Source: an uncultured Phycisphaerales bacterium (lineage in GTDB: Bacteria > Planctomycetota > Phycisphaerae > Sedimentisphaerales > Anaerobacaceae). Taken from it: 64,000 nt of DNA. The notes below the pieces were generated by a model. The model made no database searches, had not been told where the DNA came from, and saw only the letters and a list, made by a program, of their open reading frames with translations. Position 1 is the stretch's first letter. The number at the start of each line of letters is the position of its first letter. Where the stretch lies: contig OY970359.1 in the NCBI GenBank assembly GCA_963718665.1, positions 2,272,001 to 2,336,000 on the forward strand, written 5' to 3'. Positions 1 to 64,000 of the stretch are shown one piece after another. The position numbers and the translations under genes are program-made.

Positions 1-306
1 CAGGATTGCCAAGAGCAGGGCCTGGAGCATAGAAAGGGCCTGTGTGGCGAGGATGATGCGGTAGCGATTCCAGCGGTCGGCCATAACGCCTGCAACGGGC
101 GCGAGAAGGAAGGCGGGAATTTGGGTTGCGAAACCGACCACGCCGAGGAGAACCTTCGAGCCTGTGAGGCGATATACCAGCCAGGGCAGGGCTATTTGCT
201 GAGTCCAGGTGCCGACGAGAGAGAGAATCTGACCCATGAAGAAAAGGCGATAGTTCCTGTATCGCAGGGAACGAAAGATAATCTGATGTTTTTTCAACTC
301 ATCCAC
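1..306 (-). CDS. MFS transporter, N-terminal part (runs off the window start)
   Basis: Not in the ORF track. Manual translation from GTG at 306: MDELKKHQIIFRSLRYRNYRLFFMGQILSLVGTWTQQIALPWLVYRLTGS...APVAGVMADRWNRYR, with MFS motif A (GxxADRxxR). Confidence 0.85.
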   Translation of the reverse strand, partial: MDELKKHQIIFRSLRYRNYRLFFMGQILSLVGTWTQQIALPWLVYRLTGSKVLLGVVGFATQIPAFLLAPVAGVMADRWNRYRIILATQALSMLQALLLAIL

Positions 307-392
307 TTTATGCTCACCGGCACCGGCAATATCTATGCCGGCTGTTTTTATTTATAATCATCGGTCATAACCAATAAATAGTCAATACGCAG

Positions 393-420
393 TTGCTCTT
401 AGTCGGTGCGGGTTTATAAT
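393..420 (+). promoter_or_regulatory. sigma70-type promoter of panE, very short leader
   Basis: TTGCTC-N16-TATAAT ending 10 nt before the ATG; no SD. Confidence 0.5.
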
Positions 421-430
421 CTTTGTCACG

Positions 431-1393
431 ATGAGAGTTTTGATTTATGGAGCCGGTGCGGTAGGTTTGGGTTTGGCGAGCTGTCTGCTGAAATCAGGCA
501 GCGAGGTTTACCTTATTGCCCGGCCGGATACTATTTGCGAGCTAAAACAGGGGGGCTTGAGCAGAACGGGCATATTCGGTTCTTTTAAAGCTGAGCGGGA
601 TTCCTTTACAGCGTATCAATCTTTGAATGAAATCAGGAATACGGTGTTTGATTTTATTCTTGTTTGCGTCAAGTCGTTTGATTCGGCCTTATCGGCGGAA
701 GATATTTCGAGGCATCCGGGTATTTTCAACGAGAATACAAAAATTGTTCTTTGTCAAAACGGCTGGGGCAACGCGGAGAAGTTTTTGGTGTATTTCCCGA
801 AAGAGCGCATTTACAGCGCACGGGTGATTACAGGATTTACACGGCGAAAACCCAACGAGGTTGAGATAACGGTTCACGCGGACGCGATTCATATCGGCTC
901 GCTTTTCGGCTGTGGACTTGAGTGCGTCGAGCCGATTGCCAGGGCAATAGCTGAAGGGGGGATTCCCACTGTAACCGTTGGTGATATTGAAAAGGACCTG
1001 TGGGCCAAGATGCTTTATAACTGCGCTCTTAATCCTCTTGGTGCAATTCTCGATGTTCCTTATGGTGTGCTGGCTGAAGATACTTACAGCAAGGACTTGA
1101 TGAATCGAATTGCCGGGGAGGTTTTCGCTGTTATGGGGGCGGCTGGTTTTAAGACGCACTGGGTGACATCGGACGATTTTCTGAAGGTTTTTTATGACAA
1201 GCTCGTTCCAGACACTGCCAAACACAAGTCATCGACTTTGCAGGATATCGCGGCAGGGAAAAAGACCGAAATCGAGGAATTGACCGGAGCAGTATTGATG
1301 CTGGCGGACAAGCACGGGGTTGATGTTCCTCATAATCGTGCGGTTTATGCGATAATAAAGTTTGTCGAGGCGAGGCGAAGCAGGCAATTTTGA
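431..1393 (+). CDS. panE: 2-dehydropantoate 2-reductase
   Basis: GAGAVG Rossmann motif, CVKS, CQNG, WAKMLYN, SSTLQD..GKKTEI motifs. Confidence 0.9.
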   Translation: MRVLIYGAGAVGLGLASCLLKSGSEVYLIARPDTICELKQGGLSRTGIFGSFKAERDSFTAYQSLNEIRNTVFDFILVCVKSFDSALSAEDISRHPGIFNENTKIVLCQNGWGNAEKFLVYFPKERIYSARVITGFTRRKPNEVEITVHADAIHIGSLFGCGLECVEPIARAIAEGGIPTVTVGDIEKDLWAKMLYNCALNPLGAILDVPYGVLAEDTYSKDLMNRIAGEVFAVMGAAGFKTHWVTSDDFLKVFYDKLVPDTAKHKSSTLQDIAAGKKTEIEELTGAVLMLADKHGVDVPHNRAVYAIIKFVEARRSRQF

Positions 1394-1521
1394 CAAATTA
1401 TCAACACCTTGCCTATTTTAAAGCGGGCAATAAAACGCTTATCGTGTAAAAAGACACTTGACAAAAGCGGGCTTTTTCAAGAAAATATAGCATAGTTGCC
1501 GATTGAATAAGGGGTGGGTTT

Positions 1522-2046
1522 ATGAGGCCGATGAAACTGACTAAACGAGTGCCGAGTGGCAGAGAAAAAGACCAGGCAGCCATAATCAAGCTTGAGCAGC
1601 TTCGTGAGAAGGTGTATTGCGATAATCCTTCTGTTGCGCGTCATGCGTCGTTTAACCTGTCGTGGATGCAGGAGGACGGATACGATATTCTCAAGGAAGC
1701 ATTATTCAGCACGGCTTGCAGGGCGACGAAAGGAGCGGCGGCATACGGTCTTCGCAAGATGCGGGGCAGGATGAAGAAGAACGGGATAGCCCTCCTTATA
1801 GAGGGGCTTAAACATTCCAATGAGGGGACACGTCAGGTTTGTGCGCGGGCATTGTTGCTGGAAAAAGAATCGAAGGAACAGGCGGCTCAGCAACGGCAAC
1901 AACCGCAGCAGCCGGATTCACAGCCGAAATTCAAGCCGAAATTTAAGCCGCAGTTCAAGATTTCTGAAATATCTCACAAATCGATGCGGGAAAGGCCCAG
2001 AAGCGGCAGAGAAAATCCGCCTCACGCTTCGAGATTTAACCGGTAA
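1522..2046 (+). CDS. hypothetical protein, HEAT/PBS-like helical repeats with Q/P/K-rich tail
   Basis: Repeating patterns LKEALFS...KGAAAYGL and LIEGLKH...RQVCARAL; upstream TTGACA at 1458. Confidence 0.6.
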   Translation: MRPMKLTKRVPSGREKDQAAIIKLEQLREKVYCDNPSVARHASFNLSWMQEDGYDILKEALFSTACRATKGAAAYGLRKMRGRMKKNGIALLIEGLKHSNEGTRQVCARALLLEKESKEQAAQQRQQPQQPDSQPKFKPKFKPQFKISEISHKSMRERPRSGRENPPHASRFNR

Positions 2047-2199
2047 AACTGACCCCCACCTCAGGCCCACCACACCGACGGCGGGTAAACGTGGTAGCTA
2101 ATCCTATAACTGGTTGAAATGGCACGTCCTATTTCGTAATATGTTTCCCGATTGACTATTTTATCACTATTCGTCGATTCTTAAATGCGGGAGACGATT

Positions 2200-3741
2200 A
2201 TGACATATTTAGCAGTTCCGATAGCAGCCAAGACATTGCAGGAAGCCGAGGAGCAGATACAGGCCGCGGTTGTTGCAGGGGCGGAACTTCTCGAATTACG
2301 CACGGATTATCTCGTGCAATTATCCGTTGAGCTTGCCCTTGGGGTTATCAAGGCGGCCAGGCAGCTTGCCCCGGGACTGCCGATTATTGTTACCTGCCGG
2401 GATTATCAGCAGGGGGGGATGCTTCGTCATCCGAATGATTTGCGAACGAACGTTCTTACCGCGGCGGTTCGGGCGGGGGCGGATTTCATCGACGTCGAAT
2501 ATGAGAATTTTATATCGGTGGCAATCGGCAGCAAAATATCGCTTGCGCTTTCGGCGGGGAGAGGGACGCGGTTGATTCTGTCGGACCATAACTTCCAGAC
2601 GAAATTCAAGAATATCACCAAGCATTACTGGGAGATTGCCAACGTATTTGCCAGCGCGATACCCAAGCTGGTTTATTCGGCGCATCATATCAACGATTGT
2701 TTCGATATTCTGGATTTGCAGCATAGCGTCAAGGGCGAGATGATTGCGTTTTGTATGGATGAGCCGGGGTTTGTGACGAGGATTTTAACCAAAAAGTTCA
2801 ACGGCCTTGTTACATTTGCCAGTATCGGCGAAAAGACAGCGACGGCGCCGGGTCAGCCGACAGTTGAGCAGATGCGAGACCTTTATCGATGGGATTCGAT
2901 AGACGCGCAAACGGAGTTTTACGGCGTGATTGGTGACCCGATTGCGCATTCGTTAAGCCCCGCGGTTCATAACGCGTGCTTTGTCGAGCGGGGTTTGAAC
3001 AAGGTTTATGTGCCTTTGCTGATTGCTGGCGGGCAGGCGGAATTCAACGCGTTTATGGATAATATTTTCGCTCGGCCGTGGCTTGGTTTCAAAGGTTTTA
3101 GTGTTACAATTCCGCATAAAGAATACGCGATAAATTACGTCAAAGAAAAGGGCGGCGTTATCGATCCGCTCGCAAAAAAGATTGGCGCGGCCAATACAAT
3201 CATTATCAACGGCTCACAGTTGTCTGCATACAATACCGATTGCGTTGCTGCGATTGACGCGATAATCGCGGGGCTTGGTATCGATAAGGCCGGCCTGCGG
3301 AAAATGCCGGTCGCAATGATTGGCGCGGGCGGAGCGGCACGCGCGGTTGTCGCGGGTCTGGCGGACGCGGAAGCGAAAATAAAAATATATAACCGCACAG
3401 TCGAGCGGGCAAAACACTTAGCCGCGGATTTCAAATGTGATTACGCGTCATTAGACAGCTTACATAAGCTGAAAGAAAAACTAATCGTCAACTGCACCAG
3501 TATCGGTATGCATCCGCACGTTGATGCGTCGCCGGTTGATGTGAACCTATTGCAAAAGCATATGGCGGTCTTCGATACCGTTTATAATCCGCCTGAGACG
3601 CTGCTGTTGAAGCACGCAAAACAAACCGGCTGCCATATAATCTCCGGCGTAGATATGTTTATTAAACAGGCATCCGCACAATTCAAGCTATTCACAGGTA
3701 TTGCGCCAAATACTGAGACAATGCGAAAAGCCCTTTCATAA
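2200..3741 (+). CDS. aroE: bifunctional type I 3-dehydroquinate dehydratase / shikimate dehydrogenase
   Basis: N-half ELRTD, IDVE, LSDHNF, APGQ (AroD); C-half HSLSP..HN, SVTIPHK, GAANT, NTD, GAGGAA, NRT (AroE); GGGAG SD before ATG 2200. Confidence 0.92.
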   Translation: MTYLAVPIAAKTLQEAEEQIQAAVVAGAELLELRTDYLVQLSVELALGVIKAARQLAPGLPIIVTCRDYQQGGMLRHPNDLRTNVLTAAVRAGADFIDVEYENFISVAIGSKISLALSAGRGTRLILSDHNFQTKFKNITKHYWEIANVFASAIPKLVYSAHHINDCFDILDLQHSVKGEMIAFCMDEPGFVTRILTKKFNGLVTFASIGEKTATAPGQPTVEQMRDLYRWDSIDAQTEFYGVIGDPIAHSLSPAVHNACFVERGLNKVYVPLLIAGGQAEFNAFMDNIFARPWLGFKGFSVTIPHKEYAINYVKEKGGVIDPLAKKIGAANTIIINGSQLSAYNTDCVAAIDAIIAGLGIDKAGLRKMPVAMIGAGGAARAVVAGLADAEAKIKIYNRTVERAKHLAADFKCDYASLDSLHKLKEKLIVNCTSIGMHPHVDASPVDVNLLQKHMAVFDTVYNPPETLLLKHAKQTGCHIISGVDMFIKQASAQFKLFTGIAPNTETMRKALS

Positions 3742-3774
3742 AAGGCGCATGGCGGCGAAATAATTTTCTGTTCG

Positions 3775-3802
3775 TTGTATTGGCGGGTGGTTGTGGTATA
3801 AT
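3775..3802 (+). promoter_or_regulatory. extended -10 promoter of the MNT-like gene
   Basis: TTGTAT-N16-TATAAT with TGn immediately before the -10. Confidence 0.6.
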
Positions 3803-3824
3803 GATGATGAAGGCGGTGAAAAAT

Positions 3825-4136
3825 ATGAACAGTCACGTAGAGATACATAGAGAAAGAATAGAAGCGTTTTGTCAGCAGCACAATGTTTGCGAACTTGGGC
3901 TTTTCGGTACGGTTCTTCACGATGATTTTCGCGCCAACAGCGGAATCGGGGTGCTGGTCGGTTTTAAGCAGGAACATATGCCCGAATCAGTCAAACTGGG
4001 CGAAATGCAGGATGAACTGGCGAAGATATTCGGTCAGAATGTTGACCTTGTGGAGCGTCAGGCCGTGGAGAAAAGCGAGAATTATATCCGCCGACGGCAT
4101 ATCCTCAAAGCCATTGAGCCGATTTACGCAGGTTAA
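3825..4136 (+). CDS. minimal nucleotidyltransferase (MntA-like) protein with degenerate active site
   Basis: IEAFCQQHNVCELGLFGTVLHDDF..SGIGVLV.F, then EL..IFG..VDLV and NYIRRRHIL: typical MNT antitoxin pattern, but DxD reads GIG. Confidence 0.8.
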   Translation: MNSHVEIHRERIEAFCQQHNVCELGLFGTVLHDDFRANSGIGVLVGFKQEHMPESVKLGEMQDELAKIFGQNVDLVERQAVEKSENYIRRRHILKAIEPIYAG

Positions 4137-4282
4137 AGCGAGCAAAGCCGGCCCATCCTTAAAATCAATGCCGATAGGGCGTTTTCATATCAGCATAAAA
4201 CTTTGCTAAAAGTTACTGTCATTGTCTTTCAATAACCAAATGTGTATAATCCCCGTTTTGATAACATTAATTGAGGACGAAA

Positions 4283-5503
4283 ATGGCGAAGAAAGAAAAG
4301 GTAGTATTGGCGTATAGCGGCGGGCTGGATACGAGCGTTATTTTGCCCTGGCTGAAAGAGACGTATGGTTATGATACAATCGCGTTCGCGGTGGACTTGG
4401 GGCAGGGCGATGAGCTTTCGGGTATAAAGAAGAAGGCGCTCGCAAGCGGCGCATCGAAATGTATCGTCAAGGATTTGCGAAAGGAGTTCGTCGAGGAATA
4501 CCTCTGGCGGCTGCTAAAATCCGGGGCGATTTATGAAAATGGATATTTACTCGGGACGAGCATTGCGCGTCCCCTGATTGCAAAATATCAGGTTGACGTT
4601 GCTCACGCGGAAGGGGCTATGGGCGTTGCTCACGGTGCGACAGGCAAGGGCAATGACCAGGTGCGTTTCGAGCTGACGTATATGGCGCTTGACCCGACGC
4701 TGAAAATCATCGCGCCGTGGAAAGACCCTAATTTTAAATTGACCAGTCGCGAGGCGGCGGTTGATTACGCGAATAAGCACGGGATACCGATTGACCAGAG
4801 CAAAAAGAAGATATATTCGCGCGACCGGAATATCTGGCACATCAGCCACGAAGGTGCGGACCTCGAAGACCCGGCGAATGAGCCGAAAGATGAGCTGTGG
4901 GTGATGTCAGAGCCGGTTTCGAAGGCGCCAAATAAGCCGGATTACGTGGAGATTGGTTTTGAGCAGGGCGTTCCTGTTAAATTGGACGGCAAAGCGACCG
5001 ATAGTGTGAAGCTTCTTGAAACGCTGAACGAAATTGGCGGCAAGCACGCGGTGGGGCAGATTGATTTGGTCGAGAACCGTTTAGTCGGAATGAAATCGCG
5101 CGGGGCATACGAGACGCCAGGCGGGACGATTTTGATGACGGCTCACAAGTCGCTGGAGACGCTGACGCTCGACCGCGAGACGGCACACTATAAGCAACAG
5201 GTATCGCTGAAATACGCGGAGATGGTTTACTATGGCCAGTGGTTCTGTCAGTTGCGCGAGGCGCTCGACGCCTTTATCGATGTTACTCAGCAAAACGTTA
5301 CAGGCACGGTGCGGGTGAAACTTTTCAAGGGCCGGTGCACGCCTGCGGGAGTGAAAAGCCCGTTCAGCTTGTATAGCGGCGCTTTAGCCAGCTTCAAAAT
5401 GGGCGCGGAATACAACCAGACCGACGCGATTGGTTTTATTCGGCTGTTTGGTTTGCCGATGCAGGTTGCGGGCGCGGTGCGCAGGAATACTAAAAAGAAA
5501 TAA
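4283..5503 (+). CDS. argG: argininosuccinate synthase
   Basis: LAYSGGLDTS, HGATGKGNDQVRFE, ENRLVGMKSRG.YETPGG. Confidence 0.97.
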   Translation: MAKKEKVVLAYSGGLDTSVILPWLKETYGYDTIAFAVDLGQGDELSGIKKKALASGASKCIVKDLRKEFVEEYLWRLLKSGAIYENGYLLGTSIARPLIAKYQVDVAHAEGAMGVAHGATGKGNDQVRFELTYMALDPTLKIIAPWKDPNFKLTSREAAVDYANKHGIPIDQSKKKIYSRDRNIWHISHEGADLEDPANEPKDELWVMSEPVSKAPNKPDYVEIGFEQGVPVKLDGKATDSVKLLETLNEIGGKHAVGQIDLVENRLVGMKSRGAYETPGGTILMTAHKSLETLTLDRETAHYKQQVSLKYAEMVYYGQWFCQLREALDAFIDVTQQNVTGTVRVKLFKGRCTPAGVKSPFSLYSGALASFKMGAEYNQTDAIGFIRLFGLPMQVAGAVRRNTKKK

Positions 5504-5520
5504 GCAGTGAGCGGCGATAA

Positions 5521-6765
5521 ATGCAGGGAAGCGAAATAGTAATGCCGATGTGGTTCTGGATAGTATTTCTTTTTGCTATCGGCTGTTGCGTCGGCAGTTT
5601 TTTGAACGTCGTTGTTTATCGGGTTCCTCGCGATAAGTCGCTCGTAAAGCCAGCGTCGGCATGCCCGTCCTGTGGAAAGCACATTCGGTTTTACGATAAC
5701 ATACCGCTTTTTTCCTGGCTGGTTTTGGGGGGCAGATGCCGGTATTGCAAGACGCGGATTTCGCCGAGGTATTTTGTTATCGAGATGCTGACGGGCCTTG
5801 TTTTTGTCGGCACATTTTTTCTTTTCTTTAATTCCGGATTGCGTCACGGGATACCGGCGTTTTTATCAGGCGGCTGGATTCTGTACCTGATTTCCGTTGT
5901 TATGCTTTCCGCGCTTATCGCGTGCTCGGCGATTGACCTGGAGATGTGGATTATCCCGTTGTCTATCTGCTGGTTCGCAACTGCGGGGGGGCTGATTGGC
6001 GGGGCGGTTGCGCCACTGCTCATTCATCCGGCGACCATTCGCCATTATTTCCTGCTGCCTACAACCACCGATTTAATATTTGTCAACCATACCACGGTTG
6101 CCTCTTTGTCCGTTGGGGCGACAATCGGGCTGGGCATATCGATGTTGCTGCTGGTAACGGGAATTATAAAGAGAAGTTACGATTTTTCCGGGATTCAGGA
6201 TTTGTCTGAAAATTCTCAAAATTCTGAAAAGCCGACCGGCTCATCCCCTCAACCGGGTTTGGGGCAGGATAATTCGTCCTCTGATGTGGAGTTTAATGAC
6301 CGCATTGAGATGTTACGGGAAATGCTTTTTCTGCTTCCCATAATCGTATGCGCGCTGGCTGTTAACCGGCTTTTGGGCGGGTATTCGCCGCTGCATCATT
6401 GGTGGGTGGTTTTTTCGCAAAGGCCTGTCGTTGAAGGGTTTATGGGAAGTTTGGTGGGGTATTTTGTGGGCTGTGCGGTTGTCTGGGCGACGCGGATTTT
6501 TGGCACACTGGCATTCGGGAAGGAGGCGATGGGGTTAGGCGACGTTCATTTGATGGGTGCGGCAGGGACTGTAATCGGGCCTTTGTTTATAATTATCGCT
6601 TTTTTTGTTGCGCCGTTTTTCGGACTTATTTGGGCGGCGGTGCAAATGTTTTCAAAAAAAACCAGGCAAATTCCTTATGGTCCCTTCTTGTCAATGGGAA
6701 TAGTTGTTGCTATGATTTTTCACAATGGTATTATTGACTATCTGAAAGTTGTGTTTGGCAGATAA
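5521..6765 (+). CDS. pilD: type IV prepilin peptidase (A24) with insertions
   Basis: [20 protein letters not shown] Zn motifs, ID and GLGD catalytic Asp motifs, PYGPFL. Confidence 0.9.
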
Positions 6766-6803
6766 GAAAGGAATCGCTTTAATATTTTTAAGGAGGCACA
6801 GAA

Positions 6804-7463
6804 ATGCAGTTTACAAAGAGCAAAGTGGCGTTACTGGTTGCATTAATAGCTGTTACGATGTTATCCGGCTGCACCGACTGGAAAAAGAAATCCGATGCGC
6901 TGAACGTCGAGAACCAGAATACAAAAGGATTGCTGGAACGTGAGAAGGCGGAAAATAGCCAGATGGCCGACCAGCTCGCGAAAGACCAGCAGACCATTCA
7001 GGACCTGCAAAAACAGATTGTTGAAAGGAAGAGGAGCCCCGCTGACGCGACCGGATTCGGCGAGGGTTACGATGTGAGCTTCGATGCGAATGCCGGGACG
7101 ATTACGGTAACACTTCCGAACGCGATTTTGTTTGACCCGGGCAAGGCCACGCTGAAGGGCGCTACAAGTAAAGAGCTTGACCATATTTATTCGGTGCTGA
7201 AGGCCAAATACCCCGGCAGGCATATTGAAGTGGCGGGACATACTGATTCTGACCCGATCAAGAAATCAAACTGGAAGGACAACCTGGAGCTTTCCTCGCA
7301 GCGCGCGATGGCGGTTGCCAGATACCTTAAAGAAAAAGGTATTGCTGAGAACAAGATTGCGGCGACCGGCTATGGCGAAGGAAGACCAATCGCGACGAAT
7401 TCAACAGCGGCAGGCAAACAGAAAAACCGCAGGGTTGAAATTGTTGTTCATATGATGAAATAA
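6804..7463 (+). CDS. OmpA/MotB-family peptidoglycan-binding lipoprotein
   Basis: Lipobox LSGC, coiled coil, GHTD, NLELSSQRA, NRRVEI. Confidence 0.9.
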   Translation: MQFTKSKVALLVALIAVTMLSGCTDWKKKSDALNVENQNTKGLLEREKAENSQMADQLAKDQQTIQDLQKQIVERKRSPADATGFGEGYDVSFDANAGTITVTLPNAILFDPGKATLKGATSKELDHIYSVLKAKYPGRHIEVAGHTDSDPIKKSNWKDNLELSSQRAMAVARYLKEKGIAENKIAATGYGEGRPIATNSTAAGKQKNRRVEIVVHMMK

Positions 7464-7500
7464 CACAATCGGCCTGTTGCTGAAAATCTGCAGGATTACC

Positions 7501-7530
7501 AAAGCAGCCCGTTAATAAGCGGGCTGCTTT
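7501..7530. terminator. bidirectional intrinsic terminator
   Basis: AAAGCAGCCCG-N8-CGGGCTGCTTT(TCTTTT) between convergent genes, overlapping the comEC stop. Confidence 0.75.
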
Positions 7531-10091
7531 TCTTTTGCGGTTGTATTGATAATTCCCTGTTTATTTATACAGACAGTTATAGCCCCGTTTTTTCCGGTGT
7601 AGTACGATTTCAGTCCCGACCGCGGCCCGATGACCTGTCTTTTTTCATAAGAAGATTCGCTGCAACTTGCGATGGTAACAGCCGCGCCTATTTGGTCTAT
7701 GAATGTCGGCTCAGTGGTTTTGGCGGAGCCGTGGTGGGGCATTATTAAGACGTCGGCTTTGAGGTCAGGATACAGCCGGAAGATTTCATTTTGCGCAAGT
7801 TTTTCGATATCTGAAGTCGCGAGTATTTTCCTGCCAGCGTAATCAATCATCATCACAACTGATTTGTTATTTGCGTTGATTTTGTCGTCTTCATAAATTG
7901 CTTTATTTGGCCAGATGAGTTTGACTGTTGCCGGGCTGGTTATTGGAATTTTGTCTTCTACCGGTTTTATCTTAATACCTTTTCGTAGCAGTTCTTCACG
8001 GAGCAATTTAACTGTGGCTTTATTTTTTTGGTTTTCAGAGGAAAGGTCATCTGAGTAAATAGCATTTGTTTTACAGTTATCCAGCGTTTCGAGCAGGCCG
8101 TTAATGTGGTCGATCTCGGGATGGCTTATCACAACGGCGTCGATTGTTCTTATGCCGCTGTATCGCAGGAATGGCGTCACAACTCTTGTTCCCACGTCGC
8201 TTCTGCTCAATGAGCCGGCGTCGAACAGGATATTGACCCCACCCGGCAGTTGGGCCAGTATTGCCTGGCCGTGGCCTACGTCGAGAACTGTAACGGTTAG
8301 ATTATCCCCGTGCGTCCTTTGCCACCAGGGCAGCGCCAGCGAGACGACGAGTATGATGGTTGCTGTTACGCAAATGATATTTTTGAGTACCTGTCGGCGC
8401 AGGGGGAAGAAGAACGTGAGTATTGTCAATGTGTAGAATAATAAAATCACCGCGATGTTTGTTTTTCCCGTGAGCATTTCGGATATGTTCAGACCTGCGA
8501 AAAGTTTGACAATCCAAATCAGTAAATTTGACAGCCAGTTAATTATTATTCCCATCACCGCGGAAACGCTCGGCAAAAAGAACGCCACAATCAGTTTCAG
8601 GTATCCTAAAAGAGATATCAGTCCAATGAGCGGAGATACGAGCACCGTCCAGATGGTGGTGAGATACTGGATGCCGTAGAAGTGATACAACAGTATGCCG
8701 ACGTTTGCGAACCATGCGGCTAAACTTACTGCGAAGGCAGATGTGATAAGTGATACGATTTCAAAAATAACCCGGCTTGTCAGGTTTCGTTTTTCCGGCT
8801 CGGCGAACCAGCCGGAAGTTGTTTCGGTGAGGAAGTTTTGAACTGGTTTTGAAAACAGCAGGATGCCGAGGACTGAGACGAAAGAGAGCTGCCAGTCCGC
8901 CTGGAAGATACCTGTGGGTTTCATAAGCAGCAGGACGACAGCCGACAGGGCGAGAGAATTGAAAGGATTAGACCTTCGGCGGAATATGAACGAAGCGCAA
9001 AACGCGAAGCATATTACCGCGGCCCGTAATGCAGGCGCATTTTCCGGGACAACCATCAGGAAAAGTACGGCGGCAATAGTGCAAACAATCGCGCGGCCCG
9101 GCTTCATAAGGCCGGCGGTTTTGCAAACCCACCAGACGAATCCAATCACCATCGCAAAATTCATCCCCGAAAGGCAAACAAAGTGCAGCAAACCCGTTTT
9201 GCGAAAGGCGTTATAAGTTTCTTTGTCGATATTTGTCCTGTAACCCAGGACAAGGGCGAGGAGCAAGCTTTCCGATTGGTCCCGCGGATATGGTCCGCCC
9301 AAAAGCGAGTTAACAGCAATCCTGCTCAACCAAGATTTTGCTTTGGTATATAGCCCTGTGGTGCTGGCGCCGTTGCTTAATAGTTCGATTGCCTGTCTTG
9401 AATCTGCTGAGCCGGCGACAAAGACGCCATTGCGAGCCATATATTTGGCCATATCAAACTCGCCGGGATTGGCGGGGCCGTCAAATTTGTTCAGGATACA
9501 ATATATTTGGACACGGTCACCTTCCCGCAGGTCGAAAATCGGTTCATTGACCCTTACCCGGACAAGTCCGCTTGTTTTTACCCAGCCGGTGGTCGCTTCT
9601 GCTTCGGTAAGTTCCAGGTAAAAACTGCTGCTCTGGTCGGTGGGTGTGAATTTTGAGAATTTCCAGTCGTTGCTGTCGATATACGGCTCGGTAACAATCA
9701 CGCCTCGCACAGTTGCCAGGTTCGGCTTGCTGCCTACGAGATTTCGGATATCATTCGGCGGTGCGCTATTGAAGCTTGCCATGCGAATTGCTCCGAGACA
9801 GATGAAAAGGATAACTGTAAGGAAAGGTAGCGTAACGAGATTTTTTGTTCTCATCACGGGCCATATAATAAAAAGTACAGGTAACCCGATTAGTATTGCC
9901 GCGAAGGTTATCAGCAACGAAGACCAAACCTGAATCGGTGCGGGCAAATGGTCTTGTATGATTATTCCGGCAATGAGGCCAATAGCACAGAATACAAGCG
10001 GGGCTGTGCTGACGCTTTGCTTATAGTAATATGCCGGGCCTCGGTCGAACTGCCTGTCGATTTCCGCCAATTTTTGCTGTATGTTGTCCAA
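7512..10091 (-). CDS. comEC: DNA internalization competence protein ComEC/Rec2
   Basis: OB domain with NPGEFD, competence domain GLLH..LSG, C-terminal MBL domain DVGHG, SHPEIDH, PHHGS. Confidence 0.93.
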   Translation of the reverse strand: MDNIQQKLAEIDRQFDRGPAYYYKQSVSTAPLVFCAIGLIAGIIIQDHLPAPIQVWSSLLITFAAILIGLPVLFIIWPVMRTKNLVTLPFLTVILFICLGAIRMASFNSAPPNDIRNLVGSKPNLATVRGVIVTEPYIDSNDWKFSKFTPTDQSSSFYLELTEAEATTGWVKTSGLVRVRVNEPIFDLREGDRVQIYCILNKFDGPANPGEFDMAKYMARNGVFVAGSADSRQAIELLSNGASTTGLYTKAKSWLSRIAVNSLLGGPYPRDQSESLLLALVLGYRTNIDKETYNAFRKTGLLHFVCLSGMNFAMVIGFVWWVCKTAGLMKPGRAIVCTIAAVLFLMVVPENAPALRAAVICFAFCASFIFRRRSNPFNSLALSAVVLLLMKPTGIFQADWQLSFVSVLGILLFSKPVQNFLTETTSGWFAEPEKRNLTSRVIFEIVSLITSAFAVSLAAWFANVGILLYHFYGIQYLTTIWTVLVSPLIGLISLLGYLKLIVAFFLPSVSAVMGIIINWLSNLLIWIVKLFAGLNISEMLTGKTNIAVILLFYTLTILTFFFPLRRQVLKNIICVTATIILVVSLALPWWQRTHGDNLTVTVLDVGHGQAILAQLPGGVNILFDAGSLSRSDVGTRVVTPFLRYSGIRTIDAVVISHPEIDHINGLLETLDNCKTNAIYSDDLSSENQKNKATVKLLREELLRKGIKIKPVEDKIPITSPATVKLIWPNKAIYEDDKINANNKSVVMMIDYAGRKILATSDIEKLAQNEIFRLYPDLKADVLIMPHHGSAKTTEPTFIDQIGAAVTIASCSESSYEKRQVIGPRSGLKSYYTGKNGAITVCINKQGIINTTAKEKQPAY

Positions 10092-10183
10092 GTTCTCATC
10101 TTCCTAATAATTTATGGAAGTTTGGAAGGGTGTTTATAACCGGATATATTCCTTCAGTTTAAAGTTTGCTTCCGTTGTCGCCT

Positions 10184-11605
10184 CTATTTGTTTGCCGGCA
10201 AAATCGTCCACGGCTGGGGGGGCAAATTCGGCAAATATCCTTTGAGTCGGCTGTACTGGGGATGCTCGGTTAGAAAATCCACCGAGTTGAAATCCCTGTC
10301 GCAGGAGCTGCCCCATTTGGCCCATAGCTGCCAGTTCTTAGCCATTTTGGAATCGACAACCTTGCCGTCGATTGCACCACTGGGTCTATATGGTCCTCCG
10401 CTTGCCGGCACGGAACCATCGTCCAGCTCAGAGTGCCCGCATATGGTCCTCGATGACCGGTTTTCTTTTTTCAGGTAAACGTCATAATGGTCAGCCAGCA
10501 GAGTTTTGGCGATATCTGCGGTTATCCTGCCGTAATTTTCCTTCATAAGCTGTTCCCAGCGGACCCGCCTTGAAACGCATGGATTTCTTACATCGTCATA
10601 AGTAGCGCTTGTTTCTTTCCTTAAAATCTTTAGGTCCTCCGCGACGTTTGAGCCGGTGAAGTACCCATTGGTTTTTTTCTCGAGGTTATGATATTTCAGT
10701 CCAAGCTCCAGCCGGGCGATTTCGCCTGTATTTATATCACCGATTAACCATGAGTTGGCGTAGGCGCCGCTGTTTTTGTCAATCATTATCTTTGCCCACT
10801 CATTGATGTCACCGGCATACTGCATTGCCTTTCTTGCCCGCTCAAAAACGGGCGTGCCTTTGGCGTCAAATCCCTTGAAGCCGCCGATGGTGGTCTCAGT
10901 GCCAATCAGGCCCGCTGAGGTTATAAAAAAATCCGTCGCGCTGTATATGCAGGGCCCCCACGTCTGCATCAGTATGCGATTACCCTTCTGGGGGATGATA
11001 TCCACGATAATATTACAGAACTGCAGTTCCGTATACGAGGCCCATGAGTCGTGCGCCATCACTATGGAGCCATCTGCTGTGGCATCCCCTGTGGCTATAA
11101 ACGCGCTGCAGCCGGGGCCATCGCTGCGAATTTTATCTTTCTTCTGTGGATACCAGTACCACGCTATATCAATGAACCCGTTCATTAAAAGCATCTGGTC
11201 GTATGTTATCTCTTTGCCTGCCGCCCGTGCCCCAGCCGTCATACCCTGCATTTCCTCGACGTATTCCTTTGATACCTTGTCCTTGAATAACCTGGCTGCT
11301 GCCTTGACGAAGAAATCCAGTTTCTCACTTGTTTCAAACTCCTGCACGTATGCAAGCGTTTTGTTAAAGTCCTCTATTTCATTTGCCGTAAGATACCCGC
11401 GCTGAAATCCTCTTTCAAATGGAGCGCCCTCGATATGCAGAAAAATCCAGCCGTTTTTGTCATACCGGTATGCCTTGCTGAGCCATTGTTTTTGCTGCGA
11501 GGCGTTTTTGACATCCCCTTGCGATACGTTTACTGGTGAACACGATTGCATTAAAAAGGCAGATAACAACAGAAGACAAGCCAGGAATCGATTGTTTGTG
11601 CCCAT
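10184..11605 (-). CDS. phospholipase B-like / C45 Ntn-hydrolase, probable lipoprotein
   Basis: Signal ending MQSC, HIEG.P.ERGFQ.G, GCSAF nucleophile site, NSG.YANSW, G..DGKV. Confidence 0.75.
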   Translation of the reverse strand: MGTNNRFLACLLLLSAFLMQSCSPVNVSQGDVKNASQQKQWLSKAYRYDKNGWIFLHIEGAPFERGFQRGYLTANEIEDFNKTLAYVQEFETSEKLDFFVKAAARLFKDKVSKEYVEEMQGMTAGARAAGKEITYDQMLLMNGFIDIAWYWYPQKKDKIRSDGPGCSAFIATGDATADGSIVMAHDSWASYTELQFCNIIVDIIPQKGNRILMQTWGPCIYSATDFFITSAGLIGTETTIGGFKGFDAKGTPVFERARKAMQYAGDINEWAKIMIDKNSGAYANSWLIGDINTGEIARLELGLKYHNLEKKTNGYFTGSNVAEDLKILRKETSATYDDVRNPCVSRRVRWEQLMKENYGRITADIAKTLLADHYDVYLKKENRSSRTICGHSELDDGSVPASGGPYRPSGAIDGKVVDSKMAKNWQLWAKWGSSCDRDFNSVDFLTEHPQYSRLKGYLPNLPPQPWTILPANK

Positions 11606-11650
11606 ACTATTTATCTCCTTTTTCTGACTGGTTCAATTTCTGTCAGGCGA

Positions 11651-12067
11651 TTATAGCTGGATGTACTCTTTGGGCTTGAAGTTTGTCTCCATTGTCCAGG
11701 TGGTTGCCTTGCCGTGTTTGAGGCAGTAAACGACGAGGACATCGTAGCCCTCCTTATCGACCCATTCTTTCAAAAACGGGAAATCCTTTACGACCTGTTT
11801 TTTGAGCTCAAGGTCTTCAATTTCTTCAACCGAGCCGGAAATACGTATCTGGCGTCCCTCCGCGGCATTGTAGAAACACAGCTCAACATTTTCATTTTTT
11901 GAAAGCTGCCTGTGCAGGTCTTTGTTCTCGCCTGTATTAAATAGAATGCCATTTTCGTCTGCCCGGTAGAGCATCATCATCCGGACGTACGGCTTATTAT
12001 CCTCAGCCGTAGCCAGCGCAAAAACAGGATTTTTTTTGATTAGCTTGAAAACCTGTTCTTTTGTCAT
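11651..12067 (-). CDS. pyridoxamine 5'-phosphate oxidase-like FMN-binding protein
   Basis: LATAEDNKPYVR, K...QL..N.NVELCF, QIRISG. Confidence 0.85.
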   Translation of the reverse strand: MTKEQVFKLIKKNPVFALATAEDNKPYVRMMMLYRADENGILFNTGENKDLHRQLSKNENVELCFYNAAEGRQIRISGSVEEIEDLELKKQVVKDFPFLKEWVDKEGYDVLVVYCLKHGKATTWTMETNFKPKEYIQL

Positions 12068-12083
12068 CGCATTATTCTCCTGA

Positions 12084-13358
12084 TTATGATTTTGCGATTC
12101 GTTCCAGTCCGCCCATATAGGGCTGCAGGACCTTCGGCACCGTAATCGAGCCGTCGGCGTTCTGGTAAAGCTCCATGATTGGTATCAGGACTCGCGGGCT
12201 TGCGATGACGGTGTTATTAAGCGTGTGGCAGAAGAGGTTTTTCTTTGTCGCGGTGTCCTTGTATCGCAGGTTCATTCGCCGGGCCTGAAACTCGTAAAAT
12301 TTGCTAGCGCTGTGGGTTTCGCAGTAATTATTCCGCGAGGGCATCCATGCCTCGATATCGTATTTTTTCGCCTGGCCTCTGCCGAGGTCGCCCGTGCAGA
12401 CCGCGACGATGCGGTAGGGCAGCTCGAGGGCTCTCATTACGACTTCCGAATTGCTTAAAATTTCCTCGTGGAATTTGTTGCTTTCCTCAACGCTGTTTTT
12501 GCAGATTACGACCTGCTCGACCTTGTCGAACTGGTGAATTCTGTAAAGGCCATAGGTGTCTTTGCCCGCGGCGCCCGCCTCGCGTCTGAAACAGGTTGAC
12601 ATCCCCGCGAACTTAATGGGCAGCTCCTTTTCTTCCAGTATCTCGCCCATTCGATAAGCGGTCAGCGGCACTTCGGCTGTCCCCGCGAGATTGACCTCGT
12701 CTTTTTCCATTCGATAGGTCTGCTCTTCCGAGCCGGGGTAATATCCTGTTCCTCGCATCGCCTCATCGCGCATCAACAGCGGCACCGACATTGGCGTATA
12801 GCCCCGCGCAATCATCACATCCATAGCGAATTGCAGCACCGCCCAGTGCAATCTCGCGCCGTCGCCCTTGAGGAAATAACTTCGTGACCCCGCTAATTTT
12901 ACTCCACGCTCAATATCGATTATTCCGAGGTCAACGCCTAATTGAACGTGGTCTTTGGGCTTGAAATCGAATTTGCGAACCTGTCCTTCTCTTCTTAATT
13001 CGACGTTTTCCGTATCGTCTTTGCCAAGTGGTACTTCGTCATCCGCGGGCTGGGCGACAAGCAGCATCAGCGAATCTGCTTGCGGCTGTAACTGTTTTAC
13101 TTTTTCTTCGAATTGCGATTCGTCGGTCTTGAATTTGGCTAATTGGGCGAGAGCGTTTTGTTTTTCGTCGCCTGTGAGTTTGGGTATTGATTTGCCGACA
13201 CGATTTTTTTCTGTGGTGATTTCCTGCAAGCCCTTTTTGGCTGAGAGCAATTCTGCGTCAATCGCCATCAGCCGGTCGATATCAACCTCGATATTTTTGT
13301 TTTTCGCCGCCTGTTTGAATCGTTGCGGGTTTTCTCTTATTTCCTTGATATCAATCAT
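12084..13358 (-). CDS. serS: serine--tRNA ligase
   Basis: N-terminal coiled coil, GTAEVP, CFRREAG, R.HQFDKVEQ, HTLNNT. Confidence 0.97.
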   Translation of the reverse strand: MIDIKEIRENPQRFKQAAKNKNIEVDIDRLMAIDAELLSAKKGLQEITTEKNRVGKSIPKLTGDEKQNALAQLAKFKTDESQFEEKVKQLQPQADSLMLLVAQPADDEVPLGKDDTENVELRREGQVRKFDFKPKDHVQLGVDLGIIDIERGVKLAGSRSYFLKGDGARLHWAVLQFAMDVMIARGYTPMSVPLLMRDEAMRGTGYYPGSEEQTYRMEKDEVNLAGTAEVPLTAYRMGEILEEKELPIKFAGMSTCFRREAGAAGKDTYGLYRIHQFDKVEQVVICKNSVEESNKFHEEILSNSEVVMRALELPYRIVAVCTGDLGRGQAKKYDIEAWMPSRNNYCETHSASKFYEFQARRMNLRYKDTATKKNLFCHTLNNTVIASPRVLIPIMELYQNADGSITVPKVLQPYMGGLERIAKS

Positions 13359-13371
13359 TGTCTTTTCGCCT

Positions 13372-14694
13372 TTAGTCCCGATATTTTTTTACAATGACGA
13401 CGTTATTTTGGCCTCCGAAGCCGAATGACTCTTTCATTGCGATATTGACCTGCATTTTTCTCGGCGTGTTAGGGACATAATCCAAATCCAGCTGCGGGTC
13501 GGGGTCGTTGAGGTTTATTGTTGCGGGCACGGTACCATCGCGGATTGCAAGGACGCAGGTAATCAGTTCCGCGCCGCCGGCCGCGCCGATTAAATGGCCC
13601 ATCGAGCTTTTGATGCTGCTGACAACTATCTGTTTGGCGTGTTCTTTGAATACGGCTTTAATTGCCTTTGTTTCTATCGAATCGTTTTCCGCGGTGCTTG
13701 TGCCGTGGGCGTTGACGTAATTTACATCTTTATAAGTTAGACCAGCGTCCGCGATAGCCGCCTCCATTGCCTGAATCGCTCCGCGTCCTTCCTCGTGCAT
13801 ATCCGTAACTCGAAACGCGTCCGAGCTGCTGCCGTAGCCGATGATTTCCGCGAGTATTTTTACGCCGCGTTTTTTCGCGGAGGTCAAGCTTTCCAGTATC
13901 ACAATCGCCGCGCCTTCGCCCAAGACGAATCCGTCCCTGCTGGCGGTGAATGGTCTCGATGCGGTCTGCGGGCTGTCGTTTCTTTTCGATAGGGCAGTGA
14001 GCCGATTAAAGCCTGTCTGTCCCAATGGGTGAATCATCGAATGTGCGCCGCCCGCAATCATAATATCGGCGTCGCCCCTGCGAATAGTCATTGTCGCTTC
14101 GCCGGTTGCCTGGGTACTTGCCGCGCAGGCGGTCAGGCAGCTTCGTATTGGTCCTCTTGCGCCGGTGAGCATCGACAAATGCGCCGCGGGCATATTCGCT
14201 TCCTGCTCCAGCTCGTGCATTGCTCTCATTTGCACCGCCGCGACGTCGGTCCACTTTGTCCAGTCCATAACATTTGTCTGGTTATCCCAGCCCGCCGCGA
14301 TTGCGCCGAAGAATGCCTCGTGATTTGCCGCACCTTCGCCCGCGCCGAGATAAATTCCGATTCGTTTGCGGTCGATACCGTCTGTCGGGTTTTCGGTTTC
14401 GACGTTTATGCCCGCTTGTCTGCACGCCTGTACTGCCGCGCCGACGGCGAATTTGCTTCCACGATTGCCGTTTTTATGCAGGTCGTGATTTTTTACGAAC
14501 TTCGCGACGTCGTAATTTTTCACTTCTGCGCTGAAAGTTGTCGGGAAGGTCGAGGCATCGAAAATAGTTGTTTTTGCGACGCCGCTTTTGCCTGCCAGGA
14601 CTGCCTGCCACATTGTTTCAATATCGTGTCCCAGCGGGCAAACTATGCCCATTCCGGTAATTACGACACGCTCTTTTTTTTCATTTTGTATCAT
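13372..14694 (-). CDS. beta-ketoacyl-ACP synthase (FabF-like), catalytic triad intact
   Basis: TACAAS (Cys), NAHGTST (His), KSSMGHL (His), SFGFGG. Confidence 0.92.
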   Translation of the reverse strand: MIQNEKKERVVITGMGIVCPLGHDIETMWQAVLAGKSGVAKTTIFDASTFPTTFSAEVKNYDVAKFVKNHDLHKNGNRGSKFAVGAAVQACRQAGINVETENPTDGIDRKRIGIYLGAGEGAANHEAFFGAIAAGWDNQTNVMDWTKWTDVAAVQMRAMHELEQEANMPAAHLSMLTGARGPIRSCLTACAASTQATGEATMTIRRGDADIMIAGGAHSMIHPLGQTGFNRLTALSKRNDSPQTASRPFTASRDGFVLGEGAAIVILESLTSAKKRGVKILAEIIGYGSSSDAFRVTDMHEEGRGAIQAMEAAIADAGLTYKDVNYVNAHGTSTAENDSIETKAIKAVFKEHAKQIVVSSIKSSMGHLIGAAGGAELITCVLAIRDGTVPATINLNDPDPQLDLDYVPNTPRKMQVNIAMKESFGFGGQNNVVIVKKYRD

Positions 14695-14698
14695 TATT

Positions 14699-16015
14699 TT
14701 AATTCTCAAATTTTTTGAGTATGACAGCGGCGGTTTGTCCGCCGTAGGTGTAGCCGCAGCACAGGGCGTAGTGAATATTCGCCTTTTGTGCCGTTGTTAC
14801 GATATTGAGATTGCAGCCGACAGCTTTTTTAACGCAGTTTTTCGCTGCTGGTATAATGCCGTCTCTCATCGCTAAAACTGTCGCGACAACATCAAGTCCG
14901 CCGCAGGCAGCGCCGGTATTGCTGAGCATACTCTTCGTAGGCCACACGGGTATTCGTTTCATCTCTTCGCCGATTGCCGACTCAATTCCTTTCGCCTCGG
15001 CGAGGTCATCCTGTAGAATACCAGTGCCGTGCGGTATTATCAAATCGATATCTTTTGGCGATATGTTCGCTTGCGAGAGCGCCTTTTCAATCGCTATCGT
15101 TAATCCATATCCATCCGGCTCGATATGCTCATACACCGAGTTAATGCAGGCGCTTTGACCTGTGCCGATCACTTCTGCGTAAATTTTTGTGCCGTGTCTG
15201 GTCGCGTTATCGAGATTTTCAAGCACGACGATTCCGCAGCCGTCGCCGAATATCGAGCCGGTTGCTCCTGAATCAAAAGGTCTGCATGCTCCTTCGGCAT
15301 CGTCGTTGTGCTGATTGGTAGTCCGTTTAATTAAGCACTGGCGCATTATCAATACGGGGTTCACTTTCGATTCCGCACCGCCTGCCAGTGCGATGTCACT
15401 ACTGCCCCGTGCGATGACCTCTGTCGCCTCGGCTATCGCGATATGTCCCGAAACTTCTGCGCAGGTGATTGTGTTGCTCGGCCCCTGTATGTCGTGAATG
15501 ATACCGACGTGGCAGGCCAGCATATTCGGCAAATACTTCAACAGCCACAGGGGCGTTACCAAGTCGAGACCATCTTTGCCCCATTTTTGAATGTCGAATT
15601 TGCCGTCGGACAAGCTTTTGGCGACAGCCGGTGCGAGCTCGCAGGGGTCGCAGCTAATCAATCCTGCGCCGATATTGATTGCCATACGCTGCGGATTGAC
15701 GTTAATTTTCTGCTCGTCGATGGCTTTTGTAATTAAGCCGCTATCCCTGACCGCCTCATCCGCGGCGATTACCGCAAGCTCAATATCCTTCGACATCAGC
15801 TTGGTCGCCTTGCGGAATGATTTGGGGACATACTGCTGGATTTTGTATTCCTCGACCTCGCCCGCCAACTGGCAGGTAAATTTCGCGGGGTCGAATTTCG
15901 TTATGCGTTTTATACCTGATTTGCCCGCGCAAAGTCCCTCCCATGTCCGGGCCGATGTCAACCCCAGCGGGCTTACCGCTCCAATTCCTGTTATCACCAC
16001 ACGGGTCCGTCCCAC
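14699..16015 (-). CDS. ketosynthase-like protein lacking the catalytic Cys (chain-length-factor-like)
   Basis: FabF fold; GPSNTITCAE aligns with GPIRSCLTAC (Cys->Glu); KSMLSN in place of KSxxGH. Confidence 0.85.
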   Translation of the reverse strand: MGRTRVVITGIGAVSPLGLTSARTWEGLCAGKSGIKRITKFDPAKFTCQLAGEVEEYKIQQYVPKSFRKATKLMSKDIELAVIAADEAVRDSGLITKAIDEQKINVNPQRMAINIGAGLISCDPCELAPAVAKSLSDGKFDIQKWGKDGLDLVTPLWLLKYLPNMLACHVGIIHDIQGPSNTITCAEVSGHIAIAEATEVIARGSSDIALAGGAESKVNPVLIMRQCLIKRTTNQHNDDAEGACRPFDSGATGSIFGDGCGIVVLENLDNATRHGTKIYAEVIGTGQSACINSVYEHIEPDGYGLTIAIEKALSQANISPKDIDLIIPHGTGILQDDLAEAKGIESAIGEEMKRIPVWPTKSMLSNTGAACGGLDVVATVLAMRDGIIPAAKNCVKKAVGCNLNIVTTAQKANIHYALCCGYTYGGQTAAVILKKFEN

Positions 16016-16027
16016 AGGGTTTGTCTC

Positions 16028-16507
16028 CTATTTGTCGGCTTTCTGGAAAACCGCTCCCTGCAGAAGCGATTTGAACATATCGGTGAACACAAAGTTCTCC
16101 TTCGGGAATTCTTTGCCCGCAAGGTTCTGGTCGATATGACTGAACATCAGGTCGATGTCGGCTATCGGTTTGTCGCCGCATGTGATTGTTCCGGTTGTGC
16201 TGGCGGCTTCAGGGGCTATCAACTCAATCTTCGCAGATAACCTCAAAGTATCACCCGGCCTGACGTAATCGTGGAAAACCGCCTTTTTTATCTTCGCCAG
16301 TATGACCTTTTCCTGGAAATTTTTCGCTTCGCCCACCAGTATGCCGGCTGTCTGCGCCATTGCTTCAATCATCAGGCATTCGGGCATAACGGGAAAGCCG
16401 GGGAAATGGTCGTGCAGATGCTCCTCGGCAAGCGTTACATTCTTTATCGAGACCGCACTCTCGCCGCTTTTGAACTCAACGAACTTATCTATCCAGATCC
16501 AACGCAT
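16028..16507 (-). CDS. FabZ-like 3-hydroxyacyl-ACP dehydratase
   Basis: KNVT..E....HFPGFPVMP..LMIEAMAQ, V.PGD. Confidence 0.9.
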   Translation of the reverse strand: MRWIWIDKFVEFKSGESAVSIKNVTLAEEHLHDHFPGFPVMPECLMIEAMAQTAGILVGEAKNFQEKVILAKIKKAVFHDYVRPGDTLRLSAKIELIAPEAASTTGTITCGDKPIADIDLMFSHIDQNLAGKEFPKENFVFTDMFKSLLQGAVFQKADK

Positions 16508-16515
16508 AGCCCGGC

Positions 16516-16544
16516 ATAATAAGACAATTTCCCCGATTTCTCAA
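16516..16544 (-). promoter_or_regulatory. sigma70 promoter for the fabZ-KS-KS-serS run, probably leaderless
   Basis: Minus strand TTGAGA-N17-TATTAT-N8-ATG; no SD. Confidence 0.6.
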
Positions 16545-16662
16545 GCAAATCTTTGTTAGCCGCTCCCTACGGTCAAGTTATGCACAAAAACAAGATTTGG
16601 AAGAAGCTGGGAGTATAGTAATCCGGGTTTTTGTGCAGAAACGGCCTCAAGGAAGATAAATC

Positions 16663-16691
16663 TTGACAGTTAAGGCCGATTTTCGTAAAAT
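16663..16691 (+). promoter_or_regulatory. sigma70 promoter of the GH9 gene
   Basis: TTGACA-N17-TAAAAT. Confidence 0.7.
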
Positions 16692-16836
16692 CATTGGTAT
16701 CACACCGGGTATCGCATGGGAAAAGTATGTTTTTTAGCCGTATAGGTGGGGTTTTTCAGTTCAGATATACCTTCCGCGGGAGCCAAAGCCGTTTACAACG
16801 AAAAGCAGTTAAAAAAACGCATAAAAGGGGCGGGTT

Positions 16837-19353
16837 ATGAAAAGAACAGCGTTAATCATTTCAGCTTTGTCATTAATAATTATTTCCACTGACGCATTCG
16901 CAGCCAAACTTGTCTGGCTCAAAGTTGTTGACAATAACTACATTATGGCCCAATTCAAAGACGGGGATGCATGTTTTTTAGACAATGCGCAGGGGCAATA
17001 TGCCTATATGGGTGATCATTTCTCGGGTTGGGATTGGGTGGTGAGTTACGGAAGCGCACTGAACTTAACAAATGCCACCGCGACCGCTAACTGGGTCATA
17101 ACATCAGCCAGTGATGCGAATTACGGCTCAACCGGCCTGAATCCGACAAACTGCTATCGTAAATCAAAACTCAATGGTGCGTCTGAAGGTAACTGGGGCA
17201 GCTACGACTGGATTTATACATATACCATGGAACACAATATTTATTTGAAATTGCCATATTCTCTTGTGCAGGGGGATAGCTATACCGTTACAATAAATGC
17301 AAATACAAATTCCGACACGCTGAGCCCGAACATTACTTTCGATATGTTCAACAGCCCATCGGAGGCGGTGCATGTAAATCTGGTTGGATATCTTAACGAT
17401 GCCAGCACAAAAGCCGTCGATTTGTATATCTGGATGGGAGACGGCGGCGCGCGTGACTACTCGTCGTTTGTCGGTAAAAAGGTTTATATATACAACGTAA
17501 ATACCGGCGCCAGCCAGCAGGTGGGAACTGTTGCGCTTTGGAAAAACAGCGGCTCGGACGTAGGAGGTTATAACCTTACGATGTCAAATGTCTGGAAAGC
17601 TGATTTTACCGGCTTTAATACTCCGGGGACATACCGCATCGCAATAGAAGGAGTGGGGTGCAGCGAAAATTTCGAGATTAAAAAATACGCTTATTTTGAG
17701 CCGTTCAGGGTCAGTACAATCGGCTATTTTTATATGCGTATCGGCCAGGAAACTAATTATCCCGGGATGCCCGTTCCCCGCCAGCCCCTTTTTATTCCCG
17801 GTGTATCGCCGGCAAGTACGATAGTTTATATAACTAATATGTCACCTCTTAACTCGAGCTGGAGTGATGGTTTTTGGGACAATCCATCCGCAATAGCCCC
17901 TTATGTGACAGGCGCCCAGAACAACAACGCCTATGGGGGACACTCCGATGCAACGGACTGGGACAGGAATCAGGGGCATATTTCAAACATTTATGACATG
18001 CTGCTGCCCTATTTTCTTACCGACGGCAATTTGAATGATGATAACCTGCAAATAGCTGAAAGCGGCAACGGCATTCCTGATATCCTGGATGAAGCAAGAA
18101 ACGAGGTTGATTTCTGGCTTAACTTGCGCGATGGAAACGGATACAGTTACGGACTTACTAATCCTACCAGCGAAACCACTCCGATTCTTTACCAGGCGGG
18201 AACCACGCCGATATCAGCATGGGCAAGTGCCGCAAACGCGGCAATGCTGGCTAATTGCTTTATGCTCGCGGGATTGAATGATTTGAGGGATACGTACACA
18301 AATGCCGCAGTAACAGCTTACAATTACGCCTCAAACCTGCCCGACCAGATGCTTAGTACAACGCTGGGTATCGGTGATGTAACAATCAGGGGCAAAGACC
18401 TGAAAATGACGGCTGCAGCGTTTCTCTACAATGTGACCGGAAATACCGCTTATGAAGACATGGTCAATTCACTGAGCGAAGTTACATCAAGCACCTCGAC
18501 GATATGTAATGATTCGAGTTATGATCAACTTTGGGCAACTGCCGCCTATCTCAAAACCAAACAAACTGTTCATTATCCGACTTTATTCAGCAATATGAAG
18601 GCATCCATTATTAATGAAGCTAAAAATCAGGAAGCAAATTATTCTAACTCCCGGCCAACGCGCAGGGCTACGGACAATAACACAGGATACTTTAAGACCG
18701 AACAGAACGTGCAAAGGTGTATAGTTGCCCATGCGGTTGCCGACAGTAATTCGGATAAAACATTATTCGAAAATGCGATGGTACTGGAAGCTGACTGGGA
18801 GCTTGGGCGCAATTCCATGAATAGGATTATAATGACTACCGCCTGTACTAACCTGGCAAGCAAGCGAAGTATTGAAAATATGTACACTACCGGCAGAAAT
18901 GACGGCTACCCCGGTCTGCACCCCGGACATACACCCTATTTGAATACCGACGACTGGGATTCTTCGAGTACAGGTATGACTGGGAATAAGCCGAGCAGGT
19001 TGACTGCTCTATGTTACCCCGCTTACGGGACGACGTCCACTACCGGCTGGCCGAAAGCGGAAGGTTATTTCAATGATAGATATGTATGGGCCCATTCGGA
19101 ATTTACGCCGCAACAGACGATGCGGGGCAAAGCGGCCCTCTACGGCTATTTGTATGGTTTATATAAACTACGCGCTGATTTTGACGGCGATTCAAACGTG
19201 GACATGGCGGATTTGGCTGTCTTTGCCAGTTCCTGGTTAAAAGTCCCCGGCAATGCGGGCTACGATTCGCGTGCAAATCTTTACGTGGATTCGTCCGGCA
19301 TAGTGGACTTGCGTGATTTTGCTGTCTTCGCGAATGAATGGGGCGGAAACTAG
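16837..19353 (+). CDS. secreted glycoside hydrolase family 9 with Ig-like N-domain and dockerin-like C-terminus
   Basis: Signal peptide, VHVNLVGY, GGHSDATDWD, ESGNGIPDILDEA, LGRN, SEFT; C-terminal duplicated ADFDGDSNVDMADL / DSSGIVDLRDF. Confidence 0.85.
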   Translation: MKRTALIISALSLIIISTDAFAAKLVWLKVVDNNYIMAQFKDGDACFLDNAQGQYAYMGDHFSGWDWVVSYGSALNLTNATATANWVITSASDANYGSTGLNPTNCYRKSKLNGASEGNWGSYDWIYTYTMEHNIYLKLPYSLVQGDSYTVTINANTNSDTLSPNITFDMFNSPSEAVHVNLVGYLNDASTKAVDLYIWMGDGGARDYSSFVGKKVYIYNVNTGASQQVGTVALWKNSGSDVGGYNLTMSNVWKADFTGFNTPGTYRIAIEGVGCSENFEIKKYAYFEPFRVSTIGYFYMRIGQETNYPGMPVPRQPLFIPGVSPASTIVYITNMSPLNSSWSDGFWDNPSAIAPYVTGAQNNNAYGGHSDATDWDRNQGHISNIYDMLLPYFLTDGNLNDDNLQIAESGNGIPDILDEARNEVDFWLNLRDGNGYSYGLTNPTSETTPILYQAGTTPISAWASAANAAMLANCFMLAGLNDLRDTYTNAAVTAYNYASNLPDQMLSTTLGIGDVTIRGKDLKMTAAAFLYNVTGNTAYEDMVNSLSEVTSSTSTICNDSSYDQLWATAAYLKTKQTVHYPTLFSNMKASIINEAKNQEANYSNSRPTRRATDNNTGYFKTEQNVQRCIVAHAVADSNSDKTLFENAMVLEADWELGRNSMNRIIMTTACTNLASKRSIENMYTTGRNDGYPGLHPGHTPYLNTDDWDSSSTGMTGNKPSRLTALCYPAYGTTSTTGWPKAEGYFNDRYVWAHSEFTPQQTMRGKAALYGYLYGLYKLRADFDGDSNVDMADLAVFASSWLKVPGNAGYDSRANLYVDSSGIVDLRDFAVFANEWGGN

Positions 19354-19456
19354 GGACAGATATCTATTGTTAATATTGTGCTTTTGCGCAGCCCTACAGC
19401 GTCTTGTTTTGCGTAGCGAAGCAATGACGTTTTGCGATTTGCTTATAATTAAGACA

Positions 19457-19489
19457 ATCGGCAGGATTGCTCAGGCAAAACCTGCCGAT
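19457..19489. terminator. hairpin between the convergent GH9 and ACP genes
   Basis: ATCGGCAGG...CCTGCCGAT 9-bp stem with inner TTGC/GCAA pairing. Confidence 0.5.
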
Positions 19490-19515
19490 AAGGTTCAAAA
19501 ACAAGTGTTTACGTA

Positions 19516-19911
19516 TTAAGCTGCCTTCAGCTTGCTCTGGACGTAGTTGACAATCATACCCACTGTGAACAAATCGGGTAATTTGCTCAGTTCCGGGTTT
19601 TTCGCGAATTCGCTGACGTCGGTATGCGGCATTTTGGCCTTTAGTTCAGCGACGCCCTTGGCGGTCAGTTTGCCGTTACTTACAAACTCGGGGTTATTCA
19701 TCAGCGTTTCTGCAGGGAACAATTCTTCTCTTGCGATTTTAATTCCGAATGCCTTTTCCAGGCGGAACACTATATCGAGAAAATCGATACTCTCCGCTCC
19801 CAGGTCGCCCATCAGCGTTGCTTCGGGCTTTACCTCGTCGTCATCGACTCCGAGGGCGTCAACCATCACTGTCTTAACCTGTTCCAAAACCTGCTCTCTG
19901 TCCATAGCCAT
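19516..19911 (-). CDS. long acyl carrier protein (131 aa)
   Basis: DLGAESIDFLDIVFRLEKAFGIKI with phosphopantetheine Ser; extra segment before the final TV..IV.YV helix. Confidence 0.9.
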   Translation of the reverse strand: MAMDREQVLEQVKTVMVDALGVDDDEVKPEATLMGDLGAESIDFLDIVFRLEKAFGIKIAREELFPAETLMNNPEFVSNGKLTAKGVAELKAKMPHTDVSEFAKNPELSKLPDLFTVGMIVNYVQSKLKAA

Positions 19912-19936
19912 ATCAACTTATCTCCTAACTGTTGCT

Positions 19937-20404
19937 TTATTTCTTCAGCAATTGCCAGCGTTTTTTCATCTCGCTGATAATGTTGGCATCTACCGCCGCT
20001 AAACCCGAATCGTTTTCGGCGAGATTAAAATGTCTAAGGCCGAATCGGGCCTCGACAATCTGTTCGCCGTTTGATACGCCTGTGCCCGTGAAACTGCTTA
20101 CGTTCTCCTCGATAGTTTTTGCCTCAACCGAGTATTCTATCTGCATTCCAGGCGCCAGAAAGGACTTATATTTAACATTTCTGGCCTCTTCGAGCAAGAC
20201 CATACTATGCGCAAAGTTTTCCGTCGTCCGAACCAGCCACGACGCTGACTCGATGAGTCCTTCGAGTAGCAATACCCCCGGCAGCACTGGGAAGGTCGGG
20301 AAGTGGTCCGCCAGATATTCTTCCGCCAGCGAGACGCTTTTGACCGCCTTTATCCGTTTGCCCGGCTCTATCTCAACAATTTTATCAATCAGTATAAACC
20401 GCAT
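19937..20404 (-). CDS. FabZ-like 3-hydroxyacyl-ACP dehydratase (second copy)
   Basis: MRFILIDKI, EEYLADHFPTFPVLPGVLLLE. Confidence 0.9.
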   Translation of the reverse strand: MRFILIDKIVEIEPGKRIKAVKSVSLAEEYLADHFPTFPVLPGVLLLEGLIESASWLVRTTENFAHSMVLLEEARNVKYKSFLAPGMQIEYSVEAKTIEENVSSFTGTGVSNGEQIVEARFGLRHFNLAENDSGLAAVDANIISEMKKRWQLLKK

Positions 20405-20469
20405 AGTTGGGGTAATTGTAGCTACCAGGCGGGCATTTTCCAGAGTTTTTTTACCACTCCTGCTGTCTC

Positions 20470-21573
20470 TCAGCTTACCGCAGAGATGTCACAACGAACG
20501 CTTTCGCTATTTGCCGGGCAGTTGACCTTACGCAGGGTATCTTCGAGAATCTCAAAAAACTTGGCGTTGTCGGGCCAGATAATCTGGCTGTTCTGACTGA
20601 CTGGCTCGTCGAGCGATGTTAGATATGTGCTCAAAACATCCTTATCAAGCCGTTTGCTCCACATCCCCAGGCCTAACCTCTGGATATAGTGCGAGTTGAC
20701 GGTTTGTTCATACTGACCGATTACGGGTAGCAGCAACATTCTTTTTTTGAAGTACAGGCACTCGCTGATCAGGGAGAACCCTGCGGTCGCTATTACCCCG
20801 CGACAACCGGCAAGGTCGGCGAGAAAACCTTCGGTAGATGTCTTTTTGAACAGGCAGTTTTTGTCTTCACTGTCTTCATCGAAGCCGTAAATCACAAACT
20901 TTTGGCCGGGGAACTGCTTGAATGCTTCAAGCAGTTGTGCCTTTGCTGTTTTGTCAGTTGAGTAGATGATTATGTCCTCGCCCTTTTCGGGATTCATTGA
21001 GCAGACGACAGGCCTGACGACCGGCGGCGCCAGTATTGTCGCCTTATTCTTCGTGGGCACAGAGAAGAAATTAATGATAATGTAAGCCGCGGCGCCGAAG
21101 TAGTAGAGTCGCGTTACAGCCGTCGAATTCAACCTTGCGAACCAGTCGCCGGTGTGTTCAATCCTGCAATGCGTCAAGAAGTGCTCGTGGTCGATGCTGA
21201 TAAACGGGACATTATTTCGCCATGCCCACCACGCCGAGAACGGTTCAAAATCAGTGATGACGAAATCCGGCCTGAAGCGTTTGAATTCATTTTCATAAAG
21301 CTGCGTATTTTTCGTGTGGCCTCCGCCAAGGAACGCGCCGGCGTTTGTGAAAAACGTTTTGACGTGCCGGAGCCGGCAATGGTCGTAAACCAGCGACATA
21401 CCCATTATTTCTTTGACCTGCTCGCCGAAGTACTGCCTGAGGTATGAGTAGCTTTTGCGTGAAGCGGCAAATATGACATCATGGCCTAAGTCAATTAGGT
21501 GCTGCCCAATCATGTGTGAGCGACTGCTGTGGCCGTAGCCCTCGCCTGCCACGCCGTAGATTATCCGTGCCAT
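20470..21573 (-). CDS. GT-B glycosyltransferase (GT28-related, MJ1255-like)
   Basis: YGVAGEGYGHSSR, ITDFEP, ISIDH, TAGFSLISE, P..GQYEQ..N. Confidence 0.85.
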   Translation of the reverse strand: MARIIYGVAGEGYGHSSRSHMIGQHLIDLGHDVIFAASRKSYSYLRQYFGEQVKEIMGMSLVYDHCRLRHVKTFFTNAGAFLGGGHTKNTQLYENEFKRFRPDFVITDFEPFSAWWAWRNNVPFISIDHEHFLTHCRIEHTGDWFARLNSTAVTRLYYFGAAAYIIINFFSVPTKNKATILAPPVVRPVVCSMNPEKGEDIIIYSTDKTAKAQLLEAFKQFPGQKFVIYGFDEDSEDKNCLFKKTSTEGFLADLAGCRGVIATAGFSLISECLYFKKRMLLLPVIGQYEQTVNSHYIQRLGLGMWSKRLDKDVLSTYLTSLDEPVSQNSQIIWPDNAKFFEILEDTLRKVNCPANSESVRCDISAVS

Positions 21574-21646
21574 CGGCTGCTCCTGTTAATAATGTTTCCG
21601 GTAACACCTCGATATGAAATAAACAGCGTATGTTTAGTAGAAGGAT

Positions 21647-22540
21647 TCACTCTGGTTGTTGAGAATCACCAATCAATGTTTGGGTGATTCTGGCTCCTTC
21701 CTGCGACCAGTCAAACATTTCGACGTTTCCATCCGGCCGAATGACTATAAAGTCATTGGTCTGCCCCGTCCAGGAGCCGCTGTTAAAATACCAGTCGTCA
21801 AATCGCCCAACCTGATGAGTATGGCCCACAATCGCAACGTCATACAGGCCGGCAGCCCTGTCGTGATAATACCGCATCAGCATTTTCCGCGTCCGTGTTG
21901 TTCTTACCAGGGCTGTTATTCGTTCGTTCGGCATTGCGCCGCGGCATTCCTGAACGACGTCGTTCATCTTTCCACTGAGCCATGACCACACCATCAGCGC
22001 CTGTTCCCCCATTCCCAGAAACAGTTCGGTTAAGCCGTCATTCGAGAGTATGCAAGTGTCGGTCTGGAAACTGAGCACATGCGAGACCTTGCCGAATATG
22101 CGACCCCAGTTGCTTTCGTCCCCTGGAATCAGCGGGTCAACTTCATGGCCGTGCATAAACTTGAACTTGCGAGGGCCTATCACACGATAAAAAGCGTGCC
22201 TGGCACACCTGAAGAATTTATGCGGGACTTTATTTGAGCCGATGTAGGGAAGCACCTCTGAATCGTGATTACCTGGGACATAAGTGACGTCTAAACCCGA
22301 AAGCAGCTCAAGCAGGTTTTGCCTCTCTTCGAGTATTACATCAATGCGATGCCGCCACAGTTCGAAAAGGTCTCCTGTGATGATTAGTTCCCCGTTGTTA
22401 CGGTCAACGTATTCGAGGAAGGAATACAAGAGCTTTTCTCTGCCTCTGTGGCTGAGATTGTCTTTTCTCGACCCGTCTCCTATATGCAGGTCGCTGATAA
22501 CAAAAATGGGTTTTTCAGCGATAATCGTGGTCTCCGGCAA
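21647..22540 (-). CDS. LpxH/PlcP-like metallophosphoesterase
   Basis: SDLHIG, GDLFELW, GNHD, HGH, GHTH, NSGSW. Confidence 0.85.
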   Translation of the reverse strand: MPETTIIAEKPIFVISDLHIGDGSRKDNLSHRGREKLLYSFLEYVDRNNGELIITGDLFELWRHRIDVILEERQNLLELLSGLDVTYVPGNHDSEVLPYIGSNKVPHKFFRCARHAFYRVIGPRKFKFMHGHEVDPLIPGDESNWGRIFGKVSHVLSFQTDTCILSNDGLTELFLGMGEQALMVWSWLSGKMNDVVQECRGAMPNERITALVRTTRTRKMLMRYYHDRAAGLYDVAIVGHTHQVGRFDDWYFNSGSWTGQTNDFIVIRPDGNVEMFDWSQEGARITQTLIGDSQQPE

Positions 22541-22822
22541 TCATTTTGTTGTCCGTCGCATACTTTTCGCACAAGCATTCCCTGCTCTTATAATTATCGG
22601 AAACAAATGTTAGGGGAATGTTTATATGGTGTTAATTGCGGGTTAACTTGTTGGCTTTAGGCGGGATTGACCTGCGATTAACGATATTCGCCGCCCAGCC
22701 GCTACAGACCGCTTAAAATGAAACTGCGAATATGACCTCAAGATTTTCCCGACATTTTTTGCTTTGAGATTACGGTATTGAACTCTGGAAACGTTTTCGA
22801 AGTATGTTATACTTATTTAATT

Positions 22823-23302
22823 ATGAAAGTTCGCAGTGCAAATGTTACTGATGTAAAGGCCATACACGCCCTGATAAATTGTTTTGCGGAGCGTGACCAG
22901 ATGCTGTTTCGCTCGATGGCCGATATCTTCACAAATCTCCAGACCTTTCTTGTTGTTGAACTCGATGGTCAGGTCATCGGCTGCTGCGCACTTGAGGTAA
23001 TCTGGTCGGACCTTGCGGAGATAAAATCATTGGCTGTTCACGAGTCGTATCAGGGCAAAGGAGCGGGGGCGATGCTCGTAAACGCTGCGGTTGAGCAGGC
23101 GCGTCGGCTGGGAGCGCCTAAAGTATTCGGCCTGACTCTCAGGCCGGAGTTCTTTGGCAAACTTGGCTTCCAGGCGGTCAACAAGGATTCATTGCCAATG
23201 AAGGTCTGGAGCGATTGTGCCCGCTGCACGAAACAGCAAAACTGCGACGAAACAGCCGTGGTTAAGCTTATTGAGGGAAGCAGTTGTCCTATTCGACAGT
23301 AG
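22823..23302 (+). CDS. argA: GNAT N-acetyltransferase, short N-acetylglutamate synthase type
   Basis: LAEIKSLAV...YQGKGAG, FGLT, LPMKVWSDC..C.K...CDE.A. Confidence 0.75.
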   Translation: MKVRSANVTDVKAIHALINCFAERDQMLFRSMADIFTNLQTFLVVELDGQVIGCCALEVIWSDLAEIKSLAVHESYQGKGAGAMLVNAAVEQARRLGAPKVFGLTLRPEFFGKLGFQAVNKDSLPMKVWSDCARCTKQQNCDETAVVKLIEGSSCPIRQ

Positions 23303-23306
23303 GACG

Positions 23307-24269
23307 TCAGCCGACTTGTCTTCGCTGGAATAACGCCACCGCCAGTGCTAATATACCTCCCGCATAGCAAATCGCGTATATAGCGGTAATCAGCACATAT
23401 TTGATGGGCAGTGTGCTTCCCTCAACAATAGCGTCGCTTATCCAGAAGACCTGAAGATTAGGAATGGCGAAATAGCATATTTTTGCCCAGAGGTGGGTTT
23501 TGGCGAGGGCACCGAAAGCCCAGTCAGAGACAAGGCCCAGAAGGAAGACGCCTACGCAGGCCGAGAGAGTTACCACGATATTGAACCGGCAGGACAGGGC
23601 TACCGCTAATGCCGCGATTATAACCGCCGCCAGAAAGAGCAGAACCGAGCCATAAGTATCAACCGCGTTAATATTGTTATTAGCAGGGTTGAACTTCCAG
23701 TCGCGGTCGAAGAAAATCAGGAAAATCAGCGCAATTGTGCCCAGGCCAGCCAGTAAAACCATAGCTGTTGAGGTGGCCTTCCAGTCATAAGTATAGTTAA
23801 AGAAAGCAGTTAGAAGGCAGGTAAGAACGAGAATGGTCCCTCCGGCTGCTAATACGGTATAGTCGTTGTTGGAATCAACGTTTTCCAGAACGCCGTTCCT
23901 TATCGCCATTATCAGTGCTAAGGTACAGATGTAATGGGCCATAGCGACAGCCCCGGTAACTCCCAGGAATTTGGCTAAAATAAATATGGGACGTTGCACG
24001 GGCTTGCTTAAAACGGTCATAATGGTTTTATTCTCGATTTCCTCCGCCACAGCCCCTGAAGCGGAGAAAATTGCTATGAACAAGCTTGCTATGAAAAGCG
24101 TAGATAAGCCCAATTCGCGCAAAAGCTTATTGTCGTCATCCAGTGTGTACATCGAGATTGCCGGACTGACGAAAAACAGCAGCAGGGCGGCGATGATAAT
24201 TATCGCATAGACCGGCTGGCGTATGGTTTCTATGAAGGTATTTTTTGCTATTGTAAATAACTTTGTCAT
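23307..24269 (-). CDS. ABC-2 type transporter permease
   Basis: IAKNTF.E.IRQP, EIENKT...VLSKPV.R..FILAKFLG, about 8 TM segments, F..RQVG end. Confidence 0.85.
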   Translation of the reverse strand: MTKLFTIAKNTFIETIRQPVYAIIIIAALLLFFVSPAISMYTLDDDNKLLRELGLSTLFIASLFIAIFSASGAVAEEIENKTIMTVLSKPVQRPIFILAKFLGVTGAVAMAHYICTLALIMAIRNGVLENVDSNNDYTVLAAGGTILVLTCLLTAFFNYTYDWKATSTAMVLLAGLGTIALIFLIFFDRDWKFNPANNNINAVDTYGSVLLFLAAVIIAALAVALSCRFNIVVTLSACVGVFLLGLVSDWAFGALAKTHLWAKICYFAIPNLQVFWISDAIVEGSTLPIKYVLITAIYAICYAGGILALAVALFQRRQVG

Positions 24270-24454
24270 TCTCAACGACCTTTCTGGAAATCACGGTTTT
24301 TCAACGTCTTTTGAGTTTTAGGCAAGGTTTTTTGCCTAATTTTGGCGATATATTCTTATATGTTATAAAAACCGGCTTGTAAATAGCCGGGAAATACTAT
24401 ATCTATATGCCCTTTGCTTTTAGGGGTTCGTTAGAAACTTTAGGAATTTGATAA

Positions 24455-26518
24455 ATGACAACATCATCAAGACCGGCAAAGCTTGCTGCAATTGTGTCGC
24501 TGATAATCAGCGTCATCTTCTTTGTCATTACGATTCTTATCGGCAGATGGAGCGGTTTTGTATCCGTCTATTCAGAGAGTTTTGTTCCGCTTGGTTCGGC
24601 TTTAATCTGGCTGGTTTTGCTTATCCAGTTCCATCAGCGAGCCCTTGCCGAGCAGGAAAAGCTCGATATGAGCGAGCTTGTCGGCGAACACAGGGCAGAT
24701 AAAATCTTTCAGCAGAAAGGCGAGCAGGCACAGCTGTTCGCAGTCGCCCAAAAGCGTCTTGCGATACTTGAAAGGTGGTTCCTGCCGATTTTCTCATTTC
24801 TTATCGCCGCCTATCAGGCGGCCATAGGCCTGTATCTGCTCAGGGGTGTTTCGGATTCGAACCCGGCTATCGGCCAACAGCCGCTGTTGTGCGCGGTTTG
24901 TATGGTCGCCATTGCGTTTGTGAGTTTTCTGATGTCGCGTTACGCGACCGGGATGTCAAGGCGGCCGGAATGGAAACCGTTGCGGGCGGGAGGTAGTTTC
25001 CTGCTCAGCTCGGCGATTTTGTCATTTGCACTGGCGATAGCGCTTGCGCTGGTTCAGTTTAAATTAATCACCGTAATCAGGGTGATTGACTATTTGATTC
25101 CAATCCTGCTTATCATCCTTGGCGTCGAGAATCTGCTTAACGTTATATTTGATATCTATCGTCCTCGCCTGACTGGTCAATACAGCAGGGCGGCGTTTGA
25201 CAGCCGGCTGCTTGGGCTGGTCAACGAACCGGGCGAAATACTTCATACTGCCACAGGCGCAATCGATTATCAATTCGGATTCAAAGTTTCCCAGACATGG
25301 TTTTACAAACTTCTCGAAAAAGCCGTTGTGCCACTCTTTTTCTTCGGCGCTATTACGCTGTATCTGCTTAGCTGCGTCATCGTTATTAATCCGAATGAAC
25401 AGGGGGTAATCGAACACTTCGGTAATCCTAAAGACGCCAAAGGCAATGTCTGGCTGGTCGGCCCGGGCATCCATTTCAAAAGGCCCTGGCCTATTGATAT
25501 CGTTCGAATATACCCCACGAGCGATATAAAGGAACTGCAAATCGGCTACGTGCCGAAAACAGACCCCAAAACAGGGCAGATAATTCGCGAACCGTTGCTA
25601 TGGGGCAAGGACCATTACAAGGAAGAATACAACATCCTTGTTGCGAGCCGTCTCGGCACGGAGAAAAGTTCGCAGGGGGCGGTGCCGGTAAGTTTGCTCA
25701 AGGCAAATATCCCCGTGCATTACTGTGTCAAAGATATTTACGCGTTTCTTTATAACTATGACAATCCGGAGAGGCGACTCGAAGATATATGTTACCGCGA
25801 ACTTGCGAGGTTTGCCGCGAGCTCAACTATTGAGGTTGACGATGAGGTTGCTTTGCAGACCAGCTTGCTTGGCGCAGGCAGGTCACAGGCCAAGCAGGTT
25901 CTGACGCAAAATATCCAGGCAGCCGCTGACAAGGCGGGTCTTGGGGTCGAGATTGTTTTTGTGGGCCTGCAGGGGATACATCCGCCTACACAGGTTGCCG
26001 CCGACTATGAAAAGGTTATAGGCGCGATTCAGAAAAAACAGGCGATAATTCTCCGGGCGGAGGGGGAGCGCAATCTTACCCTTAGCACGCTGGCCGGTTC
26101 GGTCGAGGGGGCATCCGACCTTTACGTTCTGGCATCGGATTATCAAAAGGCAAGGCAGGAAAATAACCGCCAGCAGACCGATGAGATTGCCGGCCGGCTG
26201 GATAAGGCGTTTGGCCAGGCGGACGGCGATATATTCTGCATGCTGCGGGAGGCCCAGAGTTACAGGTTTGAAAAGGCGACTATCGCCCGCGCCACCGGCG
26301 AACGCTTCGACAGCCAGGTAAAAGCATACAGGGCTGCGCCGGAAATTTACAAACGCCAGCAGCGTCTTATCGCGCTGGAGGAAACGCTCAAACCAATCAG
26401 GAAATATGTTATTGTCGCCGACCCGAATGACGCGGAGACATTTATTGTTGACCTTAAGGAAAAATTAACGCCGAGTTTGTATGACATCGGCGGTGTTCAG
26501 GAGAGCAGTTCACAATGA
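24455..26518 (+). CDS. HflK-like SPFH protein with a large N-terminal multi-TM extension
   Basis: About 7 hydrophobic segments, then GPGIHFKRPWPID, G.HPP..VA..YE.V, A.GE..RF..Q..AY..APE.Y. Confidence 0.8.
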   Translation: MTTSSRPAKLAAIVSLIISVIFFVITILIGRWSGFVSVYSESFVPLGSALIWLVLLIQFHQRALAEQEKLDMSELVGEHRADKIFQQKGEQAQLFAVAQKRLAILERWFLPIFSFLIAAYQAAIGLYLLRGVSDSNPAIGQQPLLCAVCMVAIAFVSFLMSRYATGMSRRPEWKPLRAGGSFLLSSAILSFALAIALALVQFKLITVIRVIDYLIPILLIILGVENLLNVIFDIYRPRLTGQYSRAAFDSRLLGLVNEPGEILHTATGAIDYQFGFKVSQTWFYKLLEKAVVPLFFFGAITLYLLSCVIVINPNEQGVIEHFGNPKDAKGNVWLVGPGIHFKRPWPIDIVRIYPTSDIKELQIGYVPKTDPKTGQIIREPLLWGKDHYKEEYNILVASRLGTEKSSQGAVPVSLLKANIPVHYCVKDIYAFLYNYDNPERRLEDICYRELARFAASSTIEVDDEVALQTSLLGAGRSQAKQVLTQNIQAAADKAGLGVEIVFVGLQGIHPPTQVAADYEKVIGAIQKKQAIILRAEGERNLTLSTLAGSVEGASDLYVLASDYQKARQENNRQQTDEIAGRLDKAFGQADGDIFCMLREAQSYRFEKATIARATGERFDSQVKAYRAAPEIYKRQQRLIALEETLKPIRKYVIVADPNDAETFIVDLKEKLTPSLYDIGGVQESSSQ

Positions 26519-27408
26519 AAAATATAACAATAACCATCTTTATCGTTCTGCTTTTTGTCATTTTGGCTCTTGTATTCACGATGTTCCAGGTGCGAGAGAC
26601 CGAATCGGCACTGGTGATGACCTTCGGCAAGGCCACGCGGCAGATAACCGAGCCGGGTTTGTATTTCAAATGGCCTCCGCCAATCGAAATGGTTCAGAAG
26701 TTCGATTCGCGGTCGAGGGGTCTTGTGGCTGAGATAGGCGAGACGCCCACGAAAGGGGCGGTGCCGATTATTGTCAACACGTTTATCGTCTGGCGTGTTG
26801 CCGAGCCGCTTGCGTTTTTTAACGCGGTCGGGACCATTTCGGAAGCCGAGAACAAGCTGATTACCCAGATAAGCGACACTCAGAACAAGGTAATAGGCAG
26901 GCACGATTTCTCCGAATTTGTCAACAGCGACCCTACAAAAATAAAGCTCGATGAAATCGAAAAGGAGATGTTGGCTGAGATTCAGAAGGCCGTGCGAAGC
27001 GACTATGGGATTGAAATCAAGGCGATTGGCATCAGGCAGCTTAAAATCAGCGAAGACGTCAGCAAGGACGTGTTTGAGCGGATGAGGGCTGAGCGGAATC
27101 GCAGGACCGAGGCGACAATTGCCGAGGGCAATGCCGCATCCAAGAAAATTGTTACGGACGCTCTTTCAATGCAGACCGAGCTGCTCGCGGCCGCTGAGGC
27201 CAGGGCCAAGGCCATTCGCGCACAGGGCGACGCCGAGGCCGCCCAGTATTATAAGCTGCTCGAACAGGACCCGCAGCTTGCTATGTTCCTGCGTGATATC
27301 GATGCGCTCAAAAAGATACTCGAACAAAGAGCGACGGTTGTTATAAGCGCGGATACCGAGCCGTTCAAACTGCTCAGGCAGATGCCGGACCTGAAACCGA
27401 AAGAATAA
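26515..27408 (+). CDS. hflC: HflC-like SPFH protein
   Basis: FQVRETE...V.TFGK, EPGLYFKWP.PI, VFERMRAER, IRAQGDAEAA; ATGA overlap with the upstream gene. Confidence 0.88.
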   Translation: MKNITITIFIVLLFVILALVFTMFQVRETESALVMTFGKATRQITEPGLYFKWPPPIEMVQKFDSRSRGLVAEIGETPTKGAVPIIVNTFIVWRVAEPLAFFNAVGTISEAENKLITQISDTQNKVIGRHDFSEFVNSDPTKIKLDEIEKEMLAEIQKAVRSDYGIEIKAIGIRQLKISEDVSKDVFERMRAERNRRTEATIAEGNAASKKIVTDALSMQTELLAAAEARAKAIRAQGDAEAAQYYKLLEQDPQLAMFLRDIDALKKILEQRATVVISADTEPFKLLRQMPDLKPKE

Positions 27409-27441
27409 TTGCTGTTTGTTTCATAGGCGGATTTGAAAGAT

Positions 27442-28749
27442 ATGACGGAAGAACACGGACACCATCACGAGCACGAACATAATCACGCGACCCCGGATGA
27501 CGCAGGCCAGGTGCGGCAGGCGGACCCCGGCTATGACTACCTGTCGGGGGCGTTGAAGGTCAGTTTCGCCGTTCTCAAGGTCATAATGGTCATACTGGTG
27601 ATACTGTTTTTGTTTTCCGGTATCCGGACGGTAGGGCCGGGCGAACGAGCGATTGTTCTGCGGTTCGGCAAAATCAGCGGAGTCGGCGAGGCACGGCTTC
27701 TTGGTCCGGGATTGAAGCTGCTTTTGCCCTATCCGATTCACGAAATCGTTCGAGTTCCTGTCGAGAAAAAGGTTAACCTGGCAATCAATTCGTTCTGGTA
27801 TTATCAGAAACCCGGCGATGAGATGGGTGACGCGGCCAACCAAAAATCATACGCGTTGCCGACGCTTAATCCCCTTAGCGACGGCTATTGTTTGGTAAGG
27901 GGCGAAAAACAGGAGGGGGCCGCAGCCGTCTCCGAAGGCAGCGATTATAATATCCTTCACTGCAAGTGGGTTTTGACCTATCAGATTACCGATGCGGAAA
28001 GATTCTACAAGCACTGCTATGTGCAGGACGACCATCTTTCCGCCGGACAGAATTACTCGGACATCATTGAGCAAAATATAAACCCGATGCTGGAGAATGT
28101 TTTCTCCGACGCGGTTGTCGCAACAATGGTAAATTACACAATCGAAGAGGCAATGTTTGAAAAGGTGGCTTCGGTTACGGATAGGGTCAAGGAGCGTCTT
28201 CAAAACAAGCTCAACGCCTTAGACAGCGGCATTAAAGTTGTTTCGGTTCAAATCCGCGATATAACCTGGCCCAGGCAGGTAGGGGCTGCCTTCCAGGCGT
28301 CTTTAACCGCCACCCAGGATAAGCAAAAGGCAATCAGCGAGGCAAAGCTAAACGCGGAAAAGATTCTCAATGAGACCGGCGGCCCGATTGCCGGCGAGCT
28401 GCTTGCCTCTCTGCATGATAGTTCCTATGACAAACAAAAACAGGAGCAGTTGTGGGGACAGGTTGCCGGCAGGGCACAGGAACAAATAGCCGATTCACGC
28501 GGCTATCGGACAAAGGTCGTCGAGGACGCCAGAGCGAACGCCGAGTACCTGCAAAGGATACTTCCGGAATATCGAAAGTATCCCAAGCTTGTCATACAGA
28601 GGGTCTATCAGGACGCGATTGAGCAGGTTCTTCGCGACGCCGATGAGAAGACGGTAATTGAGCCCGCGCAGCACGGCAAAGCAACCGATGTCAGGGTTCT
28701 CATCAACAGGGACCCTGGGATAAAGCCGAAATCCGAACCCGGAAAATAA
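27442..28749 (+). CDS. HflK-like SPFH protein with His-rich N-terminus
   Basis: EEHGHHHEHEHNH, one TM, AIVLRFGK, PYPIHEIV, P.QV..AF, LPEY.K.P. Confidence 0.82.
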   Translation: MTEEHGHHHEHEHNHATPDDAGQVRQADPGYDYLSGALKVSFAVLKVIMVILVILFLFSGIRTVGPGERAIVLRFGKISGVGEARLLGPGLKLLLPYPIHEIVRVPVEKKVNLAINSFWYYQKPGDEMGDAANQKSYALPTLNPLSDGYCLVRGEKQEGAAAVSEGSDYNILHCKWVLTYQITDAERFYKHCYVQDDHLSAGQNYSDIIEQNINPMLENVFSDAVVATMVNYTIEEAMFEKVASVTDRVKERLQNKLNALDSGIKVVSVQIRDITWPRQVGAAFQASLTATQDKQKAISEAKLNAEKILNETGGPIAGELLASLHDSSYDKQKQEQLWGQVAGRAQEQIADSRGYRTKVVEDARANAEYLQRILPEYRKYPKLVIQRVYQDAIEQVLRDADEKTVIEPAQHGKATDVRVLINRDPGIKPKSEPGK

Positions 28750-28778
28750 ACTTAGTGAGGAATCCTGAGAGATAAATA

Positions 28779-30713
28779 ATGGCCCACGAACATCTGCATT
28801 TTAAGGACGATATAGCAGTCGAGCATACGCACGGCAAACAGGTTCGCGTCAGTTTGGCGCTGCTGGGGACGCTGGCAGGGGGGACGCTGCTGCTAAGCCA
28901 CTATGTAAGCAAATGGTTTGTTTACGGCCCCGATGCCTTCCAGACCGAGATTCTCGCATTTGCGGGCGCAATCCTGCTTGGCTCGCCTATCATCTGGCAC
29001 GCAATTAAAAGTTTAGTGCACAAAGAAGCCCATATGGATGAGCTTGTGGCCCTTGCGATACTTGCCGCCATTGCCACGCGGCAATATCCTGCCGCCTGTG
29101 TAGTTGCGTTCTTTATGTTACTTAGCGAACTGGTCGAGAGCAGAACGGCCCTTGGTGCGAGGGCATCGATTGAATCGCTCATTAAACTCACCCCTCAAAA
29201 GGCAAATCAACTGCATCCCGACGGCAGCGAAACCGAAGTTATGGTCAGCCAGATTAAGCCAGGTGATATTGTTCGGGTAAGGCCCGGCGATAATATCCCG
29301 GTCGATGGCGACGTCGTAAAGGGTTTAAGCTCGGTCAATGAGGCCACAATTACCGGCGAATCGCTGCCCGTTGACAAAGTTCCCGGTATGCAGGTTTTCG
29401 CGGGCACAAGCAATCTTACGGGTGCTCTCGATATTACCGTTACCAAGGCGGGCAAAGATACCACCTTAGGCAAGGTCCAGTCGCTGATTTTGCAGGCCGA
29501 GCATACCAAGATACCGATTATGCGGATTATCGACCGCTATGTTAAATGGTACACCCCGACCGTTCTTATGATTGCAGGTATTGTCCTGTTCTTCACGGGC
29601 AATATCAACTATGCCATTACCATTCTTGTAATATCCTGTCCTTGTTCATTGATTTTGGCGACGCCCAGCGCGATGGTTGCGGCGATATCCGCTGCTGCCC
29701 GCCTTGGCATACTCGTCAAGAACGTTGCCGACCTCGAAGCCGCGGGCAAAATCACTGCGATGGTCTTCGACAAGACGGGAACCGTAACGACCGGCCGATT
29801 ATATGTAACGAAACTCACTCCTGCAAATGGCGTTGAGCCGTCAACACTGCTGTCGCTGGCTTCCTCCGCTGAAAAAATGAGCAAACATCCCGCGGCAAGA
29901 GCTTTGCTTGAGGTCGCCAAACAGGCAAATCTCATTTTGCCCGAAGTGGATAATTTTCAGGAAACACCCGGCAAAGGCGTTTCCGCCAAAGTAGCGGGCA
30001 GCAGGGTAATCGTCGGCAGAGATTCTTTCCTCAGGGAAAACCAGATTAATATGTCAAATGTTACTCTGCCGTCTCTGCACGAGGAGCAGGGTTTCAGCAC
30101 ACTTTTTGTTGCTTTGGACCATAATTGCATTGGGTGGATAGGCCTTCAGGATAAAACCAGGCCCGAAGCGAAGGAGGCCGTAGCAGACCTTTTCGCACTT
30201 GGCGTCAAACGTGTAACTATGCTCACGGGCGACAGGGACGAAGTCGCAGGGCGAGTCGCGGCAGAACTCGGCTGCACCGATTACAAGGCGCATTGCCTGC
30301 CCCAGGATAAACTGGCTATTGTGGAAAAAATCAAAAAAGACGGGCACACCGTCGTTGTCGTGGGCGACGGCATAAACGATGCCCCCGCGCTTGCCGCGGG
30401 CGACCTCGGCATAGCGATGGGAGCGGCCGGTTCCGACGTAGCAATCAACTCCGCCTCAATCGCGCTGTTGAGCGACGACCTCAAACGACTGCCCGCACTG
30501 GTACAGCTTTCACGCAGAACGCGTTTTGTTATCAACTCAAACCTTGCCTTTGGCGTCAGCTTTATAATCGTGGGCATATCGCTGTCGTTTTTGATTCTGC
30601 CGACAACGGCGGCGTTCCTGCATTTCGCAAGCTCTCTTGTCGTTGTCTTCAACAGCGCCCGCTTAGTTCGTCACGGCGAAGAACTTCAGCACCATACGGG
30701 TGATGCTGCGTAG
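28779..30713 (+). CDS. heavy-metal P1B-type ATPase
   Basis: TGES, SCPC, DKTGT, HP, MLTGD, GDGINDAPAL; short His-rich N-terminus. Confidence 0.93.
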   Translation: MAHEHLHFKDDIAVEHTHGKQVRVSLALLGTLAGGTLLLSHYVSKWFVYGPDAFQTEILAFAGAILLGSPIIWHAIKSLVHKEAHMDELVALAILAAIATRQYPAACVVAFFMLLSELVESRTALGARASIESLIKLTPQKANQLHPDGSETEVMVSQIKPGDIVRVRPGDNIPVDGDVVKGLSSVNEATITGESLPVDKVPGMQVFAGTSNLTGALDITVTKAGKDTTLGKVQSLILQAEHTKIPIMRIIDRYVKWYTPTVLMIAGIVLFFTGNINYAITILVISCPCSLILATPSAMVAAISAAARLGILVKNVADLEAAGKITAMVFDKTGTVTTGRLYVTKLTPANGVEPSTLLSLASSAEKMSKHPAARALLEVAKQANLILPEVDNFQETPGKGVSAKVAGSRVIVGRDSFLRENQINMSNVTLPSLHEEQGFSTLFVALDHNCIGWIGLQDKTRPEAKEAVADLFALGVKRVTMLTGDRDEVAGRVAAELGCTDYKAHCLPQDKLAIVEKIKKDGHTVVVVGDGINDAPALAAGDLGIAMGAAGSDVAINSASIALLSDDLKRLPALVQLSRRTRFVINSNLAFGVSFIIVGISLSFLILPTTAAFLHFASSLVVVFNSARLVRHGEELQHHTGDAA

Positions 30714-30751
30714 AATACCTATATACAGGCCTGACGGGATTAGCTGAAATT

Positions 30752-31963
30752 ATGGAATATGCGATTGAAACATTTTCTCTTACAAAGATTTTTTCCGACT
30801 GGTGGGGCCGCAGCAGGGTTATAGCCGTTGATGACCTTAATCTGAAGGTTCGCCCCAATGAGGTTTATGGTTTTCTCGGCCCTAACGGCTCAGGCAAAAC
30901 AACCACGCTCAAAATGCTCCTCGGGCTGCTTCATCCCACAAAAGGAAAGGCAATCGTTCTCGGGGGCGACGCCACCGACCCGCAAATCAATCGCAGAATC
31001 GGTTTTTTGCCTGAAGAGTCGTATCTTTATAAATACCTGACGGCCCGCGAAACGCTCGATTTTTACGGCCAGCTGTTCAAACTGCCCGCGAAAGTCCGCA
31101 GGATGCGTATCGAGGCGCTGCTGGATATGGTCGGCCTGAAGGCCGTCGCCAACAGGACCATCGGGACATTTTCAAAGGGTATGGCAAGAAGAATCGGTCT
31201 TGCCCAGGCCCTTATAAATGACCCTGAGCTGCTTATTCTCGATGAACCAACCACAGGCCTTGATCCCATCGGCACAAGACAAATCAAAGACCTTATCCTC
31301 GAACTCGCCAAACGCGGCAAGACGATTCTGCTTTGCAGTCACCTTCTTGCCGACGTCGAGGACGTATGTAACAGAATCGCGATTCTTTATGGTGGCAAGA
31401 TTCAGGCGGAAGGCGACGTCCGCGAATTGCTGCGGCACTCCGATAAGACCGAAATTCTGACCGGGCGTTTAAGTCCGGCGGTAATCGAGAAAATAAAGCA
31501 GACGCTTGCCGAAGAGCACGCGGAATACACCATCGGCTCGCCGATAGACAAGCTCGAAACGTTCTTTATCAATATTGTGGCCCGGGCACAACGGCAGGCC
31601 GTCCCGACAAGCGGTGCGGAGAGCAAGACGCAGATTAGCAATTTTCTTTCCGCCGGGATTAATGACCGTGCGAGCCGAGAAGCGATACTTAATCAGCTCG
31701 TTTCCGCCTCTGACGAGCGACCGGCTGTTACTGATACGCAGCAGGTCAAATCTCAACCGGCACCGTTGTCGCCGGCTGACGAAAATCTGCTCAAAGAGCT
31801 GACCGAACAGACCGATTCAAAACCGGTTGTTATCCAGCCGACACAAACCAAACCCGCGCCGGCGCAATCCGACCAGCCGAATAAGAGCGTTCTCGACGAA
31901 TTAACGGGCCGGTCTAATGCGGATACAAAGAACGCTCAATCCGGAGATTCCACAAATGCGTAG
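30752..31963 (+). CDS. ABC transporter ATP-binding protein with low-complexity C-terminal tail
   Basis: GPNGSGKT, FSKGM, LILDEP, SH. Confidence 0.93.
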   Translation: MEYAIETFSLTKIFSDWWGRSRVIAVDDLNLKVRPNEVYGFLGPNGSGKTTTLKMLLGLLHPTKGKAIVLGGDATDPQINRRIGFLPEESYLYKYLTARETLDFYGQLFKLPAKVRRMRIEALLDMVGLKAVANRTIGTFSKGMARRIGLAQALINDPELLILDEPTTGLDPIGTRQIKDLILELAKRGKTILLCSHLLADVEDVCNRIAILYGGKIQAEGDVRELLRHSDKTEILTGRLSPAVIEKIKQTLAEEHAEYTIGSPIDKLETFFINIVARAQRQAVPTSGAESKTQISNFLSAGINDRASREAILNQLVSASDERPAVTDTQQVKSQPAPLSPADENLLKELTEQTDSKPVVIQPTQTKPAPAQSDQPNKSVLDELTGRSNADTKNAQSGDSTNA

Positions 31964-33333
31964 CATCTGGGCCGTTGCTGTCAATATGATAAAGCAGGCC
32001 CTGCGTCTCAAAATTGCCGCGGTCTTTATAGTTCTGCTGCTTGTGCTGCTGCCGGTAATGGGATTGACTATGACCGGTGACGGCACGGTAAAGGGGCGTA
32101 TGCAGGCGTTCGTCAGCTATGGTATGTCACTGACGGCGTTTTTGCTGTCGATGCTTACCATTTTCACAACCGCGTATTCGCTCACAAGCGAAGTAAAAGA
32201 CAAGCAGATTTATACCGTTTTAACAAAGCCGATTCGGCGGTTTCAGTTTGTGCTCGGCAAATTGCTCGGAATTGTTATTTTAGACGCGGGTTTGCTTGCT
32301 CTTTTTTCCGTTATCATTTACGGCATCACCATTTTATTGCCGACGGTTCTGCGCAGACGAAGCCCAGATGACCCAGATTCGGGACGAGTTTTTTACCGCC
32401 AGGGCGTCGGTAAAGCCCGAAGAGCCGGATATTTCGCAGGAGCTTGCAGAGGCGTATAAAAAGCTTAAGCAGAATGGCGAGGTTCCTGCCGGTGTGGATG
32501 AAAATCCAGTCGCTCGTCATAATTATATGAATGAGCTTGCTCGCCGTATCGGGCTTAGAAGGCGGGCCGCCGCGGTGGGCGAAGAGCTGCTCATGGAATT
32601 CGATAACGTTAAGCCCAAGGAGCCCAACCAGAATTTATTCGTGAGATTCAAATACGATGTTGCAGTCAATCCTCAGGACCTTTCGATATACAGTAAATGG
32701 GTTGTCGGTGACGTTCGCCAGCTTCGCCTGGCGGCCAATCTGGATACGCCGATATATTCACTGGAACGAAAAGATGTTATACGCACGTTTCGTGAATTTT
32801 CAGTTCCTGCCGACGCGGTTGCGGGCGATGGCTATCTTGCCGTGGCGTTTCTTAATGTTCCTCTTAATAATACGGTTGTTATTTTCCCGTTCGAGGACGG
32901 TCTTGAGCTTCTTTACAAAGCCGACACTTTTACCGCCAATTTTATCAGGGCGGTACTGTTAATTTTTGTTTGGCTCGTTTTTCTTTCCGCGTTCGCCGTT
33001 TTTGCGGGGTCATTTTTATCGTTTCCAGTTGCCATATTGCTTTGCCTGGCCGTGTTTACTATGGCCAATATGACCGGATACATCGGTGAATCCTTTAACG
33101 TTGTCGGCGGCAATGTCAGCCCGGTATATACGTGGTTTCTTCAGCCGATACTTTCGCTTTTGCCGCATTTCGACAAGTTTGACCCTTCTCAATTTTTAGT
33201 TCCGGCCCGGTTGTTGAGCTGGTCTTTGCTTGCCTGGCTTGGCTTTTCGACGCTTTGTATCAGAGCCCTGCTGCTGGTGATTTTGTCGCTGGTGATTTTC
33301 ACTTACCGCGAAATTGCAAAAGTTATCGTGTAA
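31956..33333 (+). pseudogene. ABC-2 permease with extracytoplasmic domain, split by one frameshift near 32343 (real lesion or sequence error)
   Basis: The first frame carries the EVKDKQIYTVLTKPIRR...LGK motif; a +1 frame carries the soluble domain, the C-terminal TMs and the REIAKVIV end. Confidence 0.8.
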
Positions 33334-33409
33334 CGTTATTATTGGCCCGTGCCGGAGGCATGAAAACATCCGCCGGGCATCCGCCGTAGATTATTAAGTC
33401 AATACAATT

Positions 33410-35230
33410 ATGCGTTTACGTGACAAACTGATTATTGTTGTATGCGTTGTGCTGATGGTTGTCCTGCTGACCGTTGCGGGCGACCGTCTGGATTATATAA
33501 ATTCACAGCGGGTTGAAATGAAGCTGATAAGCAACGAGCCGCTGCAGAATGCACCGCCTTCGCTGGCTTTTGCGACGGTTGCGATGGGGGCGTTCAGGGG
33601 GCTGGTGGTTGATATCCTTTGGATGCGGGCTGATAAGCTCAAGGAGCAGGGCCAATTTTTCGATGCAAAGCAGCTTGCCGAATGGATTACCGTTCTTCAG
33701 CCGCGTTTTTCACAGGTCTGGGCGTTTCAGGCGTGGAATATGGCCTACAATATCTCTGTGGCTATTCCCGCTGAACAGGCGGACCAGCGATGGCAGTGGG
33801 TGAAAAACGGCTATGAGCTTTTGCGCGACAAGGGCATACCCCTCAATCCTAAATCAATCGGCTTGTATCGTGAGCTTGGCAGAATCTTCCAGCACAAAAT
33901 AGGCAGCAACAGCGACGATGATAATAGATACTACAAATTACAGCTTGCTCTTTCGATTGAACCGTTGCTCGGCCCGGCTGATAATGCCTGGTTTGAATCG
34001 CTTGCTAAAGCTCCTGCCGAGTGGAGTCAGATTGCCGCCGACGCGAACATTGCGCCGTTTATCGCTGCTCTGAAGGCCGCCGACAAGAACTTCGAGGATG
34101 ATTCGCGATTTGCGGGCAATTACCTTTCTCTCCGGCAAAATCCAAACAGATTCGCACCTGCCGCTTTTAGGGTAATCGAGCGGTTCAGAGACACAGCAAT
34201 ACTTCGTGATTTCGATGTTTTCGCAAAGGCATGGCAGCTTCGAAACGTCTGGAAACTTGACCCCGTTCTTATGCTCGAATTAAACCGCATGTACGGCCCG
34301 ACAGATTTCAATGACCCTAATTATCACTACCCGCTCGATTGGCGGCATCCGGACGTTCACGCAATTTACTGGACGGTTAAGGGGCTTCGCGTAGCGGGCA
34401 GAAAAAATGCCGTTAAGACGGGCAGGGGAGAGTACCCGGTTGACGAAATCAATACCGACCGGATTGTTTCAAGCAGTTTGCAGAACCTGTTCCGGTATGG
34501 AAAAATCTTTATCTACGATATGAACGAAAATCCGGTCTCACCACAGGGCGGCGAGCAAGTCGCTGCCACTGGGCCGACAAAAGATATATTTCTGCGTGCC
34601 GATTTCAGGATGTTCGATTCTTACAACAAGGCAATAACGGAGATTATACACAAATACAGCGACCCAAACGACAAATGGGATGATTCGCATATGGTTCAGC
34701 ACCGCAATATGCTTACCAATGCCCTGACAATGTTTTACCAGGCGGGTCACAGGCAGAAGGCGCAGAAGATATACGATTATGTCAGAGGGCTGTATCCTCG
34801 TCCGGAATTTAACGATCCGGCCGTCGAATCTTACATCATCCAGCAGATACGCAAGGACCTCAAGACCATCACAATCACCAAGGCGATGGATACGATTATG
34901 CCGATGTTTCGTGAGGCGTATTTCAGATATGCCCTGCGCGATGACGACGCTTCCTATGCCATCGAAAAAATGGCCGAAGACGTATATAATGTTTATACTA
35001 AACAATATGGCGATGAGGCACGGCTTCGTTTGCCGGAGTTAAGAGTAATGAAATTTCTTGCGTTTAGGGATTTCTTTTCCGACGAGGAATATCCACTAAC
35101 AATGCGTCAGACCCTCCTTGCCCGGATAAAAATCGAGCAGCCGAAGCTTGCTGAACAATTCTCACAGATTGAAGAACAGTTGATTCGGGAATCGCAGCAG
35201 CAACAGCAGCAACAACCAAACTCGCAATGA
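33410..35230 (+). CDS. membrane-anchored hypothetical protein (606 aa, predicted helical)
   Basis: Long ORF with N-terminal TM; GAFRGL..DILW.RA and LQP.F..VW.FQAWNMAYNISV block; poly-Gln tail. Confidence 0.75.
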   Translation: MRLRDKLIIVVCVVLMVVLLTVAGDRLDYINSQRVEMKLISNEPLQNAPPSLAFATVAMGAFRGLVVDILWMRADKLKEQGQFFDAKQLAEWITVLQPRFSQVWAFQAWNMAYNISVAIPAEQADQRWQWVKNGYELLRDKGIPLNPKSIGLYRELGRIFQHKIGSNSDDDNRYYKLQLALSIEPLLGPADNAWFESLAKAPAEWSQIAADANIAPFIAALKAADKNFEDDSRFAGNYLSLRQNPNRFAPAAFRVIERFRDTAILRDFDVFAKAWQLRNVWKLDPVLMLELNRMYGPTDFNDPNYHYPLDWRHPDVHAIYWTVKGLRVAGRKNAVKTGRGEYPVDEINTDRIVSSSLQNLFRYGKIFIYDMNENPVSPQGGEQVAATGPTKDIFLRADFRMFDSYNKAITEIIHKYSDPNDKWDDSHMVQHRNMLTNALTMFYQAGHRQKAQKIYDYVRGLYPRPEFNDPAVESYIIQQIRKDLKTITITKAMDTIMPMFREAYFRYALRDDDASYAIEKMAEDVYNVYTKQYGDEARLRLPELRVMKFLAFRDFFSDEEYPLTMRQTLLARIKIEQPKLAEQFSQIEEQLIRESQQQQQQQPNSQ

Positions 35231-37425
35231 TGTTCCCCTCGACTAATAAACGTGATGACGCATTTGCTTCCGAACTGACCGCTTCCCAGCAAAAGGCAGT
35301 ATTTCACCGCGATGGTCCCTTGCTTGTCATCGCGGGGCCGGGCAGCGGCAAGACCCGCGTCATAACCTGCCGCATTGCCGCTCTCGTCAGTTCAGGTGTT
35401 CCCGCTTATAATATCTGCGCCATCACTTTTACCAATAAGGCCGCCGAAGAAATGCGCCAACGTGCCGTCGCCATTGGCTCATCCGCCGGCGCACACATCA
35501 GCACTTTTCACTCTCTGTGCGTTCGCATTCTCCGCAGATATTCCGAAGTTGCTGGCATAACCCCAAACTTCAGTATATACGACGATTCCGACCAGTCCAA
35601 ATGCATAAAACAGGCAATCGTTGACTGCAATCTTAATACTACCGATTTTTCGCCCGCGCGAACGCTCGACGCGATTTCTACTTTGAAAAACAAGCTCATT
35701 GACGCCGATACCTTTGAAAAGGAAGCAGACGATTTCTTCTCAAAAACGCTGTCAAAAATTTATTCCCGCTATCAGCAAATCCTCAAGGACCTTAACGCCG
35801 TTGATTTCGATGATTTGCTTATGAAAGCGGCCTTTCTGCTCGAAAACAATCCCGATGTTCGTTCGGAACTCGGCAATCGGTATAAATATCTTCTCATTGA
35901 TGAATACCAGGACACCAACCACGCTCAATATCGAATCGCAAAGGCGCTTGCTTCCTCGCACAACAATATCTGTGCGACGGGCGACCCGGACCAGTCAATC
36001 TACCGCTGGCGAGGAGCTGATATTCGCAATATCCTCGATTTTGAGCGCGACTGGCCCAATGCCGTGGTTGTTCGTCTCGAAGAAAATTTTCGCTCTGCTC
36101 CCTGCATTCTTGAAGTTGCCGACCAGCTTATCGCCAATAACCGGAGCCGAAAGGAAAAACGCCTTATCGCGACAAAACCGCCCGCGGGCAAAGTCGTTAT
36201 TGAACCGTATAAGGATGAAGTCGAGGAGGCCATCGGCGTTGCGGAAAATATCAGGCGATTGGTTGACGAAGGCGTGCCCCTTTCCAATATAGCTATTTTT
36301 TATCGCGTCAATGCCCAAAGCCGGACAATCGAAGAGGCCTTCATAAGGAGCAAAATCCCATATCAAATAGTTCGCGGCGTCGAATTCTACAATCGAAAGG
36401 AAATACGTGATTTGCTCGCCTATCTCAAAGTTTTCGTCAATCCCGCCGACAAAGTCGCGCTTCTGCGCATCATCAATACCCCCGTCCGCGGCATAGGCAA
36501 AACCACCATCGACAAACTTCAAAACTTCGCCGCCCGCCGTAACATCGGCTTATATGAAGCGATCAAACACATTTCGAAAATTCTCAGCATTTCCAAAACT
36601 ACCGCCGCCAAACTCACCGCCTTTCTCGCGATGATAGAAGGTTTCAAAAAACAAGTCCCTCTCGATAATGGCGTTAGCCCAAATCATAAATCGAGTGTCG
36701 CTTCTCTGGCCGAACTTGTCTTCTCCGAATCCGGCCTCGAAAAATCCCTCGCCGCCGAAGGCGCAGAAGGCAAGGACGCTATTGCCAATATCGAGTCGCT
36801 TATCAGCGCAGCCGCTCGTTATGACCAAGAGACCGAAAACCCCTCCCTGATTGATTATCTCCAGCAAATCGCGTTGTTCAGCGACGCCGACGCGTATAAT
36901 GCTTCGGTTGAACGCGTTGCGCTTATGACGCTGCATTCCGCGAAAGGTCTCGAATTCGATACCGTCTTCATTGTTGGGGTCGAGGAAGGTTTGCTGCCTC
37001 ACGAAAGAAGCGCGGATAATGAAAATGAAACCGAAGAAGAACGCCGGCTTTTCTTCGTCGGCATAACCCGCGCAAAAGTCAACCTGTTTATCGCTTTTGC
37101 AAAATACCGCCAAATCAGGGGCCAGACCCTCCGCACCATACCTTCGCAATTTCTCTTCGAGCTTGGTCTCGCCTTTTCTGAATCTGCTTCTCAATCAGAA
37201 ATCAGAAATCATAAATCAGAAATAGAGAATGTTAAATCCGAAATCCGGAGCACACAATCGGCAGCTCCTTTTCATAAAGGAGATATTGTTGTGCATAAGA
37301 AATTCGGCATAGGCACTGTGAAGGATTTCGCGGATATGGGCGACAACTCCGTTGTTATCGTTGCGTTCAACACCGGCCATACAAAATCCCTGATGCTCAA
37401 GTATGCAAAACTTGTGAAACTTTAA
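35227..37425 (+). CDS. pcrA: ATP-dependent DNA helicase UvrD/PcrA
   Basis: AGPGSGKT, TFTNKAA, DEYQDTN, GDPDQSIY.WRGA, MTLHSAKGLEF, EERRLFFVGITRA, C-terminal Tudor-like domain. Confidence 0.95.
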   Translation: MMFPSTNKRDDAFASELTASQQKAVFHRDGPLLVIAGPGSGKTRVITCRIAALVSSGVPAYNICAITFTNKAAEEMRQRAVAIGSSAGAHISTFHSLCVRILRRYSEVAGITPNFSIYDDSDQSKCIKQAIVDCNLNTTDFSPARTLDAISTLKNKLIDADTFEKEADDFFSKTLSKIYSRYQQILKDLNAVDFDDLLMKAAFLLENNPDVRSELGNRYKYLLIDEYQDTNHAQYRIAKALASSHNNICATGDPDQSIYRWRGADIRNILDFERDWPNAVVVRLEENFRSAPCILEVADQLIANNRSRKEKRLIATKPPAGKVVIEPYKDEVEEAIGVAENIRRLVDEGVPLSNIAIFYRVNAQSRTIEEAFIRSKIPYQIVRGVEFYNRKEIRDLLAYLKVFVNPADKVALLRIINTPVRGIGKTTIDKLQNFAARRNIGLYEAIKHISKILSISKTTAAKLTAFLAMIEGFKKQVPLDNGVSPNHKSSVASLAELVFSESGLEKSLAAEGAEGKDAIANIESLISAAARYDQETENPSLIDYLQQIALFSDADAYNASVERVALMTLHSAKGLEFDTVFIVGVEEGLLPHERSADNENETEEERRLFFVGITRAKVNLFIAFAKYRQIRGQTLRTIPSQFLFELGLAFSESASQSEIRNHKSEIENVKSEIRSTQSAAPFHKGDIVVHKKFGIGTVKDFADMGDNSVVIVAFNTGHTKSLMLKYAKLVKL
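37193..37248 (+). repeat. degenerate heptamer tandem array inside the helicase linker
   Basis: 8 units: AATCAGA AATCAGA AATCATA AATCAGA AATAGAG AATGTTA AATCCGA AATCCGG. Confidence 0.85.
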
Positions 37426-37459
37426 GCATCTCAGACACAAAAAACTATGCGGCTAATTA

Positions 37460-38539
37460 TTATTTCAGAATCGGGTAATGGATTTTGGGATTCTTGTTTT
37501 TAACCCAGGGCAGTTTTTCCCATGTAATGGTTTCGTTACAGTCGTAAACTTCCCGGTTTGAACGCCAGTCGGGGTTGCCCCATACCATAAACCACGTCCA
37601 ACAGGGCTGTTCACGCAATTTCGCCAGCGTCGGCGAGGCGCCGACCTCGCCTAAGGCAATTGGTTTGTCGCCCGCTACAGCTAAAAGCTGGTTATAATCG
37701 TTCGGGTCAAAGCCGTTCCTATAAACATCAGTCGCGAGGATATCCACCACGTCATCTCCCGGGTAAACGCTGTCATAAGGCAGCACGTTTTCCCTGATTT
37801 CGTTGCAGTTATAGACCCATATCAGATTATTGAGCTTGTGGAAATTTACCAGCCGGTCATAAAGCATCCGGTAAAGTTTCTTCGTGCCATTGTCGCCGGT
37901 CTTGCCGTTCCACCAGAAAAAGTTTCCGTTTATTTCGTGATAAGGTCTCCACAACACGGGTACATCCGCGTATTTCAGTTGTTTCAGGAAGAACGCTATT
38001 ACGTCCACCTGCGATTTCCATCGCTCATTGACAGCGGTTCCCGGCGTAATTAAATCCTGCCATTCCTTGTCAGTGATGTGGCCCTGTATCGATTTCCTGA
38101 AGTCAACCGGTTCCTCTTCAGTAGGAGGCACCGCGTGCCACATAATTGTAATAATGAACCCATCGTTGTTTCGTCTTATCGCCTCATCAACAATATTCTG
38201 GCGAAAATTTATCCCGTCCCATGTGCCCGGAGCGCTGAAGCCGAAATCGAACCCGCACAATGCCGGGTAATGTCCCATCCATTTTTCAATCGTGGGAAGC
38301 TGTGTAGTTACGACAAGCGGCGCACAATGCTGGCCGACAAGCGTCTGCTTGCCGGAAATACTGTATAGATACTCCAGCAGCTTTATCGCTTCCGGCGAAG
38401 CATTGGGCGTTACTGGTTTTTTTGTTACACTTGCTGCCGGCTTTGTTTTGGCCGGTTGATTGGCGTCCTGTGCGCCGTGCAGCGATGTAGTAGCCATCAT
38501 TACTCCTATAATAAGCAAAACGGTTAATCTGAAAGCCAT
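37460..38539 (-). CDS. secreted GH26 beta-mannanase
   Basis: Signal peptide, PVLWRPYHE.NG.FFWW, YPGDD.VDI...D.Y, KPIALGE.G, W.WFM.W. Confidence 0.9.
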   Translation of the reverse strand: MAFRLTVLLIIGVMMATTSLHGAQDANQPAKTKPAASVTKKPVTPNASPEAIKLLEYLYSISGKQTLVGQHCAPLVVTTQLPTIEKWMGHYPALCGFDFGFSAPGTWDGINFRQNIVDEAIRRNNDGFIITIMWHAVPPTEEEPVDFRKSIQGHITDKEWQDLITPGTAVNERWKSQVDVIAFFLKQLKYADVPVLWRPYHEINGNFFWWNGKTGDNGTKKLYRMLYDRLVNFHKLNNLIWVYNCNEIRENVLPYDSVYPGDDVVDILATDVYRNGFDPNDYNQLLAVAGDKPIALGEVGASPTLAKLREQPCWTWFMVWGNPDWRSNREVYDCNETITWEKLPWVKNKNPKIHYPILK

Positions 38540-38541
38540 TC

Positions 38542-39669
38542 TTAGTATTCCTTTATTAATTCCAGCATCTTGCGGTCGAGCTTGTGGCCCTTATAGTCCT
38601 CATATTCCACGTCTTCGCGTTCGCTGTCTAAAACGCCGAATGGCCCCCGCAAATTCCACATTGCGTATCCCCAGCCGACCTCTTTCCACAGCGAAAGCAA
38701 ATCCGTCATCCATTTAATGGCTACGTCGTGAGGCGTCTTGTTAAAGCATCCCCATTCGCCCACGTGCACCGGCACGCCCTTTGCCATCAGCGGCTTCCAC
38801 GTATCAATTAGAGTGGCCCTCAGCGCCGCCTTGTCCCATATCCTGCCGTCGTTGCCTTTCAACGGCCAGGTGGGGACATCAAATGTTTGAAACGCGTCTT
38901 TCGGCACCCAGCCCGCCGTATAATGACTCACGCTCATCGGGTCATACCCGCGTGTACTCTGCACAACACCCAAATCCGCTATGCCCATAATAGGCAATCT
39001 CCCCACGTCCTTGCCGTCAGCCACAATCAGCCGATTGGGGTCTTCTTCCCTTATTCCCTTTACCAATGCCGTAACAACTTCTACATGACGAGTGTCCTCT
39101 TTTAAAGAGGGCGGCTCATTAATCAAATCGAAGCTAAGTTGCGTGCTCGGTATTCCCTTATATCGCTTCGCGAACATCTTCCAGTGAAAGACCGCCGCAT
39201 CAAGCGCCTTTTGCATTTTTTCAGGCGTATCTTCGTAAAGGTCCATTGGCTCCTGGTCACGCCCGTTGATGCAATATCCCGGTATGCGATGCAGGTTGAG
39301 ATTGATATGTATTTTGTATTGCTTGCCTTTTTCCACGACTGTGTCGATTTCTTTGAGCACGTCCGTGTCGATATTATACCAGTCGTTTTTGTCGGCCCAG
39401 TTCCAGTAAGACATTGGTATCCGGCCAAAGTCGAAGCCCCACTCTTTTATTATCTCGAAATCCTTTTCATTGAATTTTCTTCTTTGCGGGCCTTTTGAGC
39501 CAAACCCTACCGGGAAATTAAAGCCGCGATATCGGGGAAACTTCAGGGTTGTTTTCTGAGAATTTGCTGTCATATTTGCTCCTGACGCTGGCGTATCGCT
39601 GCTTTTGCATCCGGAAATTGCAGTCGCCGCGATTATGCCGCTTGTCTTTAGAAAGTCACGTCTGTTCAT
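38542..39669 (-). CDS. GH5 glycoside hydrolase with Tat (lipoprotein) signal
   Basis: NRRDFLK...ISGC, WGFDFGRIP, LINEP (acid/base), VGEWG (nucleophile). Confidence 0.9.
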   Translation of the reverse strand: MNRRDFLKTSGIIAATAISGCKSSDTPASGANMTANSQKTTLKFPRYRGFNFPVGFGSKGPQRRKFNEKDFEIIKEWGFDFGRIPMSYWNWADKNDWYNIDTDVLKEIDTVVEKGKQYKIHINLNLHRIPGYCINGRDQEPMDLYEDTPEKMQKALDAAVFHWKMFAKRYKGIPSTQLSFDLINEPPSLKEDTRHVEVVTALVKGIREEDPNRLIVADGKDVGRLPIMGIADLGVVQSTRGYDPMSVSHYTAGWVPKDAFQTFDVPTWPLKGNDGRIWDKAALRATLIDTWKPLMAKGVPVHVGEWGCFNKTPHDVAIKWMTDLLSLWKEVGWGYAMWNLRGPFGVLDSEREDVEYEDYKGHKLDRKMLELIKEY

Positions 39670-39896
39670 TCAGGGACCCCCATTCTTTTTTGCCGCTTTT
39701 GTTTTTCGTATCTGGTATTCTACCATTCCCCGAAACCATGTCAATCAGCTCCTTTACAAATGTAAATATGTCGAAGGCCTAGCATTTCAAATTCATCGTT
39801 AGGATGATATTTGCCTTTGTCTGAAGGGACTATTATAATACCTGTTAGCTGGTTCTTGTAACCTAAGATTGAAAAGACAATGTAAGGAGTCGAAAG

Positions 39897-41450
39897 ATGA
39901 ATTATGTTTGCAAAAAGCATAGAGTCGTTGTGCTGATTATAGTGTTTGTTTTGGCCGGTGTTTTGTCGGCGGATGTCCGGCTGCCCTCGGTCATAAGCGA
40001 TAATATGATCTTGCAGCAGGGCAAAGCTGTGCCGGTTTGGGGCTGGGCGGACGCTAATGAGGCGGTTACGGTTACAGGAAGCTGGGGGAACGGCAAATGG
40101 GAGACAACCGCCGACCATGATGGCAAGTGGATGGTCAAAATCGATACAGGTAAAGCGGGTGGCCCTTATGAGATGACGGTCAGCGGCCAAAATCCCATAA
40201 CGATTAAGAATATTCTCGTAGGCGAGGTATGGGTCTGCTCGGGCCAGTCGAATATGGAATTTACGGTTAAGCAGGCAAAAAATTCCGCTGAGGAAATAGC
40301 CGAGGCCAATAACTATCCACAGATAAGGCAATTTCTCGTGGGACGAAAAGTGATTTATACGCCTATGTATAATTGCAACGGCAAATGGCAGGTATGCAGC
40401 TCTCAAACGGTAGGAAACTTTACAGCGGTCGGATATTTCTTCGGCCGGGAGCTTTATAAACAGCTTAATGTGCCGATTGGTTTGATTCACACATCGTGGG
40501 GGGGGACGCCCGTTGAGTCGTGGATGAGCAGGGAATACCTGGAAAAAGATCCGAATTTTCAGCCGATTCTAAAGAGGTTTGAGGAGACATCAGCGGATAT
40601 CAACGAATTGAAAAGGAAGTATCGGGAAGAGATGCAGAAGTATGACTCGATAGTGCCAAAATTAAGAGCCGAAGGCAAGCCGCTGCCGCCAAGACCGGAA
40701 GAACCGATAGGCCCGGGGCATCCTTATTCACCAACGGGGCTTTATAATGGGATGATTGTTCCCATTCTTCCTTATGGTATACGCGGGGCGATTTGGTATC
40801 AGGGCGAGTCGAACGCCTGGCGGGCATACCAGTATCGCACGTTGTTCCCTGCGATGATTAAAAACTGGCGAGACGCTTGGCATCAGGGTGATTTCCCGTT
40901 CCTGTTTGTTCAACTTGCAAACTATATGGAACCGGAGTCCCAGCCGGTCGAGAGCGACTGGGCGGAGTTGCGAGAGGCACAATTGATGACGCTTTCGGTG
41001 CCGAATACCGGAATGGCGGTTACGATAGACATTGGCGAACCGGATATTCACCCCAAGAACAAGCAGGACGTCGGCAAACGCCTGGCGTTATGGGCTTTGG
41101 CAAAGACATACGGCAAAAATATCGTTTACTCAGGCCCGATATACAAATCAATGAAAGTCGATGGCAATAAGGCCGTCCTTGCTTTTGACAATATCGGCGG
41201 CGGACTGGTCGCTAAGGGCGATTCGCTGAAGGGGTTCGCAGTAGCCGGGGCAGACAAGAAATTTGTATGGGCAGACGCTAAAATTGAGGGCGATACAATC
41301 GTTGTAAGTTCCGATAAAGTTGCTGCGCCGGCTTCAGTGCGTTATGCCTGGGAGAAAAATCCGGTATGCAACCTGTATAATAAGGAAGGTCTGCCCGCGA
41401 CACCGTTCAGGACCGATACCTGGCCTGGCGTTACGGACGGCAGGCGCTAA
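39897..41450 (+). CDS. sialate O-acetylesterase-family carbohydrate esterase
   Basis: GEVWVCSGQSNME, WGGT..E.W, WYQGESN, DIHPKNKQ.VG.RLA. Confidence 0.92.
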   Translation: MNYVCKKHRVVVLIIVFVLAGVLSADVRLPSVISDNMILQQGKAVPVWGWADANEAVTVTGSWGNGKWETTADHDGKWMVKIDTGKAGGPYEMTVSGQNPITIKNILVGEVWVCSGQSNMEFTVKQAKNSAEEIAEANNYPQIRQFLVGRKVIYTPMYNCNGKWQVCSSQTVGNFTAVGYFFGRELYKQLNVPIGLIHTSWGGTPVESWMSREYLEKDPNFQPILKRFEETSADINELKRKYREEMQKYDSIVPKLRAEGKPLPPRPEEPIGPGHPYSPTGLYNGMIVPILPYGIRGAIWYQGESNAWRAYQYRTLFPAMIKNWRDAWHQGDFPFLFVQLANYMEPESQPVESDWAELREAQLMTLSVPNTGMAVTIDIGEPDIHPKNKQDVGKRLALWALAKTYGKNIVYSGPIYKSMKVDGNKAVLAFDNIGGGLVAKGDSLKGFAVAGADKKFVWADAKIEGDTIVVSSDKVAAPASVRYAWEKNPVCNLYNKEGLPATPFRTDTWPGVTDGRR

Positions 41451-41509
41451 CCGGAGTGGATTGTGGCATATACTTTTTCGGGTCGGCGTGCAGTCGTCGC
41501 CGCAATACA

Positions 41510-41908
41510 ATGACTAAGGGAAATTCATTCCCGAAAGCCAGCCGGCTTCTCGCGAACAGCCAATTCAGGTTTGTTTTGGCGAAGCGATTGAACGCTCGCG
41601 ATGAGCTTCTTTTGCTGTTTGCCCGCGAAAATGGCCTCGATTACCCCCGTCTGGGCATATCTATCGGCAAATCCTGTGGAAACGCGGTTGTTCGTAATCG
41701 GCTAAAACGGCTGTTACGCGAGGCCTTCAGGCAAAATAAACAACTAATCGCCCCCGGTTTCGATTTTGTGGTTTTAATGTCGCCCCAGTGGGTAAGGCAA
41801 ACCCGTGAAACAAAGGACATAAAAGCTGCTTTGGGGGCGATAAAATATGCGCAAATCCGCGATTCCTTCCTGAAATTGGCGGCCCAACTGACCTCAACAG
41901 GGGGTTAA
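41510..41908 (+). CDS. rnpA: ribonuclease P protein component
   Basis: RLGISIGK..GNAVVRNRLKRLLREAFR. Confidence 0.92.
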   Translation: MTKGNSFPKASRLLANSQFRFVLAKRLNARDELLLLFARENGLDYPRLGISIGKSCGNAVVRNRLKRLLREAFRQNKQLIAPGFDFVVLMSPQWVRQTRETKDIKAALGAIKYAQIRDSFLKLAAQLTSTGG

Positions 41909-41927
41909 TTTATAATCTTTAGCCCCT

Positions 41928-42227
41928 TTGCTGCCGATAAATGCTTATGTGAGCAGAGGTTGCCCATTGGGTCCCAAAACTGGATTAGTTTCGATAGGTA
42001 AGGCAGCGAAAGAGGCGGGCGTATCACGCCAGTCGCTGCAGTATTACATTATGCTGGGATTGCTCGAAGCAACCAAAATCACAAAAACCGGCAGACGGTT
42101 GTTTGACTCAAAGACGATTGACCGGGTCAAACTTGTTAAAAAGCTCAATAAAAGCGGCTACCCTCTGCGGGCCATACGTGAGTTGTTTCTTGAAGGCAGA
42201 ACTGATATGAAAGGAAAAGGGCGGTGA
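41928..42227 (+). CDS. MerR-family HTH regulator (start uncertain)
   Basis: SIGKAAKEAGVSRQSLQYY...GLL, GRRLF, GYPL.AI. Confidence 0.8.
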   Translation: MLPINAYVSRGCPLGPKTGLVSIGKAAKEAGVSRQSLQYYIMLGLLEATKITKTGRRLFDSKTIDRVKLVKKLNKSGYPLRAIRELFLEGRTDMKGKGR

Positions 42228-43159
42228 GCGATTACGAAACAATGCAGCGAAGACGCAGTATGGTCGTCGGGATTTTTGTCATTGTGGCGGTCATCGCGTT
42301 TTTCTGGATGATATTCAAATTCGGCGACCTGCCTATTTTAGTCAGCGAGATAAAGTCCTACGAGGTTAAAATTCAGTTCCCAAGCGCACCGGGCGTGCAG
42401 AGGGATACGCCGGTTCGGTTTTGCGGTTACCAGATAGGCACGGTAACAGATGTAAAGCCGCCGACTGTGCTCCAGGACCTCAATACCAAAAAATGGTATC
42501 ACCAGACAATGGTAATCGTCAGTATTGATAATCATTTTAAGGATATCCCTGACATAGTACAAGCAAAGCTGATGACGCGAGGGCTTGGCTCGAGCTATAT
42601 TGACCTGCGTATTCCGCCCGTTGACGTTTTGAAGGGAAAGGTTCTTGTTGAGGGCAGTTTGCTTCAGGGTTCGACCGGCGTTTCGAGCGAATTTTTCCCC
42701 GAGGAAACCCAGGCAAAACTGGAAGAGTTGATTACGGGTATTGCCACGTTTGTCAAAAACAGTAACGACGTTATCGGCGACGCCAATAACAAGGCCAATC
42801 TCAAAAACGCACTGGCCAATCTTGCTGATGCCAGCAAGGAGGCCAACGATGCTATAAGCCAGATTAAGGAAGCCGCTGACGCCGGCAAGACAATGCTCCA
42901 GAACGCTGATGCCAGGACCGCCCAGATTACCACGTCCCTTATCGCGACCAGCGATAAACTTGGTGAGGTTATGACCAATCTCGACAGTGTTCTTGTCAAG
43001 ATAAACGACGGTCAGGGAACAGCCGGCAAATTAGTGAACGACGGCCGGCTTTATGAGCAACTGCTTGAAGACAGTAAACAGCTTCATTTGGTCCTGCAAG
43101 ATATGAAAACTTTTGTTACTGAATCAACAGAAAAAGGCCTTACCATCAAGCTGAAGTAG
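42224..43159 (+). CDS. MlaD/MCE-family protein
   Basis: N-terminal TM VGIFV, A.GV....PV...GYQIG.V, GL.SSYI, helical tail with GTAGKLVND..LY. Confidence 0.88.
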   Translation: MSDYETMQRRRSMVVGIFVIVAVIAFFWMIFKFGDLPILVSEIKSYEVKIQFPSAPGVQRDTPVRFCGYQIGTVTDVKPPTVLQDLNTKKWYHQTMVIVSIDNHFKDIPDIVQAKLMTRGLGSSYIDLRIPPVDVLKGKVLVEGSLLQGSTGVSSEFFPEETQAKLEELITGIATFVKNSNDVIGDANNKANLKNALANLADASKEANDAISQIKEAADAGKTMLQNADARTAQITTSLIATSDKLGEVMTNLDSVLVKINDGQGTAGKLVNDGRLYEQLLEDSKQLHLVLQDMKTFVTESTEKGLTIKLK

Positions 43160-43228
43160 GGTTGCTTTGCGGGCCGCAGGAGGTTATCATTTGCCTTTCT
43201 TTTAATAGAAATCGTGGAAGGTGCGCAA

Positions 43229-44524
43229 ATGGCTAAAAGTTCCGTAATCCGTCCGACGGCGGAAGACAAAAAAGCAGTCGGCAAAATCGCAGAACTGGCA
43301 AAAAAAGCCGGTATCGATATAAAAGGCGGCAAGATAAGAAGAACGTCATCGCGGTTTTGCCTCGGCGTTGAGCACGGCGACTATAACGGAACCGAGCTTT
43401 TCGGCGTGGGCACTGACCGCTTTATCTGGATGGCATATAAGCCCGCCGAAGGGCGAGGTCTCGCCAAGGGCGGATCCGCCGAAGATTCTTCAATGCGGCT
43501 TTATAGCGGCAATTTCCCCGGCGACGGTGTGGTTGAATTTGAGCTGGGTAAAATCCCTGAGCCGAAATCACTGCAAACAGCCGACACGTGGGCGAGATTT
43601 GCTTATGGCGTTGATTTTGTTCTGCATCGGGCCGGCTACAAAATCACCAGAGGAATCAACGCAGTAATCTACGGCAATATCCCCGGCGGCGGGATGTCTC
43701 GCTCAGCTTCATTGGCCCTGAATCTGATACTGTCTGTTCTGGATGCCAATGGCATTGAGGAGCCGGATAAGCTCAAGATAGTAGATTTGGCACAGCAGGT
43801 CGAAAATGACTACATCGGCTCACCCTGCGGCAAATTAGACCAGATTATGATACTTTTCGCCCGTGAGGGTTTCGGCACTTACTACAATCCTAAAAAACAG
43901 TCGGTCGAGTATGTCCCATTGGGCAAACGTGCCGCTGATTTTTCGATTGTCGTAATGGATACCGGCACTGTTCGCCCAGGGCTGGAAAAATCGACTTATA
44001 AAATCAGGAGAGCCGAGTGCGAACAATTCGTTTCGATTCTCCAGAGGACCGGCTACAAAATTTCCTGTCTTGCCGACATCAAAACCGACGGCCTGTATGA
44101 AAAGATATTAGCCCAGTTTACCGGCCAATACCCCCACCTTTGTGACCGGTTCAAATATATCTTTGCCGCCCAGCAAAGATTTTACGAAATGTTAGACGCC
44201 TGGAAACGCGGGGACGTAGCGACGGTGGGGCGAATATTCCGCGAAGACGGCATCGGCCTTCGCGACGAGTATAAAATTTCAGGCCCTGAGCTCGAAACGA
44301 TGTGCGATATCGCAAGAACCATTCCCGGCTGTCTTGGCGAGCGAATGTTAGGCGGCGGGGATAAAGGTGCAGCCGGCGCATTGGTTAAAACCGCGAATGT
44401 CAAGGCCCTCAAAAAGGCGGTTGATATTGCATATCCTGCAAGCCGACCCGGTTTTGCCGATAAATACGCTGTCCACGTCTGCAAAGTCGTCGATGGCGTT
44501 AGAGTATACGACGGCATGATTTAA
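43229..44524 (+). CDS. galactokinase-like GHMP kinase, atypical motifs
   Basis: RFCLGVEHGDYNG, IPGGGMSRSAS, ENDYIGSPCGKLDQ, Y..RR.EC, LRD.Y.IS.PELE, RMLGGG. Confidence 0.8.
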   Translation: MAKSSVIRPTAEDKKAVGKIAELAKKAGIDIKGGKIRRTSSRFCLGVEHGDYNGTELFGVGTDRFIWMAYKPAEGRGLAKGGSAEDSSMRLYSGNFPGDGVVEFELGKIPEPKSLQTADTWARFAYGVDFVLHRAGYKITRGINAVIYGNIPGGGMSRSASLALNLILSVLDANGIEEPDKLKIVDLAQQVENDYIGSPCGKLDQIMILFAREGFGTYYNPKKQSVEYVPLGKRAADFSIVVMDTGTVRPGLEKSTYKIRRAECEQFVSILQRTGYKISCLADIKTDGLYEKILAQFTGQYPHLCDRFKYIFAAQQRFYEMLDAWKRGDVATVGRIFREDGIGLRDEYKISGPELETMCDIARTIPGCLGERMLGGGDKGAAGALVKTANVKALKKAVDIAYPASRPGFADKYAVHVCKVVDGVRVYDGMI

Positions 44525-44559
44525 GCCTCGTATCTGCCGTCTTCCCATAGCGTCATGCC

Positions 44560-44600
44560 TGCCAAAATGGTTTTGGCAATCTGCCAAAAATGGTTTTGAA
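44560..44600. promoter_or_regulatory. tandem palindromic sites, candidate enhancer (UAS)
   Basis: TGCCAAAA-TGG-TTTTGGCA (perfect) followed by TGCCAAAAA-TGG-TTTTGAA (imperfect). Confidence 0.55.
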
Positions 44601-44734
44601 CTCTTAAACTCAATCAATATACGGAATCTACTACCGATTGATAAATAATTAGCATAAACACAACTTATTGTGGTGTAAATAGTTACGAGTAAAATGAAAA
44701 ATTACAGTTAAACGGGTGCCTATTCTCGACCTTT

Positions 44735-44750
44735 TGGCGCGCCATTTGCA
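44735..44750 (+). promoter_or_regulatory. sigma-54 (-24/-12) promoter
   Basis: TGGCGC-GCCAT-TTGCA matches TGGCAC-N5-TTGCW with exact spacing. Confidence 0.7.
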
Positions 44751-44874
44751 CTCCTAAATATCAAATATGTTTGCTCGGCGGAATGCCGAGGATTTGCTAA
44801 TAACACGTCTTCGTTCATTCCTAATCGAGAGTAATAACTATATGGACAAATGTTTAAGAAAAGGAGTACAGTTT

Positions 44875-45102
44875 ATGAGCGACAAATCTCATCATGTAGT
44901 CCATAACCCTGATGGTGGTTGGGACGTCAAAAAAGGCGGAGCTGAGCGTGCCTCAGAACATTTTGACACACAAAAGGAAGCCATCGATAAAGGCAGAGAA
45001 ATCAGTCAAAACCAACATACCGAATTTGTTATTCACGACCGGCACGGCCGAATCAGAGAAAAAGACAGTCATGGCCATGACCCCTATCCACCAAGAGGGT
45101 GA
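44875..45102 (+). CDS. DUF2188-family small protein
   Basis: HHVV.N.DGGW.VK..GAERAS.HF.TQKEAI..GREIS.NQ..E..IH...GRI...DSHG.DP.PP.G; AAGGAG SD. Confidence 0.88.
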   Translation: MSDKSHHVVHNPDGGWDVKKGGAERASEHFDTQKEAIDKGREISQNQHTEFVIHDRHGRIREKDSHGHDPYPPRG

Positions 45103-45104
45103 TT

Positions 45105-45998
45105 ATGAGTAATTCATGGGAAGATAAATTTAGAGATTGGGCAAAACCACCCGGCAGGACGGAACAAGATCGTTGCGACAATGCGGCTTCTGCAATCCGT
45201 AATGCCATTAAAGCAAGCGACAAACTCCGAGAACGCAATATCACAATCTTTGCACAAGGCTCCTACCGGAATAATACCAACGTCCGTAAAAACAGCGACG
45301 TAGATATAGGAATCCTTTGCACGGATACATTTTTTTGTAATCCGCTTCCAGAAGGACGGACACGGGAAAATCTGAAAATATATGATGCTACCTATCAGTA
45401 CGAGCAGTACAAAAACGAAGTCGAAGAAGCCCTTGTAAACTACTTCGGGCGATATGTGGTCAAGCGTGGCAACAAGGCATTCGATATTCACGAAACGAGC
45501 TATCATGTCGAAGCCGACGTAGCAGCCTTCTTTGAACATCGTCGTTACTTTGCGGATGGGACATATCTTAAAGGTGTCGAATTACGAACCGACAAAGAGG
45601 ACCGGCGTGTCATCAACTGGCCCGAGCAGCATTACAACAACGGTACTAAAAAGAATGCAGATACTGGAACCCGTTTTAAGAGTATAGTGAGGGTGTTAAA
45701 GTCATTATCCGGCGAAATGACCGGGGCAGGCATACCGGCTGGGGATATTCCTGGCTATTTAATCGAGTGTCTTGTCTGGAACGTTCCCAACAATCAATTT
45801 CAGCATTCTACATACACCGCAGACGTTCGCTCAGTTCTTGCTTTCCTATTCAATAACACTATGAATCAGGAGGCGTGCAAGGAATGGGGAGAAGTCAGCG
45901 ACCTCCTCTACCTGTTTCACCCAGGCCAGAAGTGGACATGGCAGCAAGCACATGGCTTCACTGATACCGCATGGAACTATATCGGATTCGAGGGTTGA
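45105..45998 (+). CDS. cGAS/DncV-like nucleotidyltransferase (CD-NTase, CdnE-like), CBASS cyclase
   Basis: W.KPP..TE, QGSYRNNTNVR..SDVDI, RGNKA, ADV, INWPEQH..NG..KN..T..RFK..VR.LK, YLIECLVWNVP. Confidence 0.92.
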   Translation: MSNSWEDKFRDWAKPPGRTEQDRCDNAASAIRNAIKASDKLRERNITIFAQGSYRNNTNVRKNSDVDIGILCTDTFFCNPLPEGRTRENLKIYDATYQYEQYKNEVEEALVNYFGRYVVKRGNKAFDIHETSYHVEADVAAFFEHRRYFADGTYLKGVELRTDKEDRRVINWPEQHYNNGTKKNADTGTRFKSIVRVLKSLSGEMTGAGIPAGDIPGYLIECLVWNVPNNQFQHSTYTADVRSVLAFLFNNTMNQEACKEWGEVSDLLYLFHPGQKWTWQQAHGFTDTAWNYIGFEG

Positions 45999-46000
45999 CT

Positions 46001-46660
46001 ATGAGGAACGTAAACCTAAAGCTATTTCTTTTTATTCTTTTGGGGTTCTCGGCACTCGTATGGTTTGCCATCGCTACGGCAAACGGGCTAAATATGAAGA
46101 ACCTATTCGACTTCATCCGCCCGATTCCAAAAGTTGTCACTGTCGACCTTCTGCTTGTCGGTGTTTTCATGAAGTGGGGCTGGCGATGGAAATATCTCCA
46201 AGGTTGGCTTGTTCCGTTCCCAGATTTAAACGGAACATGGCAAGGGCATATCCAAACCAACTGGAAGGATGCTCAAGGCAAGACACCAGGGCCTATTCCA
46301 GTCATACTCACAATCAATCAGACTTTCGGGCGGATTAGTTGCGTCATGCGGACAGATGAAATGGAAAGCCGAAGTTATATTGAAGGTTTCTGCATCGACA
46401 AGGAAAGGCAGATTCTACAACTCTGCTACTCCTACACTAGCAAACCGAAAGCAAGTCTTAGAGACCGGAGCACGCCGCACGATGGTTCAATACTTTTTAA
46501 CATCATTGGTAAGCCAGTTCATAAACTAGAAGGCGAATACTGGACACAACGTCAGACAATTGGAACTGTAACGCTGACTTTTTTAACGAAGAAACTTCTC
46601 GACGAGTTTCCTTCGAATTCTCCTATTTGCCCTCTTTCTAATAGAAGTGTATATTCATAG
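46001..46660 (+). CDS. cap15: CBASS 2TM + beta-barrel effector (Cap15 / S-2TM-beta)
   Basis: Two N-terminal TMs, W.W.W, PDLNGTW.G, I.QT...I, T.E..S.S, L.Y.Y...P, H.G, L.G.YWT.R...G. Confidence 0.88.
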   Translation: MRNVNLKLFLFILLGFSALVWFAIATANGLNMKNLFDFIRPIPKVVTVDLLLVGVFMKWGWRWKYLQGWLVPFPDLNGTWQGHIQTNWKDAQGKTPGPIPVILTINQTFGRISCVMRTDEMESRSYIEGFCIDKERQILQLCYSYTSKPKASLRDRSTPHDGSILFNIIGKPVHKLEGEYWTQRQTIGTVTLTFLTKKLLDEFPSNSPICPLSNRSVYS

Positions 46661-46898
46661 GGTGAGAAGAAATAAGGTCAGATGCTAATTAGTCTGTAGA
46701 TTTTTGGAATAAGTTTGGCCTGCCGCGTATTATGTTGGTATTAAGTATTGAATATTAAGGAGATAAGTAATGAAATAGGGGAAAACCGGGGACAGCAATC
46801 GTTTTTTTCGTAGTGCAACGGAGACCTCGGCGTAGTTCTTCAACGTAGCCGGGCGGCGGTATCCGACACGGAGCGAAGCGACGAGCCCGTTTCGGAAT

Positions 46899-46947
46899 TA
46901 CGATATACTAAATACGAACTACTAACGACTATCGACTAACGACTAAG
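46899..46947 (+). repeat. degenerate heptamer tandem array
   Basis: 7 units: TACGATA TACTAAA TACGAAC TACTAAC GACTATC GACTAAC GACTAAG. Confidence 0.8.
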
Positions 46948-46999
46948 TTCCATAAAATTTCCCTGTCTGATAATCCGGAACTTTGATAAACTAACAGAC

Positions 47000-48094
47000 A
47001 TGCTCAAAAAGATTACAATGGAAGATTTGGGGTACGATATTTTTTTTGAATCCAACCGCAAAAAATTGGGACTGGATAATTTTGATGTTGCCCGCGTTAT
47101 TGTTGAACACAGAGAAGCTTACAAAATTAAGAACGCAAACGGCGAATATTTGGCGAAAATAACCGGTAGCCTGCTGTTCAGCGCTTCGTCGCGAGAAGAT
47201 TACCCGGCAGTGGGAGATTGGGTGGCAGCGACCATCCTGGACCCGGAACATGCCGCAATCCATAACATACTGCCGAGAAAGACAATAATAAAAAGAAAGC
47301 GCACTAATAAAAGCCGGACCGGCGGAAGAGACGAGATACAAATCATAGCGACAAATATTGATGTTGCATTTATCACTGAGTCGATTGGCAGGGACTTCAA
47401 TCTCAATCGTTTTGAAAGATATTTCGCCATAGCGAAAGATGGAGGAGTGAAACCGGTTATAATCTTAAACAAAATAGATTTGATTTCCAATGAACAGCTC
47501 TGTTCAAAATTGACAGAGATAAAAAACAGATTTAATGAAGTTGAAATTGTCCCCGCCAGTTCCGTAAACGAAGAAGGTCTCGGAGAATTAAAAAATTATA
47601 TAGAAAAAGGAAAAACTTACTGCTTTCTTGGTTCCAGCGGAGTGGGAAAATCCTCTTTGATAAACAAACTGCTTGGCGAAGACATTATAAAAACTAAAAG
47701 CATAAATCTCCGCTCAGGCCGGGGCAGGCACGTCACTACAGCCAGACAAATGTATTTTTTGGCCAATGGTGGCATTGTTATAGATAATCCGGGAATGCGA
47801 GAGGTAGCAATGACGGATGCCGGTGCCGGCATAGACGGCCTGTTTGATGAAATAACCGCTTTGGCCAATGAATGCAAATATGCTGATTGCACACATGTAA
47901 ACCAGCCGGGTTGCGCAGTTTTAGAGGCATTAAAATCAGGCAACCTGGATGCGGAAAAATATTCGAACTATATCAATCTGAAAAAGCAAGCCCGGTATTA
48001 TGAAATGAACGAGCTTGAGAAGAGAGAAAAGGACCGCAAATTCGGAAAATTTGTGAAAAAGGCAAAACAGCAGGTAAAAAAATATAAGTATTAA
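47000..48094 (+). CDS. rsgA: ribosome small subunit-dependent GTPase A
   Basis: PAVGDWV, NKID, GSSGVGKSS, GRHVTT, IDNPGMRE, C-x4-C-x-H-x5-C Zn motif. Confidence 0.95.
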   Translation: MLKKITMEDLGYDIFFESNRKKLGLDNFDVARVIVEHREAYKIKNANGEYLAKITGSLLFSASSREDYPAVGDWVAATILDPEHAAIHNILPRKTIIKRKRTNKSRTGGRDEIQIIATNIDVAFITESIGRDFNLNRFERYFAIAKDGGVKPVIILNKIDLISNEQLCSKLTEIKNRFNEVEIVPASSVNEEGLGELKNYIEKGKTYCFLGSSGVGKSSLINKLLGEDIIKTKSINLRSGRGRHVTTARQMYFLANGGIVIDNPGMREVAMTDAGAGIDGLFDEITALANECKYADCTHVNQPGCAVLEALKSGNLDAEKYSNYINLKKQARYYEMNELEKREKDRKFGKFVKKAKQQVKKYKY

Positions 48095-48130
48095 TATCCT
48101 CAAGTAAAAAAAATAAGTATTAATATCCTC
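48074..48130 (+). repeat. tandem duplication of the rsgA 3' end
   Basis: GTAAAAAAA(T)ATAAGTATTAATATCCTC twice; exact 18-bp core at 48084-48101 and 48113-48130. Confidence 0.9.
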
Positions 48131-48179
48131 TTTGCTCTTTGCTTTGAAAAACTTCCCTTCCTCATCCCCGATAATCAAC

Positions 48180-48241
48180 CCTTAGAAATTTCGTCGAAAT
48201 TTCAAGGACCTGGTCCCGGAAATCTTTCAGATTTCTCGGGA
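48180..48241. repeat. pair of related REP-like hairpins
   Basis: CCTT.GAAATTTCG-T-CGAAATTTC.AAGG and TCCCG.GAAATCT-TTC-AGATTTC.T.CGGGA. Confidence 0.7.
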
Positions 48242-48356
48242 TTATCAATAATCAATCATCAATGAGTTAATCTGGGCAACTTGCCCCATCGACCGATACA
48301 CACAAAAACGAGGGGCAACAAGGGGCAAGTATCGTTTTCAGTGTAATAATGAGGAT

Positions 48357-49181
48357 TTAGAAGCCGCGGAGGGTGGTGCTTTGTCGTCTGGGCAGGCCGG
48401 GTTTGGGCAGACGTTTTAAAATGACGTATTCGATTCCATTTGCTTTGCAGAAGTCGCGTTTTTCAGGTCTGTCGCCATCTTCGTTGACCGCGTAAATATC
48501 CGGCTTGATTCGGCGAATTTCGGGTTCCGCGTCCAGCCAGCCGTCGCTGGTGGAAATTAAGGACTGCTTGACGTATTTGATTGACTGGACAACAAACCAT
48601 CTTTGCAGTTGCGAGAACATCGGATGTCCCTCACCTTTGTAAGCCCTGATGGTTTTATCGTTACCGACGGTAACATAGAGGTCGCCCAATTCGGATACTT
48701 CCTCGAAGAATCGCACGTGGCCCGAGTGAAACCAGTCGTAACAGCCGGTAACAATAACTTTCTTTCGGGAGGGAACTGTTTTCTGTAAATCAGGGGCATA
48801 ATCAGGAAATATGCTAAGAAGATTGTTTTTCAGGACTTGATATTTAATGTTGTTGGCTTGGCAAAATGTTTTTTTCTCAACACAGTCATTTTGCTCGTCC
48901 ACGGCCCAAATCTCTGGTTTGAATCCCGATGTTTTCGGAAGGGCATCCGGATTAACATCGTTGCATACTATTACCTTATGGATATAGCGAATTGAATCGA
49001 GCAGATATAGCCGTTCTTCCTGCGGGAATTTTGGCGGTTTGCCTGTTATTTTTACTATCGCATCGTCGGACCAGAGCAGGGCAAACACATTGCCGAGTTT
49101 TGCTGTTTCCTCGAAAAACCTGAAATTGGTCGGCCTGAGGTCGTCAAATGCGCCGCAGACAGCTACGGTATAGGTTGTCAT
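48357..49181 (-). CDS. tandem-domain cytidylyl/adenylyltransferase-family protein
   Basis: Domain 2 GCYDWFHSGH.RFFEE (HxGH); domain 1 GAFDDLRPTNFRFFEE (degenerate); ATGA overlap with the upstream gene. Confidence 0.85.
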   Translation of the reverse strand: MTTYTVAVCGAFDDLRPTNFRFFEETAKLGNVFALLWSDDAIVKITGKPPKFPQEERLYLLDSIRYIHKVIVCNDVNPDALPKTSGFKPEIWAVDEQNDCVEKKTFCQANNIKYQVLKNNLLSIFPDYAPDLQKTVPSRKKVIVTGCYDWFHSGHVRFFEEVSELGDLYVTVGNDKTIRAYKGEGHPMFSQLQRWFVVQSIKYVKQSLISTSDGWLDAEPEIRRIKPDIYAVNEDGDRPEKRDFCKANGIEYVILKRLPKPGLPRRQSTTLRGF

Positions 49182-49978
49182 TTTGCCACTCTTACGGTAG
49201 CGTGAAACGCTCCCGGCACCGGCTCTTCTGAAATTACGTAGAGATAACCGCCGCCGCAGCCAGAACACATCGCACCGGCGTACTTGTGCTGATAAAAATC
49301 AAGCAGTTCCAGAAGGTCAAGGGTCAAAACTGGATGCTTGAAATTCTGCGGCAGAAGTATCTCCCAGCATCGCATATTTTCGTTCAGCGATTCGCCGAGA
49401 CCTTTTATATCCATTCTGGTAATCGCGTCAAAACAATCCTTTCCGGCCTGCCCGAGCCGGGAAACCCATTTTGGGTCGAGGTTTTTCACGCCGAGGGGAT
49501 TATAACCTTCAGGCCGGGGCATAACTGTCAGGATATGAATGACCCGCGAGAGCCACTGTGCGATTTCGGGGTTGTTGTTGGATTCTATATGGCAGGGGAA
49601 TATGCCCCCCTCATAATTGAAGTCGTAATCCAGCCGGTTTATGCCGGGATAAATCAAACCAATCATATCCTGCGAGCCGGAGGGTTCTGTCTTACCCTTG
49701 TTTTCCGCATTGTAAAGTTCCTGGACCAGCTTAGCCGGGTTGCCATCCGGTACGACATCACCCCACAATTTCAGCGCGACCGACCGTGTGCTGCTGCAGA
49801 TGCCGGCCCTGTCCATAAAACGGAACTCCGGCTCAATATTGACCACCACCATCGACCCCGGAGGTGACGGGTTGTGTTTCGAGACGAAGGGCTGGTCAAT
49901 CCATCCGCCCGCCAGTGCGAGGCGGTATGGTATCCTGCCTATGAGGTCGGTTATATGAGGTTCCTGTTGTCTTGTCAT
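49178..49978 (-). CDS. GHMP-superfamily sugar kinase-like protein
   Basis: PYRLALAGGWIDQP, RAGICSST, SGSQD, SGCGGGY; TGATG overlap with the upstream gene. Confidence 0.78.
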   Translation of the reverse strand: MTRQQEPHITDLIGRIPYRLALAGGWIDQPFVSKHNPSPPGSMVVVNIEPEFRFMDRAGICSSTRSVALKLWGDVVPDGNPAKLVQELYNAENKGKTEPSGSQDMIGLIYPGINRLDYDFNYEGGIFPCHIESNNNPEIAQWLSRVIHILTVMPRPEGYNPLGVKNLDPKWVSRLGQAGKDCFDAITRMDIKGLGESLNENMRCWEILLPQNFKHPVLTLDLLELLDFYQHKYAGAMCSGCGGGYLYVISEEPVPGAFHATVRVAK

Positions 49979-51024
49979 CAGATAACAATTTGTCTGCCTG
50001 CTTTTCGGGCCATATACTGTTGCTCTATCCACTTATATGTCGCCTTTAGGCCATCTCGCAGTGTAGCGTCCGGTTCCCAGTTCAGAATTTTTCTAATCAT
50101 CCTGTTATCGCTGTTTCTGCCTGCCACGCCTTTGGGTGCGTCCAAATCGTACTCGCGTTTTAGTTTAACGCCGCCGATTTCTTCGACAATACTCACTAAT
50201 TTGTTGATGGAGACCAGCTCATGCGAGCCGAGATTGATAGGGGTGGCGATTAGGTCTTCACAGTGCATAATCATATCGATGCCCTTGGTGCAGTTATCGA
50301 TAAACATAAAGCTGCGGGTCTGTTTGCCATCGCCCCAGATTGTAATTGTTTCGTTACCTGTATCTTTTGCCTCGATCACCTTACGGCACATAGCGGCTGG
50401 CGCCTTTTCGCGTCCGCCATCCCATGTGCCGAATGGGCCATATACGTTGTGGAATCGGGCGATGAACGTCTTGAGGCCTCTTTGGGCCCAGTATTCCTGG
50501 CAAAACATCTCGGACATAAGTTTTTCCCAGCCATAACCCCTTTCCGCCATAGCTGGATAGGCGTCCGATTCCTTCAATGCTCTGACTTTGGGGTCTTTTT
50601 GCAGGTCGGTGTTATATGCGCAGGCGGAAGAGGAGAAGAAATACCGTTTTGCTCCTGCCCGCCATGCTGACTCAATCATATGTGTGTTGATGAGAATACT
50701 GCGCAGGCATTCGATTCTGAATCGCTCGATAAACCCCATGCCGCCCATATCCGCGGCGAGGTTATATACTTCGACCGCGCCCTCGCAGGCTTTTTTGCAG
50801 TTGGCCTCTATGCTCAGATCCATACAAAGACATTCCACGCCGGGGACGCGTTGGTACCATTCTGGCAATGGTTTCTTGTCTATCGCGCGAATCCGGGTGA
50901 ACCCGCGGTCGTGGAAATATCTCGCCAAAGAGCCGGCGATAAAACCGCCTGCGCCACCTATTACAATCAAATCATCTTTTTTCAGTTCCGAACTAATAGC
51001 ACTCTTTTTGGGCATAGTAATCAT
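49978..51024 (-). CDS. NAD-dependent epimerase, GDP-mannose 3,5-epimerase-like
   Basis: GAGGFIA, NLAADMGGMGFI, SSSACAY, YGWEK, RFHNVYGP.GTW.GGREKAPAA.CRK, GRNSDN. Confidence 0.9.
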   Translation of the reverse strand: MITMPKKSAISSELKKDDLIVIGGAGGFIAGSLARYFHDRGFTRIRAIDKKPLPEWYQRVPGVECLCMDLSIEANCKKACEGAVEVYNLAADMGGMGFIERFRIECLRSILINTHMIESAWRAGAKRYFFSSSACAYNTDLQKDPKVRALKESDAYPAMAERGYGWEKLMSEMFCQEYWAQRGLKTFIARFHNVYGPFGTWDGGREKAPAAMCRKVIEAKDTGNETITIWGDGKQTRSFMFIDNCTKGIDMIMHCEDLIATPINLGSHELVSINKLVSIVEEIGGVKLKREYDLDAPKGVAGRNSDNRMIRKILNWEPDATLRDGLKATYKWIEQQYMARKAGRQIVI

Positions 51025-52625
51025 CTCTTTTCTGGTTGGATTCTAACGAGGATTACGCCATGGGGTCGAACCATTGCCTCGAAACTGTCGCTGTATATGC
51101 CGATATTCTTTTGCCTCCAGAGGTCGCGGACGCCCTGATTGCCGGTTACGCCAAGCTGCTGCCAGGTTATTTTGACGGCGTTCGGCTCTTCACCTGTATT
51201 GAAAAGTCCTACTGCTTTTGAGCCGTCTTCAAGGTCTTTGGCCAATACCTGGATTGTGCCCGTTGCGTAGATTTGTTTTGCCATTTTGCCGAGTGGGTCC
51301 TGATTAATCGCGAGCACCTCATCGTTGGTAAGCAGGTTCAGCGTGAAGCTGTCGAGCTGGTCTAAGGGGCAACCCAGCAGCAGGGGGGCAGACCATAAGC
51401 ACCAAAGCGATATATGCGTGTATTGTTCGTCGGGGGTCAGTTTGGTGGGATGGGGCGTTCCCCAGCCGACCTTGCCGACGACCAGCATATCCGCGTCGTT
51501 CCAGTGCCCTGGGCCGTTAAAGGATGCCCATTTTTCGTGCTGTTTCCAGATGTCAAATACGCCTTGCGCCCACTGACTTTCGCCTGGGGGTAGCTGAGTT
51601 TTACTCCAGATGTCGCGAATATCGCCAGTGGTTCGCCAGCAGTTGGCTAATTTTACCCACGTTGCCGCTTTATTGAACGGTGCGCTATTGGAAAGCGAAT
51701 AGACGATATCACGCCCGCTTGCGCGAAGGGCGTTGGCCATACGTTTTGTGTTTATCTCATCGTTGGGATTCCAGTCATATTTGAGATAATCGATTCCCCA
51801 CGCTGCCCACTGGTCGGCGTCGTTTGAATCGAAGGCGAATTTTCCCACGCGGTGGTTCTTTTTGGAATAGTTTTCATAACCCTCGATTTTTTCCCAGGAG
51901 CCGTCCTCATTATCGCTGGAACCGCCTACATAGCCGCCGTATGTGGTTATCCAGGGTGTCGAGTAAATGCCGGATTTCAGGCCCAGTGAGTGGATGTAGT
52001 CGCAAAGTCCCTTCATATCCGGGAATTTTTTGTTTGGCTGTATGGCGTTTAATTGTCCGCCTCGGCTTCCCTCCCAAGTGTCGTCGATATTGATATAGGT
52101 CCAGCCGTGGTTGACGAGTCCGCTGTCAATCATCGCCTTTGCGGATGCGCGGACGTTTTTATCTGAGACCTGGGCTGCCCAGCAGTTCCAGCTGTTCCAG
52201 CCCATAGGGGGGGTCATGGCAATACTGTCGCCGCCGACAATTTTGAATTCCCTTGTTGCGACGGCGAGGGTATTTTGTGCCTTGAGTGTTACGTTATAAG
52301 TTCCCGGCGTTGTCAGCGTGCCGGTTATCAGGCCGGTGCTGCTGTCGATTGTCAGTCCCGTCGGCAGGTTATCCGCGGCAAAGACAATCGGTCGCTGGCC
52401 TGTAGCAGGAACGATGAAAAGGAAAGGACTTCCGGGTCTGACGCCGAAAACCTTTGCGCCGTTTATTCTCGGCTCGTCGGAGACCTTGGGCGTAAGGACA
52501 TACCGTTCTGTTACGGGCAGCTTTAATTCCTTCGGCGAATATGTTTTCTGTTGGCTGGCCATATCACATCCGGAAATTAAAAGCAGGGCAGTAAGAACAT
52601 TGATTATCGCGATTTGTTTTCTCAT
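51021..52625 (-). CDS. GH27 alpha-galactosidase, lipoprotein with Ig-like domain
   Basis: LISGC lipobox, TPPMGWNSWN, NIDDTW, DYLKYDW, WRTTGDI, HWNDADML. Confidence 0.92.
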   Translation of the reverse strand: MRKQIAIINVLTALLLISGCDMASQQKTYSPKELKLPVTERYVLTPKVSDEPRINGAKVFGVRPGSPFLFIVPATGQRPIVFAADNLPTGLTIDSSTGLITGTLTTPGTYNVTLKAQNTLAVATREFKIVGGDSIAMTPPMGWNSWNCWAAQVSDKNVRASAKAMIDSGLVNHGWTYINIDDTWEGSRGGQLNAIQPNKKFPDMKGLCDYIHSLGLKSGIYSTPWITTYGGYVGGSSDNEDGSWEKIEGYENYSKKNHRVGKFAFDSNDADQWAAWGIDYLKYDWNPNDEINTKRMANALRASGRDIVYSLSNSAPFNKAATWVKLANCWRTTGDIRDIWSKTQLPPGESQWAQGVFDIWKQHEKWASFNGPGHWNDADMLVVGKVGWGTPHPTKLTPDEQYTHISLWCLWSAPLLLGCPLDQLDSFTLNLLTNDEVLAINQDPLGKMAKQIYATGTIQVLAKDLEDGSKAVGLFNTGEEPNAVKITWQQLGVTGNQGVRDLWRQKNIGIYSDSFEAMVRPHGVILVRIQPEKR

Positions 52626-52766
52626 AAGACCCGTCCTTTCTTATTCTTAAAACGACCATAAGCATTTGTTAATCGCCGCATAAGCGATTTCAAACTTTAA
52701 CTTATTGCGGGCCAGTTATCAAGGACAGAAAAATAGCGGCGGAGCGGGAAAAATATTGTAAAATTA

Positions 52767-52807
52767 TTGACGAACCATAGCTTATCCTATATCGTAGCTA
52801 CTACGAT
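52767..52807 (+). promoter_or_regulatory. promoter of the Fur/PerR gene with overlapping palindrome
   Basis: TTGACG-N17-TATCGT; ATCGTAG-CTA-CTACGAT overlaps the -10. Confidence 0.5.
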
Positions 52808-52878
52808 TCACGAGAAACAACCGGCTTCGGATTTTGGTACGAGAAAGGGCGTGCAGATAAAATGATAAGGGCACAAAA

Positions 52879-53382
52879 ATGACTTCGCAGCCAACAAAGA
52901 CGCGACGGTCGAGCCACAGGGATATGCTTGATTTGTTTATTCAGAACTGCCGTCGCAACGGACTTAAGATGACGCCCCAGAGGACGGCGGTTTACAAAAC
53001 GCTGATTAAGTCAAAGGAGCATCCGTCGACTGAAATGGTCTGGGGGCAGGTCAGGCGTTTGTTCCCGGGTATCTCGCTGGATACGGTGAATCGTACGCTT
53101 TTGACGCTTGCCGAAATCGGCTTGGCTTCGGTTGTGGAAGGTTCGGGCGACGTGCGTCGTTATGACGGCGACCTTGATAATCACCAGCACTTCAAATGCG
53201 TAAAATGTAAAAAAGTTTTCGACTTTCACTATGAACCGTTTGATGATATAAAAGTGCCAGCGAGTATTGCGGCGAAATTTAAGATATTAAGAAAGACGGT
53301 ATATCTGGAGGGCATTTGTAACTCCTGCGGGGGCAAATCCAGGTATAATCCTTTAGCCACGGGAAATGGTGACCACAAATGA
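52879..53382 (+). CDS. perR: Fur-family regulator, PerR-like
   Basis: TPQR, HPS, ISLDTV.RTL, HQHFKC..C, C..C; heads a peroxide-defence cluster. Confidence 0.8.
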   Translation: MTSQPTKTRRSSHRDMLDLFIQNCRRNGLKMTPQRTAVYKTLIKSKEHPSTEMVWGQVRRLFPGISLDTVNRTLLTLAEIGLASVVEGSGDVRRYDGDLDNHQHFKCVKCKKVFDFHYEPFDDIKVPASIAAKFKILRKTVYLEGICNSCGGKSRYNPLATGNGDHK

Positions 53383-53398
53383 AAGCGGATACGAATTT

Positions 53399-53491
53399 GC
53401 AGACGTTATATTGGACGGTTTTTATGAAGCAATGATCATGATGGAGCAGGGCGCTCAATTCGGAAAGATTGTTTTGAAAATGCAAACTTGA
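53399..53491 (+). pseudogene. remnant resembling the C-terminus of an MDR/quinone oxidoreductase
   Basis: Reads ..LDGFYEAMIMMEQGAQFGKIVLKMQT*; GKIVL is the typical MDR terminal strand. Confidence 0.45.
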
Positions 53492-53511
53492 TTAATTTTA
53501 GGAGAACATAA

Positions 53512-54084
53512 ATGAAGCTTAAAGGAACACAGACGGAGAAAAACCTTTTGACCGCATTCTCGGGTGAATCACAGGCGAGAAATCGTTATACCTATTTCGC
53601 GAGTCAGGCCAGGAAAGAGGGCTATGAGCAGATAGCGGCCATTTTCGAGGAGACCGCCAACCAGGAAAAAGAGCACGCAAAAAGGGAATTCAAATTTCTG
53701 GAAGGCGGCGAGGTTGAAATTACAGCAGCGTTTCCTGCTGGTGTTATAGGCAGCACGCCGGAAAACCTCAAGGAAGCGGCAGGCGGCGAGCATTATGAAA
53801 ATACAATTATGTACCCGGAGTTTGCCAAGACCGCGGAAAAGGAAGGATTCCCCGTGATAGCGAGTGTTTTCAAAAGCATTGCCATTGCGGAGAAGAGACA
53901 TGAGCGGCGTTACGTTGCGCTGGCCAAGAACATAGCCGATGGGGTTGTGTTCAAAAGGTCAAAGCCGGCCAGATGGGTTTGCAGGAATTGCGGATACGTT
54001 CACGAAGGGACTGAGGCGCCTGATACCTGCCCGGCCTGTGCGCATCCGAAGGCGCACTTTGAGCTTGAGGCGGTTAATTATTGA
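53512..54084 (+). CDS. rbr: rubrerythrin
   Basis: [25 protein letters not shown]-terminal CRNCGY...CPAC.HP. Confidence 0.96.
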
Positions 54085-54126
54085 AGGTATATAGGCAACC
54101 TCCCATCAGAAAATAGGAGATTTGCT

Positions 54127-54153
54127 TATAGTAACAGTTTTCTCGTTACTATA
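54127..54153. promoter_or_regulatory. perfect inverted repeat, candidate operator upstream of tpx
   Basis: TATAGTAAC-N9-GTTACTATA, adjacent to TTGCTT. Confidence 0.6.
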
Positions 54154-54250
54154 TTCTTATGGGTGAGGGGCAAAGAAGCGAGGCCAGGTTTGGTCCCGGT
54201 TTGGGGATGAAACCTGGCCGTATCCCAGCGGTATGTTGGAGTAGTAAATT

Positions 54251-54847
54251 ATGTTTAGAAGTTGGAAGGCAGTATCAGTATATGGATTGGTTGTATCAAT
54301 AGCGTTAATGTTTACAGGATGCAGGGAGAACATTATGGAAGAACGCAAAGGTTTGGTTACGATGAAGGGTAAGCCGGTTACCCTTGTCGGTCAGGCGGTA
54401 AAAGTAGGACAAAAAGCGCCCGATTTTGAAGTTACGGCAAACGATTTGTCGCCGGTTAAGTTTTCGTCTTTTGCCGGCAAGGTGTGTATCATCGCGTCGG
54501 TGCCTTCGCTGGACACATCGGTCTGCGATTTGGAGACCCGCAAGTTCAATGAAAAGGCGGCCGAGCTTGGCAGCGACATTGTGGTGCTGACAATCAGTAT
54601 GGATTTGCCTTTTGCGCAGAAGCGGTGGTGCGGTGCGGCAGGGATAAAAAATGTTCAGACCCTGTCGGACTATCGCGACGCCTCATTCGGCAATGCTTAC
54701 GGGGTGCTGATAAAGGATTTAAGATTGCTGGCAAGGGCGGTTTTCGTTGTTGATAAAAAAGGCATTGTGCGTTACCTTCAGATAGTGCCTGAGATTGCCA
54801 CTGAGCCGGATTACGATGCGGTGTTGAAGGCAGTCAAAGAGTTGTAA
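54251..54847 (+). CDS. tpx: thiol peroxidase (alternative start at 54335)
   Basis: VPSLDTSVC, SMDLPFAQ.RWC, LLARAVFV, EPDYD. Confidence 0.95.
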   Translation: MFRSWKAVSVYGLVVSIALMFTGCRENIMEERKGLVTMKGKPVTLVGQAVKVGQKAPDFEVTANDLSPVKFSSFAGKVCIIASVPSLDTSVCDLETRKFNEKAAELGSDIVVLTISMDLPFAQKRWCGAAGIKNVQTLSDYRDASFGNAYGVLIKDLRLLARAVFVVDKKGIVRYLQIVPEIATEPDYDAVLKAVKEL

Positions 54848-54873
54848 GGACAAAGCTAAAAGGATTTTGACTT

Positions 54874-56058
54874 ATGACCAACGAGATTAAACCAAATGTA
54901 TATGCGGTAGGGGCAATTGACTGGGACAGACGGCTGTTTGATGAATTGATTCCGCTGCCGGACGGGACAAGTTATAACGCCTACCTGATAAAGGGCAGCC
55001 AGAAAATCGCGCTGCTCGATACCGTTGACCCGCATAAAACACACGTTTTGCTGGATAATCTTGTCAGAGCGGGGGTGGAACGAATCGATTATGTTATCGC
55101 GCATCACGCTGAGCAGGACCATTCCGGCTCAATGCCCGACGTGCTGCTGCTTTACCCTGAAGCGAAAGTTGTTACCAACGCCAAGTGCAAAGCGATGCTG
55201 ATGGACCTTCTGCGTATAGAGGACGACAAATTCATCGTCGTCGAGGATGGGCAGGAATTGTCGCTGGGCGATAAGACGCTTAAGTTTATTTTTATCCCTT
55301 GGGTTCACTGGCCTGAGACGATGGGCACATATCTGGCGGAGGACAAAATACTTTTCCCATGTGATTTCTTCGGGTCTCATCTGGCGACGAGCAACTTGTT
55401 TGTTGAAGATGAGCCGATGGTTTATGAATGCGCGAAGCGGTATTACGCTGAAATTATGATGCCTTTCAGGACGCCGATAAAAAATAATCTCAAGAAGCTC
55501 GAAGCGTTTGACATTCAGATAATCGCGCCAAGTCACGGCCCTGTTTATCAAAGGCCTAAGTTTATAATCGATGCCTACAAGGACTGGGTCGGCGACGACG
55601 TTAAAAATGAAGTGATAGTGGCGTACGTCTCGATGCACGAAAGCACGCGGGAAATGGTTGAGCATTTAGTAGATGCGCTGGCCGAGCGTGGTATAAAGGT
55701 GCGGCAGTTTAACCTGACAGGTGTGGATATAGGCGAACTGGCGATGGCGCTTGTGGATGCGGCTACGGTAGTTATCGGTTCGCCGACGTTTCTTGTCGGC
55801 CCGCATCCCACGGCTGCGTATGCGACGATGCTGGCCAATGCGCTTCGACCGAAGACCCGATTTGTTTCGATTATCGGCTCTTTTGGCTGGGCAGGCAAAA
55901 TGGTTGAGCAATTGTCGGGTATGCTGGGTAATCTGAAGGTTGAAGTTATAGAGCCGGTGATAACAAAAGGTGTGGCTACGGATAAGGATTTCGTTTCCCT
56001 GGATCTGCTGGCGGATAAAATCGCCGCCAAACACAGGGAAATCGGAATTCTTAAATAG
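54874..56058 (+). CDS. fprA: flavodiiron protein (FprA)
   Basis: GTSYNAY, HAEQDHSG, HWPE, D.FG.H, PSHGP, flavodoxin domain. Confidence 0.95.
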   Translation: MTNEIKPNVYAVGAIDWDRRLFDELIPLPDGTSYNAYLIKGSQKIALLDTVDPHKTHVLLDNLVRAGVERIDYVIAHHAEQDHSGSMPDVLLLYPEAKVVTNAKCKAMLMDLLRIEDDKFIVVEDGQELSLGDKTLKFIFIPWVHWPETMGTYLAEDKILFPCDFFGSHLATSNLFVEDEPMVYECAKRYYAEIMMPFRTPIKNNLKKLEAFDIQIIAPSHGPVYQRPKFIIDAYKDWVGDDVKNEVIVAYVSMHESTREMVEHLVDALAERGIKVRQFNLTGVDIGELAMALVDAATVVIGSPTFLVGPHPTAAYATMLANALRPKTRFVSIIGSFGWAGKMVEQLSGMLGNLKVEVIEPVITKGVATDKDFVSLDLLADKIAAKHREIGILK

Positions 56059-56121
56059 TTGTTAATGGTTGGGCGAAAAACTGGAAAAAGCCAACTCATT
56101 TTGATATGAAAGGGGCTTACA

Positions 56122-56499
56122 ATGGCTGAAAGATATGAAGTTTATGAGTGTAAGGTATGCGGCAATATACTTGAGGTGCTGCGAGGCGGCAAGGGTGATC
56201 TGGTCTGCTGTGGGCAGCCGATGACAAAATTAGTTGTCAATACAGTGGATGCCTCGAAGGAAAAACACGTGCCGGTCATCGAGAAACTCGCCGATGGCTT
56301 CAAGGTCAAGGTCGGCAGTGTTCCTCACCCTATGGAGGAAAAGCATTATATTGAATGGATTGAGCTTTTTGCGGACGGCAAAGAGTATCGCCAGTATCTC
56401 AAACCAGGCGCCGCACCGGAAGCGATATTCAATATAAAGGCGACAAACGTGACGGCTCGCGAACATTGCAACATTCACGGCTTGTGGGAAGCAAAGTAA
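56122..56499 (+). CDS. dfx: desulfoferrodoxin / superoxide reductase
   Basis: C..CGN, CCG.PM, EKHVP, HPM...HYI.WI, CNIHGLW. Confidence 0.96.
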
Positions 56500-56566
56500 C
56501 CGGCTCGATGTATATGCTCGACAAGGAGCTTGGCAAACGAGGGACCGCGAAGTAAGGAGATTGCTA

Positions 56567-57055
56567 ATGGCTATAAGTTTCAACCTGGACGAAATTTTCG
56601 AGATGGCCGAACAGATAGAAAAAAACGGCGCTAATTTCTATCGTGAGGCCGCCCGCAAGACCGGCGACAAGACGACGCAGAAAACGTTTATGAATCTGGC
56701 GGTAATGGAAGACGGCCATCTGAAAATATTCCAGGAAATGAGAAAACAGCTCGACGCTTCGGACAGGGAGCCGATGACTTTCGACCCGGATGATGAGGCC
56801 GCCTTGTATTTGCAGGCGATGGCCGCGAGTCACGGTATCGAAGGCAAAAAGGATCGGCTGACCAAACTGTCCGGTAACGAAACTATAAGAGAGATATTCG
56901 AGATAGCCGTCAACGCCGAGAAGAATTCGATTGTGTTCTATACCGCCCTGAAAGACATTGTCTCCGCCACAGGCAGGGATAAGGTCGATACGATTATTTC
57001 GGAAGAGCTTGGTCATCTGGCAATACTTAAAATGCAGTTGGCGCAATTGCCGTAA
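56567..57055 (+). CDS. ferritin-like (rubrerythrin diiron domain) protein
   Basis: A.QIE..G..FY, E..H, E..SI.FY, EE..H. Confidence 0.88.
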   Translation: MAISFNLDEIFEMAEQIEKNGANFYREAARKTGDKTTQKTFMNLAVMEDGHLKIFQEMRKQLDASDREPMTFDPDDEAALYLQAMAASHGIEGKKDRLTKLSGNETIREIFEIAVNAEKNSIVFYTALKDIVSATGRDKVDTIISEELGHLAILKMQLAQLP

Positions 57056-57105
57056 TACGGGTTGAGACCGGTTTGACTTACGCTGAATAGGCAGGAAGCC
57101 GAGCA

Positions 57106-57810
57106 ATGCTTGATTTGGAATCACTGTTCAAACTAAGCTATGGTATGTGCATCCTTACTTCAAAAGAGGATGATAAACTAAACGGGTGTATTGTTAACAC
57201 GGTGTTCCAGTTAACGCCTGAGCCGCCTGTGGTGGCGGTAAGCGTCAACAAACAGTGCCTGACGCACCAGTTTATCAGTGCGAGCAGGGTCTTTGCTGTT
57301 TCAATACTTTCAGAAGCGGTGCCGGTACCCTTCATAGGGAAATTCGGTTTCAGGACGGGCAGGGACATCAATAAACTCGGAAAATTACAGTATCGTATCG
57401 GCGAAACGGGAGCCCCGATAATTCTTGATTACGCCGTCGGGTTTCTCGAAGCCGAGGTGATACAATATGTTGATGTTGGAAGCCACACATTATTTATAGG
57501 CAAAATAGTTGCCTGCGAATTGCTTGAAGGCAAAGGTTATCCAATGACCTATGCCTACTATCGCGACGTCAAGCACGGTCGAACGCCCAAGTCGGCGGCT
57601 ACGTATATTGAACATAAACCTCAGGCGGCTGAAGGAGTAAAAAAGATGAAAAAATACAGATGTATTATGTGCAGCTATATTTATGACCCGGCACTTGGCG
57701 ACCCGGACAACGGGGTCAAGCCGGGCACGAGTTTTGAGAATTTGCCCGCCGACTGGGTATGCCCGGAATGCGGCGCCGGCAAAGACGAGTTTGAACCGGT
57801 CAATGACTGA
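57106..57810 (+). CDS. flavin reductase-rubredoxin fusion (high-molecular-weight rubredoxin)
   Basis: [26 protein letters not shown]-terminal C..C.YIYDP..GD...LP.DW.CP.CG. Confidence 0.92.
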
Positions 57811-57847
57811 TTTTCCGGCCGGGCAGCCGTCGTCGCGGTTTTGATGG

Positions 57848-59404
57848 ATGTTTGCTATGAGCGATATTTGTCCGACAATTTTGCCGCAGGAAATCGCCTG
57901 TGCGGAGGTTAACGCTCCTCCCTGCGGTATAGTTGTATTCGGAGCTTCCGGTGACCTGGTCCGCCGTAAATTACTCGGCAGCGTATTCGAGCTTTTCAGG
58001 CGTGGTTTGCTCAGTGAGAATTTTTATCTTGTGGGCTGCGGCAGGAGCAATTTTTCCGATGAGCAATATCGAACCGATGTCGGTAATGCCGTGAGTGAAT
58101 CTGTCGGAGATGTTCCCCCGGAACTGCTTAGAAGTTTTACGGACAAGGTATATTATATTGTCGGTGATTACGAGCAGGAGTCATTTTACAAATCAATTGC
58201 GGCGAGATTAATAAAACTCAACAAGGCGCATAACGTCGGCGGCAGCCGTATTTTTTATATGGCTGTGCCGCCTTTTTTGTATGGCACAATAGTAAAAGGC
58301 CTCGATTCGGCGGGCCTTTCCTGTCCGGGGCTGCCCGGATGCGAACAAATCCGGCTGGTCGTCGAAAAACCGTTCGGCGCCGATTTGAAAAGTGCAGACG
58401 AACTTAACAAAATCATTCAGAAGCATTTTGCCGAACGTCAGATATACCGCATCGACCATTATCTGGGCAAAGAGACCGTCCAGAACATTTTGATGTTCAG
58501 GTTTGCCAACACAATTTTCGAGCCGGTCTGGAATCGTAATTTCATCGACCATATCCAGATTACAATAGCTGAGTCCGATGGCGTTGAGCATCGCGGTGGC
58601 TATTACGACAAAGCAGGTGCATTTCGGGATATGTTCCAGAATCATATTCTCGGGATGCTTGCTTTTGTTGCGATGGAGCCGCCTGTTTCTTTCGATGCCG
58701 ATTCTGTTCGCGATGAAAAAGTCAAACTGCTACAATGCATAAGGCCGTTGACCGAACAAAGCATAAACACCGATTTTGTCAGGGGGCAATATGCAACCGG
58801 CGAAGTTGACGGCAAAAACGTTGCGGGCTATCGCAATGAGCCGAAGGTCGATGCCTCATCCGACACCGAGACGTATGTGGCCGCGAGATTGTTCGTGGAT
58901 AACTGGCGATGGCAGGACGTGCCTTTTTATCTCAGGACCGGCAAACGCTTAGCGAGAAAAAATACCGAGATTGCCATAACGTTCAAGAAGGTTCCTCATT
59001 CGATGTTTGTTTCCGCCGGCCTGGGTGATTTGCCCGCCAATACCCTGGTGATGCAGATACAGCCGGAGGAAGGAATATCGCTGAGCTTCCAGGCCAAGCG
59101 TCCCGGCTCCAAGGTTTGTATGGGGACGCTGAGGATGAGATTCAGCTATGCCGAAGTCTTTGGTGGCGAGCCGCCGGAGGCGTATCAGCGATTACTTCTT
59201 GATTGTATGCTTGGCGACCAGACACTTTTTACCCGTCAGGATGACGTCGAGGTTTCCTGGGGGTTGCTTGACCCTGTTTTGCAGGCGTGGGCGAACAGAC
59301 AATCGATGCCTTACGAATACAGGGCGGGTTCGGAGAGTTTTCCGCAGGCCGACCGGCTTATCGAATCCGAAGGCAGGACCTGGCGGCCCCTGCGTGAGAT
59401 ATGA
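57848..59404 (+). CDS. zwf: glucose-6-phosphate 1-dehydrogenase
   Basis: GASGDL, EKPFG, RIDHYLGKE, RDMFQNH, RTGK. Confidence 0.96.
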   Translation: MFAMSDICPTILPQEIACAEVNAPPCGIVVFGASGDLVRRKLLGSVFELFRRGLLSENFYLVGCGRSNFSDEQYRTDVGNAVSESVGDVPPELLRSFTDKVYYIVGDYEQESFYKSIAARLIKLNKAHNVGGSRIFYMAVPPFLYGTIVKGLDSAGLSCPGLPGCEQIRLVVEKPFGADLKSADELNKIIQKHFAERQIYRIDHYLGKETVQNILMFRFANTIFEPVWNRNFIDHIQITIAESDGVEHRGGYYDKAGAFRDMFQNHILGMLAFVAMEPPVSFDADSVRDEKVKLLQCIRPLTEQSINTDFVRGQYATGEVDGKNVAGYRNEPKVDASSDTETYVAARLFVDNWRWQDVPFYLRTGKRLARKNTEIAITFKKVPHSMFVSAGLGDLPANTLVMQIQPEEGISLSFQAKRPGSKVCMGTLRMRFSYAEVFGGEPPEAYQRLLLDCMLGDQTLFTRQDDVEVSWGLLDPVLQAWANRQSMPYEYRAGSESFPQADRLIESEGRTWRPLREI

Positions 59405-59429
59405 AATTATCTGTTTGGAGAAACATAAA

Positions 59430-59915
59430 ATGAACATATTTGAATTCGCTATTGAAAAAGAGCAACTGGCGGAACAATTTTATCGCGAGATGGCGCAGCG
59501 TGCGCCTCACAAGGGACTCGTAAGCATCCTCACAATGCTTGCCGACGAAGAACACGGCCACATTGATGTTGTTACGAAAATGAAGGAAGGAGTCGCCGCT
59601 AAGGTCGCGGATACGATATTGCTGACCAACGCCAAGACGATTTTTGCGAAGATGAGGCAGAGCAAAGACAAGTTCAAGTTCGGCGACAGCCAGATTGACC
59701 TTTACAAAAAGGCGCAGGACATAGAAAAAGAAAGCCGGTCGTTCTATCGCCAGAAGGCACAGGAATCGGATAATCCGAGTCATAAGGCGATTTTTAACAC
59801 GCTGGCGGAAGAAGAAAACAAGCATTATTTCCTCCTCGAAAATATAATCGAGTTTGTTTCCAGGCCTCAGACGTGGCTGGAAAACGCGGAGTTCCATCAT
59901 CTCGAAAAGTATTAA
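59430..59915 (+). CDS. ferritin-like (rubrerythrin diiron domain) protein
   Basis: MNIFEFAIEKE...FY, LADEE..H, E.ES..FY, EE.KH, WLENAEF; GGAG SD. Confidence 0.88.
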   Translation: MNIFEFAIEKEQLAEQFYREMAQRAPHKGLVSILTMLADEEHGHIDVVTKMKEGVAAKVADTILLTNAKTIFAKMRQSKDKFKFGDSQIDLYKKAQDIEKESRSFYRQKAQESDNPSHKAIFNTLAEEENKHYFLLENIIEFVSRPQTWLENAEFHHLEKY

Positions 59916-59947
59916 TGGGCGATATTTGAAGAGGGGCGGATACAGGT

Positions 59948-61675
59948 ATGGTGCGGGAGAAGCATATCAAAGCGCAAGGCATTTCAATAGTTCTGTGCGG
60001 CCAAGCGGGTATGGGCATACAAACGGTCGAGGGTATCCTGACCGGGATGCTGAAACTCGCCGGCTATAATGTTTTTGCGACAAAGGAGTATATGTCCCGC
60101 GTCCGCGGCGGCAATAACTCCACGGAAATACGAGTCGGCTCCAAGCCGGTTTCTGCTTATGTTGACCGTATAGATATTCTTGTTCCGTTGAATAAAGGCG
60201 CAATCGCGCATCTGCGGGACAGAATTTCCACAGATACAGTGATTATCGGCGAGGCGGAATTGCTGGGCGATGAGGTCCCCGGTGGAAAATCAAAATTCGT
60301 CGAGACGCCGTTTACTAAAATCGCCAACGACCTCGGCAACAAGATTTACTCCAACGTCGTCGCTACGGGGACACTGGCCGGTTTACTTGGAATGAAGCTC
60401 GATGAGGTTTGCGAATACGTCAGGCGTACGTTTTCCACAAAGGCCGCGGATATTGTTTCAAACAACGTTAAGGCCGCGGAGGCTGGCTTTCGGCTTGCTG
60501 GGGACGTGGCGGCCAGGGCTGATATCAAAATCAATATCAGTCCCGACGCGGGCGTTAAAGACCAGATTATACCGAGCGGCGGCGACGCCATAGGGCTTGG
60601 CGCTATGGCGGGGGGGTGCAATTTCGTTTCTTCGTATCCGATGACACCCTCGACGTCCGTGCTTAGCTTTATGGCAAAGCACGGACGGGGTTCAGGAATA
60701 ATCGTTGAACAGGCGGAAGACGAAATCGCCGCGATAAATATGGCGATTGGCGCATGGTATTCTGGCGCACGGGCGATGGTAACAACGTCGGGAGGGGGTT
60801 TTGCCCTGATGGTGGAGGGTGTGAGCTTGGCGGGTATGCTCGAATCGCCTGTGGTTATTCACCTCGGTCAAAGACCTGCGCCTGCTACGGGCTTACCCAC
60901 TCGAACCGAGCAAGCCGATATAGAGCTTGTGCTTTATGCGGGCCACGGCGAGTTTCCCAGAATTATTTTTACGCCGGGCACGCTTGAGCAGGCATTTTAT
61001 CTTACCGCCCGTGCGTTTAATCTTGCCGACAAATTCCAAATGCCGGTATTTGTTCTCAGCGACCAGTATCTCGTTGATTCTTATTACAATACCGCTGCCT
61101 TTGATGTATCGAAGGTCAAAGTCGAAAAATACGTTGTCAAAACCGCAGCCGATTACAAACGCTACGAAATCACCCCCGACGGCATATCGCCTCGCGGCAT
61201 TCCCGGCTTCGGAAAGGGCCCGGTCTGTGTGGATAGCGATGAACACGACGCTGAAGGGCATATAACGGAGGATTTGGGCCTTAGAACAAAAATGGTCGAT
61301 AAACGCCTGCTAAAACTCGAATCCGCCAAGGCAGAGATTATCGAGCCGCAGCTTTATCCTAATTGCAAATACAAGAATCTCGTTGTCTGCTGGGGTTCGA
61401 CTTATCCGGTTGTTAAAGAGGCGATTGAGCTTTTAGGTAAATCCGATACTTCTCTTTTGCATTACAGCCAGGTTTATCCGCTGCACCCGAAGACCGCGGA
61501 TTATCTGTCTAAGGCAAAACGGGTCGTTATCGTCGAGGGCAATGCTACTGCCCAATTTTCCAAATTGATAAAATTGCATGCCGGTTTCGATATTGAACAC
61601 AAGATTCTGAAATACAGCGGCCTGCAATTTTCAGTCGAGGAAGTAACTGTCGCATTGAAAAAAATCCTGAAGTGA
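59948..61675 (+). CDS. korA: 2-oxoacid:acceptor oxidoreductase alpha subunit (gamma-alpha fusion)
   Basis: [47 protein letters not shown]. Confidence 0.9.
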
Positions 61676-61682
61676 GGTTTTT

Positions 61683-62552
61683 ATGGATACGAATGTTTTT
61701 GATATGGGTGAAATTGATATCGCCTGGTGTCCGGGCTGCGGCGATTACGGTATTCTCAACGTGCTCAAAAAAGCTCTTGCTGAGCTTGATATCGCTCCGG
61801 AAAAACTTGTTATGGTCTCAGGCATAGGGCAGGCGGCCAAGATTCCGCATTACCTAAAGACGAATTTTTTCAACGGTCTGCACGGTCGCGCCCTTCCTCC
61901 CGCCACCGCAATTAAAGCGGCTAATCCTTCGATGACCGTTATCGCGGAAAGCGGCGACGGCGATATGTACGGCGAGGGCGGCAATCACTTCATTCACACC
62001 ATCAGGCGAAATCCCGGCATCACAAATATCGTCCATAACAATATGGTTTACGGTCTTACCAAAGGCCAGGCCTCGCCGACGAGCCAGCTTGGTTTCAAGA
62101 CCTCCGTACAGGTCGCGGGCGTTATGCTTGAGCCGTTTAACCCGCTGGCAGTTGCGATTGCCCTTGATGCCGGTTTCGTCGCAAGGGCATTCATTGGCGA
62201 TGCTGACAAAACCAAAGAAATCCTCAAAAAAGCGATTACGCACAAAGGGTATGCCTTAGTCGATATATTCCAGCCCTGCGTTACTTTTAACAAAATAAAC
62301 ACCTGGCAGTGGTTCAAGGAACATACTTATTATCTTGAGGATTCTTACAACCCGCACGACCGCTCGGCTGCTTTCAAAAGGGCGCTCGAAACGGACAAAC
62401 TGCCGCTGGGAATTTTTTATATCAATCCTAACAAGAGCGCATTCGAGAATAATGTCGGGATTTATCAGCAGGATAATCGACCGTTGTTTGAAAGAGAACC
62501 GGATATGAATCGGCTGCGAATGCTCATTGGAAAATTCCGGGCCGCCGGCTAA
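61683..62552 (+). CDS. korB: 2-oxoacid:ferredoxin oxidoreductase beta subunit
   Basis: WCPGCGD, SGIG, LHGR, GDGD..GEGGNH, YGLTKGQ.SPT, QPCVTFN. Confidence 0.9.
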
Positions 62553-62571
62553 TCGCAGGAGTCGTGAGTTA

Positions 62572-63480
62572 ATGAAATCAATGGCTGCCATTTCACCAAC
62601 CGATGCTTCTGCGGCGAAAGCCGAAAAGCTAAAGGCATTGTTCGAAGGGCTGTATAAAAAATACAACCGGAAAGAGTTAATCAAGCCCGACCCGCTGCAA
62701 TTTATTTACCGATACAGCGATCCCGCGGATATGGAAATCGTCGGCCTTCTGTCTGCCTGCCTCGCTTATGGCAGGGTTGAGCAGATTCAGAATGATTTGA
62801 ATGATTTGCTTGGCAGAATGGGCAACAGCCCTTATGAATTTATGCTCAATTTCACGAATAAAGACCGGGCGTTGCTTGAGGATTTCAAGCACCGTTTCAA
62901 TACCGGCAACGACATATCCGACTTGCTTACGCTGCTAAAAGACGTGCTTGCAGAACACGGCAGTATCGAGAAGTATTTTATGCTTGGGCTTGACCCCGCC
63001 CACGAAAATACTATTTTCGCCCTGATGCGTTTCTGCGATTCGCTTTTGGATAAGTATCGTATGACACATCAGGGGCGTCGGTCGAAAGGGCTTGCGTTTC
63101 TTCTCGCGGGGCCCGGCCTGGGCGGGGCGGCCAAACGGCTCAATCTGTTTCTTCGCTGGATGGTTCGCAGCGACGATGTTGATGCGGGCCTTTGGCGCTC
63201 GGTAGATAAATCGAAGCTGATTGTCCCTGTCGATGTTCATATCGCCCGGCTTTGCAGAATTCTTGGCTTTCACAGTCATAAAAACGTTTCGTTGAAAACC
63301 GCCATTGAAATAACGCGCAACTTTGCCCTGATTTCGACGGATGACCCTGTGAAATATGATTTTGCTCTTTCGCGCATCGGCATACTCGAAGATTGTACGG
63401 GCAAGCGCGAGAACAGTGTAACGTCTGCGAATTGCTGCCGTGGTGCCGCAACAGGAAGGACTGGTAATGATAAAGATTAG
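62572..63480 (+). CDS. TIGR02757/DUF2400-family protein; probable frameshift near the 3' end
   Basis: DP.QF, LAYGRV, KRLNLFLRWMVR...VD.GLW, PVDVH..R, DP.KYDFAL. Confidence 0.85.
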   Translation: MKSMAAISPTDASAAKAEKLKALFEGLYKKYNRKELIKPDPLQFIYRYSDPADMEIVGLLSACLAYGRVEQIQNDLNDLLGRMGNSPYEFMLNFTNKDRALLEDFKHRFNTGNDISDLLTLLKDVLAEHGSIEKYFMLGLDPAHENTIFALMRFCDSLLDKYRMTHQGRRSKGLAFLLAGPGLGGAAKRLNLFLRWMVRSDDVDAGLWRSVDKSKLIVPVDVHIARLCRILGFHSHKNVSLKTAIEITRNFALISTDDPVKYDFALSRIGILEDCTGKRENSVTSANCCRGAATGRTGNDKD

Positions 63481-64000
63481 ACCTGAAGACCTCGAAAAAT
63501 ACAGTTCAGCCGTAACGCTTTCGGATATGGAAGTGTTCGTGTTCCCTGAATTGTTCTATGCCCTTATTCTCGCCAATATAATGAGCCCGCTTGTCTGGAA
63601 ATGGCGTGAAGAGGACTGCTTCAAAAAACTCCAAGGCAAGGACAGCTTCAAAAAATTATTACGATTGCGCCAGTTCATAATGGATGAATACGATTTCAAC
63701 CTCGATTTGGAAACATGGGGGCTTACGAGCAAAACAAAGGAGCTGGGTCGTTTTGCCAAATTCGTTTCGCCCGAAGACGTAGCCAAAAGCAACGGTCTTT
63801 TCGGCTACGAGGGTGACAAATACTATTTCGATGTGGATATACGAAAGCACTTCGGCCTGGATAAATACGACACTGATGTTATTCCTTATTGGAAGACCGA
63901 AACCGTCGAGGCGATGGAGGCATTTGTTCACAAGCCAAACTACTCCCAAAAAGCCGGTGAGTGCGTCTCGCTTTCCGCGCTTTATGCCGCCGCGGCGTTT
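63467..64000 (+). CDS. hypothetical protein, N-terminal part (runs off the window end)
   Basis: Not in the ORF track. Open frame from ATG 63467 to the end: MIKIRPEDLEKYSSAVTLSDMEVFVFPEL...FNLDLETWGLT...PYWKTETVEAM...GECVSLSALYAAA. Confidence 0.8.
   Translation, partial: MIKIRPEDLEKYSSAVTLSDMEVFVFPELFYALILANIMSPLVWKWREEDCFKKLQGKDSFKKLLRLRQFIMDEYDFNLDLETWGLTSKTKELGRFAKFVSPEDVAKSNGLFGYEGDKYYFDVDIRKHFGLDKYDTDVIPYWKTETVEAMEAFVHKPNYSQKAGECVSLSALYAAAAF

Follow-up and report, generated by a model that had tools for sequence, protein, structure and literature searches.

A three-subunit HflK/HflC-type cassette with a transporter-derived domain: a candidate cage for a metal pump in Planctomycetota

We propose that three SPFH proteins encoded next to a P1B-type ATPase in a Phycisphaerae genome form a cage for that metal pump, a reading to which we assign a probability of roughly 0.5. 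The proposal rests on transporters fused to the first SPFH subunit, on the retention of the pump where that subunit carries a disabled transporter domain, on the joint loss of metal ligands from scaffold and pump, and on related cassettes linked to zinc genes. At issue is what bacterial SPFH cages enclose apart from FtsH; for human stomatin, an SPFH cage with a transporter as client has been described (PMC13724742; PDB 9zd2).

The window, by which we mean the whole 64,000-nucleotide stretch analysed here (C1:2272001-2336000 of a genome that is 94.6% complete), contains eight open reading frames between positions 23307 and 35230. An ORF check confirmed all eight, and their Pfam and NCBIfam matches agree with the labels given in the first-pass annotation (a multi-TM HflK, HflC, a second HflK, a P1B ATPase and ABC components). 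As described there, seven of the genes are co-oriented and tightly packed, with intergenic spacings of -8 to 76 bp, and a second permease gene is divergent. The genes form two modules. The first encodes SPFH-1 (K1; 24455..26518, plus strand; 687 residues, seven hydrophobic segments, Band_7 at residues 310-538), an HflC-like subunit of 297 residues (26515..27408, plus strand) whose gene does overlap that of K1 through ATGA, the HflK-like, single-TM SPFH-2 (K2; 27433..28749, plus strand), and a P1B-type ATPase without an HMA domain (28779..30713, plus strand). The second encodes an ABC ATPase with a C-terminal tail, DrrA/GldA-like but under those cut-offs in the Pfam/NCBIfam profiles (30752..31963, plus strand); ABC-2-type permease 2, of about 459 residues with a large extracytoplasmic loop (31956..33333, plus strand); a 606-residue, N-terminally anchored, all-helical TPR-like protein of no named family (33410..35230, plus strand); and the divergent ABC-2-type permease 1 (23307..24275, minus strand; 322 residues from a TTG, with an ATG at 24269; Pfam ABC2_membrane_5, E 6e-07). 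Permease 2 lies in two frames in the assembly owing to a 2-base deletion at 32350; because both bases are present in the short-read contigs of four out of four runs, and given the alignment and the single ORF in relatives, a true or programmed frameshift was rejected in favor of an assembly error. The uvrD/pcrA gene in turn overlaps the gene for the 606-residue protein through ATGA, and the boundary of the unit therefore cannot be read from tight packing alone.

Is this arrangement maintained? Conservation within the Sedimentisphaerales was rejected as functional evidence because uvrD, and in most cases argA, is retained there as well, and only distant loci were counted. All eight genes occur together at 22 of 60 distant Planctomycetota loci, from nine family codes, where the pump and permease 1 genes change place and strand and argA and uvrD drop away. 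The predicted gene-neighbourhood linkage is thus much better conserved than chance would allow and withstands rearrangement. At seven further loci the pump has left the ABC operon while the trio remains in it. K1 is present in 71 of the 71 genomes of one order and the pump in 70, often unlinked, and this unannotated eight-gene system is nearly universal in one Planctomycetota class.

What is the N-terminal domain of K1? The protein consists of a disabled CDF membrane domain joined to an HflK-type TM-SPFH-coiled-coil body, and its family profile matches E. coli HflK with E 1.3e-56. In the structure model (pLDDT 85, from an alignment with five CDF rows among 72), residues 1-240 (24455..25174, plus strand) form a six-helix CDF-fold domain whose best VIA-align match is SLC30A10 (Z 15.9, rmsd 3.0, 179 aligned). 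Comparison by hhalign of the 55 K1 rows without CDFs against the five CDF-HflK rows gave P 98.3% and E 1.4e-14. The CDF-free K1 profile reaches the stand-alone CDF of the genome at E 0.37 only, so that K1 is tied to the CDFs by way of the fold match and the CDF-HflK fusions. While K1 residues 1-240 share both the fold and a colinear six-helix sequence match with the CDFs (FieF/YiiP, ZnT/SLC30), all four ligands of site A are replaced (V44, S48, F182 and S186), no cytoplasmic metal-binding domain is detected, and an SPFH subunit comes next instead. Site A, which in CDF transporters consists of H/D in TM2 and of H and D in TM5, reads HDHD in five of five CDF fusions, and Asp is absent from it in 67 of 67 other K1 rows. 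The N-terminal domain of K1 is therefore CDF-derived and lacks the CDF transport site.

Among the K1 rows and ORFs compared, a transporter always fills this N-terminal slot. An intact CDF occupies it in 5 of the 72 K1 rows, a P1B ATPase of another lineage in five full-length ORFs and one cut ORF, and an ArsP permease in five ORFs. ZIP transporters are encoded directly upstream of three of the five ArsP fusions, and ZnuA lies near one CDF fusion. None of the five genomes tested that carry the intact CDF-K1 fusion encodes a pump of the clade found here. We propose that the transporter was ancestrally a CDF fused to K1, that the lineage of the window retained the CDF domain, without its transport site, as a membrane anchor or docking module, and that pumping there falls to a dedicated P1B ATPase. 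K1, HflC and K2 would then assemble into an HflK/C-type ring or cage of mixed composition, on the inner membrane's periplasmic face, with a divalent-metal transporter, and not (or not only) FtsH, as its client. K1 may touch the pump directly; a complex prediction for pump residues 20-636 with K1 residues 1-320 gave a score of 0.05, a value that points neither way.

Conserved histidines lie on the periplasmic side. A W383-x3-H387 insertion motif and an H509-P-P motif in K1 (25601..25981, plus strand) constitute a candidate metal site: H387 is present in 66 and H509 in 68 of the 72 K1 rows, and His precedes PP in none of the 17 ordinary short HflK proteins in which the motif was read. H176 of K2, also periplasmic, is found in 59 of 77 rows. 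In 38 genomes of one order, the K1 His pair and the pump TM6 His are both kept in 20 and both lost in 18, with no mixed case. Two separate losses are needed on both trees, and the pattern rests on these two events only; the K1 tree rejects a single origin of the loss (AU p 0.029), which the pump tree allows (p 0.11). In the wider set, five loci (L087, L106, L128, L132 and L135) have a pump lacking the TM6 His and a K1 that keeps its pair. That residues of the scaffold were lost together with those of the pump suggests that the cage was made for the transporter instead of FtsH. The tie between the SPFH trio and a metal transporter, anticipated in the first-pass annotation, is thus upheld by the fusions and the co-loss. 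The device proposed there for handing over metal, the cytoplasmic His tracts, is not. These tracts are real: K2 has seven His ahead of its TM and the ATPase six in its first 45 residues, and at least six His in the first 45 residues occur in only 4 of 1469 mechanical ORFs of at least 250 residues genome-wide, two of the four being these N-termini. The tails are nevertheless variable in the sequences compared, with at least four His in the K2 N-terminus in 10/67, 16/40 and 0/16 rows of three groups; the conserved His are the periplasmic ones.

The ATPase itself contains TGES (192), C287-P-C289, DKTGT (331), HP (370), GDGxND (529), N588 and, in TM6, H615. It thus carries the P1B-type hallmarks (DKTGT, TGES, HP, GDGxND and xPC in TM4), and it scores 555 bits against a TIGR01525 cut-off of 346. 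In the tree the pump belongs to a cassette-specific clade: a branch with SH-aLRT 100 sets 42 cassette pumps apart, and the pump of the window groups with pumps of proteobacterial four-gene cassettes. Known subtypes are recognized by TM5/TM6 signatures, namely YN and MxxSS in P1B-1 (CopA), K and DxG in P1B-2 (ZntA/CadA), and SPC and HEG in P1B-4. Outgroup rows of our alignment show all three, whereas the pump has CPC, N588 and H-F-A-S-S and forms a separate branch. The TM4 motif varies even in eight-gene loci (CPC, CPG, CPT, CPY, TPC). Moreover, the 18 genomes that lost the ligands keep both pump and trio, with CPC reduced to zero or one Cys and with DKTGT and TGES/TGEA intact, so metal handling is not common to all members. 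Together with the dead CDF site of K1, these features would fit an ATPase that has drifted from metal transport, that keeps its phosphorylation cycle but energises or regulates an envelope machine as one of its subunits, as KdpB does for KdpA, and whose metal binding is an ancestral, optional trait. We regard such drift as improbable: the pump of the window, like most eight-gene pumps, retains CPC, N588 and H615; ligand loss is limited to derived branches, and the ABC-less relatives lie among zinc genes. In the pump-cage reading that we prefer, K1 H387 and H509 and K2 H176 would bind the metal at the pump's outer face, and the cage would enclose a confined periplasmic space for metal that is put to use when the metal, most likely zinc, is scarce. 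Outward delivery to periplasmic or exported metalloproteins is slightly favored over uptake as the direction of transport. The fusions, the pseudo-transporter domain and the matched ligand loss name the residues and complexes with which these suggestions can be tested.

Is a cassette of this kind known elsewhere? The first-pass annotation knew of no functional description of such a system, a statement to be qualified for the four-gene core, whose layout matches the zinc-starvation-induced hmtA cluster of Pseudomonas aeruginosa. In that cluster (PA2439-PA2434), three SPFH genes in K-C-K order, PaFlo5/6/7 (PA14_33070/33080/33110), are likewise followed by the gene for a P1B ATPase, HmtA (PA2435). 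Expression of the cluster rises 5.6- to 14-fold when znuA is mutated (PMC4542158 Table 2), its products increase in Zn-depleted proteomes (PMC11761036), and the PA2439 promoter is bound by Zur (PMC8531726); zinc does not repress hmtA mRNA. The identical four-gene order, without ABC genes, is found on four of the four proteobacterial plasmid records opened, from Alpha-, Beta- and Gammaproteobacteria, one of which adjoins a zinc ABC importer, a GTP-binding protein and a PCu(A)C chaperone. No P. aeruginosa copy of the pump or of K1 appears among the plasmid matches or the best 120 of 3834 protein matches, and the pump is a putative ortholog of HmtA on the basis of layout and the proteobacterial plasmid copies. 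The two settings differ: the planctomycete cassette is embedded in an ABC/TPR operon with two permeases, is found almost universally in its class, where the hmtA type is patchy and mobile, and has no detectable Zur-like box. HmtA has been reported as a Zn/Cu importer from overexpression, for which a review considers confirmation needed, and P. aeruginosa has a separate hflKC (PMC13086221). The available portions of the literature on the P. aeruginosa SPFH genes treat them as FtsH modulators or leave them unexplained, mention neither a physical link to HmtA nor a CDF domain, and describe slight phenotypes only for a triple mutant, under conditions that included no metal tests. Our observations bear on the 'importer' behaviour of HmtA among exporting P1B ATPases, which that literature, as far as available, discusses without considering the upstream SPFH genes as partners.

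Could the trio instead be this lineage's HflK/C partner of FtsH in membrane-protein quality control, with the pump and ABC proteins as co-regulated neighbours or FtsH substrates? The trio has the build of HflK/HflC (SPFH3), with a single TM, an SPFH domain and a coiled coil homologous to E. coli HflK/HflC, whose cage (PDB 7vhp, 7vhq, 7wi3, 9cz2, 9paw) provides its nearest solved structures and top sequence matches and shares the K-C gene order. The genome encodes one FtsH (C1:1789835) and no second HflK/HflC pair, only a lone 343-residue Band_7 gene; the check for a separate canonical hflKC thus went against the first-pass annotation, and the trio could accordingly act with FtsH. The presence of K1 in every genome of an order is housekeeping-like, and FtsH is itself a zinc enzyme. 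We nonetheless consider this alternative quite unlikely. As first noted, neither ftsH nor hflX (C1:656015) lies in the 64-kb window. Unlike the E. coli proteins, the subunits are three instead of two and all fall below the curated cut-offs (TIGR01933, 84.9 bits for K1 and 130.5 for K2 against 159.4; TIGR01932, 132.7 for HflC against 134.4), K1 bears an N-terminal six-helix domain, and periplasmic His motifs stand in place of the R-P-P of E. coli, which also lacks the insertion. In E. coli HflK, FtsH is contacted by R141, E142 and R185 (PMC13220708), which correspond to K359, E360 and E443 in K1 and to V114, N115 and E221 in K2, positions variable in both families, in an alignment that is uncertain near the insertion and lacks a distant true HflK as control; this insertion, of about 40 residues, follows directly on the FtsH-contact site in K1. 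Finally, some genomes hold both the cassette and a short HflK-HflC pair (G177), and service to FtsH leaves the transporter fusions and the co-loss unexplained.

What, then, is the role of the ABC module? The 606-residue protein is the constant partner of the ABC genes. It has no Pfam match (weak TPR_14 in 12 of 47 relatives) and no named Atlas cluster was found for it; its model (pLDDT 87) gives generic TPR matches only (best Z 11.2), and a specific fold was rejected. Permease 1 accompanies all the other genes at 48 of 49 long close loci, adjoins the ABC ATPase also where the cassette is missing, and is co-oriented in other lineages. The module resembles ABC-2 (type V) systems such as Flavobacterium GldA/F/G and NosF/Y, a likeness partly by description, in combining a DrrA-like ATPase, ABC-2 permeases and an anchored extracytoplasmic protein; the weak GldA and GldF profile matches are all far below cut-offs (TIGR03522, 194.9 vs 402.6; TIGR03518, 17.9 vs 288.5, relatives up to 22.8). 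Myxococcus PilG/PilH/PilI, an ABC-2-type accessory system, is likewise similar by description, but a simple motif scan of 11-20 kb stretches found prepilin-motif ORFs at none of 20 cassette-free loci, and a PilGHI/Xap identity was rejected.

One possibility is a single eight-protein machine, in which pump and ABC system are both housed by the cage, for instance so that metal can be loaded into a periplasmic client handled by the ABC/TPR proteins. The 22 distant loci that keep the eight genes despite rearrangement, and the seven where the trio stays after the pump has left, speak for it, as does a linked state that appears ancestral for the two-permease ABC lineage; the permease Atlas cluster has an automatic NosY-type name (multi-copper enzyme maturation), which is a label only. 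We consider it unlikely, since most of 20 further loci have the ABC module but neither SPFH nor pump genes (at one of the 20, L158, an unrelated single SPFH gene lies close by), loss of the cassette with retention of the ABC module occurred at least three times, homologs of the TPR-like protein occur in 227 of 301 genomes of the phylum against about 70 with a long K1 (hand count), ABC genes are missing from proteobacterial cassettes and from many of those in planctomycetes, and the His tails are not conserved. In keeping with a cage for the pump, the ABC ATPase, two permeases and TPR-like protein would be a separate, older envelope module able to work without the cage, sharing an operon with it since early in the history of the two-permease form and probably serving the same process. 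A fuller picture, possible though on balance doubtful, is a periplasmic metal-loading chamber in which the dead CDF docks the P1B ATPase, cage His take the metal, and the ABC/TPR arm feeds or releases clients. Were this correct, Phycisphaerae and related PVC bacteria would possess a core envelope machine in the form of a bacterial HflK/C-type cage whose client is a transporter in place of a protease, and this cage would have been rebuilt on several occasions around transporters of the CDF, ArsP and P1B types.

Finally, we compared the divergent promoter region (24276..24454) across 75 intergenic regions. No conserved operator palindrome was found, the best 6-bp inverted repeat occurring in 11 of the 75 regions only; a DtxR/Zur-like palindrome, TTAGGC..GCCTAA, was rejected, being present in three of the 75; no Zur-like box is conserved upstream in these 75 close relatives; and a sigma-70 scan stayed at chance level. 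The region does contain conserved non-palindromic blocks, TTATA, TTGTAAA and TTTGTTC. The genome encodes three Fur-family genes, and a Fur gene at window position 52879 is part of a rubrerythrin/peroxiredoxin cluster separate from the cassette locus.

The eight ORFs lie where the first-pass annotation had placed them, and Pfam and NCBIfam give them the expected domains. K1, the first HflK-like protein (687 aa), contains seven hydrophobic segments, against one each in the HflC-like subunit and in K2, the second HflK-like subunit; the P1B ATPase (the pump) occupies 28779-30713 (+). ATGA overlaps are found at two junctions, K1/HflC and that of the 606-aa gene with uvrD, whose UvrD/PcrA helicase (35227-37425) is encoded next throughout Sedimentisphaerales, not beyond. 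The downstream permease is split over two frames in the window; in five close relatives the sequence is two bases longer at this point, and the contigs of 4/4 sequencing runs, among them one from what may be the source sample, contain the two missing bases. The two-frame state is an assembly error. The genome is a single 2.61-Mb contig (completeness 94.6%), and the MAGs nearest to it belong to Sedimentisphaerales (95-96% identity). The window also encodes an oxidative-stress cluster (52879-56058: a Fur/PerR-family regulator, then rubrerythrin, peroxiredoxin and flavodiiron protein), which has no relation to this locus, and a secreted 838-aa glycoside-hydrolase-like protein (16837-19353) with CelD_N as its sole match and a C-terminus that is dockerin-like by eye.

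Is the trio of K1, HflC and K2 a partner of FtsH? It derives from HflK/HflC, yet it scores below the equivalog cut-offs. The genome contains one FtsH, 0.5 Mb from the locus, with hflX at another place, and four Band_7 genes: the trio and one solitary 343-aa gene. The separate hflKC for which the first-pass annotation had proposed a check is absent from this genome. The E. coli HflK residues that contact FtsH (R141, E142 and R185; PMC13220708) appear not to be conserved in K1 or K2, which is a weak test. We consider a role as FtsH partner improbable.

All eight genes occur in the same order in 48 of the 49 sufficiently long loci among 80 close loci examined; because these loci also keep uvrD and mostly argA, this says little by itself. 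A K1 search of 301 phylum genomes provided 60 loci, hand-picked from the more distant long matches, in which argA/uvrD are gone and the pump and first permease shift position and strand. Twenty-two of the 60, spanning nine family codes, hold all eight genes. Seven lack only the pump, 12 retain only trio and pump, eight have the trio alone, and the remaining 11 loci are incomplete, most of them lying on short contigs. A pump absent from the locus is usually elsewhere in the same genome (9/10 genomes), and in the order of genome G182, K1 is present in 71/71 genomes and the pump in 70/71. Five genomes carry the pump of this branch twice (G001, G104, G427, G437 and G443), G437 with two K1 genes as well.

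The remaining genes have a wider distribution. They encode an ATPase resembling DrrA/GldA, two permeases of the ABC-2 type (the three score below curated cut-offs) and the 606-aa protein, for which a confident all-helical TPR-like fold is predicted; structural comparison of this model yielded no specific match. Homologs of the TPR-like protein occur in 227/301 phylum genomes, so the ABC module is wider than the cassette of trio and pump, and the trio was found in 0/20 loci fetched around them, three of those genomes carrying K1 elsewhere. In the tree of ABC ATPase and TPR-like protein, cassette-free two-permease modules branch in three positions from within the linked ones; monophyly of the cassette-linked modules is rejected (AU p 2.7e-15), which argues that the linkage is old and that the cassette was lost repeatedly while the ABC module was kept. 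Weighing the complete distant loci against these cassette-free modules, we find it unlikely that the eight proteins form one machine. The Atlas clusters for the module are unnamed, with members from Planctomycetota and Verrucomicrobiota. The combination of ABC ATPase, permease(s) and anchored TPR-like protein seen at L145-L164 is near-universal among Planctomycetota and bears no family name; both a short form (about 270 aa) and a long one exist.

What is the membrane domain of K1? The K1 profile matched the genome's stand-alone cation diffusion facilitator (CDF). Among 72 K1 rows, five are true CDF-HflK fusions, carrying H, D, H and D at site A; neither site-A Asp is present in any of the other 67, the TM2 His is kept in 16, and the window's K1 has V44, S48, F182 and S186 at these positions. 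The top structural match of the K1 AlphaFold model (pLDDT 85) is SLC30A10 (Z 15.9, rmsd 3.0, 179 residues, model 10-244), followed at lower rank by ZnT3, ZnT1, ZnT8, ZnT4 and ZnT7. Because the K1 folding alignment included the five CDF rows, the profiles were rebuilt without them: 55 CDF-free K1 rows match the five fusion rows at P 98.3% and E 1.4e-14 over 198 colinear columns. Likewise, a profile of the five fusions matches only the stand-alone CDF (3.5e-21) and K1 (1.2e-07) among 6829 genome ORFs. As judged from profiles and the predicted fold, the K1 N-terminal domain is of CDF origin without being a CDF transporter.

Other transporters are fused in the K1 slot, for which 15 regions were fetched. 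CDF-fusion loci have no adjacent pump, and a pump of the cassette branch was found in 0/5 such genomes (three family codes). A P1B ATPase of another lineage is fused in the same slot of other trios (five full ORFs, one cut), and an ArsP permease in five ORFs. The trio is thus wired to three unrelated metal-transporter families. No HflK-CDF fusion is described in the mainly open-access literature searched. Intact CDF-HflK fusions are those of L130, L131, L139, L142, L143, L144, L198 and L199; the one at L139 immediately follows yidC, those at L130 and L142 adjoin M28 peptidases, and a ZnuA-family gene is near L130. The P1B-HflK fusions (L165, L166, L167, L168, L169 and L140; about 980-1080 aa) mostly have H-Q-x-S-S in TM6, and HflC and K2 come after them where the contig extends far enough. 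At L171, L172, L173, L174 and L175, an ArsP_1 permease is joined to an HflK-type SPFH subunit; HflC and another HflK come next, and a ZIP zinc transporter is directly upstream in 3/5.

The first-pass annotation proposed that His tracts, which are cytoplasmic, might hand over metal. At least four His precede the K2 TM segment in 10/67 close loci, 16/40 distant loci of eight-gene type and 0/16 of four-gene type; the corresponding counts for the pump His tail are 50/56, 4/26 and 1/8, with 3/4 on plasmids. Since the tails vary between loci, such hand-over cannot be the core mechanism; their recurrence in several lineages is compatible with a metal context. The conserved histidines are periplasmic: K1 H387 (66/72), K1 H509 (68/72) and K2 H176 (59/77). 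Both K1 motifs are kept in P1B fusions and plasmid K1s and are mostly absent from ArsP fusions, and a His before PP was found in 0/17 ordinary short HflKs (18 loci, one unread).

In the order of G182, K1 and pump are both readable in 38/71 genomes. The K1 His pair and the pump TM6 His are all kept in 20 of these, all lost in 18, and mixed in none, the two genes often lying far apart. With the trait columns removed, the K1 and pump trees each need two separate losses, in one family and one genus; a single origin is rejected by the K1 tree (p 0.029), not by the pump tree (p 0.11). Five loci outside this order contradict a strict rule, combining a pump without TM6 His with a K1 that has both. K1 His loss is seen only together with pump His loss, or at L138, for which no pump turned up; the reverse is not so limited. 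In the co-loss set DKTGT and TGES/A are intact, and the three loss genomes checked retain the K2 His. Loss of the TM6 His might mean that the pump has ceased moving metal, an explanation that we regard as improbable. A Phycisphaerales-type P1B branch (L179-L183, L257-L286) has DKTGT/TGE intact and TM4 reduced to CPS, CPG, TPG or VPA; 18 of its genomes are without the TM6 His as well.

We propose, at a probability of roughly one half, that K1, HflC and K2 would assemble into an HflK/C-like cage around the metal pump, with the disabled CDF domain of K1 as anchor and the periplasmic histidines as a metal site on the outer side. Outward delivery of metal to envelope proteins is slightly favoured over uptake, since CDFs, like most P1B ATPases, are exporters and the ancestral fusion partner is a CDF; the HmtA report and the ZIP, ZnuA and zinc-ABC neighbours favour uptake. 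Transporters are reported among stomatin partners (PMC13724742).

In P. aeruginosa, the HflK/HflC-family genes PA2439-PA2437 and hmtA (PA2435) are reported to be up in a znuA mutant (PMC4542158) and in Zn-depleted proteomes (PMC11761036), and the SPFH genes also with a zinc chelator (PMC9431628). Zur binds the PA2439 promoter, and zinc does not repress hmtA mRNA (PMC8531726). Import of Zn/Cu is ascribed to HmtA (PMC8456098), on overexpression evidence in need of confirmation (PMC10393844). A 2026 study names this trio PaFlo5-7 and finds it patchy and probably transferred; the triple mutant formed about 20% less biofilm, and neither 'hmtA' nor 'ATPase' occurs in the main text (PMC13086221). The words 'ATPase' and 'transporter' are absent from the available part of PMC2636767, and PMC6060248 and PMC3724824 are sources on PilGHI. 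The matches listed for an HflK, HflC and P-type ATPase operon are, judged by title, expression or genome reports; the one listed for SPFH, P-type ATPase and zinc cage is off topic, and papers on SPFH/HflK in Planctomycetes are general.

The window's system probably belongs to the hmtA cassette kind, which is known but unexplained, and would work alike. In the 55-row pump tree (21 near-redundant rows of a 75-row set left out for speed), a branch with SH-aLRT 100 separates the 42 cassette pumps from pumps of CopA-, ZntA- and P1B-4-like type in these genomes. In four plasmid records examined among 11 found, from Paraburkholderia, Burkholderia, Rhizobium and Klebsiella, the K1-HflC-K2-pump cassette stands without ABC genes. 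On the Paraburkholderia plasmid (L081:70-7664), genes for a GTP-binding protein, a zinc ABC importer, DUF2946 and a PCu(A)C copper chaperone precede it.
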